Virus record (IMG/VR): IMGVR_UViG_3300045988_085935
Reading direction: 5' to 3' (one strand)
Length of the DNA stretch: 46,029 nt
DNA from: a virus
How positions within the stretch are numbered: the stretch's first letter is position 1; every line of letters starts with the position of its first letter. The position numbers were made by a program, and so were the translations under genes. The notes under the pieces are model-generated. The model ran no database searches and was not told the DNA's origin. It saw only the letters and a program-made list of their open reading frames with translations. Shown piece after piece: positions 1 to 46,029 of the stretch.

Positions 1-98
1 GATTACCAAAACTGTATGAAACAGTCATCGTCACTACATCCGCGAATGCGGTGACGACTGCATTTATGAATGATGATCAAAAATGGAGATACCTTGAA
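1..98. repeat. Terminal direct repeat, identical to 45932-46029 (assembly overlap of a circular genome, or terminal redundancy)
   Basis: Base-by-base identity of the first and last 98 nt, read directly from the sequence. Confidence 0.95.
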
Positions 99-191
99 GT
101 CACAGAACGTTGTTTTAAGGCAGTGGTAACCGCGTGGATGCCGTTTCCGGAGCCGTACAAGGAGGGAAACGAAGATGATCACACTGACTGA
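1..191 (+). CDS. DUF551-like protein, C-terminal part (gene starts at 45898 and wraps across the junction; 74 aa in total)
   Basis: Frame continues from ATG 45898: MSDFRWIPVEVRLPKLYETVIV...VVTAWMPFPEPYKEGNEDDHTD, with stop TGA at 189-191. The W-I-P...L-P...V and WMP.PEP pattern is typical of DUF551. Confidence 0.7.
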   Translation, partial: LPKLYETVIVTTSANAVTTAFMNDDQKWRYLEVTERCFKAVVTAWMPFPEPYKEGNEDDHTD

Positions 192-387
192 TGAAGAGTA
201 TGCAAGGCTCAAGGAAATGGCAGACTATCAGATTCCGCGAAAGCCAGAATGGTATCACGCTAGATACGCATACGATCCTATTGTTGAATGGGAAGCTAGC
301 TGCCCGAAATGTAACGCAGAAATTGATGAAAGCTACACGTTTTGCCCTAAATGCGGACAGCGCATAGATTGGAGCGAAGATGATTAA
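175..387 (+). CDS. Small zinc-ribbon protein (CPKC...CPKC)
   Basis: AGGAGGG lies 8 nt upstream of the ATG. Two CxxC pairs are present. It is a paralog of the next gene. Confidence 0.7.
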   Translation: MITLTDEEYARLKEMADYQIPRKPEWYHARYAYDPIVEWEASCPKCNAEIDESYTFCPKCGQRIDWSEDD

Positions 388-595
388 ACTGACTGATGAA
401 GAGTATGTAAAGCTCAATGCAATGGCAGATTACCAAGTGCCACAAGAGCCAGAAAAGGTCTGTAGTGGCTATGCAGACGGTCACCCAGTCTATGATGCTT
501 ACTGCCCGAAGTGCGGAAGCGAGCTGGATGAAGGAGACAAGGTGTGCCACGAGTGCGGGCAGAGTATAGATTGGAGCGATGGGAAGGAGGAATGA
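380..595 (+). CDS. Small zinc-ribbon protein, tandem paralog of 175-387
   Basis: Shared segments: M-I-x-LTDEEY-x-LxxMADYQ-P at the N-terminus, CPKC...C.{2}CGQ.IDWS towards the C-terminus. Overlaps the upstream stop. Confidence 0.7.
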   Translation: MIKLTDEEYVKLNAMADYQVPQEPEKVCSGYADGHPVYDAYCPKCGSELDEGDKVCHECGQSIDWSDGKEE

Positions 596-597
596 AC

Positions 598-828
598 ATG
601 GCTTCTTGGTACGAAAAGTGGTGCAAAAAGAATAATGAAAAAGCAAAAAAAGACTATGTAACAATTTCCAGACTGGAATTTTTAGACACTATTTCCAGCA
701 CAATAGCAAGCCTTGATGCGGATTTAGAAGAAGCACATTCTCTTTCTATTTTTGGAGCGATAGTAGCGGAAAGAATCTTTAACAAGGCGGATACGAATGA
801 GGGGAAAAATGAAAAGGCAGACAATTGA
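598..828 (+). CDS. Hypothetical protein
   Basis: AAGGAGG ends 7 nt before ATG 598. ATG 592 is too close to the SD. The longer track ORF from 544 overlaps the upstream gene. Confidence 0.55.
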   Translation: MASWYEKWCKKNNEKAKKDYVTISRLEFLDTISSTIASLDADLEEAHSLSIFGAIVAERIFNKADTNEGKNEKADN

Positions 829-873
829 AGAGTATGTAGCAGAGATGATGAAAAGGAAGGAGAAGGGGAAATA

Positions 874-1578
874 ATGACAAACGAAGAACTGTATAAAGAT
901 GAAGTCGAAAAGATAATGAAAGAGGATGACACACGGCATCCAGCTGTACGCAATGGAAAACCAGTTTCGTGCATTGGCATGAGCTGCCGCGACTGCGATT
1001 TGCACAATCCGAAAACGGACGTCGACTGTTCAGTCTACTATAGAGATTGGCTTAAATCCGAAGCTGAGCCAGATAAAACAGCACCAGAGGAGAAAGAAAA
1101 GATGGAAAAAGACGAAATTAAGGTCGGTGACACCGTAAAAGTTACAGAAGACCCCGTGTTGAAAGGCAAAACTGGAATTGTTAGAAGAATATATTGTACC
1201 AACAACGGAAAGCCATACGTAGTGAATTTTGATAAAAGCTTTTGTTGGACTTTTTCGGATCACGAGATTGTAAAGGTCAAATCAAAGAAAACACCTCCTC
1301 GTATCGTAGCCTATAGAGACGGGGATACGGTCACAGTCAAGGATCTGGAGACCGGAGAAACGGCAAGTGCGGTATGCAGCAAGAAAGATACTTTTGATTT
1401 TCGCACGGGAGCCTTTATTGCAATGGAAAGACTCACACATTTCGATACGGACATAAGATTTATGCGGCTTGAGATGGAGCAGCTTGATAGCTATATATCG
1501 GACATCAAGATGAGATTTGGTGCGTTGATGGGAGAGGGGTATAAGTACCCGGATTTTGATGAGGAGGAAGAAGCATGA
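874..1578 (+). CDS. Hypothetical protein with an N-terminal four-Cys module, a central KOW/SH3-like segment and a conserved C-terminal domain
   Basis: SD GGAGAAGGGG upstream. Motifs: CIGMSCRDCDL...C......WL, KVGDTVKV...GKTGIV, and C..KDTFDFRTGAFIAMERL. Confidence 0.6.
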   Translation: MTNEELYKDEVEKIMKEDDTRHPAVRNGKPVSCIGMSCRDCDLHNPKTDVDCSVYYRDWLKSEAEPDKTAPEEKEKMEKDEIKVGDTVKVTEDPVLKGKTGIVRRIYCTNNGKPYVVNFDKSFCWTFSDHEIVKVKSKKTPPRIVAYRDGDTVTVKDLETGETASAVCSKKDTFDFRTGAFIAMERLTHFDTDIRFMRLEMEQLDSYISDIKMRFGALMGEGYKYPDFDEEEEA

Positions 1579-2012
1579 ACAAAGTATCGCTTATTGGCCG
1601 CCTGACAGCAGACCCGGAGGTTAGATACACGCAGGGGGATCAGCCAATGTGTATCGCATCCTATCGCCTTGCGGTAGAGCGCAGAGGGAAGAAGGTAGAA
1701 GGACAGCAGAGCGCGGATTTTATCAGTATTAAAGCCTTTGGAAAGGGCGGCGAGTTTGCCGAAAAGTACCTGCACAAGGGGATGAAAGTAGCCGTGTCCG
1801 GACACATCCAGACCGGCAGTTATACCAATCGGGACGGACAGAAGGTATATACGACCGATGTTATTGCGGATGAACAGGAATTTTGCGAGAGCAAGGCAGC
1901 GAACGATACGGCGCAGAACTATACGCCGAAGGAGACGCAGAAGGAAACACCGCCAATTGACGACTTTATGAGCATTCCGAACGGCATTGACGAAGAGCTT
2001 CCGTTCAACTGA
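1575..2012 (+). CDS. ssb: Single-stranded DNA-binding protein
   Basis: MNKVSLIGRLTADPEVRYT... OB-fold pattern, with the acidic C-terminal tail DEELPF typical of bacterial and phage SSB. ATGA overlap with the upstream gene. Confidence 0.92.
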   Translation: MNKVSLIGRLTADPEVRYTQGDQPMCIASYRLAVERRGKKVEGQQSADFISIKAFGKGGEFAEKYLHKGMKVAVSGHIQTGSYTNRDGQKVYTTDVIADEQEFCESKAANDTAQNYTPKETQKETPPIDDFMSIPNGIDEELPFN

Positions 2013-2380
2013 TGAAAGGAATAATGAGAACAATGATTGAAAAGAAGAATCCGTACATTATTGCAGTAGATTTTGATGGAACACTGTGTGAAAATGCATG
2101 GCCGGGAATCGGGTCACCAAACGTGGCCCTGATCAATTATTTGAAGAGAAAACAGGCTGGTGGAGATAAACTGATTCTCTGGACATCGCGGAACGATAAG
2201 CAGGTCGAAGAAGCTGTTGAATGGTGTAAGGAGCATGGGATTGTATTTGATGCTGTAAATGACAATCTTCCGTTTATGATCGAGGCGTTCGGAAATAACT
2301 GCCGGAAAATCTTTGCGAATGAGTACATTGATGATCGCAATCGGTTAATCCAGTCTTGTATTGAAGAGGTAGAAAGATGA
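2012..2380 (+). CDS. HAD-superfamily phosphatase-like protein
   Basis: The DFDGTL motif (HAD motif I) follows a beta-strand (YIIAV), then LILWTSR (motif II-like). The exact start is uncertain: ATG 2012, 2024 or 2033. Confidence 0.55.
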   Translation: MKGIMRTMIEKKNPYIIAVDFDGTLCENAWPGIGSPNVALINYLKRKQAGGDKLILWTSRNDKQVEEAVEWCKEHGIVFDAVNDNLPFMIEAFGNNCRKIFANEYIDDRNRLIQSCIEEVER

Positions 2381-2811
2381 AGGTTAAGAGACTTACAGAA
2401 ATGGCTAAGCTCCCAACAAGGGGGAGCATGGGAGCCGCAGGACTGGACTTGTATGCGGACGTACCTGTTGGTGCCATTGCGATTTATCCCGGAGAGACGA
2501 AAAAGATCCATACCGGCATAGCCGCAGAGCTTCGCCCTTATCAGGTAGGGCTTGTATATCCCCGTTCCGGTCTTGCTACAAAGCAGGGGTTACGGCTTGC
2601 TAATTCTGTGGGAGTGATCGACAGCGACTATAGAGGTGAGGTCATCGTAGCTTTACACAATGACAGTCAGATGGTGCAGTACATCGAGAACGGCGAAAGG
2701 ATCGCACAGCTTGTGGTGATGCAGTATGAACATGAAGACGCGCAGGAAGTAGAAGAGCTGAGCGGCACACAGCGCGGCTCTGGTGGCTTTGGAAGTACGG
2801 GGGTGAAGTGA
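2377..2811 (+). CDS. dut: dUTP diphosphatase (trimeric dUTPase)
   Basis: Motifs AAGLDLYA, PRSGLA, GVIDSDYRGE and RGSGGFGSTG are the classic dUTPase motifs 1-5. Confidence 0.93.
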   Translation: MKVKRLTEMAKLPTRGSMGAAGLDLYADVPVGAIAIYPGETKKIHTGIAAELRPYQVGLVYPRSGLATKQGLRLANSVGVIDSDYRGEVIVALHNDSQMVQYIENGERIAQLVVMQYEHEDAQEVEELSGTQRGSGGFGSTGVK

Positions 2812-3143
2812 TGGGATTTGATGTTGATAGCGATGCTGTGGAAAATGTGGTTGCTTTTTACGGAGCGGATCGCATGGCGGACGTGGCGAGAGAAGAGCCT
2901 GCCGAGCTGATCCAAGCTATATGCAAGGTATGCCGGTATCTTGACCCGGAAGACCCGGAAAAGGGAAAAGAAAAGCGGGCGGCTCTCCTGTATAACCTTG
3001 CGGAAGAAATGGCAGATACATTGATCATTATCAGCGAGTTACAGGCCATTTGGGGCATTGATGATGACACCATACAGGACATTATCGACTTTAAGCAGGC
3101 AAGAACGAAGAAGCGGATTACGGAAGATTGGAGGACAAAATGA
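2811..3143 (+). CDS. MazG-like nucleotide pyrophosphohydrolase (all-alpha NTP-PPase)
   Basis: EEPAEL...I and EEMADTLII helices resemble the EExxE/ExxD metal-binding helices of small phage MazG proteins. GTG 2808 is an alternative start. Confidence 0.5.
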   Translation: MGFDVDSDAVENVVAFYGADRMADVAREEPAELIQAICKVCRYLDPEDPEKGKEKRAALLYNLAEEMADTLIIISELQAIWGIDDDTIQDIIDFKQARTKKRITEDWRTK

Positions 3144-3637
3144 ACGGAGTATTAGAGGGAATCGAAAGAGTTATTGTGGAAAGAGAAGACGGGGAGATTA
3201 TAGCAACAATTACAGAAGATGATATTGACTGTGGCCCGGAGTACCAAGTGAGAATGAAACCTGTTATTCCTGAGCATAAGCTCTTTATTTCCTGCCCCAT
3301 GAAGGGACGAACGGAAGAGAACATCAAAAAGAGTTTCGAAGTAATGAAGAGAACGGCGGAAGCATATACCGGAGAAACTTTGGAGGTAGTCAATCCCTAT
3401 GAGCCGAAGACTTTTGAAAGCGATGCGGATCGCATTCGAAGCCTTGGCGATTCTATCAGGTTGATGGCAGAAGCGGATTACTTTATCACATTCGAAAATT
3501 ATTTCGATTATAGAGGGTGTTCCGTAGAAAATCAGGTTGCGGCACTATATGGCTTGAAAAGAGTATTAGCAATGACTAAGCTTGCCGCACCAGATGTACT
3601 GGATAAAGGGCCGTCGATTCCGACCTGTGACGAATGA
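3140..3637 (+). CDS. DUF4406 / nucleoside 2-deoxyribosyltransferase-like protein with an N-terminal extension
   Basis: Pattern LFISCPMKGRTEENI...VVNP...EADYF...RGCSVENQVAALYGLK matches the DUF4406 layout (IsGPmtG..N...vvNP...S.Ga..E..A). ATGA-coupled start. Confidence 0.5.
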   Translation: MNGVLEGIERVIVEREDGEIIATITEDDIDCGPEYQVRMKPVIPEHKLFISCPMKGRTEENIKKSFEVMKRTAEAYTGETLEVVNPYEPKTFESDADRIRSLGDSIRLMAEADYFITFENYFDYRGCSVENQVAALYGLKRVLAMTKLAAPDVLDKGPSIPTCDE

Positions 3638-3831
3638 AGTCGCCGTGTAGTAAAGACTGTGCGGAGCGGTCGGCATTGTGCCACTGCTCCTGTACAGCAT
3701 ACCAGGAATATTATAAAGCCAATGCCGAAAGGTTAGAGGAAAGAGCAAAAAGAGTTAGCTTCCATCTGGACGCAGAAGACGAAAGAAGACAGTCAATCAA
3801 AAGGTGGAACCGAAAAAACGGAAGGAGGTAA
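3634..3831 (+). CDS. Small Cys-rich hypothetical protein
   Basis: ATGA overlap with the upstream stop. CSKDC...CHCSC cluster followed by a basic tail. Confidence 0.55.
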   Translation: MKSPCSKDCAERSALCHCSCTAYQEYYKANAERLEERAKRVSFHLDAEDERRQSIKRWNRKNGRR

Positions 3832-3833
3832 AA

Positions 3834-4229
3834 GTGCACGAAAAAAAACGGGAGCAGATGAAACTGGTTAGGGAGTTGTACAATCAGGGAAACGATCCGG
3901 AAGACATAGCGGAAGGCGTAGGACTGTCTGTTTACACGGTAAAGGAATACCTTGATTGTATGGGAATTAATTGCAAAGAGTTTATAAAGCTACCGTTTAC
4001 GGAGAAGATCCAGCACGCCGCAAAGCGCATAGAGATCGAAGCCTTTAAGACAAGATTAAAGCCAGGTGATGAGGTTATCGTGGTGCAGGAAGAGCAGGAC
4101 TGCCACAAGGTCATCAGACGAATGCGACACGCGGTGATTGTATCGGTCAGCAAGCACGTTATATTGACCGATTGTGGATGTTTCCAAGACAAAGAGGTGT
4201 ACTTGTGGCAAGGATTAAAAAAGCAGTAA
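3834..4229 (+). CDS. HTH (sigma-70 region-4-like) putative transcriptional regulator, last gene of the early + operon
   Basis: GGAGG lies 5 nt before GTG 3834. DPEDIAEGVGLSVYTVKEYL is helix-turn-helix-like. ATG 3858 is an alternative start. Confidence 0.5.
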   Translation: MHEKKREQMKLVRELYNQGNDPEDIAEGVGLSVYTVKEYLDCMGINCKEFIKLPFTEKIQHAAKRIEIEAFKTRLKPGDEVIVVQEEQDCHKVIRRMRHAVIVSVSKHVILTDCGCFQDKEVYLWQGLKKQ

Positions 4230-4390
4230 AAGGCTTTCTGTGGGCCTTGTGCGCGGTTCCTGTGATGGCGGTGGGCCTTGCTATTGCGGTAATGATTGAC
4301 TCGGAGAGCGACCGTTAGTAAACAGTATTTCAAGTGATACAATAGATATATCCCTAGTCGGTGTACGTGTGCATCCCTTTCTAGCAAAGC

Positions 4391-4440
4391 AAGAAAAAGC
4401 CCTTTCAGGCGGTCAATAGATCATCTGGAAGGGCTTTCTT
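4391..4440. terminator. Bidirectional intrinsic terminator between convergent operons
   Basis: Stem AAAGCCCTT / AAGGGCTTT plus CAG/CTG, with an A-run upstream and a T-run downstream. Confidence 0.6.
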
Positions 4441-4445
4441 GTGCC

Positions 4446-4799
4446 TTAAAATGCCAATCTTTCGATTTCTTCAAGTATCTTTATTCTGTTTTCTTCGGTT
4501 CCCTCAAGTACCCAATCAAAATTGATCTTGTGAGACTTTGGAAGCTCCTGCGGATTGTATCGACCGTAACAATTACCGTCTTTGTCGGTAACATATACGG
4601 AGATACTCCACCATGTCGGCAACGCCTTCGGAATGTATCCGTTTTTGATCCAGCTATTCATGATCGAAGAGCCTTCAGCGTTGATTCTGGACAACTCAAC
4701 ATCAATGCATTCACCGTTTTTGTTCTCTCCCTCAAAGATGTTCAGTTCTCTATAAGCATATTTGTTATCTACCGTAACAACGGTTTCGCAATTTCTCAT
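4446..4799 (-). CDS. Hypothetical protein (117 aa)
   Basis: ATG 4799 overlaps the stop of the upstream small ORF (ATGA). No family recognised. Confidence 0.6.
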   Translation of the reverse strand: MRNCETVVTVDNKYAYRELNIFEGENKNGECIDVELSRINAEGSSIMNSWIKNGYIPKALPTWWSISVYVTDKDGNCYGRYNPQELPKSHKINFDWVLEGTEENRIKILEEIERLAF

Positions 4800-4963
4800 C
4801 TTTCCCACACTCCTAAGCAAAAAATGTTTATCTTTTCGTCATCGCGTGTTAATACAGCGTCTCCGTTATGCTCATATACAAGCCGGAAGCCGGCAGCTAC
4901 ATAGTCAGCAATAAGAATTTTAGAATGATCTTTACTATTAACGATTACTCCGTGTACTCTCAT
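4796..4963 (-). CDS. Hypothetical 55-aa protein (below the ORF-track cutoff)
   Basis: AGGAGA SD inside the end of the upstream gene. Sequence MRVHGVIVNSKDHSKILIADYVAAGFRLVYEHNGDAVLTRDDEKINIFCLGVWER. It fills the gap exactly and is coupled to the next gene. Confidence 0.55.
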   Translation of the reverse strand: MRVHGVIVNSKDHSKILIADYVAAGFRLVYEHNGDAVLTRDDEKINIFCLGVWER

Positions 4964-4967
4964 CTTT

Positions 4968-5363
4968 TTAGTTCTCCTGTATCATGTCGTACCGGTAAAT
5001 GATGTTGTCATCCCACCAGCCGGATTCATCGCATTCATAGATCAGGATCGTTGTGACCCTCTGCCCTTTTACAGCCGGAATAGCTCTGTAGCAAATGTAG
5101 TCATATCTGGGAGTTACTCCGTCCGTGCTTGTAAGCAATTTCCCGTTGTGCTGATTGTCCGTAACTACTCCGGTTGTAACTTCGATATGATAGTTGTCCG
5201 GCATCTCAAAATCGGGAATGCCATCGTATATATCTACGTTTCCGCTTCCTTCCGTCCAGACATAGACGGGGGTTGCTTCTGTGTGCTGCTGTGCCTTAAC
5301 TGCATTGGAAGCGGTCAGGGCAAGCATTGTGGAAATAATGGCGGTAATGATGATCTTTTTCAT
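4968..5363 (-). CDS. Secreted protein with a Sec signal peptide
   Basis: N-terminus MKKIIITAIISTMLALTASNAVKA|QQ has a hydrophobic core and an AxA-like cleavage site. AGGAG SD present. Confidence 0.7.
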   Translation of the reverse strand: MKKIIITAIISTMLALTASNAVKAQQHTEATPVYVWTEGSGNVDIYDGIPDFEMPDNYHIEVTTGVVTDNQHNGKLLTSTDGVTPRYDYICYRAIPAVKGQRVTTILIYECDESGWWDDNIIYRYDMIQEN

Positions 5364-5379
5364 GGTTTTTATTCTCCTT

Positions 5380-5604
5380 TTAGAAAAGTCTGATATTGTT
5401 TTCCTTTGCAGATACTTTTAAGCTAGCAAGTCTCTTTTTCCAATCAACCAACCAACCGGAGAGTTCTTTATATTTTTCTTCCTGCTCTTCTGTGCTTCTG
5501 TTCAAGGCACGGCAGAATTCTATTTCTCCCATTTCACTGTTTATTTTTTCGATTTGTTCGCTGATTCCCATTTCTGCATAGATATAAACTTGTGTCATAT
5601 TCAT
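5380..5604 (-). CDS. Hypothetical 74-aa helical protein
   Basis: GGAGAT SD 6 nt upstream. Lies in the operon between the J-domain and secreted-protein genes. Confidence 0.55.
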   Translation of the reverse strand: MNMTQVYIYAEMGISEQIEKINSEMGEIEFCRALNRSTEEQEEKYKELSGWLVDWKKRLASLKVSAKENNIRLF

Positions 5605-5656
5605 TTTTTAATCTCCCTTTTTATGTTTGCGGCGGTTGTTGGCCGCCGCTATTGAC

Positions 5657-6142
5657 TTATGCAAGTGTAGGCTGTGCGGTGGTGTCCACGGTATCGCTTC
5701 CGAACATTCCGCGAATGTCATCCATGCTGAAGCTCTTCTTGCTTCTCTTTCTGAAGCCGCCTTCGTGAAAATACCAGGCCTTCTTATTCTTGCTGAATCC
5801 GAAGTGCATTTCTTTAAGTTCGGATCTGTGATTGTAGGTGTTTCCGGAGATCCAGAGCCATGAGCCGATGATCTCGATCTTGCAATCCGTCCAGTGGATG
5901 AGCTTTTCAATGATGCTTTCGAATTCGGGAGCGGTCATTGTCTGTTCTTTCTTCTGGTAGGTTTCGCCTTCTGCGGTCTTATATGTGTTTCCTACGGTTT
6001 CCCATGCCTTTTCAAATTCGGCTTTCATGGCCTTGAAGTCTTCGGCGTTGCCGCCGTTATCAGGATGCAGTTCCTTAGCTAAGCGGTGGAACTCTTTTCT
6101 TAACTCCTCTGCGGTCTTGCAATTTTCGAAGTATTTTCTCAT
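5657..6142 (-). CDS. J-domain (DnaJ N-terminal domain) protein
   Basis: EELRKEFHRLAKELHPDNGG contains the HPD tripeptide within a J-domain helix II-III context. The C-terminal WLWISGNTY...LK...GF...KKAWY domain is common in mobile elements. GGAGGG SD present. Confidence 0.8.
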   Translation of the reverse strand: MRKYFENCKTAEELRKEFHRLAKELHPDNGGNAEDFKAMKAEFEKAWETVGNTYKTAEGETYQKKEQTMTAPEFESIIEKLIHWTDCKIEIIGSWLWISGNTYNHRSELKEMHFGFSKNKKAWYFHEGGFRKRSKKSFSMDDIRGMFGSDTVDTTAQPTLA

Positions 6143-6200
6143 TGTGTTTCCCTCCGTTGTTGTTTCGTTGTTTGCCTTGCTGATGGTTGTATTATCATAC

Positions 6201-6276
6201 TGGCACCACTATAAAGCAAGAGTAAAAATGCACAAATTTATAATGGCACCATTATGCAAGATGTATATTGGCACCA
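6201..6276. promoter_or_regulatory. Three TGGCACCA operator-like sites in the divergent promoter region
   Basis: TGGCACCA occurs at 6201, 6244 and 6269. The middle copy sits in the inverted repeat ATAATGG-CA-CCATTAT (6240-6255). Confidence 0.5.
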
Positions 6277-6320
6277 AATGGAAAAGAAAATATACTTATA
6301 GTGATAAAGGGGGTGATTAT

Positions 6321-6521
6321 ATGCCTATCAGAAAATCTCAAATAGATGCATCTACTAGGTACGAAAAAAAAAATTACGATAGACTAAATATCAGATTGAG
6401 GAAAGACGGAGATATAACGGAAGAAATCGCAAGAGCTGCCGCAGACGCTGCCGGGGAAAGCCTGAACGCCTATACGATAGGAGCATTAAAAATGAGGATG
6501 GAAAAAGAAGGATTTTTATAA
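6321..6521 (+). CDS. Ribbon-helix-helix (Arc/CopG-like) DNA-binding protein
   Basis: AGGGGGTG SD. KNYDRLNIRLRKDGDITEEIARAAADAAGESLNAYTIGALKMRMEKE shows the beta-strand, helix, helix layout of RHH proteins. The 178-aa track ORF is an upstream extension. Confidence 0.7.
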   Translation: MPIRKSQIDASTRYEKKNYDRLNIRLRKDGDITEEIARAAADAAGESLNAYTIGALKMRMEKEGFL

Positions 6522-6530
6522 AATAAGTAA

Positions 6531-6561
6531 AGGAACCGGAGAAATCCAGTTCCTTTTTTTA
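6531..6561 (+). terminator. Intrinsic terminator after the RHH gene
   Basis: AGGAACCGG / CCAGTTCCT stem followed by T6. Confidence 0.75.
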
Positions 6562-6571
6562 TTTCTGATTT

Positions 6572-6599
6572 TTGCCAAACGGATTTGACTTGCTACAAT
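6572..6599 (+). promoter_or_regulatory. Sigma-70-like promoter candidate for the packaging/structural operon
   Basis: TTGCCA - 16 nt - TACAAT. Confidence 0.4.
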
Positions 6600-6682
6600 A
6601 TATGTAGGCGAAAAGCCGTATTTCCTCCATTCTGTTCTACCGGATCTGTCCGACTACATCCACACGAGCAGATCCGGATACG

Positions 6683-7297
6683 ATGGAAGCATACACATAT
6701 AAGTATACAAGGACTTTTAGAGACATGACAGAAGAAAGCATCAAAAAAGACAGCCAGGACGAAAGAGAGCAGCTCGACCTGAGTATATATCCAAAGGATG
6801 AAAAGGGCCGGCTTATAGTACCCGAAGAGATCATCAAAGATAGATACAAGGAGCTTCCAGACGGAGCACACACCGCAGACAGATCATATACTGCTTTTAA
6901 TGGTGGCCTTCTCCGCCAGCTCACAGAGGAAGAGAGAAGAGCAGGCGGAAAGGCACGTCAGGAGAAGAAAGCCAAGATAGAGACCTTTGCAGCAGCTATT
7001 AAGAGGGCATTATACAGCAGTGCAAAAGCACAGACTTGTGAAAAGCTAGGGATACCCAAAAACAGCAGCAATTTGGAAGCTATCATAGCTGCACAGCTAT
7101 CAGTAGCAAGCAGTAAGGACAAAGGCACAGCCACAAAGGCCGCAGAGTTCCTCAGGGATACTATAGGGGAAAAGCCCGCAGAAAAGCAGGAAATCACGGC
7201 AGATATCATGACTGATGAGGATCGTGCATTGCTTCAGAAGGTCAGAGCAAGGCAGATCAAAGCCGAGCAGGCAGAGCAAGAATTGAGTGATCAGTAA
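6683..7297 (+). CDS. Putative terminase small subunit
   Basis: Lies immediately upstream of TerL. Basic and helical, with a C-terminal ...KAAEFLRDTIGEKP... segment resembling TerS oligomerisation tails. The start is uncertain because no SD precedes ATG 6683. Confidence 0.45.
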   Translation: MEAYTYKYTRTFRDMTEESIKKDSQDEREQLDLSIYPKDEKGRLIVPEEIIKDRYKELPDGAHTADRSYTAFNGGLLRQLTEEERRAGGKARQEKKAKIETFAAAIKRALYSSAKAQTCEKLGIPKNSSNLEAIIAAQLSVASSKDKGTATKAAEFLRDTIGEKPAEKQEITADIMTDEDRALLQKVRARQIKAEQAEQELSDQ

Positions 7298-7493
7298 AGA
7301 TCATCAGTTTAAGGCATTGTGCAAAGTGCTAGACGGGGTACCGGAAAATACGGGGTTATATCAAAGCTAGCTAGCAAAATGCACATAACATAAAGACTTG
7401 TCATAAAGTGCTAAAGATCAGAAGAGCCAAGAAACGTTGAAAATACGGGCTTTTCTGATCTTTGTTCGTATAAGAGCTATTATGCGAATAGTT

Positions 7494-7680
7494 CTATCTA
7501 GCTAGTCATGATCCTATCTATCCACCTATCTAGCTAGCTATCTTCCTTATGGTGGTGGCTCTCTCTCTTCCCGTCTCCCTGTAGACCCTCCTCCCGTCTC
7601 CCTCTCGCTGCCGGTAGGGCGTAGCCCTCCCCCCTATACCCTGATCGCGCTCGCTCCCGCCGTAGGGGTACCCTTCCGCC
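7494..7680. repeat. Repeat-dense, pyrimidine-rich spacer (candidate pac/cos region)
   Basis: CTATCT(A/T) occurs four times (7494, 7514, 7526, 7538). CTAGCTAG palindromes are present. CCCGTCTCCCT occurs twice (7570, 7593). TCGCT..CCG..GTAGGG occurs twice (7605, 7651). Confidence 0.45.
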
Positions 7681-7732
7681 CCGAAAAATTTTATAAATTT
7701 TACAAACTATTCCATGTTGCTATTCTGAAGCC

Positions 7733-9256
7733 ATGAGCAAGGAATTAGAGGACATCTACAACGAGGAACTGAACTACTGCATAGATAACGAAGGATACTT
7801 TGTAGACACGTATGGACACATTGAGAACAAGGATACCGCAGAGGTAATTGTTCCGTTCCAGATGTGGAAAGCACAGAGAGAAACGTTGCAGAAGTTCCAC
7901 GATTGCAGAAGAGTCATCGTTCTGAAAGCGAGACAGCTTGGGTTTACGTGGCTTGCACTGCATCATGTTGCATGGGTGTTGTTAAAGCCAACGAAAACCG
8001 CAATCGGACTGTCAGAGACAGAGGAGAAAGCAAAAGAGCTTGTCCGGAGACTGGATCAGGTCATATTCCGGTACATGCCGGAACTGATTGCAAAGAAGGG
8101 ATACATTCCGAAAGGATGGACAGGGCTGTGGTACGAAACCACTGCATTAACGCTTACAGTCCATCATCCAAATGGCAATGATTCCGTGTTCGAATGCTTT
8201 CCAAGCTCACCTAACGCCGGCCGTTCCTTTACAGCGGACGTGCTGCTCATGGATGAGTGGGCGTTCCAGCAGTTCGACAGAGATATCTGGGCGGCTATCT
8301 ATCCGACAATCAACAGACCAAATTCCGGACAGGTCATTGGAATATCATCCATCAAGCGCGGATCACTGTTTGAGGAACTGTACACGAACGAATCCAACTC
8401 GTTTGAGAAGGTATTCATCCCGTGGTACGCAGATCCTCACAGAGATGACGAATGGTACAAGGAAACGCAGGCAAACCTTGCCGACCCTGTTCTCATGACC
8501 GCAGAGTACCCGGCAACGGTCGAGGAAGCATTAACGGTTCCGGGCGGTGCGTTTTTCCCGGAGGTGAAGGACGAATCTTTCAATTCGAACGAGAGACTGA
8601 AAGGGCCGCTTGTCACCTATTTTTCCATGGACTACGGACTGGATATGCTTGCGGGGTATTGGTACAACCGTGACGCATACGGAAACACGCAGATCGTAAG
8701 AGAAGAGTGTCATCCGGACATGACAATCGGTGCCGCAGCAGACATGATTCTGTCAATCACAAGAGAACTGAGGGAAAGAGGTCTGATCGGCCCGGTACAG
8801 CAGTATCTTGCACCGCCTGACCTGTGGAACCGTTCGCAGGAAAGCGGAAAATCCAGAGCAATTCTGTTCCAGGAGGCAGGACTTGTACTGACGAAAGTAA
8901 ACAACGATATTGCAGCCGGTTGTGCCGCTATGAAGGAAATGCTTATCCATACGGACGGTGCAAAAGGCAAGATTACCGCATTAAACGGCTGCGCTCCAAC
9001 GCTTCTTCGGTGCTTAAAGAAGATTCAGAGAGACGAAGACAGGCCGAACATATACGCAAACAAGCCGCACAATCTGACACACTCTCCGGACGGTCTCAGA
9101 TACTACTGCATCTATTGGACAAATCCGGCGGTTGCTGATGAAAACAAGCACCGAACGAGATGGAGGCCGGATATGTGGGAAGACTATGAAAATGCCAACG
9201 AAGAGGATCGGCAAATGTTGATTGAACGTTGGGGAGAACCAGACGATGAGTCCTAA
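7733..9256 (+). CDS. terL: Terminase large subunit
   Basis: Walker-A-like VLKARQLGFTW and Walker-B-like VLLMDEWAF. Size of 507 aa and position before the portal fit. Confidence 0.88.
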   Translation: MSKELEDIYNEELNYCIDNEGYFVDTYGHIENKDTAEVIVPFQMWKAQRETLQKFHDCRRVIVLKARQLGFTWLALHHVAWVLLKPTKTAIGLSETEEKAKELVRRLDQVIFRYMPELIAKKGYIPKGWTGLWYETTALTLTVHHPNGNDSVFECFPSSPNAGRSFTADVLLMDEWAFQQFDRDIWAAIYPTINRPNSGQVIGISSIKRGSLFEELYTNESNSFEKVFIPWYADPHRDDEWYKETQANLADPVLMTAEYPATVEEALTVPGGAFFPEVKDESFNSNERLKGPLVTYFSMDYGLDMLAGYWYNRDAYGNTQIVREECHPDMTIGAAADMILSITRELRERGLIGPVQQYLAPPDLWNRSQESGKSRAILFQEAGLVLTKVNNDIAAGCAAMKEMLIHTDGAKGKITALNGCAPTLLRCLKKIQRDEDRPNIYANKPHNLTHSPDGLRYYCIYWTNPAVADENKHRTRWRPDMWEDYENANEEDRQMLIERWGEPDDES

Positions 9257-11222
9257 TTTTTGGAAAAAGGTAAAGAGAATGACGAAAAGCGTGATTGATC
9301 CGGAACCGGAAAACCTCAAAACATGGAAAAAGCGTCTGGAAGAATCGCTTGAAAGCTATGCAAGCGATAAAAACCGAATGAAAACCTATCAGGGTTATTA
9401 CGATGGGGACAGAAGCGTAGCTCAAGACCCAAATTCCAGCCATTCTCCATCAAAGAAGGCATCCAACGTAAGAAACATCGTGTATGAGCTGATCGAATCA
9501 CAGGTTGATTCGTCTATTCCGATGCCGAAGGTGCGCGCAATTCATCCGGAAGACGAAGAGCTTGCGAAAAAGCTGGAACACTATCTTGAAAACAAAATTA
9601 AGACCGCAAAACTGCCGCTTCTTAATGACATGATGGAAAGAAACGTACCTGTTCAGGGCGGTGATTTCTTTCATGTTCAGTGGGACGCGAACGCAGGCCT
9701 TCATTCGCAGATTGGAGACATCAAGGTTTCCGAAATTCATCCGAAAAAGCTGATTCCACAGCAGGGAATGGTTGAAATCGAAGAAATGGACTACTTCTTT
9801 GTGCAGGAATTGTACACGAAGAAGAAGGTTAAGGCGATTTATGGCGTATCGGTAGAGGACTGCGGAAATGACTATACAGACCTTGCCGGCGAGCAGTCCA
9901 GTACGGCTTCTATCAATTCCGACATTGTGACTGTAAACACGGCATACTACCACAATGAGCATGGCGGTGTAGGAATTTTCGTCTGGTGTGACACGGAAGT
10001 GCTTCTTGATCTGGACGATTACGAGGCAAGATACCTAGACCACTGCGCAAAATGCGGCGCAGTCATGCAGAACGGCGTTTGTCCGGAGTGCGGAAGCAAA
10101 AAAGTTAAGAAAATGCCGGAAGAATATGAAGAGATGGCAGAAGGAATGGAAGTAAAAACCTCCTATCCGATGGCTGATGGCACATTCTCCCGGAACATTG
10201 ATCCGTTCACAGAGGAAGAAGCACCTCAAATGGACGAAAACGGACAGCCTGTCATGGATGAAATGGGACAGCCTGTCATGGAAATGCGGAAAGTGAAACG
10301 CAAGATTCCGTATTACAAACCTAATATTTACCCTGTCGTTTTGAGAAAGAATATCACACAGAATGACAGACTTTTGGGCGGTTCTGATGTCGCTGTGATC
10401 ATTGATCAGCAGGATACGGTCAAGAAACTTGGTTCCAAAATCAACGAGAAACTTTTAAAAGGCGGATCGTTTGTAACGCTTCCTACTGGTATTGATGTCG
10501 AAAAGACAGACAAGGAACTGAAAATCCTCAGAGTAAGGAACGCGGCAGACAAGTCTCTGATTGATGTTATCAATGTTCAGCCGAATGTTCAGAACGATCT
10601 GTCTTACGAAGAGACAAATTACAACTGGGCGAAGTCAGCACTTGGTATTACCGATTCGTTTCAAGGTAAATTTTCATCTTCGGAAGTGTCCGGTACCGCA
10701 AGACAGTACGCAATCAACCAGGCAGCGGGCCGTTTGGAATCAAAAAGAACACTCAAGAACGAAGCATTCGCAAAACTTTATGAATACATGTTCAAGTTCT
10801 GGCTTGCATACAGTGATCAAAGTTCTGCAATTATCTCCACTGATTCAAACGGAACTGCGAACTATGACGAGATTGACCGTCATGAGTTTTTAAAGATTGA
10901 TTCAGCCGGTGAGTTTTACTGGGACGATGAGTTTTTGTTTGAGACAGATCCTACGTCAACTCTGATGCAGAACAGAGAAGCACTGTGGAATCAGACGGAT
11001 CTGAAGTTACAGTCCGGAGCATTCGGCCCTGTTGGTGATCTGGAAACCGCAAGAGCTTATTGGACAATCCAAAAGGCAAACGGATATCCGAACGCTGCAA
11101 TCATTTTGAACATCATTGAGCAGAGAATCAAGGAACAGCAGGAAATGGCAATGCAGGCACAGCAGGCAATGCCTCAAGAGGTTCCAGAGGAAGGTGCAAC
11201 CGATGAAATGCCCGAAATGTAA
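9246..11222 (+). CDS. Portal protein (with an internal CxxC...CxxC insertion)
   Basis: Follows TerL with an overlapping start. About 658 aa with an acidic C-terminus. Called from position and size only. Confidence 0.65.
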   Translation: MSPNFWKKVKRMTKSVIDPEPENLKTWKKRLEESLESYASDKNRMKTYQGYYDGDRSVAQDPNSSHSPSKKASNVRNIVYELIESQVDSSIPMPKVRAIHPEDEELAKKLEHYLENKIKTAKLPLLNDMMERNVPVQGGDFFHVQWDANAGLHSQIGDIKVSEIHPKKLIPQQGMVEIEEMDYFFVQELYTKKKVKAIYGVSVEDCGNDYTDLAGEQSSTASINSDIVTVNTAYYHNEHGGVGIFVWCDTEVLLDLDDYEARYLDHCAKCGAVMQNGVCPECGSKKVKKMPEEYEEMAEGMEVKTSYPMADGTFSRNIDPFTEEEAPQMDENGQPVMDEMGQPVMEMRKVKRKIPYYKPNIYPVVLRKNITQNDRLLGGSDVAVIIDQQDTVKKLGSKINEKLLKGGSFVTLPTGIDVEKTDKELKILRVRNAADKSLIDVINVQPNVQNDLSYEETNYNWAKSALGITDSFQGKFSSSEVSGTARQYAINQAAGRLESKRTLKNEAFAKLYEYMFKFWLAYSDQSSAIISTDSNGTANYDEIDRHEFLKIDSAGEFYWDDEFLFETDPTSTLMQNREALWNQTDLKLQSGAFGPVGDLETARAYWTIQKANGYPNAAIILNIIEQRIKEQQEMAMQAQQAMPQEVPEEGATDEMPEM

Positions 11223-11379
11223 TACAGAAATGAGTATTCAGAGTAACAAACTGGTTCGGAGAAAAGACGGAAGCATCGCATACAAGATGATTCTGACGTG
11301 CCGGAACAAGAATTGCTCCAATCATGGAGAGATCGTCCAGACGCTTTACGATCCCGTAGAGCTGTCCGAAGACGAGTAA
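11203..11379 (+). CDS. Small zinc-ribbon protein (58 aa)
   Basis: MKCPKCNTEM...LTCRNKNCSNHG. ATG 11203 overlaps the portal 3' end. Confidence 0.55.
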   Translation: MKCPKCNTEMSIQSNKLVRRKDGSIAYKMILTCRNKNCSNHGEIVQTLYDPVELSEDE

Positions 11380-11430
11380 CCATTTTCATATACATTCGCA
11401 GGAAAAGCGTAAAAATCCGAAGGAGTATAC

Positions 11431-12327
11431 ATGTTTAATATCCGAAAGTTCTTCGATGAAGGCGATGGTCTTACCGGAAGCGAGGAAAGCGTAACAATGA
11501 CTGATGTCGCTGAGCAGTCAACTGAGGACAACACCGAAGACGAACAGACTACTTATTCGTCAGAGGAAGCCGATGCAGATTCTCATGAAGATGAGAGCGA
11601 AGAAGCTGATCCCGCAAATCAGCAGTCTGCGGAGGAAAACGCGAAGTATGCAGCCATGAGACGGAAGGCCGAAGCAGAAGCAGAGAAAAGATACGCTTCT
11701 AAGCAGGCAGAACTCGACAGGCAGTTTGCTTCGATGTTCGGGCAGTATACAAACCCGGAGACGGGCGAACCGATCAGAACTGCTCAAGACTATTTCAATG
11801 CAATGCAGGCACAGCAGAATCAGCAGACGAGAAGTCAGCTTGAGCAGGCCGGCATTGATCCAAATCTGATCGACAAAGCAGTCAGAAACAACCCGGCTGT
11901 CCAGTACGCAAACGCAGTTATTGAACAGCAACAAGCAGAACAGGCACAGTCCATGGTTGCCGAAGACATTGAAGCAATCCGTTCGATTGATCCTACGATC
12001 AAATCTGCGGATGATGTTGCAATGCTTGATACCTACCCTCAAATGCTCGCAATGATTCAGAACTCTGGTGGACGCATCAGACTTTCCGAAGCATATAAGC
12101 TGGTTAATTTTGACCGTCTTGTAGCGAACCAGAGACAGGCGGGACAGCAGTCGGCAATCAATCAGGCAAGATCAAAGGGACACTTAAACGCTGCGGCCGG
12201 CGTAAGTGGTTCGGTTGACGGTGAGGATATCCCGACCGGAGAGCTTTCACAGTGGAAAGCGTGGTTCCCTGACAAGTCTCCGAAGGAACTCCGTGCCTTG
12301 TATAACAAATCAAGAAAAAGGAGTTAA
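11431..12327 (+). CDS. Putative scaffolding protein
   Basis: Lies between the portal and capsid genes. Acidic N-terminus, Q/A/E-rich coiled-coil composition. GAAGGAG SD. Confidence 0.6.
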   Translation: MFNIRKFFDEGDGLTGSEESVTMTDVAEQSTEDNTEDEQTTYSSEEADADSHEDESEEADPANQQSAEENAKYAAMRRKAEAEAEKRYASKQAELDRQFASMFGQYTNPETGEPIRTAQDYFNAMQAQQNQQTRSQLEQAGIDPNLIDKAVRNNPAVQYANAVIEQQQAEQAQSMVAEDIEAIRSIDPTIKSADDVAMLDTYPQMLAMIQNSGGRIRLSEAYKLVNFDRLVANQRQAGQQSAINQARSKGHLNAAAGVSGSVDGEDIPTGELSQWKAWFPDKSPKELRALYNKSRKRS

Positions 12328-12331
12328 TTAA

Positions 12332-13345
12332 ATGGCAGTTACAATTCGTGACAACATCAAGAATGGTTCCCTTTGGAACGAGTGGGCGAAGTTCATCAAT
12401 GCGGCAATCTTCGATTCTGACGCACAGCAGAACAAGTATGACGACATTCTGAATGCCCTTGCAATCGTAGACAAGTCCGACAGATTCGCAGAGAAGGCAA
12501 CGACAATCGGCGGTCTCGGAGACTTCACCGTAAAGAACGAGGGTGAGGTAGCAGCGGTTGACACCTTCGAGGAAGGCTATGCAAAGCTGATCGAGCACAT
12601 CACGTTCTCTAAGGATTTCACCATTTCCAGAGAGCTTCGTGACGACAACCAGATTGCAGAAGCAAAGCAGAAGGCAGTAAACATGGTTCAGGCCTACAAG
12701 AGAACCAGAGCTAAGTTCCTGACGCAGGCTCTCACCACTTCCGTAGGCGACACAAAGACCATGAGCTTTGGTGGTAAGACCGGAATTGACATTTCCGCTC
12801 CGGACGGTCTTGCACTGTTCAACACCGCTCACAAGCTCAAGAGCGTAACCGGAACCACCATTTCCAACCTGTATAAGGATGAGCTGGGAACCAATACCGA
12901 TGTACTGAATAAGCTCGCAAACAAGATGCGTAACTTCAAAGATGATCGTGGTGAGGTTCTTGGCTTCGATGCAGACACCATCATTGTTCCGGGTGATGAT
13001 CCTGAGTACGAGGATTTCGTAAAGAGAATCATCGGCACTGACGGTGAGGTTGGAAGCAACAACAACGACATCAACACGCAGAGAGGTAAGTGGAAGCTGG
13101 TTGTTGATTATCTGTGGACTGGAAACACCGGACATCCGGTAATCCTTATGTCCTCGGATGCTCTCAAGGCACTTCGTGCTACACGCTTCTACAACAGAAC
13201 CAATCTGGATGTCCAGAACGATGAGGATGTTCATTCCAGAAACCTGACCTACAACGGCTTTGCAAGATGCTCCGTAGGCTTCACGAACTGGAGACATGTT
13301 CTTCTGTGCGGATCTTCCGCCGAAGGAGCTACTGTGCTTGCCTAA
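12332..13345 (+). CDS. Major capsid protein
   Basis: Follows the scaffold gene. 337 aa with a strong SD, and the strongest terminator of the window lies directly after it. Confidence 0.65.
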   Translation: MAVTIRDNIKNGSLWNEWAKFINAAIFDSDAQQNKYDDILNALAIVDKSDRFAEKATTIGGLGDFTVKNEGEVAAVDTFEEGYAKLIEHITFSKDFTISRELRDDNQIAEAKQKAVNMVQAYKRTRAKFLTQALTTSVGDTKTMSFGGKTGIDISAPDGLALFNTAHKLKSVTGTTISNLYKDELGTNTDVLNKLANKMRNFKDDRGEVLGFDADTIIVPGDDPEYEDFVKRIIGTDGEVGSNNNDINTQRGKWKLVVDYLWTGNTGHPVILMSSDALKALRATRFYNRTNLDVQNDEDVHSRNLTYNGFARCSVGFTNWRHVLLCGSSAEGATVLA

Positions 13346-13356
13346 CGGTAACGAAG

Positions 13357-13386
13357 GGGACATGGGAAACCATGTCCCTTTTTTTA
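13357..13386 (+). terminator. Strong intrinsic terminator after the capsid gene
   Basis: GGGACATGG-GAAA-CCATGTCCC followed by T7. Confidence 0.9.
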
Positions 13387-13405
13387 CAAACGAATTGGAG
13401 AATAT

Positions 13406-13582
13406 ATGATTGTGAATGTAGGAGACATCATCGAAATTGATGGAAAGAAGTACGAAGTAACATTCGTATGCGGAGACAACTACTCATATAAAGATTATCT
13501 CGGCCCGAAGGAACCGGAAGAGCCAAAGGAAGCAGAACCCGTTGTACCGGAACCGCCGAAGAGAAGAACCAGAAGGAAGTAA
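13406..13582 (+). CDS. Hypothetical 58-aa protein (below the ORF-track cutoff)
   Basis: GGAG SD. MIVNVGDIIEIDGKKYEVTFVCGDNYSYKDYLGPKEPEEPKEAEPVVPEPPKRRTRRK. Fills the gap up to the next ATG. Confidence 0.5.
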   Translation: MIVNVGDIIEIDGKKYEVTFVCGDNYSYKDYLGPKEPEEPKEAEPVVPEPPKRRTRRK

Positions 13583-13584
13583 AA

Positions 13585-14517
13585 ATGTCGAACACGGTCA
13601 TTACATGGAAAGATATCAAATTAGCCGCATTGCAGAAGATGTTTTCTGCAAACGGAACCACAATCCAGTTTGATTCCTCAAACTCTGAATATCTCTATGC
13701 AATGCCGAACACCGCCAATGAAGGTCTGCAAATGCTTGCTACGGCAGGCAAGTTCCTTCTTGGCGAGTATACGATTGTGAACAGGCCGATCAATCCGCTG
13801 AACGGTTCGTTTGAAAATGTCCAAATCACAGAAGGGGAGTACCGATTTTCCATAGACGGAGCGAAGTCTTATTACTTCCGCTGTGAAGGCGTATGCACGG
13901 TAAACATCGTGGTTGGAGATACCACGTTCAAGACCATTGATGTTCAGTCGAAAGAGAAGTATGCAACTTATAAGGGTAATATTGACAATCAGGAGGGAAA
14001 GAATGTTTCGCTTGTGTTCATTGCAGACTATCCGTGCAACATCAAGAACATTGCGCTTTATGGTGTTCGATACGAGACGGATGAAGATGTTGACGATTAC
14101 GAAGAATATCTGAAATTCAACATGGACGAACTGGTAGAAGACTTCTATCAGCTTGCAGAGAACCAGATTTACTTTGAGGGAGACGATGAACCGAAATACC
14201 TGGCTGCAACCGATTATTATCAGGAAGCAGACAAAACGCTTGTTATTCCTAGAAGCAAGGTCGGCGCATACACGGTCTATTACAAGAAGTACCCGAAGCA
14301 GATCACGTCAACCACTCCGGATGATTATGTATTGCAGATTGATCCGGAGGTTGCGGTTCTTCTTCCTATCTATATGGCATCCGTTTTGTACATGGATGAT
14401 GATCTTTCCATTGCAACATCATATCGAAACTATTTTGAAGTAGGTTTGAACAGGCTGTCTCAGAGGGCAGATGTCAGCAAGAAGGAAGAGTTTGTCAGTG
14501 AAAGTGGGTGGTGCTAA
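13585..14517 (+). CDS. Virion structural protein (possible head-tail adaptor)
   Basis: Lies after the capsid gene and is coupled by TAATG to the next gene. No family recognised. Confidence 0.35.
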   Translation: MSNTVITWKDIKLAALQKMFSANGTTIQFDSSNSEYLYAMPNTANEGLQMLATAGKFLLGEYTIVNRPINPLNGSFENVQITEGEYRFSIDGAKSYYFRCEGVCTVNIVVGDTTFKTIDVQSKEKYATYKGNIDNQEGKNVSLVFIADYPCNIKNIALYGVRYETDEDVDDYEEYLKFNMDELVEDFYQLAENQIYFEGDDEPKYLAATDYYQEADKTLVIPRSKVGAYTVYYKKYPKQITSTTPDDYVLQIDPEVAVLLPIYMASVLYMDDDLSIATSYRNYFEVGLNRLSQRADVSKKEEFVSESGWC

Positions 14518-16532
14518 TGGCTGAACAGCAGGCAACACAGTTTAATATACCATCTTCACCAACGCTGAAAGTATACAAGAATGATCGCTTCTTAGGTGCC
14601 GACTTTACTTCCGATGCATCAACTGTTGATGAAACGAAATCCCCAAACACTGTAAACATGATCCGATCTGTTCCGGGCAAAATCCGTAAAAGGATGGGGT
14701 ACAAAGAGATCGGTGATTATAAGCAGAGAATCTGGGGAATGCATCATCTTTCCACTACGGATATCTGGCTGATTCATGCAGGAGACAAACTTTATAACCT
14801 GTCTGCACCAAAAGGCCGTAAATGGGCCGCAGATAACAAGGAAGTTGTTACCGCTGACAAAGCAGAGAACATCATGCTTTTAACCGGAGATTATGAAGAC
14901 ACGATGATCTATTCCGGTATGGCTCAGCACCGTTCTGTTTCTCTTGAACTGTCTCAGAAACTAATCATTCTGGACGGAAAGAAAGCACTTATCTTTGATG
15001 GCTTCACGGTGAAGGATCTGAGCGATAACGCGTACATTCCTACTCTGCGAATTTCAGAGAATCCGGAAGGCGGTGGAAAAGACTACGAAGCACTGAACCT
15101 GTTACAGCCGGCGTGGCAAGAATGGTTTATCTGCGATGCTGACCATGCAAGCACGAAGGAATTTCAGCTTGCGTTTGGCACTACGGAATCACCTTTGGAC
15201 GATACGAAGGTCAAGGCGTGGCTTCTTAATGGTGATGGAGACTGGATAGAAAAGACAGAAGGAACCGACTTCACGGTTGACAGAACGAAGGGGAAGGTAA
15301 CTTTTGTAACAGCACCCGGAAAAACGCCGCTTGCAGGAGAAGACAACGTAAAGATTCAGGCATACCGAACGGTTAAAGGATACTCGGATAGAGTAAATCA
15401 CTGCACATTCGGAACGCTGTTTGGAGTAAACGGAGCACAGGACAGACTGTTCATTTCCGGTAATCCGGACAAGGGCGAAAATGAAGACGGAGAGCTGTTC
15501 ACATACATTTGTTATGACTGGTTTTCCGGTCAGTACGATCCTACTTATTTTGCAGACACGCACTATTCACAGCTCGGTTCAGACAGTACGGCGATTGTTG
15601 GTTATTCCATCATCAACAACTATCTGGCTGCATTTAAAGGCGGCAACGAGCAGTCGCAGGCTGTTCTGATTCGTGAAGGTGATATCACGGATGACGAGCC
15701 TACATTTAAGGTGGTAAACACGCTACAAGGCGTTGGGGCGGTCTCTCCTTACAGTTTTGCTTATCTTGAAACAGAACCATTGTTTCTTACGAAACTTGGC
15801 GTATACGCCATCACAGCGCAGGATATCACGGGTGAGAAGTATGCACAGAACAGATCCTACTATCTGGACGGAAAACTGACAGAAGAAGAGAACCTGAACG
15901 AAGCATACGGATTTACTTTCAAGGATTTCTATGTGCTTGCAGTGAACAGCCACGTATATGTTCTGGATGGTCAACAGCCAATGCAGACGGATAAGTCAAG
16001 GCCGTATGCAACCAGACAGTATGCCGGTTTCTATTGGGACGATGTTCCGGCCTCCGTGTTCTTTGAGTATGACAACACGCTTTGCTTTGGAGCGACAGAT
16101 GGAAAGATATATGCGTTTTACAAAGACAAGCACGAACTGGAATCATACAACGACAACGGCAAGGAATACGGTGCAATCTGGGAGACTGCGGACATTTCAG
16201 AACAGTTGTTCTACAAAAACAAGAATTACCGGTACCTTGCGATTCGGTGTATGCCGGAGATTGTTTCTTCCGTAGAAGTATGGGCGCAGAGACGTGGAAT
16301 CTGGGAGCGCATCAAAGAGGATGCTACAACACTGAAGTATTTCAGTTATCAGCATCTTACTTATTCCAAATTCACCTATTCAACAGATTCAACGGCTAAG
16401 GTATCGTCAACAAAAGTCCGGCTGAAGAAACTGGATCACGTTCGGTTCCGGTTTGAGAACAACCGTGTCAATGAGCCGTTTGGATTGAACGATTTTGCTG
16501 TCGAGTACACACAAGGCGGCAACCACAAGTAA
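14517..16532 (+). CDS. Large virion structural protein (possible tail nozzle/tubular protein B analogue)
   Basis: 671 aa, positioned between the adaptor candidate and the fibre genes. No tape measure, tube or sheath gene is seen in the genome. Confidence 0.35.
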   Translation: MAEQQATQFNIPSSPTLKVYKNDRFLGADFTSDASTVDETKSPNTVNMIRSVPGKIRKRMGYKEIGDYKQRIWGMHHLSTTDIWLIHAGDKLYNLSAPKGRKWAADNKEVVTADKAENIMLLTGDYEDTMIYSGMAQHRSVSLELSQKLIILDGKKALIFDGFTVKDLSDNAYIPTLRISENPEGGGKDYEALNLLQPAWQEWFICDADHASTKEFQLAFGTTESPLDDTKVKAWLLNGDGDWIEKTEGTDFTVDRTKGKVTFVTAPGKTPLAGEDNVKIQAYRTVKGYSDRVNHCTFGTLFGVNGAQDRLFISGNPDKGENEDGELFTYICYDWFSGQYDPTYFADTHYSQLGSDSTAIVGYSIINNYLAAFKGGNEQSQAVLIREGDITDDEPTFKVVNTLQGVGAVSPYSFAYLETEPLFLTKLGVYAITAQDITGEKYAQNRSYYLDGKLTEEENLNEAYGFTFKDFYVLAVNSHVYVLDGQQPMQTDKSRPYATRQYAGFYWDDVPASVFFEYDNTLCFGATDGKIYAFYKDKHELESYNDNGKEYGAIWETADISEQLFYKNKNYRYLAIRCMPEIVSSVEVWAQRRGIWERIKEDATTLKYFSYQHLTYSKFTYSTDSTAKVSSTKVRLKKLDHVRFRFENNRVNEPFGLNDFAVEYTQGGNHK

Positions 16533-16544
16533 TGAGGTTTTGAA

Positions 16545-17144
16545 ATGGCATTTACCCATATCACAGACGAAGACAGAAACGGAAAAGGAAATGTCGGAAG
16601 ATCAGACACACCACAGTTGTCAACGTATGAGATGCAGACCGTTCTGGACGAGCTTGCAAACCTTGCGATTGATGGACTGAATAAGCACATCACCGAAGAG
16701 GAAGCAAACACCGGAGCAATCAACATTGGTGCAACTGTTCCGACTGGATTTGAAGCGTCTGAGAACATCCAGAGTGTTCTAAATGCGATTGCGGCAAAGA
16801 CAAGAGATGTAGTCGGAGACAAGCATTCTCACGCAAACAAGGACACGCTGGATAAGATCACAGAAACATCCTTGGAAAACTGGGACGAAGTTGCAACGCT
16901 TCTTGGGGCTATTAAGACCATCCAGACAACGCTTGTATCGTCAACTACTGCAATTCCAACATCGAGCGCGGTTGCGAACTATATCAGTAATCTGAACTGG
17001 AAGAAGATCGTTCTTGACAACGTTTATCCGGTCGGAGCCGTGTACTTCACAACATCAACGGTTGATCCGGCAGACCAGTTCGGCGGTCAGTGGACAAAGA
17101 TAGAGTTTTCCGGTTCTGTGACTGCATACAAGAGGATTTCGTAA
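16545..17144 (+). CDS. Tail fibre/collar-domain protein
   Basis: The C-terminal YPVGAVYFTTSTVDPADQFGGQWTKI resembles the phage tail-collar motif. HSHANKDTLDKIT is a common fibre motif. Confidence 0.6.
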   Translation: MAFTHITDEDRNGKGNVGRSDTPQLSTYEMQTVLDELANLAIDGLNKHITEEEANTGAINIGATVPTGFEASENIQSVLNAIAAKTRDVVGDKHSHANKDTLDKITETSLENWDEVATLLGAIKTIQTTLVSSTTAIPTSSAVANYISNLNWKKIVLDNVYPVGAVYFTTSTVDPADQFGGQWTKIEFSGSVTAYKRIS

Positions 17145-17455
17145 TGCAGGAAGAAAAGCTAATCAACGGAACAACGGTTGGTTTCGAAAAAGGAACAAAT
17201 CTGGAAGCATCCTACTACATGGCAAAAGCCGCAATGGACAGGATCAGGTTCACGGAAGCAAAGATTGTCGGAGCAAACGGAGGAACAATCACGTTTGAGA
17301 ACGAAGCACTTGGCGAAGAGAACAAGACAGTAATTCCACAGACAACTGTTTATGGAGTAACGCCTACAGACATGACGGTAAAAGGCAACACTGCAACCGT
17401 CACCTTCGGGCAGTGGAACGTTCCGTTTGAATGCAGACTGATGATTATCAAGTAA
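17144..17455 (+). CDS. Small tail-associated protein sharing the fibre C-terminal domain
   Basis: TAATG coupling. The C-terminus TATVTFGQWNVPFECRLMI parallels TLTVTFGAQEKAFDVCVTV of the next gene. Confidence 0.5.
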   Translation: MQEEKLINGTTVGFEKGTNLEASYYMAKAAMDRIRFTEAKIVGANGGTITFENEALGEENKTVIPQTTVYGVTPTDMTVKGNTATVTFGQWNVPFECRLMIIK

Positions 17456-17465
17456 AGGAGCAACG

Positions 17466-18503
17466 ATGGCAGACACAATTAAAATATCGGAACTCACAGA
17501 GTATACCGCTGAAGTAACGGACAGTCTGCTGATTCCGTTGGACGATGGAACAAAAACATATAAGGTTCCGGTAGGACATTTCAATCAGGGTGCAGCGTCT
17601 TCTGCAAAAGCGTATGCAGACAAGGCAGCGTCTTCTGCAAAGAACGCCGCAGCCAGTGAAGACAACACAAAACAGATAGCACAAGAGATTACAACAAACA
17701 CCTCAGCGGCAAAGGACGCAGCGAAAGAAGCAGAGGACGCAAAGAATGCAACGGTTCAGCTTAAAGCTGATACAGAACGTGCGGTGGCGTCTATAAAGAC
17801 ATCTGTACAAAATGCATCGGACTCTGCACTATCTGCTGCTGATTCTGCGGACGATGCTTCTGATTCAGCCACATTGTCTAAGTCGTGGGCGACAGGTGGA
17901 ACCGGAAAAAGAGAAGACGAGGATGTAAACAATGCGAAGTATTGGGCTTCCATTGCGGGAGCTGCGGCAGGAGGAGGCGTTCTTTCCTTTAATGGACGTT
18001 CTGGTTTTGTAGTTCCGGCAGACGGTGATTATAAGTCTGAGCAGATTAAACGCGGAGATTCAACGGTAGAAGCATCCTTGACCGCATTGGAAGAGACCGC
18101 AGGCGATGCAACAAACGTACCGATTGGAACGGTTGTAGAAGCGGTGGAAGAGTATCCGGAAATTTTTTCCGGAGAAACAGCCGGAGTAATTTCTGGTAAA
18201 ACAAAAAAATTCCTAGCATCACTGAAACGTCTTATTGAGACCGTAGAGAGAGACCTTAAACTTCTTATCTCAAACGTTGATAAGAAAACATCCATAAGGC
18301 TTCCGGCGCAATCTCTTACTGCCGCAGGAGGATCTCTCACATTCACGGATGATTCCATCACAGATACGTCATTGATCGAAGTATACGCAACGATTCCTAA
18401 CATATCTCCGGAAATTTACTCTGTAACAGGAACAACACTGACAGTTACGTTTGGTGCTCAAGAGAAGGCGTTTGATGTCTGTGTGACAGTGAGGAAGGAA
18501 TAA
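17466..18503 (+). CDS. Tail fibre protein
   Basis: A/S-rich heptad-like repeats (ASSAKAYADKAASSAKNAAASE...). VLSFNGRSGFVVPADGDYKSEQI is a typical fibre motif. Confidence 0.75.
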   Translation: MADTIKISELTEYTAEVTDSLLIPLDDGTKTYKVPVGHFNQGAASSAKAYADKAASSAKNAAASEDNTKQIAQEITTNTSAAKDAAKEAEDAKNATVQLKADTERAVASIKTSVQNASDSALSAADSADDASDSATLSKSWATGGTGKREDEDVNNAKYWASIAGAAAGGGVLSFNGRSGFVVPADGDYKSEQIKRGDSTVEASLTALEETAGDATNVPIGTVVEAVEEYPEIFSGETAGVISGKTKKFLASLKRLIETVERDLKLLISNVDKKTSIRLPAQSLTAAGGSLTFTDDSITDTSLIEVYATIPNISPEIYSVTGTTLTVTFGAQEKAFDVCVTVRKE

Positions 18504-18760
18504 TGGCAACCGTAAACAAAGTAGCATTGGCAAACGGAACCGTCCTGATTGATCTTACTTCGGATACGGTCAAGGCTGAATCTGTTCTGGCCGGAGTAAC
18601 CGCACACGACAAAAGCGGAGCAAAGATTACAGGAACTCTGTTTTCGAATTTCCAGGACAGCATGGAGCTTACAGATTCGATTACAGATTCCAGTGGGAAC
18701 GCTGTTATGGACAGTTCTGGAAGTCGGATAACGGGGATAAGAAAGTACAAAATGGTGTAG
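18503..18760 (+). CDS. Tail-fibre-associated protein (85 aa)
   Basis: The N-terminus V.L.....LIDLT.DT..AE....GVTAHDKSGA.ITGT is shared with 18967-19554. Confidence 0.5.
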   Translation: MATVNKVALANGTVLIDLTSDTVKAESVLAGVTAHDKSGAKITGTLFSNFQDSMELTDSITDSSGNAVMDSSGSRITGIRKYKMV

Positions 18761-18762
18761 CA

Positions 18763-18963
18763 ATGGCAACGTTTTTCAACTGTGAAGGCACAGGCAACAA
18801 TCCCTACGAGGGAGAATACGAAGTAATACCAATGCTCAGCAAGGATCAGACTTTGCCAACAGCGAATAAAACAATGCGAAAAGATGTTACGGTTCACGAG
18901 GTTCCTGTCTATATGGTGTCGAATGAATCTGGCGGGTACACAGTAACAATATGTAAGGAGTAA
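18763..18963 (+). CDS. Hypothetical 66-aa protein
   Basis: Tightly packed in the fibre operon. Confidence 0.45.
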   Translation: MATFFNCEGTGNNPYEGEYEVIPMLSKDQTLPTANKTMRKDVTVHEVPVYMVSNESGGYTVTICKE

Positions 18964-18966
18964 AAG

Positions 18967-19554
18967 ATGGCAGAAACAAAAAAGATTGGAAAAGTAGTTC
19001 TCGGCGATGAGGTACTGATAGACCTTACTGCCGACACAATCACCGCCGAAGATCTCAAAAAAGGAGTAACAGCGCATGACAAGTCTGGTGCGGCGATCAC
19101 TGGTACAAACACAAAGGATGCAACAACGGAAGACGCAACGGCTGCGGCAGCGGAAATTCTTTCCGGTAAAACCGCTTATGTAAAAGGCGCAAAAGTAACC
19201 GGAACCATGAAAAACAACGGGGCTGTCTCCGGTGAGATTTCAACAGTAGCAGGAGCCTATTCTGTTCCGGTTGGATATCATGATGGTTCTGGAAAGGTTG
19301 CGATTTCTGCAACAGAACAGAAAAAGCTGATTGCTTCGAATATTAGGCAGGGAGTTACCATTCTTGGAGTAACCGGAACAATGTCTGGAACAGAGGGAGC
19401 AAAGGCGCAGGCAAAGACGGTAACGCCTTCTCTTGCGCAGAAAACGGTCACTCCGGACGCTGGATATAACTATCTTTCACAGGTTGTTGTTTCTGCAATT
19501 CCGGTAGCAAGAGCGGATAACCCATCGGGCGGTCAGACGGTAACGATTGGATAA
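18967..19554 (+). CDS. Tail-fibre-associated protein (195 aa)
   Basis: The N-terminus is paralogous to 18503-18760. The C-terminus KTVTPSLAQKTVTPDAGYNYLSQVVVSAIP is a recurring Firmicutes-phage fibre motif. Confidence 0.5.
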   Translation: MAETKKIGKVVLGDEVLIDLTADTITAEDLKKGVTAHDKSGAAITGTNTKDATTEDATAAAAEILSGKTAYVKGAKVTGTMKNNGAVSGEISTVAGAYSVPVGYHDGSGKVAISATEQKKLIASNIRQGVTILGVTGTMSGTEGAKAQAKTVTPSLAQKTVTPDAGYNYLSQVVVSAIPVARADNPSGGQTVTIG

Positions 19555-19562
19555 GGTGATTT

Positions 19563-19901
19563 ATGAGCAGAATAAAAGACTATACGGCAGTATCTACCAT
19601 CGGAACCTCCGAAAAGATGCTGCTGGATGGTGAAAACGGGACGAAGAGCATCACGGCGGAGAATCTTGCAAAAGCTCTTTTAGGATACTCGCTGAAAAGG
19701 CTTCCGGCACAGTCTCTCACAGCTTCCGGAGGGACGCTGACTTTCAAAGATGCGAGTATCACGAAGGATTCTTTGATCGAGCCGTATGCAACCATACCGA
19801 ACATCTCACCATCCAACATGACTGCATCCGCAGGCGTTTGCACAGTGACATTTGATGCACAGAGTTCATCTTTTGACGTGTGCATCACGGTAAGAAATTA
19901 A
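19563..19901 (+). CDS. Short tail-fibre paralog (N-terminal anchor plus C-terminal domain of 17466-18503)
   Basis: RLPAQSLTASGGTLTFKDASITKDSLIEPYATIPNISP...TVTFDAQSSSFDVCITVRN aligns with the last ~70 aa of the 345-aa fibre. Confidence 0.6.
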   Translation: MSRIKDYTAVSTIGTSEKMLLDGENGTKSITAENLAKALLGYSLKRLPAQSLTASGGTLTFKDASITKDSLIEPYATIPNISPSNMTASAGVCTVTFDAQSSSFDVCITVRN

Positions 19902-19914
19902 AAGGAGAAAAAGC

Positions 19915-20229
19915 ATGAAGACACTCAAGTTTAAGAACGGGAAAACATTTGATTTCAGAGACACGTCCACCATCAATACGCTGGTGTATGACTGCACAGC
20001 TTTTGCTGACCTGGATTTTATCAAGGCACAGTTCGAAGTAGCGGACAACCTCATCGGTGGAACTTTTGATGGTGAGCCTGTCACCGGAGTGGTATATACA
20101 GGAGCACAGGTAGAGCTTGCTGCCGATGGAGCTATCGTGGCTCGCTTCACCACCAGAGCCTACACCAACGATGAGATCGTCAACCAGAGATTGTCTGATC
20201 TGGAAGACACAGTAGCAGAACTGATCTAA
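19915..20229 (+). CDS. Hypothetical protein (104 aa), fibre-module accessory
   Basis: SD GGAGAAAAAG. Lies in the position where XkdW-like genes occur. Confidence 0.45.
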   Translation: MKTLKFKNGKTFDFRDTSTINTLVYDCTAFADLDFIKAQFEVADNLIGGTFDGEPVTGVVYTGAQVELAADGAIVARFTTRAYTNDEIVNQRLSDLEDTVAELI

Positions 20230-20242
20230 GGAGGTTACCAAT

Positions 20243-20575
20243 ATGCCATTCTATCCGTGCCGTGTGGGGGGGGGTAATAAACTGAAAAGTGCTACAAAAG
20301 TGTATGAAAATAGTACACAGAAAAAAGACACTCATACTTTCACAACGCAAAAAGGAAAAGCATATTCCATAACGATTCTTGAATTTAATGGATCATCTAG
20401 CGTGAAAGCAAGTTATTCCGATTGCGAGATATTGTATCAAGAAAAGGATATGATGAACACGACGTACTACGCAACATTACTATCAGCGGTTGTCGTTGCC
20501 ACTGGTATATCAGTTACAGTGAAGATGAGCGGTGGCATCGACTATCAAAATACAACAGTATATGAATTGAACTAA
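20243..20575 (+). CDS. PFYPCR-GGG family protein, copy 1 (in frame through a G9 tract)
   Basis: AGGAGG SD. The N-terminus MPFYPCRVGGGNK is shared with the two downstream copies. The body is AT-rich. Confidence 0.6.
   Translation: MPFYPCRVGGGNKLKSATKVYENSTQKKDTHTFTTQKGKAYSITILEFNGSSSVKASYSDCEILYQEKDMMNTTYYATLLSAVVVATGISVTVKMSGGIDYQNTTVYELN
20266..20274 (+). repeat. G9 homopolymer inside codons 8-11 of 20243-20575
   Basis: Nine consecutive G counted directly (cgtgt ggggggggg taat). Confidence 0.95.
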
Positions 20576-20587
20576 AGGAGATCAGCA

Positions 20588-20722
20588 ATGTCTAAAGCAA
20601 AAGCAAGGATTTTAGCAAGATGCATCTATCGTTGGTCTAAGACCATCGAGGACGTAGATGAGCAGTATCGTGATGCAGTGAGAGAGCAGTACCTGTTACT
20701 CTTCGGAGAGGAGCTGACATAA
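20588..20722 (+). CDS. XkdX-like small protein (44 aa, below the ORF-track cutoff)
   Basis: AAGGAGA SD. MSKAKARILARCIYRWSKTIEDVDEQYRDAVREQYLLLFGEELT resembles XkdX-family proteins (...Y..v....Y..i.GE..) found between fibre and lysis genes. Confidence 0.5.
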   Translation: MSKAKARILARCIYRWSKTIEDVDEQYRDAVREQYLLLFGEELT

Positions 20723-21141
20723 TGAGCTTCTATCCATGTCGTGGGGGTGGGAAGAATCTTCCATCAATAACTTATGGACAGATATCAGAATACGAATCGG
20801 CTAGCGGTATGCCGCATGATTATGATCTGAATATTTATTTCGGAGATCTGCATTGGACGGCAAGTGCTGCAAATACGTACATTTATATTTATCGTATAAG
20901 CGAAAAAGCTAAAAAGTACAAACGACTTAGAGCACAGATTTATTACCGGCATCAGCAAGGTTCAGGTTTTAATTTAACTGGTAAAAACTGCACATTGACT
21001 ACTGTTAGTAAAGAGGCAAGCGGAACTACTACAACATATGTTGTAGACATTACAGATATGACCGGAGATTACTCAACTATTACGATTGTCAACGGAAATA
21101 TTACGATGTCGGCAGGAATCGAAATCATCGAAGCAGAATAA
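20722..21141 (+). CDS. PFYPCR-GGG family protein, copy 2 (G run interrupted)
   Basis: MSFYPCRGGGKN. TAATG coupling to the XkdX-like ORF. The Gly codons read GGGGGTGGG. Confidence 0.6.
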   Translation: MSFYPCRGGGKNLPSITYGQISEYESASGMPHDYDLNIYFGDLHWTASAANTYIYIYRISEKAKKYKRLRAQIYYRHQQGSGFNLTGKNCTLTTVSKEASGTTTTYVVDITDMTGDYSTITIVNGNITMSAGIEIIEAE

Positions 21142-21151
21142 GGAGGACAAT

Positions 21152-21450
21152 ATGCCATTTTATCCGTGTCGGGGGGGGGTAGCAACAAAATGGTGGAAGA
21201 CAAGTTTGCGATAAGCGGAGCAACGGCCACCTATGACTATAGCAAGCACTTTAAGTCATACGATGACTTTGTAAACAGAGCCAGATGGGTGCTTTTTGTG
21301 CGCGATACGTCGCGCAGTGTCGCATACTGTGGGAACTGCGGACAGGGAATCGAGACAAAGAGTGCCACGGTGAGTCATGACAACACCACTGTCACGGTTA
21401 AACTGAGCACGACAGGAAGCAATATGGAAATCAATATAATCTGTTATTAA
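21152..21450 (+). CDS. PFYPCR-GGG family protein, copy 3, frame-disrupted at a G9 tract (phase-OFF state, slippage-dependent, or assembly error)
   Basis: AGGAGG lies 5 nt before ATG 21152. That frame stops after 20 codons. The 94-codon body is in the frame of 21166 and would be joined by G10 or G7. Confidence 0.55.
21171..21179 (+). repeat. G9 homopolymer at the frame break of copy 3
   Basis: Nine consecutive G counted directly (tgtc ggggggggg tagc). Confidence 0.95.
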
Positions 21451-21454
21451 CAAG

Positions 21455-21483
21455 ATCCCCGGCTATTGCCGGGGATTTATTAT
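21455..21483 (+). terminator. Intrinsic terminator after the fibre/PFYPCR operon
   Basis: ATCCCCGG-CTATTG-CCGGGGAT followed by a T-rich tail. Confidence 0.7.
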
Positions 21484-21541
21484 GCCTAAAAGAAGTGCTA
21501 TCATTATTTACACACTGCACCAAGCAGAAGGGGGTAACAAG

Positions 21542-22234
21542 ATGAAAAAAATGATAGCAACCTTTACGGCGATTCTGACAGCTCTTTCACTGGCACTTCC
21601 AATCACAGCGAATGCACAGACCATCACAGCAACCAGTGTGCCGAATGTTTTTGGTGGATACACAACCACTTATAACATTCAACCGACCTATAGACCGATG
21701 ACGTTTGCAGAGTTTGCGGCAAGAGCAACGGAGTATGCCCGTAGGCAGTATGACGCACAGAATCAGGCCGCATGGCAATACGCGATTGCAAACCCTCAGC
21801 TTTCCACGATTTCCAATGCACTAGGAATAAATCTATCGTTCGTTACAAACCAGATTTCGTTCAAGCTCAATGCAGACCACAGTGCGGCAACGGTGAATTA
21901 TCCGTTTGTCATTCAGAACAACAGCGCTGCCGTTTGGTATCCTGACCCATTTATGCTAACGGATGCTGCCGGCAACGTGTACCCGACAACTTCTATGGTC
22001 ATGGGGGCTGTTGCGATAGCTCCACATACAGCTCAAACTATCGGTGTGCAGTTTGTTGTTCCTTATAACCAATTTGGAAATCTTTGCTCAGTACAATTAT
22101 CGCAGAACTCTTTTAGCGATACACCGGAAGTAGTAAGTGATTTTAATACCATGAGCCTGGATCAACTTGTTACAAAGTATGGGGTTGGGAATATAAACGT
22201 GTGGAGCATTAACTCATCGACAATGTTGTACTGA
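21542..22234 (+). CDS. Secreted protein (moron) with a signal peptide
   Basis: AGGGGGT SD before ATG 21542. MKKMIATFTAILTALSLALPITANA|QT. Flanked by terminators on both sides. Confidence 0.65.
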   Translation: MKKMIATFTAILTALSLALPITANAQTITATSVPNVFGGYTTTYNIQPTYRPMTFAEFAARATEYARRQYDAQNQAAWQYAIANPQLSTISNALGINLSFVTNQISFKLNADHSAATVNYPFVIQNNSAAVWYPDPFMLTDAAGNVYPTTSMVMGAVAIAPHTAQTIGVQFVVPYNQFGNLCSVQLSQNSFSDTPEVVSDFNTMSLDQLVTKYGVGNINVWSINSSTMLY

Positions 22235-22252
22235 TATCAAACAGCTTTTATG

Positions 22253-22283
22253 GCACTCTCGGAAACGGGGGTGCTTTTTTTTT
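22253..22283 (+). terminator. Intrinsic terminator after the moron
   Basis: An 8-bp stem (GCACTCTC / GGGGGTGC, with two G-U pairs) followed by T9. Confidence 0.8.
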
Positions 22284-22330
22284 GCATAATTTTACAAACG
22301 TTTTGAAGCTTCTATGATGTGAGTATAAGG

Positions 22331-22362
22331 ATAACTGCCTGTCTGAGCAGTTATCAGACAGG
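22331..22362 (+). promoter_or_regulatory. Interleaved A-B-A'-B' RNA helices overlapping the SD of the first lysis-cassette gene
   Basis: ATAACTGC | CCTGTCTG | GCAGTTAT | CAGACAGG. A' is the exact reverse complement of A and B' of B. B' overlaps the GGAG at 22361-22364. Confidence 0.45.
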
Positions 22363-22373
22363 AGAAAAGGTGA

Positions 22374-22760
22374 ATGGATAGACCAATAACGATCACTCCA
22401 TCCGAAATGTATACGGCGATCATGGCTGTTTGTGGAACGATCACTGCCGTTGCCGCAGCTATCGCCGTAATTGCGAAGGTGATAGAGCGTATGAGAAAAC
22501 CAAACAAGACACAAGACGCAAGATTAAACGAACACGAAGCGTGGTTAAAACGACACGACAAGAAGTTCGATGATTACGACAAATACCTGTCAAACGACAA
22601 AGCACGTCTTGATCATCTTGAGGGGTCAAATATTGCTTTTTCACGTTACATGCTTGCACTTGGCAATTTCATGATTGGAGCATCGGACAAGGAAGCATTG
22701 AAGTCAGCAATAAACAGGTTTCAAGAGTTCATTCTGAACGGAGAGGAAAGAAATGAGTAA
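22374..22760 (+). CDS. Membrane-anchored coiled-coil protein, lysis-cassette associated
   Basis: One N-terminal TM segment (AIMAVCGTITAVAAAIAVIAKV) followed by charged helices. Lies directly upstream of and overlapping the holin. Confidence 0.5.
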   Translation: MDRPITITPSEMYTAIMAVCGTITAVAAAIAVIAKVIERMRKPNKTQDARLNEHEAWLKRHDKKFDDYDKYLSNDKARLDHLEGSNIAFSRYMLALGNFMIGASDKEALKSAINRFQEFILNGEERNE

Positions 22761-22947
22761 TAAGGTATATGACATTCTGAAATGGGTAGCAATCATTGTT
22801 CTCCCGGCAGCATCTACGTTTGTAGCAACCGTAGGCCCTCTGTGGGGTATGCCAATGACGGACGCTGTTGCACAGACCATCACGGCAGTAGGAACATTTC
22901 TCGGTGCTGTTCTGATGGTTTCTACGGTGCAGTACAAGAAGGGATAA
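22753..22947 (+). CDS. Holin (small two-TM, Dp-1-like pattern)
   Basis: KVYDILKWVAIIVLPAASTFVATVGPLWGMP....ITAVGTFLGAVLMVSTVQY. 64 aa, immediately before the endolysin. Confidence 0.8.
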   Translation: MSNKVYDILKWVAIIVLPAASTFVATVGPLWGMPMTDAVAQTITAVGTFLGAVLMVSTVQYKKG

Positions 22948-22950
22948 CCG

Positions 22951-23835
22951 ATGGCATTAAACGGAATTGATATTGCATCGTATCAGAAAAGAATTGACCT
23001 CACTGCCGTTCCTTGTGATTTCGTAATCATTAAGGCAACGCAGGGAACAAAGTATGTTAATCCGGATTTCAGGAGAGCATACGAACAGGCAATCAACGCG
23101 GGAAAACTTGTCGGCGTATATCACTATGCATCTTCTGGCGGTGCTATCGCTGAAGCAGATCATTTCTTAAACACAATTGGAACTGCTGTCGGAAGAGCAA
23201 TTCTCTGCCTTGATTGGGAGAAGGGTGACAACGCCAATTTCTCAAATGTGGCTTATGCGCATAAATGGCTTGAGTATGTCAGAAGCAGAACCTGCGTTAC
23301 TCCGTTCATTTACATGAGCAAATCTGTCTGCCGTGCTTTCAACTGGAGTAATGTTGCCGGCCTGTATCCTTTGTGGGTGGCACAGTACGGAAACAGTTTA
23401 CCAACCGGATACAAGGTGTTCCCGTGGACTGATCGAGGTGGATACGGCGCATGGAAGTCATGCACGATATTCCAGTATTCGTCAACGGGACGATTAACCG
23501 GATGGGCCGGAAACCTTGACCTTAACAAAGCATATCTGACAAAGGAAGAGTGGCAGAGAATGGCATCCACTACGAAGAAGACCGAAGCAGCCGCAACCGC
23601 AGGAACCTATACCGCAGAAACCTATAAGGTTGGCTCTTATGATCTCTGTGATGTGAAGTATGGGGATCGCGGAGAGGTTGTCCGCTTCTTACAACAGCTC
23701 TTAAATGCAGAAGGATTCCCTTGTTCAGCAGACGGAATCTTCGGAGCCAAAACAGAAAAAGCATTGGCAGATTATGACTGTTCCATCCACAACATCAAGT
23801 GTGGAAAAGGAACATGGGAAAGACTCTTGAGGTAA
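22951..23835 (+). CDS. Endolysin: GH25 muramidase plus a C-terminal peptidoglycan-binding domain
   Basis: NGIDIASYQ, DFVIIKATQGTKYVNPDF and VGVYHYA are GH25 hallmarks. GDRGEVVRFLQQLLNAEGFPCSADGIFGAKTEKALADY is PG_binding_1-like. Confidence 0.9.
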   Translation: MALNGIDIASYQKRIDLTAVPCDFVIIKATQGTKYVNPDFRRAYEQAINAGKLVGVYHYASSGGAIAEADHFLNTIGTAVGRAILCLDWEKGDNANFSNVAYAHKWLEYVRSRTCVTPFIYMSKSVCRAFNWSNVAGLYPLWVAQYGNSLPTGYKVFPWTDRGGYGAWKSCTIFQYSSTGRLTGWAGNLDLNKAYLTKEEWQRMASTTKKTEAAATAGTYTAETYKVGSYDLCDVKYGDRGEVVRFLQQLLNAEGFPCSADGIFGAKTEKALADYDCSIHNIKCGKGTWERLLR

Positions 23836-23844
23836 GGAGGATAT

Positions 23845-24936
23845 ATGCGTGTAGAAACAATTACCGGAGGCGCGGTAAGTGGGAAAAGCAAAGTAGTAAA
23901 GAACAATCAGACCGGAGAACGCTATATCGTCTCCAACAGAACTGCCGCACAGAACGAAGCGGCAAACAAGGCATACTCCGGTGGTGGATCGCATTCGTCA
24001 AGAAGACCGTCTGGCGGTGGTGGTGGCGGTGGAACATCAAGCACAGGTGGTGCAATCAATAACGGGGCATCCGGTGGAGCGGCAGGAGCAGGATACAACC
24101 AGTCTTCCGGTTATACCGGCCCCAGCTTGTCCGATATCTATTCTCAGTACCTTGCAGGAATCAGAGCACAGGCAGAGGAAGCCTATAACCGTAAGATGGA
24201 TAACATTTCCAGAGCTTACGACAGCGCAAGGGGAAACCTCGATAACAATCTGAACGAGACAAGAAGACAGCTCACTGAATCCAGGGATTATTCCAACAAG
24301 AATATCAACGCAGACGCAGACGATTCTTTGAGACAGGCATACATCAATGCGATGCTCCAGAAAAAGAACCTTAGACAGAACATGACAGCACAGGGACTGT
24401 CTGGTGGTGCAAACGAATCCACTCTTGCTTCTCTTTCCAACAACTACGGAAACGCAAGAACAGATGTGAACACACAGAGAAACAGATCTCTTGCGGATCT
24501 GGAGCAGATGTTCAATACCAATATTTCACAGGCTATTCAGCAGTACAACAATGCCTTGTCCAGTCTGGATTTGCAGAGGATGCAGCTTGAGAACGCAGCG
24601 CAGGATGCGCTTGCAAACTACCAGACAGCGTATTCTGACAACATGGCCTACATTGCTCCAAGCAATGATGCTTATATATCTGCGCTCAATGCATTGCAGA
24701 ACAATCAGGCTAGCTTCTCGTTTGATCCTACGGAAGCGAATAATCCTTATGCACTTGCACAGATTCAGCAGGCACAGACAGGAGACACGTCTACGAACTA
24801 TGCGAAGCTGTTACAACAGCAGGCACTTAATGGGGCTAATTCCAGTCAGTTAAAGAGAATGGCATTCGCGGCACTTCAGAGAGGTGCAAACGCTCAGAGC
24901 CTTGCACAGACGCTTAATATGCTCGGTGTTGCATAA
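23845..24936 (+). CDS. Q/N/G-rich coiled-coil protein (possible internal virion/ejection protein)
   Basis: AAGGAGG SD 9 nt after the endolysin stop. Contains a Gly-rich tract, then long N/Q/A-rich helices. Confidence 0.4.
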   Translation: MRVETITGGAVSGKSKVVKNNQTGERYIVSNRTAAQNEAANKAYSGGGSHSSRRPSGGGGGGGTSSTGGAINNGASGGAAGAGYNQSSGYTGPSLSDIYSQYLAGIRAQAEEAYNRKMDNISRAYDSARGNLDNNLNETRRQLTESRDYSNKNINADADDSLRQAYINAMLQKKNLRQNMTAQGLSGGANESTLASLSNNYGNARTDVNTQRNRSLADLEQMFNTNISQAIQQYNNALSSLDLQRMQLENAAQDALANYQTAYSDNMAYIAPSNDAYISALNALQNNQASFSFDPTEANNPYALAQIQQAQTGDTSTNYAKLLQQQALNGANSSQLKRMAFAALQRGANAQSLAQTLNMLGVA

Positions 24937-24943
24937 CAATATG

Positions 24944-24971
24944 TGAGGGGCTTCGGCCCCTCATTTTTTTT
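24944..24971 (+). terminator. Strong intrinsic terminator between the 363-aa gene and the giant gene
   Basis: TGAGGGGC-TTCG-GCCCCTCA followed by T8. Confidence 0.9.
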
Positions 24972-24984
24972 ACAGGAGAAATCT

Positions 24985-27900
24985 ATGGTAAACAGAGACT
25001 TGCAGGCAGTAAAAGCGGCAATCAGTCAGCAGAACACAATGCAGAAGCGCATGGAAAAGATGCAAATGAGATCGCTTTATGCAAATAACACGGCTGAATC
25101 TCTTATCAAAGGAGCGAAGAAGGCAGGATATACCGTTCCGGCATCCGCATATCAGCCTGTTCAGCAGGCACCTCAGCAGTCTGGTGGAATTACGGCAGAT
25201 TCTTTGATGAAAGAATATCAGCAGTGGCTCAGTGAACAGCAGAACACACCGCAGGATCTTCCTTCCGGCGGTTCTGCCGGTTCTGGATACAGACAGACTT
25301 TAACCACACAGGATCAGCGGATTCCTTCGCTTATGGATTCTGTGAAGAACATGAGCAACGAAGATCTTGCAAAGCAGATCAACATTGCAAACATGGTGAA
25401 AGACCAGAAAGCACAGTCTCAGGAAGAACAAAGCAAGAATGTTGCTGACATTCTGTCCAAACTGAACGGCGATTCCTCTATGGTTGACAAAGCAAGACAG
25501 CTTCTCAATCAGAGGAACACTGACTACACCAGTCAAACCGGAAAGACAGACTACGATGAAGCTGTCCAGAGGACGTTACAGAGTGCGATTCCTTCTCTTG
25601 CAGGCAATCAGCCACAGACCACAGAAAACGCACAGAAACCGGCACAGACTAGCGCACAGGGCTATTCTAACGAGGCAATTGCCAAGATCATGGCTGACGC
25701 AGGAGGTGGCGATGAAACCGCGCTTCTCAACCAGCTCAACAACGATCCAGAACTCGCAAAGAAGGCACAGTCTGTCTTAAACCAGAGGGATTCCGACTAT
25801 GCCGCACTGACCGAAAAGAAAGCGGAAACACAACAGCCAGTTCAGCAGACCACACAGCGCACATCTAAGCAGGTCAAAAAGGCTCAGTCTGCCTATAAGC
25901 AGGCTCAGGTAGCAACACAGACCGCAAAAAAGAAACTGGAAACTGAACAGAAGAAAATTGACCAGAACAGTCAAAAGTTGCAGTCCTTGCAGAATAGCCT
26001 TGCAAAAGCAAAGAAGATCTCACAGAAGACCGGGCATTATGAACAGGTTGACGCCATTCAGCAGAAGATCAGGGGATTGCAGGATACGTCTGCGGATAAC
26101 GAGGCTTTCAAGAAGGCTACAGAGAAATACAACAAAGCAAAGTTCAACGAACGCGCCGCTAAACTCAAATTGGCAAATCAGGCACTTGAAAATCCAGTTG
26201 CAAAGAGTGGGAAAGTGCTTAACGTAACTGCAAAGCCGAACAACGATCAGACACTTTCTACGGCACAGAACCTTGTTTCTGCTGCACAGAACGGAAAACT
26301 TACAAAGTCACAGAAAAGCGAAGCTAAAACACTTGCGAAGCACTATGAAAATAAGATCAGAGAAGCAACCCTAAAAGGGAAGAGTGTTTCTGATGATGAA
26401 ATGAACACCTACACAGCACTCAAAAATGCAACATCTGCCGGAGCATCGTTTATGAGCGGTCTTGCAAACGCCTTTTCTACAACGAAGAGAATGGTGCAAG
26501 GTGTCGGAAACGCTATTGGCAAACTGATGGGAGAAGATAACGCAGGGGACAAACTCTCCCAGAAATTGCAGACAACACAGAACACAGCAAAAAAGCAGAA
26601 CGGCATTGCAAATGTTGCGGGGACAATGGCCGGAAAAGGCGCACAGTATGCGCTGTTCAATCAGCTTGCTAATGCCGCCGGATTAACTCCAGCTATTTCA
26701 AACACGATGAACAAAAAGCTCGGTTTGAATACGGCAAGCATTGCCAACACTGCAAAAGGAGTTGCCGGGAAGAAACTAACAGAACAGCTTGCGGACGTGA
26801 TTGTCGGACAGGCGGCAGATACCGCGTTTGATACGATCCCAACAATTATGGATAACGCATCAGCAGGCAAGTATGACGGAGACGCAGGACGGCTTGTTAA
26901 TGATGTGTCTGCAAACCAGATGAACAACCTTGCTATGAACATGGGAATGAACACAATTCAGAGCGGTGTTATTCCTTCTATTTCTGATGCACTTAATAAC
27001 CTTTTGAGCAAGGGACAGACTGCGGAGGATGCAGTTTCTAATATTGCAAAGAACGCAGGGCTTAACGTCAATACGGCGGATCTCAACTATCAGAGTAACG
27101 AGGATGCCGCAGAAGAAGCGCGTAGAATGCTTTCTGATGAGCTTGCAAGAAAACGGGTGGCTGTTCAGTCTCCGGAGGATGCGAACAAGGAAGCATCGGA
27201 CATTCTCAGCCAGTACATGAACGAAACCAGAGGGAAGGAGAACGTTCAGACTGGAAGAAACAATTTCATTAACAAGGCTCAGAACGCACAGTATCCGGAC
27301 GAACAGGCCGGTTCCATTGTTTCTGCCGCAAAACAGAACCAGTGGGAAAGCGGAATGAAACAGCTTGAACAGCAAGCAAACACCGATGCGATGATAAGAC
27401 GCTACGGAATAAACAGAGACGATCCGTATGCCGAAGTTGTAACAATGCCAACGTATGCAGAAATGGATAGAACCGTTAATAAGATGAAACAGGTTCGTCC
27501 AGACCTTGCAGACGAGATTGACAACATGGCAGAAACCATTGAACCCGGATATCTCAGGTATGTATCCAGCATGAAAAACGGTACCGAATCTGCATCTTCA
27601 GATCATAAGTTCGGACAGATTTATAAGGATGTTGGAACGTCTGACCTTGCCGGAGACGAGAAAATTTATCTCGGAGAATACAACGGGAAAAAGCCAATTG
27701 ATCCTTACACATCCTTGTCAAATTTGCAGAAGAATGTGGATAAGTTTGAGGAAAAGTACGGCGTGCAAGACGAAACCGTCAGGGAACTGTTGACGAAAGC
27801 AAAACGCGCCGTAAACGACATTGATGATGCTGTTGGTAATGGCAAATATGGTGTTGCCGGCGAAGCAATTGATAACTATCAAAGCGCAATGAAGGACTTG

Positions 27901-30900
27901 AAAAAGTACGCAAAGGACAACATTGATGGCTTTGACGCAAACGATATCAATCTTCGTTCTGTGTCCGGTTCTTCAAACAACATTTGGAACTATCAGAAAC
28001 ACCGTGTACAGAAGTCCAACGAGGTTTATAATCCGGATGCTTATGCAGGAGAGCCGGTCAAAAAAGCGGTAGGGGAAAGCAAGGAAATTCCTTCCATCAA
28101 AGACGGTTCCGATTGGAATCCGAACAAGAGAATCAGTGAGATTCTTGGGCGCGATGTAACAATGGCATCCGATATGGATGTTCCAAAGAGCGATACTATT
28201 ACAAGTAAGGTTCCCTCTGATACAAAATCAGTTTCAAAAGTCGCAAAAAAGGAAGAGATTCCCTCTATTTCTATTAACGATGGGGCAAAAAAGGATACAA
28301 ACGTTGATGAGTTGAACAAGCGCGGACAAAATGCGTTTGATCAGCTTGTTAATGATGTAAAAAAAGCCGAAGGTAAGGCAAACGACATCCCCGATATAGA
28401 CAATGGCAAGGTGTATACCACACCCGGAACGGCAGAAAAGGAAGTTGATCCGGAAGATGCAGTAGACCTTATGTCGGAACGCATGTCGAAGCGTAAGAGC
28501 AAGACGGACAACGAAGGCTATATTGGAAAAGGCTATACCAACACTATCAAAAATTCCGGTCTTGCCACGGATGAGCAGTATGTGAAGGGCCTTGACGAAC
28601 AGACACGCCACTTCACTGTTTCGGAGAAGGAATCCTTTGAAACTGGTAAGGCAATCTATGATAGCAATCCGAGGGCATTTGTTCAGAAATATTCTTCTTC
28701 CATGGGAAAAGATCAGCTCAAGGCCCTCGGATCGTCTGATGTTGATGCAATGCACATTGCTTATGGAAAGCTGAATCAGATGGCAAAGAACGCAACCGAT
28801 CCGGCAGAAGCAGAGAGCCTTAGAAGACAGGCTTCCAGCATTGCACGTAATCTTACGGATGCGCAGCACTATAACGCTCAGACGTTGCAGGCAAACGCGA
28901 AATGGAGAAACAACATTGACGGTGCGCTGATGTCTGCTGACGGAACAATGAAACGCCTTCGCGATGAAGCACTTTCTCCTAAAGAGCATAGTCAGATTGA
29001 CGATGCATCACAGAAGATTTCTGAAATGCTCAAGAAGATGCTTGATGGAAAGATGGAAACAACGTCAGACAATCAGCTTGCATGGCAGGAAGTGAAGAAA
29101 GCCCTTGACGGTTACTCTCAGCTTAAAGGAAAGTTTACAGACAAACAGATTCAGAACCTTACGGATTCTGTTCTGAAAGACAAAGACTGGAACGGCATTC
29201 AGGATTTTCTTGAAATGCAGATGACCGGATACGGCGGTGTTTCTTCGGAAGCAATCGACAAAGCGACAATGCTTTTCGATGAAGCACAGAAGCATGGTTA
29301 CAATTCCAGAAAGTACATGGATCTTGAGCAGGAAGCATACAGCGTACTTGCTAAAGATATCCAGTCTCAGCCGGGATATAAAGGTGCATCGTTCGGGCAG
29401 AAGTTAGATTCTTTCCGTTATCTTATGATGCTTGGAAATCCGAAGACGCAGGTAAAAAACATCGCAGGAAACGTACTGTTCGGCAAGCTCACAAACCTTA
29501 AAGACGATATTGGTGCGCTCATTGAGACTTCCGTTGATCGTGCGAACAAGGCGTCCGGTGGCAAAGGAATACAGAGGACAAAATCCATTCTGAATCCGCT
29601 TAGTGAGAGCGATAGCAGACTTGTTTCCGCTGCAAAAGAATATGGTGAAGAATACGCCGCAAGGGCACTGTCTGGAAACAAATACACGAATCCGGGAGTG
29701 GAACTGGACAAGGCACTTTCAACCTTTGGAAACGGAAAGGTCGGAAAGTTTATTCAAAGGCTGTCTGACTTAACAACAGAATCGTTGGATAAAGCAGATC
29801 AGAAAGCAATGATGAACAAGTATCAGAATGCTCTTGCCCGTTATGTGAAGGCAAACGGGAAAGACGTTTCAATCTTTTCTGATACATCACAGGAAGCAAA
29901 AGACTTCCTGTCTATGGCAAGTGATTATGCTGTTCATCAGGCAGAGGAAGCAGCGTTCCATCAGGACAGCAAGCCTGCGTCCGGGCTTACAAACTTTGCC
30001 ACAATGTTAAAGAATGGAAACATTGGAGATAAAGCGGCCGGTACACTCATTGATGCAACAGTTCCATTCAAAAAGACACCAATCAACGTGTTAAAATCAT
30101 GCCTGCAATACAGTCCGGCAGAATATTTGTATGCCTTTGCTGACGCATATAAGCTCCATCGTGGCGAAATTGATGCGGCAAAGTTCATTGATGACATGGC
30201 AAAAGCAACAACCGGAACAACAATGTATGTTGTTGGAGGTATTCTTGCCAACGAGGGTATTATCCGTATCGGTTCCAACAAAGGGACAAAAGAAAAGAAC
30301 ACAGACACAAGAACCGGCGTGCAGAACGGTGCGTTGTATATTGGCAACCACAGTATTGATCTTTCAGACCTTGCTCCGGCAGCGTATCCGCTTATAGCAG
30401 GCGCAACGTTCCAAGAATCATTCAAAAATGAAGAGGACTTTAAAACGGCTATTATAAAGGCCATCTCAAGTTCTGCATCAAGCCTTGTTGAGACCACGAT
30501 GCTCATGGGAATAAACAACATCCTAGAGTCCGTAAAGTATGCAGATCAGGATGAAAGCGGAATCACTTCCGTTGGTAAAGCCGTAGCGGAAAGCTATGCA
30601 GGGCAGTTCCTTCCTACACTTGGCAGAGCGATCAACTCTACCGTTGATGATACACAGAGAAGTTCCTACTCAAGCAAAACCGGAGTAGGGAAAGAGGTTG
30701 AAAGCACAGCAAAATACCTTGAAACAAAAATACCTGGCTTACAGCAGGTTGGAGATTGGGCTGATAAAAACAACATCCCCGTTCTTAACAAGCTGAAACT
30801 GCAACCGGCTATTGATGCTTGGGGCAACGTAAAGAAGCAGAACAGTGTCGGCGTGGATGCCTACACTGACAACAAGGTAGCAAACGCAGTCGGAAGAGGT

Positions 30901-31986
30901 GTTGCTAACCTTGCTACGCCTACAAAGTTATCAGCAGACAAGAGCACGGATCTCGACAACAAGATCAGAGAATTAAAAGAACGCCTTGTTTCCAACGGGG
31001 AAATGTCTGCGGAAGATGCGGACAACCTGTTCCCGTATACGGCTACGAGTGAAGCCAAGATCGGCGGCGAAAAGCTGTCAGAAAAGGACTGGACACAGTA
31101 CCAGATCGACAAGGGAACAACGAGCGCGGAGCTTGCAAAAGAGCTTCTTACAAGCGGAAAATATGACGATCTGAGCGATACAGATAAAGCAGATATCCTT
31201 CAGAAGATCTATAAGTTCTCTAAGTCGAACACTGCGGCAGAGTACGGTGGAAGTGCTTCCTCAAGCAATTCTAAGCTCTCAGAAGCCTATAAAAACGGTG
31301 GAGCAGAAGCGGTTATTGAATCCATGATTGGATCATCCGAAAAGAGTTCTTTCACAAGTGCAGTACAGGCAAGCAACAGCGAAGGTAAGGCTTCGATTGA
31401 CAACGTAATCGACTACTTGAACGCCGTTGAAAAGAAAAATCCTGCGCAGGCTAAAGAACTGGCTTCTCAGGCATCCGAATACCAGAACGGAACGTATAAG
31501 AAGCAGAGTGGGAAGTGGGTATACCAGAACAAGAACACCACAAAGACCGGAACAGGGAAAGCCGTTACAATTCCCGGCCCTGATGAAGTTGGGCTTCCGA
31601 AGGCATCCACGAAGGCAAGCACGAAAAGCGCCGAAACTGTTCCGGATATTTCCAGTAAACTTTCGGAAGTGCGAAAGAACAAGGACAAGGCTATCGCCGC
31701 AATCAAAAAAGGTGAATCTGCTGACAGTGCCGTAGTAAATGCCGGCTATTGGGCTAACAGGAACTACGAAAGCAGATACAGCAAATATTCATCGGCAAAG
31801 ATTCCGGGGCTTAGCAAGTCTGAGGAAAACTTCAAACTTATCTATCAGACGATGGATTCAGACCGAAACGGCAACCTGAAAAAGAAAGAGGTTGTGGACT
31901 ACATCAACAGTCAGAACCTCACAGCGGAACAGAAACGAGCAATGTTCAGCGCGTTCGCCAACAAGAACTGGAAGAATCCATACTAA
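24985..31986 (+). CDS. Giant protein (2333 aa); candidate virion-internal/ejected polyvalent-like protein with a C-terminal EF-hand loop
   Basis: AGGAG lies 6 nt before ATG 24985, while the track start at 24943 lies inside the terminator hairpin. Uninterrupted 7-kb ORF with a Q-rich N-terminus and a conserved-looking core (GNPKTQVKNIAGN..., VPFKKTPINVLK...). Confidence 0.5.
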   Translation: MVNRDLQAVKAAISQQNTMQKRMEKMQMRSLYANNTAESLIKGAKKAGYTVPASAYQPVQQAPQQSGGITADSLMKEYQQWLSEQQNTPQDLPSGGSAGSGYRQTLTTQDQRIPSLMDSVKNMSNEDLAKQINIANMVKDQKAQSQEEQSKNVADILSKLNGDSSMVDKARQLLNQRNTDYTSQTGKTDYDEAVQRTLQSAIPSLAGNQPQTTENAQKPAQTSAQGYSNEAIAKIMADAGGGDETALLNQLNNDPELAKKAQSVLNQRDSDYAALTEKKAETQQPVQQTTQRTSKQVKKAQSAYKQAQVATQTAKKKLETEQKKIDQNSQKLQSLQNSLAKAKKISQKTGHYEQVDAIQQKIRGLQDTSADNEAFKKATEKYNKAKFNERAAKLKLANQALENPVAKSGKVLNVTAKPNNDQTLSTAQNLVSAAQNGKLTKSQKSEAKTLAKHYENKIREATLKGKSVSDDEMNTYTALKNATSAGASFMSGLANAFSTTKRMVQGVGNAIGKLMGEDNAGDKLSQKLQTTQNTAKKQNGIANVAGTMAGKGAQYALFNQLANAAGLTPAISNTMNKKLGLNTASIANTAKGVAGKKLTEQLADVIVGQAADTAFDTIPTIMDNASAGKYDGDAGRLVNDVSANQMNNLAMNMGMNTIQSGVIPSISDALNNLLSKGQTAEDAVSNIAKNAGLNVNTADLNYQSNEDAAEEARRMLSDELARKRVAVQSPEDANKEASDILSQYMNETRGKENVQTGRNNFINKAQNAQYPDEQAGSIVSAAKQNQWESGMKQLEQQANTDAMIRRYGINRDDPYAEVVTMPTYAEMDRTVNKMKQVRPDLADEIDNMAETIEPGYLRYVSSMKNGTESASSDHKFGQIYKDVGTSDLAGDEKIYLGEYNGKKPIDPYTSLSNLQKNVDKFEEKYGVQDETVRELLTKAKRAVNDIDDAVGNGKYGVAGEAIDNYQSAMKDLKKYAKDNIDGFDANDINLRSVSGSSNNIWNYQKHRVQKSNEVYNPDAYAGEPVKKAVGESKEIPSIKDGSDWNPNKRISEILGRDVTMASDMDVPKSDTITSKVPSDTKSVSKVAKKEEIPSISINDGAKKDTNVDELNKRGQNAFDQLVNDVKKAEGKANDIPDIDNGKVYTTPGTAEKEVDPEDAVDLMSERMSKRKSKTDNEGYIGKGYTNTIKNSGLATDEQYVKGLDEQTRHFTVSEKESFETGKAIYDSNPRAFVQKYSSSMGKDQLKALGSSDVDAMHIAYGKLNQMAKNATDPAEAESLRRQASSIARNLTDAQHYNAQTLQANAKWRNNIDGALMSADGTMKRLRDEALSPKEHSQIDDASQKISEMLKKMLDGKMETTSDNQLAWQEVKKALDGYSQLKGKFTDKQIQNLTDSVLKDKDWNGIQDFLEMQMTGYGGVSSEAIDKATMLFDEAQKHGYNSRKYMDLEQEAYSVLAKDIQSQPGYKGASFGQKLDSFRYLMMLGNPKTQVKNIAGNVLFGKLTNLKDDIGALIETSVDRANKASGGKGIQRTKSILNPLSESDSRLVSAAKEYGEEYAARALSGNKYTNPGVELDKALSTFGNGKVGKFIQRLSDLTTESLDKADQKAMMNKYQNALARYVKANGKDVSIFSDTSQEAKDFLSMASDYAVHQAEEAAFHQDSKPASGLTNFATMLKNGNIGDKAAGTLIDATVPFKKTPINVLKSCLQYSPAEYLYAFADAYKLHRGEIDAAKFIDDMAKATTGTTMYVVGGILANEGIIRIGSNKGTKEKNTDTRTGVQNGALYIGNHSIDLSDLAPAAYPLIAGATFQESFKNEEDFKTAIIKAISSSASSLVETTMLMGINNILESVKYADQDESGITSVGKAVAESYAGQFLPTLGRAINSTVDDTQRSSYSSKTGVGKEVESTAKYLETKIPGLQQVGDWADKNNIPVLNKLKLQPAIDAWGNVKKQNSVGVDAYTDNKVANAVGRGVANLATPTKLSADKSTDLDNKIRELKERLVSNGEMSAEDADNLFPYTATSEAKIGGEKLSEKDWTQYQIDKGTTSAELAKELLTSGKYDDLSDTDKADILQKIYKFSKSNTAAEYGGSASSSNSKLSEAYKNGGAEAVIESMIGSSEKSSFTSAVQASNSEGKASIDNVIDYLNAVEKKNPAQAKELASQASEYQNGTYKKQSGKWVYQNKNTTKTGTGKAVTIPGPDEVGLPKASTKASTKSAETVPDISSKLSEVRKNKDKAIAAIKKGESADSAVVNAGYWANRNYESRYSKYSSAKIPGLSKSEENFKLIYQTMDSDRNGNLKKKEVVDYINSQNLTAEQKRAMFSAFANKNWKNPY

Positions 31987-32026
31987 AAAAGAACACCTCA
32001 CTGGAAAACCAGTGGGGTGTTTTCTT
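31985..32026. terminator. Bidirectional terminator between convergent genes
   Basis: A 13-bp stem AACACCTCACTGG-AAAA-CCAGTGGGGTGTT, flanked by A6 and a T-run. Confidence 0.85.
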
Positions 32027-32603
32027 ATACCGTGTATTCATCTTTTCCGTTTGCAACAGCCTTGTAACATGAATCAATGGCAGCACGAAAATTCTTTATG
32101 TCTGGCAGAACAGCTTCCGGTTGACGAATGCTTCCTGTCGAATTAGCTACTGTGTACTTACTAAAGATCAGCTCTGCAACATCAATTCTCTCTTTGATCT
32201 GTAAGTGATTCAATGCGCACAGCTCATCAACCTGTCCGTTCCATGACGAACCAGTCCCGCCAAACAAACAGAAGGCGAGCCTTCTTATCTCTGAATCCGG
32301 AGCTATGTTTTTGAAATACCGAACAACAGCATCGCGGATATACTGCACAGAAGCCTTTGTGCTTTCACTGGAATCTGGATCTGGATGAAGGTATTCCAGA
32401 TAGTATCTGAGAGGGTTTACACCGCACATATCAAGCCATTCAACCACATCTTCAAACGGTGGGTTTGCGGTTCCGTATTCCCACGCTTGGATAGTTGAAA
32501 CGGAGTGATGCATAGATTTTGCTAAACTTCGCTGACTGATGCCGGCCGAAACCCTTGATTTATGAAGTATACCGACCAATGCATCAGATACTACCCTGCT
32601 CAT
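32025..32603 (-). CDS. XRE-family HTH regulator with an unknown C-terminal domain
   Basis: GAGGAGG SD before ATG 32603. ISQRSLAKSMHHSVSTIQAWEYG is a typical HTH_3 core. Divergent from the downstream cassette. Confidence 0.7.
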   Translation of the reverse strand: MSRVVSDALVGILHKSRVSAGISQRSLAKSMHHSVSTIQAWEYGTANPPFEDVVEWLDMCGVNPLRYYLEYLHPDPDSSESTKASVQYIRDAVVRYFKNIAPDSEIRRLAFCLFGGTGSSWNGQVDELCALNHLQIKERIDVAELIFSKYTVANSTGSIRQPEAVLPDIKNFRAAIDSCYKAVANGKDEYTV

Positions 32604-32717
32604 ATTAAAATCCTCCTCTCTTTTGATTTTTAACACGATATTCCGTGTCAAAATAGACGATCTGCACACATGACTAATGTACGCAGAATCTTAAAATGCA
32701 CTCAGGAGGTGGGAATT

Positions 32718-33137
32718 ATGGCAAGAAATGATATGTACTATCCCCCGTATTACAATCCGATGCAAAGACCGATCAGCCTGTTGCATTGTTCCGGTGCAAG
32801 CGGAGCAACAGAAACGAGATTGCCGCCCGAATCAACAGCGGCGGTCTTCGATGACCAGACCGACCGGGTGTACATCGTAACCAATGAAGGGGATTTCACG
32901 GGCAAGTCAAGAATAAAATATACGTTCGATCTTGTCAAAATTCCTACTCCTAATGATGTAATTACCCGTTCCGAATTTGATGAACTGCGGAGGTCTATAG
33001 AGAATGTCCAGCACGCTATTTCCGAACAACTCAAACCAACAGGACTTGCAGAAAGCGATGAAACAGGCGCAGAAGATGGCAAGCAACCCGAACATACTGC
33101 AACAGGTTCTTCAAATGGTCGGAAGCGGATCACCTAA
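32718..33137 (+). CDS. Hypothetical protein with an N-terminal YYPPYYNP motif
   Basis: AGGAGGTGG SD. The 3' 134 nt overlap the next ORF in another frame. Confidence 0.55.
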   Translation: MARNDMYYPPYYNPMQRPISLLHCSGASGATETRLPPESTAAVFDDQTDRVYIVTNEGDFTGKSRIKYTFDLVKIPTPNDVITRSEFDELRRSIENVQHAISEQLKPTGLAESDETGAEDGKQPEHTATGSSNGRKRIT

Positions 33138-33213
33138 AGATTTATTTTATGCCAAGTGTAAAGAAATGGGCATAAATCCGAACACAATTTTATCAATGCT
33201 TAACATGAAATAA
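33004..33213 (+). CDS. Hypothetical 69-aa protein (overlapping frame)
   Basis: GGAGG lies 10 nt before ATG 33004. Non-random helical sequence ...NPNILQQVLQMVGSGSPKDLFYAKCKEMGINPNTIL. Confidence 0.45.
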   Translation: MSSTLFPNNSNQQDLQKAMKQAQKMASNPNILQQVLQMVGSGSPKDLFYAKCKEMGINPNTILSMLNMK

Positions 33214-33275
33214 CCCGATCAGGTTATCTATAAACGGTCTTATCGGCCCGGATTGATTCCATAAGGAGGTAAATT

Positions 33276-33881
33276 ATGGATGGAACAATGTCCCCGGCTG
33301 ATATGGCGGCCGTAATGGGAAACGAAGGTGCCGGTGGTTGCGGCGGCGGTATGTGGATCTTTGCACTGCTGATCCTGCTTGCAATCGGAGGTGGTGGCGG
33401 TCTTTTCGGCGGGAAAACCGGAGATCGCGGAGCAACCGTTGGAGATGTCCAGAGATCCACTGATTTTGCAGCTCTTGAGCGGCAGAACAACGAGATCACG
33501 GACGCAGTAAGACAGGGTGTGTATGACACAACCGGAGCAGTCAAGGATGCCAACTATAACACGCTTGGAGAGATTAGAGACCTTGAAACAGCGGTTAATA
33601 CTGGCTTCACGGACATGCAGAAGTGTTGCTGTGAGACACAGAGAGCGATTGACGGTGTGAAGTACGAAGGTGCTATTAACACTGCTTCGATCAATCAGAA
33701 CACCACTGCACAGGTTCAGAAGGTGCTTGACGCAATCGCAGGAAACCGCATGGCAGACATGCAGAACCAGATCAATCAGCTTCAGCTTCAGGCGGCTATG
33801 TGTGGGATTCCGAGAACGAATCCCTACGCATACGGAGTGTATCCGTACAATCCGTCTCCGTGCTGCGGCAACTACAACTAA
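33276..33881 (+). CDS. Membrane-anchored coiled-coil protein with a CCCET motif and a Cys/Tyr/Pro-rich C-terminus
   Basis: AAGGAGG SD. Gly-flanked TM segment GGCGGGMWIFALLILLAIGGGGG, then long helices, ending in NPYAYGVYPYNPSPCCGNYN. Confidence 0.6.
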   Translation: MDGTMSPADMAAVMGNEGAGGCGGGMWIFALLILLAIGGGGGLFGGKTGDRGATVGDVQRSTDFAALERQNNEITDAVRQGVYDTTGAVKDANYNTLGEIRDLETAVNTGFTDMQKCCCETQRAIDGVKYEGAINTASINQNTTAQVQKVLDAIAGNRMADMQNQINQLQLQAAMCGIPRTNPYAYGVYPYNPSPCCGNYN

Positions 33882-33887
33882 CTGTAA

Positions 33888-33917
33888 GCCCTGCCGCTTC
33901 GGCGGTGGGGCGTTTTT
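33888..33917 (+). terminator. Intrinsic terminator inside the accessory cassette
   Basis: GCCCTGCCGC-TTCG-GCGGTGGGGC followed by T5. Confidence 0.85.
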
Positions 33918-33934
33918 CAAAAAGGAGAAAGAAT

Positions 33935-34378
33935 ATGGCAAACTGTAACTGCCTTAAAAATCCGCATTATAAATCCAGCTCTCAGTTCTACTGCACAACG
34001 TCCCAGACAATCGGAGCCACTGCGGCACCGCTGTCCCTGCTTGGAACTGAGGTTACTGATACCGGAGCTTCCGTAAACGTGCTTCCAACCGCAATCCAGA
34101 TTGACCACGGCGGTTTGTATGAGATCGAGATTGCCGTTAATATCGCACAGACAGCAGCAGGCATAGTAAATCTTGCCCTTGCAAAGAACGGGACTGTATT
34201 GCCCGAATCTCAGCGTTCTGAGACCGTACCGATTGGTAATTCCATCATGGAGACAAGAACGATCCGTTACCTTGCAACATGTTGCTGTCAGGAGCCGACA
34301 CAGATTCAGCTTCTTATCAGTGGAGAAGGAACCGGAACGGTAACGCTTGTATCCGGATGCATCGTTAAGCTTGCGTGA
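33935..34378 (+). CDS. BclA-C-terminal-domain-like (C1q/TNF-like jelly-roll) Cys-rich protein
   Basis: AAGGAGAAAG SD. The strand pattern ...IQIDHGGLYEIEIAVN...LALAKNGTVLPES...IQLLISGEG...VSGCIVKLA resembles BclA/exosporium C-terminal domains. NCNC and CCCQE motifs are present. Confidence 0.4.
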   Translation: MANCNCLKNPHYKSSSQFYCTTSQTIGATAAPLSLLGTEVTDTGASVNVLPTAIQIDHGGLYEIEIAVNIAQTAAGIVNLALAKNGTVLPESQRSETVPIGNSIMETRTIRYLATCCCQEPTQIQLLISGEGTGTVTLVSGCIVKLA

Positions 34379-34386
34379 GGTGGACT

Positions 34387-34695
34387 ATGAAACAGATTGA
34401 AAAGTTCATGGAACAGATTACGGATGAACTGGACGACACGAGGGATTATGCAAAGTGGGCGGCAGAGATCAAGGAGAAATGGCCCGACATTGCAGAAACC
34501 CTGTATACGATCAGCACGCAGGAGTATAAGCACGCAACCATGCTTCACGAAGCTGTTCTGAAGATCAAGGAACGAAGGATGGCAGAAGGCTCGCTTCCGG
34601 AAGGAGCATTGGAGTTCTGTTCTTACATGCAGAACAAGCACGTTGACATGATGGCAGATGCCAAAGCATATCAGGATATTTACAAGGAGATGTAA
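34387..34695 (+). CDS. Hypothetical helical-bundle protein (102 aa)
   Basis: GAGGTGG SD before ATG 34387. Confidence 0.5.
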   Translation: MKQIEKFMEQITDELDDTRDYAKWAAEIKEKWPDIAETLYTISTQEYKHATMLHEAVLKIKERRMAEGSLPEGALEFCSYMQNKHVDMMADAKAYQDIYKEM

Positions 34696-34697
34696 TC

Positions 34698-34913
34698 ATG
34701 ATTATTATCAGTGAGAGTAATGTGTTACCTGAGATAGTATCAGACAGTGAATTTTTGTCTTTATGCTCTAATGTAGACGTTACCGAACTGCTTGAAATCA
34801 TGGACGATCTCATGCAAGATTTGGCTGTTTTATACCCTAAAAAGTACAACTTAATATTAAAAGCAATCGCAAGGCTAAAAAATAGTGCACACGACAGTGC
34901 ACACGAAATCTAA
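34698..34913 (+). CDS. Hypothetical 71-aa protein; its 3' end carries two arm-type repeats
   Basis: AAGGAGA SD 7 nt upstream. Confidence 0.5.
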   Translation: MIIISESNVLPEIVSDSEFLSLCSNVDVTELLEIMDDLMQDLAVLYPKKYNLILKAIARLKNSAHDSAHEI

Positions 34914-35124
34914 AAAATGCTTTAAAATGAACGTTTTTTGGATATTGCTTACGGGTTCGATTCCCGCTGGCGGCATCTTTTCAAGAACCTTGTACTTTCA
35001 ACGAAAGCGGTTGTAAACGTTGAAAATACAAGGTTTTTTGATGCTCAAATGGAACGCCGTGTTCCTACTGTGGAACGTGAAATTCAGCGTTTTTCAGAAA
35101 AAGTGCACACGAAAGTGCACACGA
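34884..35124. other. attP region: tRNA-derived core flanked by two pairs of AGTGCACACGA repeats
   Basis: AGTGCACACGA occurs at 34884, 34896, 35102 and 35114, all in direct orientation. The tRNA 3' fragment lies at 34951-34974. The integrase gene starts 56 bp away. Confidence 0.65.
34951..34974 (+). other. tRNA 3'-end fragment (T-arm, acceptor 3' strand and discriminator), not a complete tRNA gene
   Basis: CGGG-TTCGATT-CCCG T-stem-loop, followed by C-TGGCGGC-A. No D-arm or anticodon arm can be folded upstream. Confidence 0.6.
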
Positions 35125-35179
35125 CACACAAAATTGAAGCAAAAAAATATGGCTAGAATCTCTAGCCATACCCGAAAAC

Positions 35180-36211
35180 TTATTTTGCTATGGAATTGAA
35201 ACCGGAAATGATCTTTTTTGTTTCTTCCTCTGATTGGTTTTGTAGCGTGTGAGTATATATCTGCCGCAGTGTAGCAGTAGTAGCGTGACCGGATCTCTGC
35301 ATGATGTATATATCCGGAACATTCATTCCGTGCAGATAAGAACAGCAAAAATGCCGGAGATCATGGAACCGGAAGTCTTCTATCCCTTCCTTCTTTAGCA
35401 GCCTTCTAAACTTGTCCGTGATCTGATTTGGGTTCATGTCAAAGATGAATCCATCTGGATCTGCTTTCGGAATCTCTTTCAGCTTCTCCATGACGAATCC
35501 AGGCATCGTTATGAACCTGTCAGATGTCAGTGTTTTTGGTAGCTTGTATTCCCACTTCTTCTCCGGAGACAGGACGCAATCCCTTTGAACATGGATCACA
35601 TCACCTTGAATGTCAGACCATTTCAGAGCACAGATTTCACCTCTTCGGAGTGGCCCGAATGCGGCAAGCATGATCGGCAGCTCGATTTCCGTATCCTTTG
35701 CGGCACTCAGGACAGATTTTATCTTTTCTGAATCTGGAACGTTGAGATTTGGCCTTTTCTTTTGAGGGAGACGTACCTGCGGATTTGGTGCTTCGGAATA
35801 GTCTAATACTGCGGATATAAATCCGTGATAGTTCAATACTGTTTTTGGTGACAGCCCATCCTCAACAAGATGATCAATCACGCCTTGCATATCATATTTC
35901 GATATTGAGTATGCAGAACCGTCCCAGAATGACACAGAACGCGTTTTTAACCGCTCGGCTATATGAATGTAGCTTCTAATGGTAGAAGGGCTTAAAACGG
36001 CTCTGCGGTCTTCTATGAATCGTTCTGCCATCACTCCGAACGAATCCGACCTGTTCACTTCTTCATGGCTGATTAAGAACTGATGCGCTTCTGCTTCTAC
36101 CTGTTTCCGATTTTCTCCGGTAAACGACTTCCTTATTATCTTTCCGTCTTTCGTCTTTCCCAAGTAGACTTGTATGCGCCAATTTCCGGATGGTAATTTC
36201 ACTGCTTTCAT
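35180..36211 (-). CDS. int: Tyrosine recombinase (phage integrase)
   Basis: N-terminal SAM-like domain. C-terminal catalytic residues lie in ...LRRGEICAL... and ...RFHDLRHFCCSYL...GHATTATLRQIYTHT (R, H-x-x-R, Y). Confidence 0.93.
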   Translation of the reverse strand: MKAVKLPSGNWRIQVYLGKTKDGKIIRKSFTGENRKQVEAEAHQFLISHEEVNRSDSFGVMAERFIEDRRAVLSPSTIRSYIHIAERLKTRSVSFWDGSAYSISKYDMQGVIDHLVEDGLSPKTVLNYHGFISAVLDYSEAPNPQVRLPQKKRPNLNVPDSEKIKSVLSAAKDTEIELPIMLAAFGPLRRGEICALKWSDIQGDVIHVQRDCVLSPEKKWEYKLPKTLTSDRFITMPGFVMEKLKEIPKADPDGFIFDMNPNQITDKFRRLLKKEGIEDFRFHDLRHFCCSYLHGMNVPDIYIMQRSGHATTATLRQIYTHTLQNQSEEETKKIISGFNSIAK

Positions 36212-36350
36212 GGTATATTATTCCTATCCTTTCAATCGTGTTGGTTGTAAGGCTTTGCTGATGCGTCTGGGGCTGCCACCTTAGACGCTTTTCTTTTTGT
36301 TTGGTATAATGGTCTTGTTACTAAAGTGAATATTGATTGTTGCAAGGAAG

Positions 36351-36380
36351 AGCCGTTCTGTTATGCAGGGCGGCTTTTTC
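36351..36380. terminator. Hairpin plus T5 (+ strand sense); possibly also ends the CI operon on the - strand
   Basis: AGCCGTTCTG-TTATG-CAGGGCGGCT followed by TTTTT. Confidence 0.55.
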
Positions 36381-36381
36381 T

Positions 36382-36429
36382 TTGGACTAAATCTTGGACT
36401 ATATTTGACTAAATCTTTGACTATCTTTA
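36382..36429. repeat. Tandem approximately 12-bp repeats (TTGGACTAAATC / TTGGACTATATT / TGACTAAATCTT / TGACTATCTTTA)
   Basis: Read directly. GACTAAATCTT occurs twice and GACTAT twice, in alternating order. Confidence 0.8.
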
Positions 36430-36435
36430 AGTTTT

Positions 36436-36750
36436 TCATTTCTCATCAAAGATCACAACATATATTCCAAACCATAGCAATAACATGGTAAAGGTGTTCT
36501 TTGTATCGCCTGTATACATGTAGGTCATTAACCAAACATGGCAAACTATTGCTATAAAGCAAGAGCACAACGCTTCCTTCACCGCATTATGATAATTCTT
36601 ATCTTCCTTATCCTTGAGAAGCGGCAGAAAGAGCAACGGAGTAACAAAAACAAGTATTATTGCGAAACCTGTAATGTTCGACAAATAAAAGATCAGGCGC
36701 ATTGCAACTAACATTACGATGGCGGTTAATGTCCTTATTATCGTTTTCAT
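36436..36750 (-). CDS. Small multi-pass membrane protein co-transcribed with the repressor (possible superinfection-exclusion factor)
   Basis: Three to four hydrophobic segments. The start overlaps the stop of the repressor gene. Confidence 0.55.
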   Translation of the reverse strand: MKTIIRTLTAIVMLVAMRLIFYLSNITGFAIILVFVTPLLFLPLLKDKEDKNYHNAVKEALCSCFIAIVCHVWLMTYMYTGDTKNTFTMLLLWFGIYVVIFDEK

Positions 36751-37097
36751 CCTTTTCCTCCAAGCTTATTAAAGCTCTCATCACAGTTCATGATCTTCCG
36801 TACCATTGCCTGTTCCAGATCGGACAGCTCTTCATATCTGGACATGAATCTTATCTTCCTTGCTTCTTGTTCGTCTACATCTTCCCAACCCAGAAGGAAA
36901 GCGGAAGTTGTTTCAAGAGCTTTTGCCAGTGCCTGTATCTTCTGACTGTTTATGTCAACGTCTCCATTTTCCATGTGAGCTATTGTGCTCCTACTTTTAT
37001 AACCTAGTTTTTTAGCTAGCTCTTCCTGAGATAATTCAAGTTGTTCTCTTCTGTATCTGATTCTTTCTCCAATACATTCGTCAACGATGCTTCTCAT
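36747..37097 (-). CDS. CI-like repressor (XRE HTH)
   Basis: GGAGG SD before ATG 37097. LSQEELAKKLGYKSRSTIAHMENG is an HTH_3 core. Divergent from the Cro-like genes. The track ORF start at 37193 is an upstream extension. Confidence 0.75.
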   Translation of the reverse strand: MRSIVDECIGERIRYRREQLELSQEELAKKLGYKSRSTIAHMENGDVDINSQKIQALAKALETTSAFLLGWEDVDEQEARKIRFMSRYEELSDLEQAMVRKIMNCDESFNKLGGKG

Positions 37098-37173
37098 AGC
37101 ACACCTCCGAAATGTTTTTCTTCTTAATGTAATCGTAAGATAACGTGAAAATAAAATCAAGAAAATGAGACAA

Positions 37174-37207
37174 ATGTGTTGCATTTTTTTCACACATGTA
37201 GTAGTCT
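37174..37207 (+). promoter_or_regulatory. Early rightward promoter candidate with an overlapping inverted repeat
   Basis: TTGCAT - 17 nt - TAGTCT. The inverted repeat ATGTGT...ACACAT (37174-37179 / 37192-37197) spans the -35 box and spacer. Confidence 0.4.
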
Positions 37208-37253
37208 CAGCACATCGGGAGTGAAAAATATTGAACAGAAAGGAGGGCAGTGA

Positions 37254-37502
37254 ATGGTTGACGTTGATCTTCTGATGAAGCTGATTAGCGAAAGCGGAAT
37301 GAAGATTTCTGCGGTTTGTAAAAAGTCTGGAATTGAACGCAGAACGCTGTGGAATAGGCTTTCAAACGGCAAAAGCTACCTGTTCAATGTTCGTGAAATT
37401 GAGGGACTTTCAAAGACTCTCCACATGAATGCAGATATGGTACAGAAGGTTTTTTTTGCCAAAAAGCGTGAAAATAATTCACCATCTAAGGAGAAGAAAT
37501 GA
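37254..37502 (+). CDS. Cro/antirepressor-like HTH protein
   Basis: AGGAGGG SD. MKISAVCKKSGIERRTLWNRLSNG is HTH-like. Paralog of the next gene. Confidence 0.55.
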   Translation: MVDVDLLMKLISESGMKISAVCKKSGIERRTLWNRLSNGKSYLFNVREIEGLSKTLHMNADMVQKVFFAKKRENNSPSKEKK

Positions 37503-37717
37503 GAAGACACGAGCCGACATTTTCAGAGGTCATCAAGGGCCGTTGTTCATTCGCCGGCATAAACCTTGGTGACTTGGAAAAGAAAGCAGGGATTCCTCAT
37601 ACAACGATGTGGAAACGCATGAAAGATGGGGAGTGGACAAGGGGACAGATCAAGCAAATGCATCGCTTCCTGCATTTCACGGAAGCGGACATGAAAGTCT
37701 TTGTAGAAGGGAGGTGA
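37499..37717 (+). CDS. HTH protein, tandem paralog of 37254-37502
   Basis: INLGDLEKKAGIPHTTMWKRMKDG. ATGA-coupled. Confidence 0.55.
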   Translation: MRRHEPTFSEVIKGRCSFAGINLGDLEKKAGIPHTTMWKRMKDGEWTRGQIKQMHRFLHFTEADMKVFVEGR

Positions 37718-37722
37718 ACAGG

Positions 37723-37860
37723 ATGGCTGGATTAGGGATGGCATGTATCGTGATCGGTTTTTTGCTTCATGGCTGCGGACTATATACCGCATTCGCAGTG
37801 GACGTAGCAATCGGAATTGCCGCTTTTTTGATCGGCACAAAAAAAGAGAGCCGCCGCTGA
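37723..37860 (+). CDS. Small membrane protein (45 aa)
   Basis: GGGAGGTG SD 7 nt before ATG 37723. MAGLGMACIVIGFLLHGCGLYTAFAVDVAIGIAAFLIGTKKESRR has two hydrophobic segments. Confidence 0.5.
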   Translation: MAGLGMACIVIGFLLHGCGLYTAFAVDVAIGIAAFLIGTKKESRR

Positions 37861-37910
37861 CACGGCAAGCCCTCAAAAACATATCTGGGATAAAGAAAGG
37901 ATAACACGAA

Positions 37911-38165
37911 ATGGACAGTTTAACAAGAGAAGCAGAGCACGCAAAAACGGATGTAAAGGTTCCGTTCTCAGTTATGAACTTTCAGGTTAAGTATTGCGCA
38001 CAGCAGCTCAGGAGCCTTTTTTCCAAGGATGCCGGAGTAATTTCAGTTGATATGAAGGTTTGGGCGGACGGTTGCGTTATCGCAACCTTTGAGGACAAGA
38101 ACGGAGTTCACGTATTCCGCACGGAGGATTTGAAGAATGAGGATGACAGCGAATCCAGAGTTTGA
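37911..38165 (+). CDS. Hypothetical protein (84 aa)
   Basis: ORF in the early rightward operon with a weak SD. Confidence 0.45.
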   Translation: MDSLTREAEHAKTDVKVPFSVMNFQVKYCAQQLRSLFSKDAGVISVDMKVWADGCVIATFEDKNGVHVFRTEDLKNEDDSESRV

Positions 38166-38271
38166 TGCGGAAGTCTGGTATGACGAGTGGATGCGTGAAA
38201 CCAGAGAAGAAGACAGAGACTATGACGATTTAACAGAGCAGGACGATTGGGATAACTACACGGAGGATTAA
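38143..38271 (+). CDS. Possible 42-aa acidic protein
   Basis: MTANPEFDAEVWYDEWMRETREEDRDYDDLTEQDDWDNYTED fills the gap to the next gene. It overlaps the upstream ORF by 23 nt. Confidence 0.3.
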   Translation: MTANPEFDAEVWYDEWMRETREEDRDYDDLTEQDDWDNYTED

Positions 38272-38274
38272 GGG

Positions 38275-38916
38275 ATGATTACAAAGCATATTCACATTGA
38301 TTTTATTGATGACGTACTGGGAACGGCTCCGGGCGATCCGGATATTCACGGATCTTACGTGTCTTCGAAGGCACCGGATGCAGCAACGAAGGAAGAAGAA
38401 ATCGCGGCGATTGGAGAGGATGAGTTCCGGGCGAAGGGGAAGACAATCTTTCCTACTGATGAGAGCGGAACTCCGATCTTCTGGAACTACCAGATCAAGG
38501 GCTTTTTCAAGTCGGCGTGTGCCGCACAGAGAGGACTTTCCGGAAGCAAGTCCAACAAGGTCAAGGCGTACAAGAAAAAGATTGACCTTGGAATCTTCGT
38601 TTTCCCGGATGCGGACGATCCGTCATCCAGAGCAATCAAAATCCACATGACTAAGGCCGGAGTTGGCGAGTGTCAGCGACCGCTGAGAGCTGAAACCATG
38701 CAGGGTCCTAGAGTTGCTATTGCCGATTCGGAATCCATTGAGAAAGGATCATGGATCGAGTTTGACGTAGTGGTGCTCGATGAGGGCGATTGGGATCTTG
38801 TGAAGGAATGGTTGGACTACGGACGATTTAACGGTCTTGGACAGTGGCGCAACTCTGGCAAGGGCGCTTTCGTCTGGCGCGAAATTAACCACAAGCCCAC
38901 AACGATCTTTAAGTAA
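38275..38916 (+). CDS. Hypothetical protein with RAMP-like sequence features (unverified)
   Basis: GGAGGA SD. GTPIFWNYQIKGFFKSA resembles the P.ip.s.iKG.lR segment of Cas7-type RAMPs. The C-terminal GLGQWRNSGKG resembles the RAMP glycine-rich loop. Confidence 0.3.
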   Translation: MITKHIHIDFIDDVLGTAPGDPDIHGSYVSSKAPDAATKEEEIAAIGEDEFRAKGKTIFPTDESGTPIFWNYQIKGFFKSACAAQRGLSGSKSNKVKAYKKKIDLGIFVFPDADDPSSRAIKIHMTKAGVGECQRPLRAETMQGPRVAIADSESIEKGSWIEFDVVVLDEGDWDLVKEWLDYGRFNGLGQWRNSGKGAFVWREINHKPTTIFK

Positions 38917-39483
38917 CGGCATTGATTTGAGTCGCAAGGCTGCGGAATAGATATGCAATGCAACGGAAAAGCAACGCACTGATCTGTAACGGCATTGATC
39001 AGCCTCGAAAGGCGATGGAAGAGAAACGAACAGCATTGCAGCGGAAATGTTAGGTTTGGCAGGGCTATGGAGTTGCCTAGAGTAGCAAAGAAATGGAATG
39101 GCAGAGCTAGGTCAGGAAATGCGCAGGCATGGCCAAGAAATGTAATGCGTAGGCATAGAGCAGCGAGGTCAGGGAAACGTGCAGAGCGGATAAGCGCAAG
39201 AACAGTAGGGAGAGGACTGGCAATAGAAAAGAAAAGTACAGAGATGTGAAGGAAGGGCGCGGCGCGGAGGAGATGCGCTAATGAATGGCTACGAAAAGCA
39301 GCGGAATAGCTTAGAACCGCCTCGTATTGGAATAGTACAGTTGGGAGACGCAAGGGCATGGAATAGAGGCGAAGAGCAGAAGGGAAAAGCACAGCCACGT
39401 ACAGAAAAGGCATTGAATCGTGTTGCGGTGGAACCGAAATGCTGAGCAAAGGCAACCGTAAACAGTAAAAACAGGAGGTAAAC
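38917..39483 (+). other. 567-bp purine-skewed non-coding tract with degenerate repeats (ori, ncRNA or decayed gene)
   Basis: No convincing ORF. GTAACGGCATTGAT occurs twice. GCGGAAT(A)G occurs three times. AGGTCAGG(G)AAA.G.GCAG occurs twice, about 58 bp apart. GGAATAG occurs four times. Confidence 0.6.
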
Positions 39484-40107
39484 ATGGAAAACGGTATTTA
39501 CAAAGCAATTTCTGCTGTTCTTTCGGATGTAGGAGCAGTAGGAAAGGACGGGCAGAACACATTCGACAAGTATAAGTACAGAAGCATTGATGCAGTCATG
39601 AACGCTATGCATCCTGCGATGGCTAAACACGGAGTTTTTGTTACTCCGGAAGTGTTGGAACAGTCAAGAGAAGAGAGATCGAGTAAGAACGGCGGCGTTC
39701 TTATATATTCCATCACGAAAGTTAAGTACACCTTTTATACCGCAGACGGATCAAGCGTAACCGCTACGGTGATTGGTGAAGGAATGGACAAGGGTGACAA
39801 GTCCATGAACAAGGCCATGAGTGCCGCTTTCAAGTACGCATTGTTTCAGGTCTTCTGCATCCCCACAGAGGAATTTGTAGATTCCGAAACGGAAAGTCCG
39901 GAGCCGGAGAAAGACCATAGTAATGAACTGTGCGGATCGGCAGAACTGGCAGTTCTGGAAGCTATGACCAAGAAGGCTTTCAATGTCGAGGACGTATCTA
40001 AAGTATTCAAGTCATGGCCCAACATCACCAAGGGACAGTATGTGAAGGCCATGGAAGAGATCAAGAAGAGAGCCGGGAAGAATGGAAACGAAGGGAAAGC
40101 TAATTGA
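39484..40107 (+). CDS. erf: ERF-family single-strand annealing protein
   Basis: AGGAGG SD. ...NTFDKYKYRSIDAVMNAMHPAMAKHGVFV... and ...KAMSAAFKYALFQVF... match the ERF core. Confidence 0.8.
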   Translation: MENGIYKAISAVLSDVGAVGKDGQNTFDKYKYRSIDAVMNAMHPAMAKHGVFVTPEVLEQSREERSSKNGGVLIYSITKVKYTFYTADGSSVTATVIGEGMDKGDKSMNKAMSAAFKYALFQVFCIPTEEFVDSETESPEPEKDHSNELCGSAELAVLEAMTKKAFNVEDVSKVFKSWPNITKGQYVKAMEEIKKRAGKNGNEGKAN

Positions 40108-40636
40108 CATCAAGCAGTCCTTCCAGAGCAGAACAACCGTCTTAACCATCGAGGTTGAGGCGGTTCCTGCAAAGGTTGAAGAACTGAAAGACAAGATTCT
40201 TTCCATCGTCCTGAAGCCGTATCGGAAGAAGCGGACACTAAACGCCAATGATTATTACTGGGTGCTGTGTACCAAGATCGCAGAGAAACGGCACGTCAGC
40301 AAGACGGAAATGCACAATATTCTGCTTGCTGAATACGGGGCTGAACAGGTCACAGACGGGGCTTTTGAGTGGGCGTTGAAATCTCCAACGTTCGACTGGA
40401 CAAAGAGCATTACCGAGCATTACAGACCATCCGGAAGAACGGTATCGACAGACAGCGGTGAGCTTCCCTTGTATTGGGTAATACGAGGGAGCCACACATA
40501 CGACACGGAAGAAATGTCCCGGCTGATTGATGGGACTGTGTACGAAGCTAAGGAACACGGCATCGAGACAGCAAGCCCGGACGAGATTGAAAGATTAAAG
40601 GCGGCGTGGAGAGCTTATGAACAGTGTAAGAATTGA
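40082..40636 (+). CDS. NinB/Orf-like recombination protein (HNHc_6-like family)
   Basis: KRTLNANDYYWVLCTKIA parallels the lambda NinB segment RSLDQNRKLWACLGDV. The C-terminal ...EEMSRLIDGTVYEAKEHGIET... parallels NinB helix 2. Confidence 0.5.
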   Translation: METKGKLIDIKQSFQSRTTVLTIEVEAVPAKVEELKDKILSIVLKPYRKKRTLNANDYYWVLCTKIAEKRHVSKTEMHNILLAEYGAEQVTDGAFEWALKSPTFDWTKSITEHYRPSGRTVSTDSGELPLYWVIRGSHTYDTEEMSRLIDGTVYEAKEHGIETASPDEIERLKAAWRAYEQCKN

Positions 40637-41066
40637 GGTTCCAGGTGATCCGGTTGGAAAGGCAAGACCAAGATTTACCAGAACCGGGCGATGCTACAAC
40701 ACCCGGAAAACGAAAGAATTTGAATCAAGAGTTGCAAACGCTTTTCTCAATTCCGGAGCACAACAGTTCGGTAAATCCGAACCCTTGAGAATTGATATCA
40801 TCGCAGAAATGCCGATTCCGAAAAGCACCACGAAAAAGGTATTAAGGGCTATTGAAGAAGGGTCTGTTAGCTTTCTGAAAAAACCAGATATCGACAATAT
40901 CGTCAAGGCGGTTTTAGACGGATTAAATGGAATTGCGTTCCCAGATGATAAGCAGATCATAATGCTCTCGGCGTTCAAAAAGTACAGCAAGGAACCGAAG
41001 ACCATTATTTGCATTTTCGGAGGCGATCATGGAGAGGAACGATTCGCAGAAAATCAAAATTCTTAG
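40617..41066 (+). CDS. rusA: RusA-family Holliday junction resolvase
   Basis: GDPVGKARPRFTRTG...PDIDNIVKAVLDGLNGIAFPDDKQI are RusA signature segments. Confidence 0.9.
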   Translation: MNSVRIEVPGDPVGKARPRFTRTGRCYNTRKTKEFESRVANAFLNSGAQQFGKSEPLRIDIIAEMPIPKSTTKKVLRAIEEGSVSFLKKPDIDNIVKAVLDGLNGIAFPDDKQIIMLSAFKKYSKEPKTIICIFGGDHGEERFAENQNS

Positions 41067-41070
41067 GTGA

Positions 41071-41274
41071 ATGCAAAACAAAGGAAGCATCACACCACAG
41101 GATGCATTAACGTTTGGGTGCATGAGACTGGCAGCACGAATTAAAAACCTTCGATCTGATGGTTACGACATCATTACAGACAGGTTGGAGTACATCGACA
41201 ACGATGGAAGAAAAGTCAGTTATGCATCATACAGACTGAGGAATCAGGAATGTGCACAGACAACGGATACATGA
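41071..41274 (+). CDS. Winged-helix/HTH protein (HTH_39-like)
   Basis: GSITPQDALTFGCMRLAARIKNLRSDGYDIIT...ASYRL is the typical pattern of this small phage HTH family. Confidence 0.6.
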   Translation: MQNKGSITPQDALTFGCMRLAARIKNLRSDGYDIITDRLEYIDNDGRKVSYASYRLRNQECAQTTDT

Positions 41275-42152
41275 AGCTGTTTCGAAAGATATCTGAATGG
41301 GAATGGTATGACGATCCGGTCACGTTTAAGGTCTTTCTTCACTTCCTTATTACTGCAAGATGGCAAGACGGAAGCTGGCACGGCATCGAAATTAAGAGGG
41401 GCGAAGTGCTTGAATCGCTGCCTTCTATCGCACAAAAGAACGGTTTAACAGTACAGAACGTGCGGACAGCAATTCAGCATTTGCTTAACACAAACAGTAT
41501 CACAATCAGAAAGTCCGGAAGATGCCATGTTTACAGGGTTTCTGAGTATGAGAAGTATCAAGGCCAACCGGATTATAAACAGGAAAGTAACAGGGAGGTA
41601 ACAGAAAACCAACAGAAAGGTAACAGGGAAGTAACAGAAAACCAACAGAAAGGTAACAGGGAAGTAACAGCACATAAAGAAAGTAAAGAAAGTAAAGAAA
41701 GTAAAGAAGGTAAGAAGGAAAGAGTTTTAAGAGAATCTAAAGATTCTCTTTCCCAGAGCGATCAGATCGCTCATGGGATGGAAGCCAACGTGGAAGCAAT
41801 CCCTCTTACAGACGGTACCGAGTGGAGACCGACCGTATCCGAGTATGACGAGTATTGCAGGCTGTACCCCTCCGTAGATGTTTTTGATTCGTTCCGGAGG
41901 ATGAGGGCATGGAGTTTATCAAACCCGACGAAGAAAAAGACCAGGAACGGAGTGAAGCGGTTCGTTAATACGTGGCTCAGCAAAGAGCAGGACAACAGCG
42001 GGAAGGTATCCACAAGGGGGAGTGGGTCGGCATACATAGATGCAATTCACAACCGCATGGATGTGGTCGATCGTTGGCTGGAAAGGACAGAAGGAGATGA
42101 CAAAGCAGGAGTTTACAACGCTGGTGAGGGGGATGAAGGCCGCGTATTCTGA
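41271..42152 (+). CDS. Replication initiator/replisome organizer with internal tandem repeats
   Basis: ATGA-coupled start. The N-terminal winged-helix pattern YMKLFRKISEWEWYDDPVTFKVFLHFLITARWQD...IKRGEVLESLPSIAQKNGLTVQNVRTAIQHL is typical of phage DnaD-like organizers. Confidence 0.6.
   Translation: MKLFRKISEWEWYDDPVTFKVFLHFLITARWQDGSWHGIEIKRGEVLESLPSIAQKNGLTVQNVRTAIQHLLNTNSITIRKSGRCHVYRVSEYEKYQGQPDYKQESNREVTENQQKGNREVTENQQKGNREVTAHKESKESKESKEGKKERVLRESKDSLSQSDQIAHGMEANVEAIPLTDGTEWRPTVSEYDEYCRLYPSVDVFDSFRRMRAWSLSNPTKKKTRNGVKRFVNTWLSKEQDNSGKVSTRGSGSAYIDAIHNRMDVVDRWLERTEGDDKAGVYNAGEGDEGRVF
41587..41714 (+). repeat. Iteron-like tandem repeats inside the initiator gene
   Basis: A 33-bp unit GTAACAGGGARGTAACAGAAAACCAACAGAAAG occurs 2.5 times (41587-41670), followed by GAAAGTAAA three times plus one degenerate copy (41679-41714). 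GTAACAG occurs six times with 11/22-bp spacing. Confidence 0.85.
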
Positions 42153-42672
42153 CCCGAAGTTCTTACCGGATGAATATGCGGTCACGGTTTGGTACGGGAT
42201 GCTGAAAGACATTCCGTACAAGGATGCAAGCAAGGCAATAACAGACATCATGAGAACATCACCATATCCACCAACGATTGCGGATATCACGCAAAAGGTC
42301 TATCAGGCTAACGCAAGAGAAGAAATGAGCTGCCCGGAAGCGTGGAGCTATGTTCGGAAAGCGATCCAGAACAGCAATTACAACAGCGAACAGGAGTTTG
42401 CAAAGCTGCCTAGAAGCGTGCAGAAGGCAATAGGGACATCGGATAACCTGAAAGAGCTTGCGGCAATGGATGCGCAGACGGTGGAGACCGTGGAGCAGTC
42501 ACATTTTATCCGAGCATACAGAGCCGTTCTGGACAGGGAGCGGATGGACGAGCAGGCCAACCTTCCAACACTGCTTGAAAAGAAAAGGGCAGAAGAAAAG
42601 CGATTGGAGAAAGTGAGAGAAGACGAGAAGCGTTTCCTTACTGAGCTTCTGGCAGAAGGAGATCCGGCATGA
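42097..42672 (+). CDS. Putative helicase loader (G39P-like)
   Basis: GAAGGAG SD before ATG 42097. ...FTTLVRGMKAAYSDPKFLPDEYAVTVWYGMLKDIPY...PYPPTIADI resembles the SPP1 G39P loader family. Confidence 0.45.
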   Translation: MTKQEFTTLVRGMKAAYSDPKFLPDEYAVTVWYGMLKDIPYKDASKAITDIMRTSPYPPTIADITQKVYQANAREEMSCPEAWSYVRKAIQNSNYNSEQEFAKLPRSVQKAIGTSDNLKELAAMDAQTVETVEQSHFIRAYRAVLDRERMDEQANLPTLLEKKRAEEKRLEKVREDEKRFLTELLAEGDPA

Positions 42673-43052
42673 CCGACACAGAAATCATTACATTCTGCCG
42701 AAACTGCAAGAAAGACAGTCTGGATTGCCCGATGGCAGCAGGAGACTACGACAGGGCCGTTGAGCTTAACTGCTGTGGACAGCAGAAGGATATCGTGATC
42801 ATTGAGCAGAAGCTAACCGGAATCGAGCTGAAGAGAGCCAAGAACCGGGAATACGAGCGGAAGGCAAGAGCAGCGAATCCGGAGAAGTTCAGAGCCAGAC
42901 AGAAAGCATGGCAGGACAAGCACCGAGAAGAGCAGAAGGCCAAGAAGAGGGCGCACTACAAAGCACACCGGGAGGAGATCCTTGCAAGGAAGAAGGAGTT
43001 AGCACGGATGAGAGCACAGAACACTTGCTGTGAGAGCGACAGGCAGGCCTAG
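42669..43052 (+). CDS. Hypothetical Cys-containing, highly basic protein
   Basis: ATGA-coupled. CRNC...C...CC N-terminus followed by a K/R/E-rich helix. Confidence 0.5.
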   Translation: MTDTEIITFCRNCKKDSLDCPMAAGDYDRAVELNCCGQQKDIVIIEQKLTGIELKRAKNREYERKARAANPEKFRARQKAWQDKHREEQKAKKRAHYKAHREEILARKKELARMRAQNTCCESDRQA

Positions 43053-43153
43053 AATCGTTTTTTTATTGTTCGGACGATAGTTTATAGGGGTACGAGGGCA
43101 AAACGCGATTTTAGGGCAATTATACAAACTGTACCAATGGGACAGAAAGGAGG

Positions 43154-43672
43154 ATGAAAGTGCCGGTCATTGAAGATGAAAAATGGAAGAATGTCAAAGG
43201 GTATAGAGGGGTATACCAAGTTAGTACATGGGGAAGAGTAAGGAAAAAGACAAACGGAAAAATAAAGATCATGGAACAGGAGGACAACGGACACAAGTAC
43301 ATGATTGTTTGTCTTAGTAAAAACGGAAAAAGGAAAAATCATTACGTTCACAGATTGGTTGCAGAAGCATTTATTAAAAATCCAAGTGGGAAAAAACAAG
43401 TCAATCATTTGGATTATGACAGGAAAAATAACAATGTCCTCAATTTGGAGTGGTGTACACCATCAGAAAATATAACGTACTCTTTGCGAAACAGAAAGCG
43501 CGACCACATAACGAAACCCGGAATGACTGGCGAAAAGTACATAATGTTCAGACCGGGAAAAAACAAATACAGGGTTTGTATTCAGCAAAAGAAACTGTGT
43601 GTAGATAGACAATTTAAGACAATCCAAGAGGCTATTAGTTTTCGCGACAAGGTTGTAAGAGAGTATGCATAG
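43154..43672 (+). CDS. HNH homing endonuclease (NUMOD4-like N-terminus plus HNH_3)
   Basis: EKWKNVKGYRGVYQVSTWGRVR is NUMOD4-like. HYVHRLVAEAFIKNP...VNHLDYDRKNNNVLNLEWCTPSEN is HNH_3-like. The gene is AT-rich and preceded by a 100-bp spacer. Confidence 0.88.
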   Translation: MKVPVIEDEKWKNVKGYRGVYQVSTWGRVRKKTNGKIKIMEQEDNGHKYMIVCLSKNGKRKNHYVHRLVAEAFIKNPSGKKQVNHLDYDRKNNNVLNLEWCTPSENITYSLRNRKRDHITKPGMTGEKYIMFRPGKNKYRVCIQQKKLCVDRQFKTIQEAISFRDKVVREYA

Positions 43673-43973
43673 TATTATCAAGGGCGATGAAAAAAATAGG
43701 TGCTATATATGTGGAAAATATGGTGAAATGCAGACCCACCATTTATTGCATGGCACAGCCAATCGGAAGCAAGCAGAGAAGTACGGGTTGAAAGTCCACT
43801 TGTGCCACGACTGCCACATGAGATTGCACGACAAGGAAAAATTTGACAGGGCATTACAGTACATAGCACAGGAAAGTTTTGAAAAGAATTTCGGACATGA
43901 AGAGTGGATGAAAGTTTTTGGAAAAAATTACTTTTTGGAGGATGAAGGGAATGACACATTACGAATCAATTGA
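43665..43973 (+). CDS. HNH-type zinc-binding nuclease-like protein
   Basis: CYICG...THHLLHG.ANRKQAEKYGLKVHLCHDCHMRLH. Confidence 0.5.
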   Translation: MHSIIKGDEKNRCYICGKYGEMQTHHLLHGTANRKQAEKYGLKVHLCHDCHMRLHDKEKFDRALQYIAQESFEKNFGHEEWMKVFGKNYFLEDEGNDTLRIN

Positions 43974-44400
43974 TCCGGACAAGGTGAAAGAAATTTTTGC
44001 AAGATCTTTTGCAATTGATAAAAGGACAGGCAAGATTAAAGCTTGTATTGAGTTGGACTGTGGAAATTGTTTGTTTAATCATGTTAATTCTAATGCTCCT
44101 TGTCGTGTGGCAAGAATGAAGTGGCTTGATCAGCCCGCGGTTGATCCGGAAAAAGATATTGATTGGTCAAAGGTTCCTGTTGATACGCCGGTTATGGTTT
44201 GGAATTTCGAAGATCACTTGTATAAGAGATATTTTTCTGGGATAAAGGATGAACGTTTTGGTACGTATGTAGGCGGTTGCACATCATGGAGCATAACTGA
44301 TAATAAAACTGATAATAAAATTATCTATTGGCCTCACTGCAATCTTTATCGCCCGGAGGACGTAGAAAAGTACAGAAAGAAGGACACCGAAAATGGATAA
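43951..44400 (+). CDS. Hypothetical protein with the four-Cys/WL module
   Basis: GGAGG lies 9 nt before ATG 43951. CIELDCGNCLFNHVNSNAPCRVARMKWL. Confidence 0.5.
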   Translation: MTHYESIDPDKVKEIFARSFAIDKRTGKIKACIELDCGNCLFNHVNSNAPCRVARMKWLDQPAVDPEKDIDWSKVPVDTPVMVWNFEDHLYKRYFSGIKDERFGTYVGGCTSWSITDNKTDNKIIYWPHCNLYRPEDVEKYRKKDTENG

Positions 44401-44554
44401 AACGAAGATAAAGCAGCTCTTCTGCAATCACGATTATATCTGCAAAGGTGGTGATTTTGATGCAGAAGGAAAAGTGATCAGATGCTATTTGCGGTGTAGA
44501 AAGTGTGGGAAGGTGAAAAAGGTAAACGGGCCTTTTAAGGAGGGAGTGCTTTGA
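44393..44554 (+). CDS. Small zinc-ribbon-like protein (53 aa, below the ORF-track cutoff)
   Basis: MDKTKIKQLFCNHDYICKGGDFDAEGKVIRCYLRCRKCGKVKKVNGPFKEGVL. Bridges two genes with overlaps at both ends. Confidence 0.45.
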   Translation: MDKTKIKQLFCNHDYICKGGDFDAEGKVIRCYLRCRKCGKVKKVNGPFKEGVL

Positions 44555-45240
44555 AAGCGTTTTGTTTATTTGAGCAGTCTGGGACTTTCAAGAATGCCTT
44601 TCGCAAATATGGTGTTGAAGCAGAAGATTATGACATTCTAAATGACTTCGGCCAGACAGACCATGTTGTTGACATCTTCTCAGAGATCGAGGAGGGATAC
44701 GAAGGAAAGCCTAGCATATTTGACCAGATTGGGAAGAATGATATCTGCATGGCATTTTTTCCTTGTACCAGGTTCGAAGCAAATATTTCGATGTCGATGA
44801 GAGGTGAAGCATATCAGCAGAAGAAGTGGACAGATATACAGAAATTGGAATGCTGCATCTCTCTACAGAAAGAGCTGAACGAACTATATATCTTGCTCAG
44901 CAAGATGACCATCATCAGTCTGAGAAAAGGATTCCCGATGATCATCGAAAATCCATACACACAGCCGCATTACTTGCGGACATATTGGTGCATGAAACCG
45001 GCTTTAATTGATCTGGACAGAACAGAAAATGGTGATTATTACAAAAAGCCAACACAATACTGGTTTTTGAATTGCAAGCCGGAGCAGAACCTTGTTTTTG
45101 AACCAATTGAGTATGTGAAAGTAAGGAATATTAGCAACACAAAAGGGACTGAAAACACAACCAGAAAGGTTGAGCGGTCGCTGATGCATCCGCAGTATGC
45201 GGATAGATTTATACGTCAGTACATTTTGAAGGAGGAATAG
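44551..45240 (+). CDS. Short C5-cytosine-methyltransferase-like protein (TTG start)
   Basis: GGAGGG lies 6 nt before TTG 44551. LFEQSGTF, FFPCTRF and IIENP occur at spacings resembling C5-MTase motifs I, IV and VI. No recognisable target-recognition domain or motifs IX-X. Confidence 0.4.
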   Translation: MKAFCLFEQSGTFKNAFRKYGVEAEDYDILNDFGQTDHVVDIFSEIEEGYEGKPSIFDQIGKNDICMAFFPCTRFEANISMSMRGEAYQQKKWTDIQKLECCISLQKELNELYILLSKMTIISLRKGFPMIIENPYTQPHYLRTYWCMKPALIDLDRTENGDYYKKPTQYWFLNCKPEQNLVFEPIEYVKVRNISNTKGTENTTRKVERSLMHPQYADRFIRQYILKEE

Positions 45241-45275
45241 TGGAAAAATGGTTGTAGCAACTGGAAGGAGAGAAA

Positions 45276-45497
45276 ATGAAGCGGTTTGAAAAATACAGTT
45301 TTGAAGAGGTGGTTAGTGCAACGCCCCCGGGCTTTGCACATCCGGCGGTAGTAAACGGCAGACTGGACGAGTGTAAAAACGTGAAATGTGCAAATTGCGA
45401 TCTTCATAAAGCCGCTGAAAAAGATCGTATACCGTGCGCTCTGCAATTCATCAGGTGGCTGTGTTCAGACGAGGATCAAGCTGGAGGTGGAAGATGA
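45276..45497 (+). CDS. Hypothetical protein with the four-Cys/WL module
   Basis: GGAAGGAGAG SD. CKNVKCANCDLHKAAEKDRIPCALQFIRWL. Confidence 0.5.
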   Translation: MKRFEKYSFEEVVSATPPGFAHPAVVNGRLDECKNVKCANCDLHKAAEKDRIPCALQFIRWLCSDEDQAGGGR

Positions 45498-45763
45498 ATA
45501 AGAAAATGGTATTTGCCTGCGAATATTGTGGGCTTGAATTCGACAATGAAGCCGATTGCGAGGAGCACGAAAAAACTCACATCAAGGATTATTCTGAATC
45601 ATCAAATAAGGACATCGCAAAAGAATTAGATCGTTTAAGTCTGATTGCTTATGACTATCGAATTGGGGATAGCGTGATGGGTATGCCCGTCACTAACTTC
45701 GAGAATCTTATGCGTGAAGCTGCCAGGAGGTTAGCAGTTTACTGGAGCGGCTGTTTTTTATAA
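45494..45763 (+). CDS. Protein with a C2H2-type zinc-finger spacing
   Basis: GGAGGTGG SD and ATGA coupling. CEYCGLEFDNEADCEEHEKTH is C-x2-C-x12-H-x3-H. Confidence 0.55.
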   Translation: MNKKMVFACEYCGLEFDNEADCEEHEKTHIKDYSESSNKDIAKELDRLSLIAYDYRIGDSVMGMPVTNFENLMREAARRLAVYWSGCFL

Positions 45764-45905
45764 CGAAGATTGGTATTGGTACTCAAGCACTACACAAGAC
45801 ATCCTAGCAGAATACGGAGAATGCGAAGGAGAACGTATAAGAGGGATAGAAATCACCGCGTGGATGCCTTTACCAGAGCCGTACAAGGAGGAAAACAATG
45901 AGTGA
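45735..45905 (+). pseudogene. Start-less DUF551-like C-terminal fragment
   Basis: Open frame ...YNEDWYWYSSTTQDILAEYGECEGERIRGIEITAWMPLPEPYKEENNE with no ATG, GTG or TTG. It is +1 relative to the upstream gene, which ends at a T6 run (45754-45759). Confidence 0.5.
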
Positions 45906-46029
45906 TTTTAGATGGATTCCGGTAGAGGTGAGATTACCAAAACTGTATGAAACAGTCATCGTCACTACATCCGCGAATGCGGTGACGACTGCATTTATGA
46001 ATGATGATCAAAAATGGAGATACCTTGAA
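45898..46029 (+). CDS. DUF551-like protein, N-terminal part (continues at base 99 of the window)
   Basis: ATG 45898 overlaps the fragment's stop. MSDFRWIPVEVRLPKLYETVIV... Confidence 0.7.
   Translation, partial: MSDFRWIPVEVRLPKLYETVIVTTSANAVTTAFMNDDQKWRYLE
45932..46029. repeat. Terminal direct repeat, identical to 1-98
   Basis: Exact identity read from the sequence. Confidence 0.95.

Follow-up and report, generated by a model that had tools for sequence, protein, structure and literature searches.

Homopolymeric tracts underlie phase variation in bacteria: contingency loci for surface structures in Neisseria, Haemophilus and Campylobacter carry a homopolymer near the 5' end of the coding sequence, and all three reading frames occur among strains. 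In phages, the receptor-binding end of the tail is varied by inversion, as in the G segment of Mu and the C segment of P1 (Gin/Cin), or by a diversity-generating retroelement, as in BPP-1. Repeats have also been described in phage genomes. The receptor-binding protein (RBP) genes of Campylobacter Fletchervirus phages contain hypermutable poly-G tracts (Sorensen et al., Cell Rep 2021, 35:109214; via bioRxiv 10.1101/2025.10.21.683753, PMC10579305). Furthermore, genes of T2, T4 and other coliphages contain homopolymers of at least six nucleotides that undergo reversible frameshifts, a form of bet-hedging (Gomez, Barrick, Waters, bioRxiv 10.1101/2025.10.21.683753); these repeats are spread over all gene classes and are under-represented in tail-fibre genes (0.77x) (bioRxiv 10.1101/2025.10.21.683753).

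Here, we describe a cassette of three small genes in a 46,029-nucleotide stretch of viral DNA (IMG/VR record IMGVR_UViG_3300045988_085935), to which we refer as the window. Like the bacterial contingency loci, its genes and their relatives combine a 5' homopolymer and the occurrence of all three frames with OFF (out-of-frame) alleles that are otherwise intact; unlike them, they reside in viral or prophage DNA, and a short N-terminal head together with the tract forms a portable unit common to unrelated bodies. With Fletchervirus the cassette would share runs of G7-G11 in host-recognition genes, several per genome; in Fletchervirus, changes in tract length are described as switching the gene ON or OFF and giving mixed progeny. 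The Fletchervirus phages are lytic myoviruses of a Gram-negative host whose own genome is rich in poly-G switches, whereas the phage described here is temperate (integrase at 35180-36211) and has a gut Bacillota host; a functional effect has been shown for them, whereas our cassette is known from sequence; and here the tract lies in a shared seven-residue head that is combined with over 20 mutually unrelated small bodies, some members of the family being fixed ON. There is no sequence relationship between the Fletchervirus proteins and those of the cassette. In contrast to the coliphages, long G runs are nearly confined to one cassette family (83/86) and are absent elsewhere from the genome. 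Finally, neither inverted repeats nor an invertase accompany the cassette, which would be turned on and off by frame and not by C-terminus swapping or mutagenesis.

The cassette and its neighbourhood

Read directly from the sequence, the three genes lie where they were first described, at 20243-20575, 20722-21141 and, from ATG 21152, 21152-21450. They and their surroundings comprise the following features:

18967..20229, + strand: upstream trio, consisting of a 195-aa phrog_13589-like protein (18967-19554; PHROG match 3.1e-53), a 112-aa protein (19563-19901) and a 104-aa protein (19915-20229)
20230..20265, + strand: ribosome-binding site (RBS) GGAGG of copy 1 (20230-20234) and conserved head, from ATG 20243 to codon 8, MPFYPCRV (sequence)
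20243..20575, + strand: copy 1 gene, 110 aa, with head, Gly linker and a predicted all-beta body; start MPFYPCRVGGGNK (open reading frame)
20266..20274, + strand: copy 1 poly-G tract, G9, keeping the body in frame (ON) (sequence)
20588..20722, + strand: 44-aa open reading frame between copies 1 and 2, with conserved 3' end ..TTCGGAGAGGAGCTG.CATAATG
20722..21141, + strand: copy 2 gene, 139 aa, ATG 20722; start MSFYPCRGGGKN (open reading frame)
21152..21214, + strand: copy 3 head frame in its present OFF state, ATG 21152, 20 codons, stop 21212-21214; MPFYPCRGGVATKWWKTSLR (sequence)
21171..21179, + strand: copy 3 poly-G tract, G9, leaving the body in the +2 frame relative to the ATG (OFF) (sequence)
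21180..21450, + strand: copy 3 body, 90 codons open, stop 21448-21450, internal ATG 21190 (sequence)
21455..21476, no strand assigned: G+C-rich hairpin ATCCCCGGC-TATT-GCCGGGGAT, then TTTATTAT on the + strand (sequence)
21530..21534, + strand: G5 serving as RBS of the next gene, which encodes a signal-peptide protein (ATG 21542-22234)

The sequence bears out the initial annotation in that the three genes share a head, copies 1 and 3 carry a G9 run, in both cases at codons 8-10, and the tract of copy 2 is broken. The latter reads GGGGG-T-GGG at 20743-20751 (GGGGGTGGG), and with this interrupted tract copy 2 is, on sequence grounds, stably in frame or 'locked ON'. Copy 3, with GGAGG upstream of its ATG 21152, stops after 20 codons as had been noted, and G7 or G10 would restore its frame and join the body to the head. 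The current states are thus ON for copy 1 (G9), fixed ON for copy 2 and OFF for copy 3 (G9). The genes had also been called AT-rich, which holds only mildly: GC content is 38-47% in 300-nt windows over 20243-21450, and copy 3, at about 47%, compares with 45.5% for the whole window.

The 44-aa open reading frame between copies 1 and 2 had been considered XkdX-like, a label we drop, as it has no match to Pfam XkdX (PF09693) even at E<=10, falls into no family of Pfam or PHROG at E<0.1, and has PHROG hits at chance level only. Its 3' end provides the RBS and the overlapping start of every MSFYPCR-type gene. At the other end of the cassette, the hairpin at 21455..21476, which the hairpin scan lists on the - strand only, recurs 3' of the last cassette gene in three related loci (L058, L013 and L005). 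It is found only behind the last gene, and the cassette genes are closely coupled to the fibre genes and have strong RBSs; from its sequence and position, the hairpin looks like a terminator closing the cassette.

The location between fibre and lysis genes is not peculiar to this phage. The cassette is constantly found 3' of fibre/baseplate genes and 5' of holin and lysin, and this distal position, already pointed out in the initial annotation, is repeated in a second, Dit/Tal siphovirus-type backbone. For instance, L041, with a Dit/minor-tail siphovirus-type backbone, has the same order of 194-aa, 112-aa and 104-aa proteins followed by the cassette, and in divergent loci nucleotide similarity to the window is largely limited to about 19554-20750. 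Judged by gene order and similarity, the upstream trio and the cassette travel as one distal module across backbones. An invertible or shufflon-type cassette was considered and rejected: the heads all repeat in direct orientation, on the + strand, there is no recombinase within 16.5-24.9 kb and no nearby invertase, and the sole integrase lies at 35180-36211.

Tract length and reading frame in related loci

Related loci yielded 105 non-identical family genes of the same build, in which a head is followed by a Gly linker and a variable body of 76-151 aa; a further set of loci was excluded as unrelated chance matches to the DNA pattern (L007, L010, L012, L014-L017, L020-L022, L024, L036, L052, L053 and L056). 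More than 20 unrelated bodies occur behind one head, a seven-residue motif with the consensus M-(P/S/A)-F-(Y/F)-(P/R)-(C/A)-(R/K/G). Its codons vary synonymously (Arg AGA or CGT; Ser TCN or AGY; Pro CCA, CCG or CCT), which argues that the head is constrained as protein. About two thirds of the members (66/105) have an uninterrupted linker of G7-G12 at the same place as copies 1 and 3.

Within this set, the reading frame depends on the tract. All 34 genes with a tract of G5 or shorter or with an interrupted one, including mixed Gly codons, are in frame; one of the five G6 tracts is, and so are 20 of the 66 tracts of G7-G12 (30%, near one third; binomial test against 1/3, p=0.70). The difference in frame state between long and short tracts is pronounced (Fisher, 5.6e-13), and frameshifts are confined to genes with G6 or longer. 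The out-of-frame long tracts divide into 32 in frame +2 and 14 in frame +1, and there is an excess of G7 (29 of the 66), which falls a single G short of the ON length G8.

Such G runs are rare outside the cassette. The only two G runs of at least six in the window are the G9s of copies 1 and 3, and C6 occurs a single time. Dinucleotide-preserving shuffles give an expectation of 0.15 G9 runs and reach two in 3 of 100 shuffles; both runs also fall on codons 8-10 behind the same head, a coincidence for which chance does not account. Likewise, related loci totalling 438 kb contain 86 G runs of at least seven, of which 83 are located no more than 40 nt behind such a head, and the remaining three represent one RBS tract in a single lineage, in which the site corresponding to 21530..21534 has expanded to at least G10. 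The window's 2347-codon open reading frame is uninterrupted, and other homopolymers are not associated with broken reading frames.

The initial annotation had proposed to look for ON/OFF length variants in relatives, and these exist. In orthologues of copy 3, whose flanks are 96-99% identical, the tract is G7 and ON in L061, L062 and L063, G8 and OFF in L064 and L065, and G9 and OFF in the window. The ON product is on record as the 98-aa protein P0040 (MPFYPCRGGSNKMVEDKF), and the proteins P0040-P0048 are 81-99% identical to the copy 3 body. Bodies orthologous to that of copy 1 follow an out-of-frame G9 in L023, where the upstream context differs, and G7 in L043. Several orthologue groups display three to four lengths; 'GKIKYTTKTF' is found with G7, G8 and G9 as well as GC-G9 and GC-G10, and 'GNGIDPDK' with G7, G8, G9 and G11. 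The same bodies thus occur in frames 0, +1 and +2.

Some of these differences separate almost identical DNA. L060 and L058 carry G9 and G12 with 0 mismatches in 2612 nt, L026 and L042 carry G8 and G9 with 566/566 identical positions, and L040 and L041 carry G7 and G9 with 954/960; there are thus substitution-free contigs over 0.6-2.6 kb in which tract length is the sole difference. By these alignments, tract changes outpace substitutions. The only hint of switching inside one population comes from L026 and L030, two low-coverage contigs of one assembly that overlap by 77-78 nt across the tract, with G8 in one and G9 in the other. Identical OFF lengths are also seen across separate data sets (G8 in L064 and L065, G7 in L009 and L054). 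Some 'independent' identical contigs may be double deposits (IMG/VR versus ENA, NCBI versus Logan).

The bodies behind OFF tracts are not degenerate. All those scored are open over 76-122 codons, with the tract as the sole lesion; median dN/dS values are 0.22 for ON-ON, 0.30 for ON-OFF and 0.25 for OFF-OFF pairs, and the copy 3 body has a dN/dS of 0.18 against that of L064. By these measures, out-of-frame bodies are intact and under purifying selection. Taken across the related loci, the comparison shows tract polymorphism among near-identical genomes that is limited to long tracts, with OFF bodies intact and selected, and it supports the phase-variable interpretation put forward in the initial annotation.

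The encoded proteins

Profile-profile comparison of the three protein families (hhalign) aligns the heads, and only the head is aligned confidently. The two alignments with the family of copy 3 also cover 24-30 columns of the body, where identity and per-column confidence are low; homology over whole bodies among the three body families was not detected by hhalign. The term 'paralogs', as originally applied to the three genes, is therefore apt for their heads, whereas for the bodies such homology was not detected. None of the three proteins has a Pfam or PHROG family at E<=0.05, and none of the cassette proteins has a signal peptide or membrane segment. We rejected a lipoprotein reading: there is no signal peptide, FYPC is no lipobox, and the Cys of the head is replaced in PAK heads.

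Copy 1 has eleven homologues with 61-78% identity, besides one identical sequence; five of the called proteins (P0004, P0006, P0007, P0009 and P0011) are without an in-frame head. Copy 2 has 23 database homologues, each of full length, and its family displays variable patches on a conserved frame. In the family of copy 3, Met13 is invariant, and gene callers started four homologues there. The families are narrow: the copy 2 profile, searched against 1.84 billion representatives, retrieved only four true relatives and one repeat-protein false positive; no exact-protein contigs are on record for copy 1, copy 2 or P0001; the copy 3 body has no confirmed relative among viral contigs; and distant blastn against GenBank phages gave no DNA match.

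AlphaFold2 (AF2) models predict beta-sandwiches for the bodies of copies 1 and 2. The model of copy 1 (pLDDT 83) has eight strands and disordered residues 1-12, and that of copy 2 (pLDDT 71) has a beta-sandwich at residues 36-139. The top PDB folds for copy 1 in Foldseek are BppL of Tuc2009 and its receptor-binding head (5e7t_H, 5e7t_G and 5e7f_G; prob 1.0, TMq 0.54-0.56), with E-values of 0.016-0.07 that are below significance, and the matches for copy 2 are weak and generic (CBM/jelly-roll, mu-homology). Overall, fold matches have TM scores of 0.4-0.56 and E-values of 0.016 or worse; Foldseek against PDB and BFVD returned nothing at E<0.001, and sequence searches of the PDB gave no match, copy 1 being without sequence similarity to BppL. 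What copy 1 would share with BppL of Tuc2009/TP901-1 (PDB 5e7t, 5e7f), in a match below significance, is a small beta-sandwich and a distal place on the tail of a phage with a Gram-positive host. BppL, however, has a shoulder and neck that anchor the trimer, whereas the cassette proteins have only the seven-residue head and Gly linker.

A proposed switch and its alternatives

We propose that the three genes are members of a hitherto undescribed cassette family, which lies distally in the tail/host-recognition module of temperate gut Bacillota phages and in which poly-G tracts mediate phase variation at the DNA level and the bodies are of receptor type; we assign this reading a probability of roughly 0.6. 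Each gene consists of a strong RBS, a conserved N-terminal head, a Gly linker and an interchangeable body of 76-151 aa. An uninterrupted linker of G7-G12 would be a hypermutable simple repeat, to which slipped-strand mispairing at replication, in the prophage or during lytic growth, adds or from which it removes G's, so that the body is brought into, or taken out of, the frame set by the start codon, which lies seven codons upstream; linkers of mixed Gly codons (GGT GGA GGC) would be fixed ON. From the pattern of tracts and frames, each gene probably acts as a slipped-strand on/off switch that varies what is displayed on the virion. The head may be a common docking peptide and the bodies alternative receptor- or carbohydrate-binding heads on the tail, and because such heads would be displayed in different combinations, a lysate would be a mixture of virions differing in adsorption, a form of host-range bet-hedging. 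What points to this inferred host-range role is the position of the cassette, the diversity of the bodies and the sub-threshold fold match to an RBP head. Our literature searches found no relevant paper on the head motif, and none on Clostridia prophages whose tail genes are phase-variable or carry poly-G.

The most serious alternative, though an unlikely one, accepts phase variation and assigns the proteins another role, as fibre-assembly chaperones or as accessory proteins of the 'moron' or anti-defence kind, encoded in a variable hot spot that precedes the lysis genes. The stretch before phage lysis genes is a common site of accessory genes, the proteins are small and belong to a very narrow family (the four true relatives mentioned above), and no family or significant structural match gives them a function. 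Yet they lack signal peptides and membrane segments, and the coupling of their genes to the fibre genes is tight, with strong RBSs and a hairpin only after the last gene. Moreover, the cassette moves with the 195/112/104-aa distal module across backbones, and the predicted beta-sandwiches carry variable patches and have an RBP head as their nearest, albeit sub-threshold, fold.

Somewhat less likely again is recoding, in which the G run is a slippery site for RNA polymerase or the ribosome (-1 on G7, +1 at GGG-TAA on G9), so that full-length protein is made from any length and the DNA length drifts neutrally. An ON fraction of one third among long tracts is the neutral value, one that would arise just as well if every frame were rescued by recoding, and the bodies are conserved irrespective of DNA frame. 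G7 is also the commonest length, from which a -1 slip in the P site, on CGT GGG GGG GTA, would give exactly the G8 product, while the +1 state puts TAA or TAG directly after the Gly codons, as in stop-stimulated +1 frameshifting. Programmed sites, however, keep one frame relation in orthologues, and here all three occur for the same gene; the 80-nt folds downstream of the three tracts are unremarkable (z = -1.8, -1.4 and -1.7), with no Rfam match. Furthermore, one third of the members have mixed Gly codons in place of the run and never depart from the frame, which argues that the G run is dispensable for making the protein. Of the alternatives listed in the initial annotation, a homopolymer miscall and slippage in the form of a fixed programmed frameshift both fit the comparative data poorly. 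Recoding could nevertheless coexist with a switch, as low-level slippage making OFF leaky, and the excess of G7 could reflect a -1 slip in translation or transcription as part of normal expression.

For copy 3 alone, translation could start internally at ATG 21190, using the G run as RBS and giving a headless product, a reading that we regard as improbable. The G9 run ends 10 nt before this ATG, a bare G5 is the RBS of the next gene in this phage, and Met13 is the invariant residue at which callers start four homologues; this suggestion of the initial annotation could apply to copy 3 only and is specific to that body, a Met close to the tract being absent from copy 1 and from most of the other bodies. 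Head-bearing ON alleles of the same gene exist, and with the head conserved as protein, a headless product would miss the head's function.

Less probable still is that homopolymer miscalls or assembly artefacts disguise genes that are all in frame. Several sequencing platforms are prone to errors in long G runs, and several of the contigs have 2-7x coverage. But most contigs are Illumina/SPAdes or Logan assemblies, the consensus would need to be in error at 46 of the 66 long tracts, including those in contigs at 11-560x, the same OFF lengths are repeated in separate data sets, length differences of 2-3 nt exist, and the other homopolymers and the 2347-codon open reading frame are left whole. 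Lastly, that the out-of-frame copies are decaying pseudogenes is scarcely credible, for although copy 3 and many relatives stop 9-24 codons after the ATG, every scored OFF body is open with the tract as sole lesion, OFF-OFF dN/dS is as low as stated above, and members without a long tract are never disrupted.

Returning to phase variation by slipped strands with receptor-type bodies, repeat-driven on/off switching of phage host-recognition genes has, to our knowledge, been shown experimentally only in Campylobacter phages. The cassette would extend it to temperate gut Bacillota phages, and in a more organised form: a shared switch head before dozens of unrelated bodies, in several copies per genome, with stable recoded versions beside switchable ones and a module swapped between phage backbones. 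More tentatively, it may be a portable, switchable plug-in, whose seven-residue docking peptide and poly-G linker let different tail types mount interchangeable receptor-binding heads that are randomly ON or OFF even during silent prophage replication, so that one lysogen would give rise to many adhesin combinations, and any of them could be fixed ON by Gly recoding. In roughly two thirds of the family genes, gene callers cut the product short or misplace its start, and the family is therefore under-annotated. If the bodies bind receptors, the cassette would offer a testable account of variable or broad host range in gut prophages.

The cassette and its genome setting

The genome in the window belongs to a temperate phage; a syntenic relative, 94% identical, is part of the NCBI assembly 'Bacillota bacterium HCP3S3_E9', where its contig measures 68 kb. 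The main features of the window are as follows.

Genes and features of the window
7733: large terminase
9222: portal
12332: major capsid protein
13585 to 20229: structural and fibre-like genes, with the cassette next
20243-20575: copy 1; ATG 20243, GGAGG before the start; N-terminus MPFYPCRVGGGNK; G9 at 20266-20274; 110 codons open
20722-21141: copy 2; ATG 20722, overlapping the stop of a 44-aa ORF; N-terminus MSFYPCRGGGKN; GGGGG-T-GGG at 20743-20751; 139 codons open
21152-21450: copy 3; ATG 21152; N-terminus MPFYPCRGGVATKWWKTSLR, then stop; G9 at 21171-21179; stop after 20 codons
21455-21476: hairpin, 3' of the cassette
21542-22234: signal-peptide protein, after the hairpin
22374-23835: 128-aa ORF without family match, Dp-1-type holin, GH25 endolysin
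after the lysis genes: 2347-aa ORF
35180-36211: integrase

The initial annotation had described the three copies as small genes sharing a head (N-terminal peptide) and a G tract that encodes a Gly linker, and this was confirmed when we read 19900-21800 and listed its ORFs. They are, however, only mildly AT-rich rather than AT-rich as stated, and the 44-aa ORF, labelled 'XkdX-like', fails to match XkdX even at E<=10. The body of copy 3, i.e. the variable remainder of the protein, is a +2-frame stretch of 90 codons between the tract and 21450; a tract of G10 or G7 would bring it into frame with the ATG. The two G9 runs, against 0.15 expected from shuffles, are the only G runs of at least six in the whole 46 kb, which holds a single C6, and both occupy the same codon positions in genes that share a head.

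The neighbouring fibre-region genes are internally paralogous (17466-18503 with 19563-19901, and 18503-18760 with 18967-19554): the C-terminal ~70 aa of a 345-aa protein resemble a 112-aa protein (LPAQSLTA.GG.LTF.D.SIT.DSLIE.YATIPNISP), and the N-terminus of an 85-aa protein resembles that of a 195-aa phrog_13589-like protein. Between capsid and fibre genes (13585-17144), we detected no tail tube, sheath, tape-measure, Dit or Tal families. A 363-aa ORF and the 2347-aa ORF lie 3' of the lysis genes (23845-31986), and a Pfam LPD3 domain is present in the relative of the latter in the related contig L064. This may be a short-tailed virion that injects a giant protein.

Heads and bodies of the family

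A search of public viral, genome and metagenome contigs with the head DNA pattern yielded dozens of loci, to which contigs fetched for database homologues added more; a looser pattern scan revealed variation in the head. Poly-G follows the heads M(P/S)FYPCR, MPFYRCG and MAFYRCG, and mixed Gly codons follow M(S/P)FYPAKGG and MPFFNT..GG. Since the same head residues are encoded by unrelated codons (AGA or CGT for Arg, TCN or AGY for Ser), the head is constrained as protein and not only as DNA. The 66-aa ORF at 18763-18963, which matches phrog_31538 (unknown function, 7.8e-13) and begins MATFFNCEGTGNN, recalls the MPFFNT..GG and MSFFRCG..GG variants and may be a degenerate family member.

A given body can follow different heads: one (GKKIV.EE.SYSW) stands behind PCR, PAK and RCG heads. 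Over 20 bodies that cannot be aligned with one another have the head in common. Profile-profile comparison aligned the heads of the three protein families and detected no body-wide homology among them, because the 24-30 columns by which the two alignments of the copy 3 family extend into the body are of low identity and low confidence. The family occupies very little of sequence space: copy 2 has four true relatives among 1.84 billion representatives. No Pfam or PHROG family was found for the cassette proteins, nor any mention of the family in the searched literature; they are unrelated to any described family. In public protein sets, gene callers have placed false starts (MICHFIRVVGGG.., MGGGNK.., MWGGTK.., MVEDKF..) on out-of-frame members (P0004, P0006-P0012, P0038, P0045-P0048), and head and frameshift are therefore hidden there.

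Tract length and reading frame

We scored the frame state of 105 non-identical family genes with intact body, in which the body is either in frame with the start codon (ON) or out of frame (OFF).

Tract length and frame of family genes
G5 or less, or interrupted: 34 genes, 34 in frame
G6: 5 genes, 1 in frame
G7-G12: 66 genes, 20 in frame (30%)

Long and short tracts differ in frame state (Fisher p=5.6e-13), and the 30% cannot be told apart from one third (p=0.70), with both out-of-frame states present (frame +2, n=32; frame +1, n=14). Related DNA totalling 438 kb contains 86 G runs of at least seven, of which 83 are located in family heads.

Near-identical relatives contain the ON/OFF length variants that slipped-strand switching predicts. 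Orthologues of copy 3 with flanks 96-99% identical carry G7 and are in frame in three loci (L061, L062, L063), one ON product being on record (P0040, 98 aa, MPFYPCRGGSNKMVEDKF...), whereas two others (L064, L065) carry G8, out of frame, and the window G9. Tracts before other bodies vary as well (G7/G8/G9/G11 or G7/G8/G9). L060 and L058 show 0 mismatches in 2612 nt, yet have G9 and G12; L026 and L042 are identical at 566/566 positions, yet have G8 and G9; and L040 and L041 match at 954/960, yet have G7 and G9. Tract length thus changes faster than substitutions accrue.

Two contig ends of assembly ERZ1026872, the reverse-complement start of L026 and the reverse-complement end of L030, overlap by 77-78 nt across one cassette head and differ solely in tract length (G8 and G9, at a low coverage of 5-7x); the break looks like an assembly graph split at a tract polymorphic within the sample. 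A second, non-coding G tract is the G5 ribosome-binding site (21530-21534) of the signal-peptide gene. Six other relatives have G5 here, L058 (11368-11377) and L059 have G10, and L060 (2603-2613), whose contig ends within the tract, has G11 or more. This tract may tune translation of the gene in one lineage.

The comparative pattern is that of a slipped-strand contingency locus, and phase variation, as proposed initially, is well supported by the length variants, the frame statistics and the intact, selected OFF bodies. Low-level slippage of RNA polymerase or ribosome could nevertheless make OFF states leaky: G7, one G below the ON length, is the commonest long-tract state (29/66), and the tract is followed in nearly all cases by the triplet T-A-(A/G) (20275-20277 and 21180-21182 in the window, and all family loci). 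This triplet reads GGT AAx or GGT AGx in the ON frame, so that one added G places TAA or TAG directly behind the Gly codons, which would suit such slippage too. The comparative pattern argues against three other explanations. A fixed programmed frameshift would hold one offset across all orthologues, but the offsets vary, and no stimulatory RNA structure was found. Homopolymer miscalls fit poorly with contigs that are mostly short-read assemblies, several with high coverage, and with the window's other homopolymers, which leave ORFs unbroken. Pseudogene decay is at odds with out-of-frame bodies that have no other lesion and a dN/dS of 0.25, similar to the 0.22 of in-frame ones.

The proposed mechanism matches that of bacterial simple-repeat contingency loci, of the T2/T4 contingency loci (preprint, bioRxiv 10.1101/2025.10.21.683753) and of the poly-G receptor-binding genes of Campylobacter Fletchervirus phages (Sorensen 2021, as described in that preprint and in PMC10579305). 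Unlike in the coliphages of the preprint, where repeats are under-represented in tail-fibre genes, they are concentrated here in one cassette. The literature searched gave no report of poly-G or phase-variable tail genes in Bacillota or gut prophages; a 2025 gut-phage paper treats poly-G tracts only as a possible broad-host-range determinant, not yet associated with such breadth.

Exchange, fold and possible role

The cassette always lies 3' of fibre or baseplate genes and 5' of lysis genes. L041, which has a Dit/minor-tail (siphovirus-type) backbone, shares both the cassette and the 195-, 112- and 104-aa genes upstream. In L061 and L064, otherwise 92-96% identical to the window, different genes take the place of copy 1, the 44-aa ORF and copy 2 (window 20129-21119). 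The right breakpoint falls within copy 2, about 20 nt from its end and a short way 5' of a conserved junction (GAATAAGGAGGACAAT-ATG) located before copy 3; this indicates that cassettes are exchanged through recombination at conserved boundaries. The copy 2 family shows variable patches in a frame otherwise 84-96% identical.

In structural models, the bodies of copies 1 and 2 (pLDDT 83 and 71) are predicted to fold as all-beta sandwiches, with head and linker disordered. For copy 2 the only matches are to generic folds of the carbohydrate-binding-module or jelly-roll kind, and the nearest solved fold to copy 1 is that of the baseplate receptor-binding protein of Tuc2009 and of its head domain, a match below significance (TMq 0.54-0.56, E 0.016-0.07). 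A chaperone or accessory role is possible. A role in host range is plausible but unproven: the head would dock interchangeable receptor-binding modules onto the tail, and the poly-G linker would switch each module on or off.
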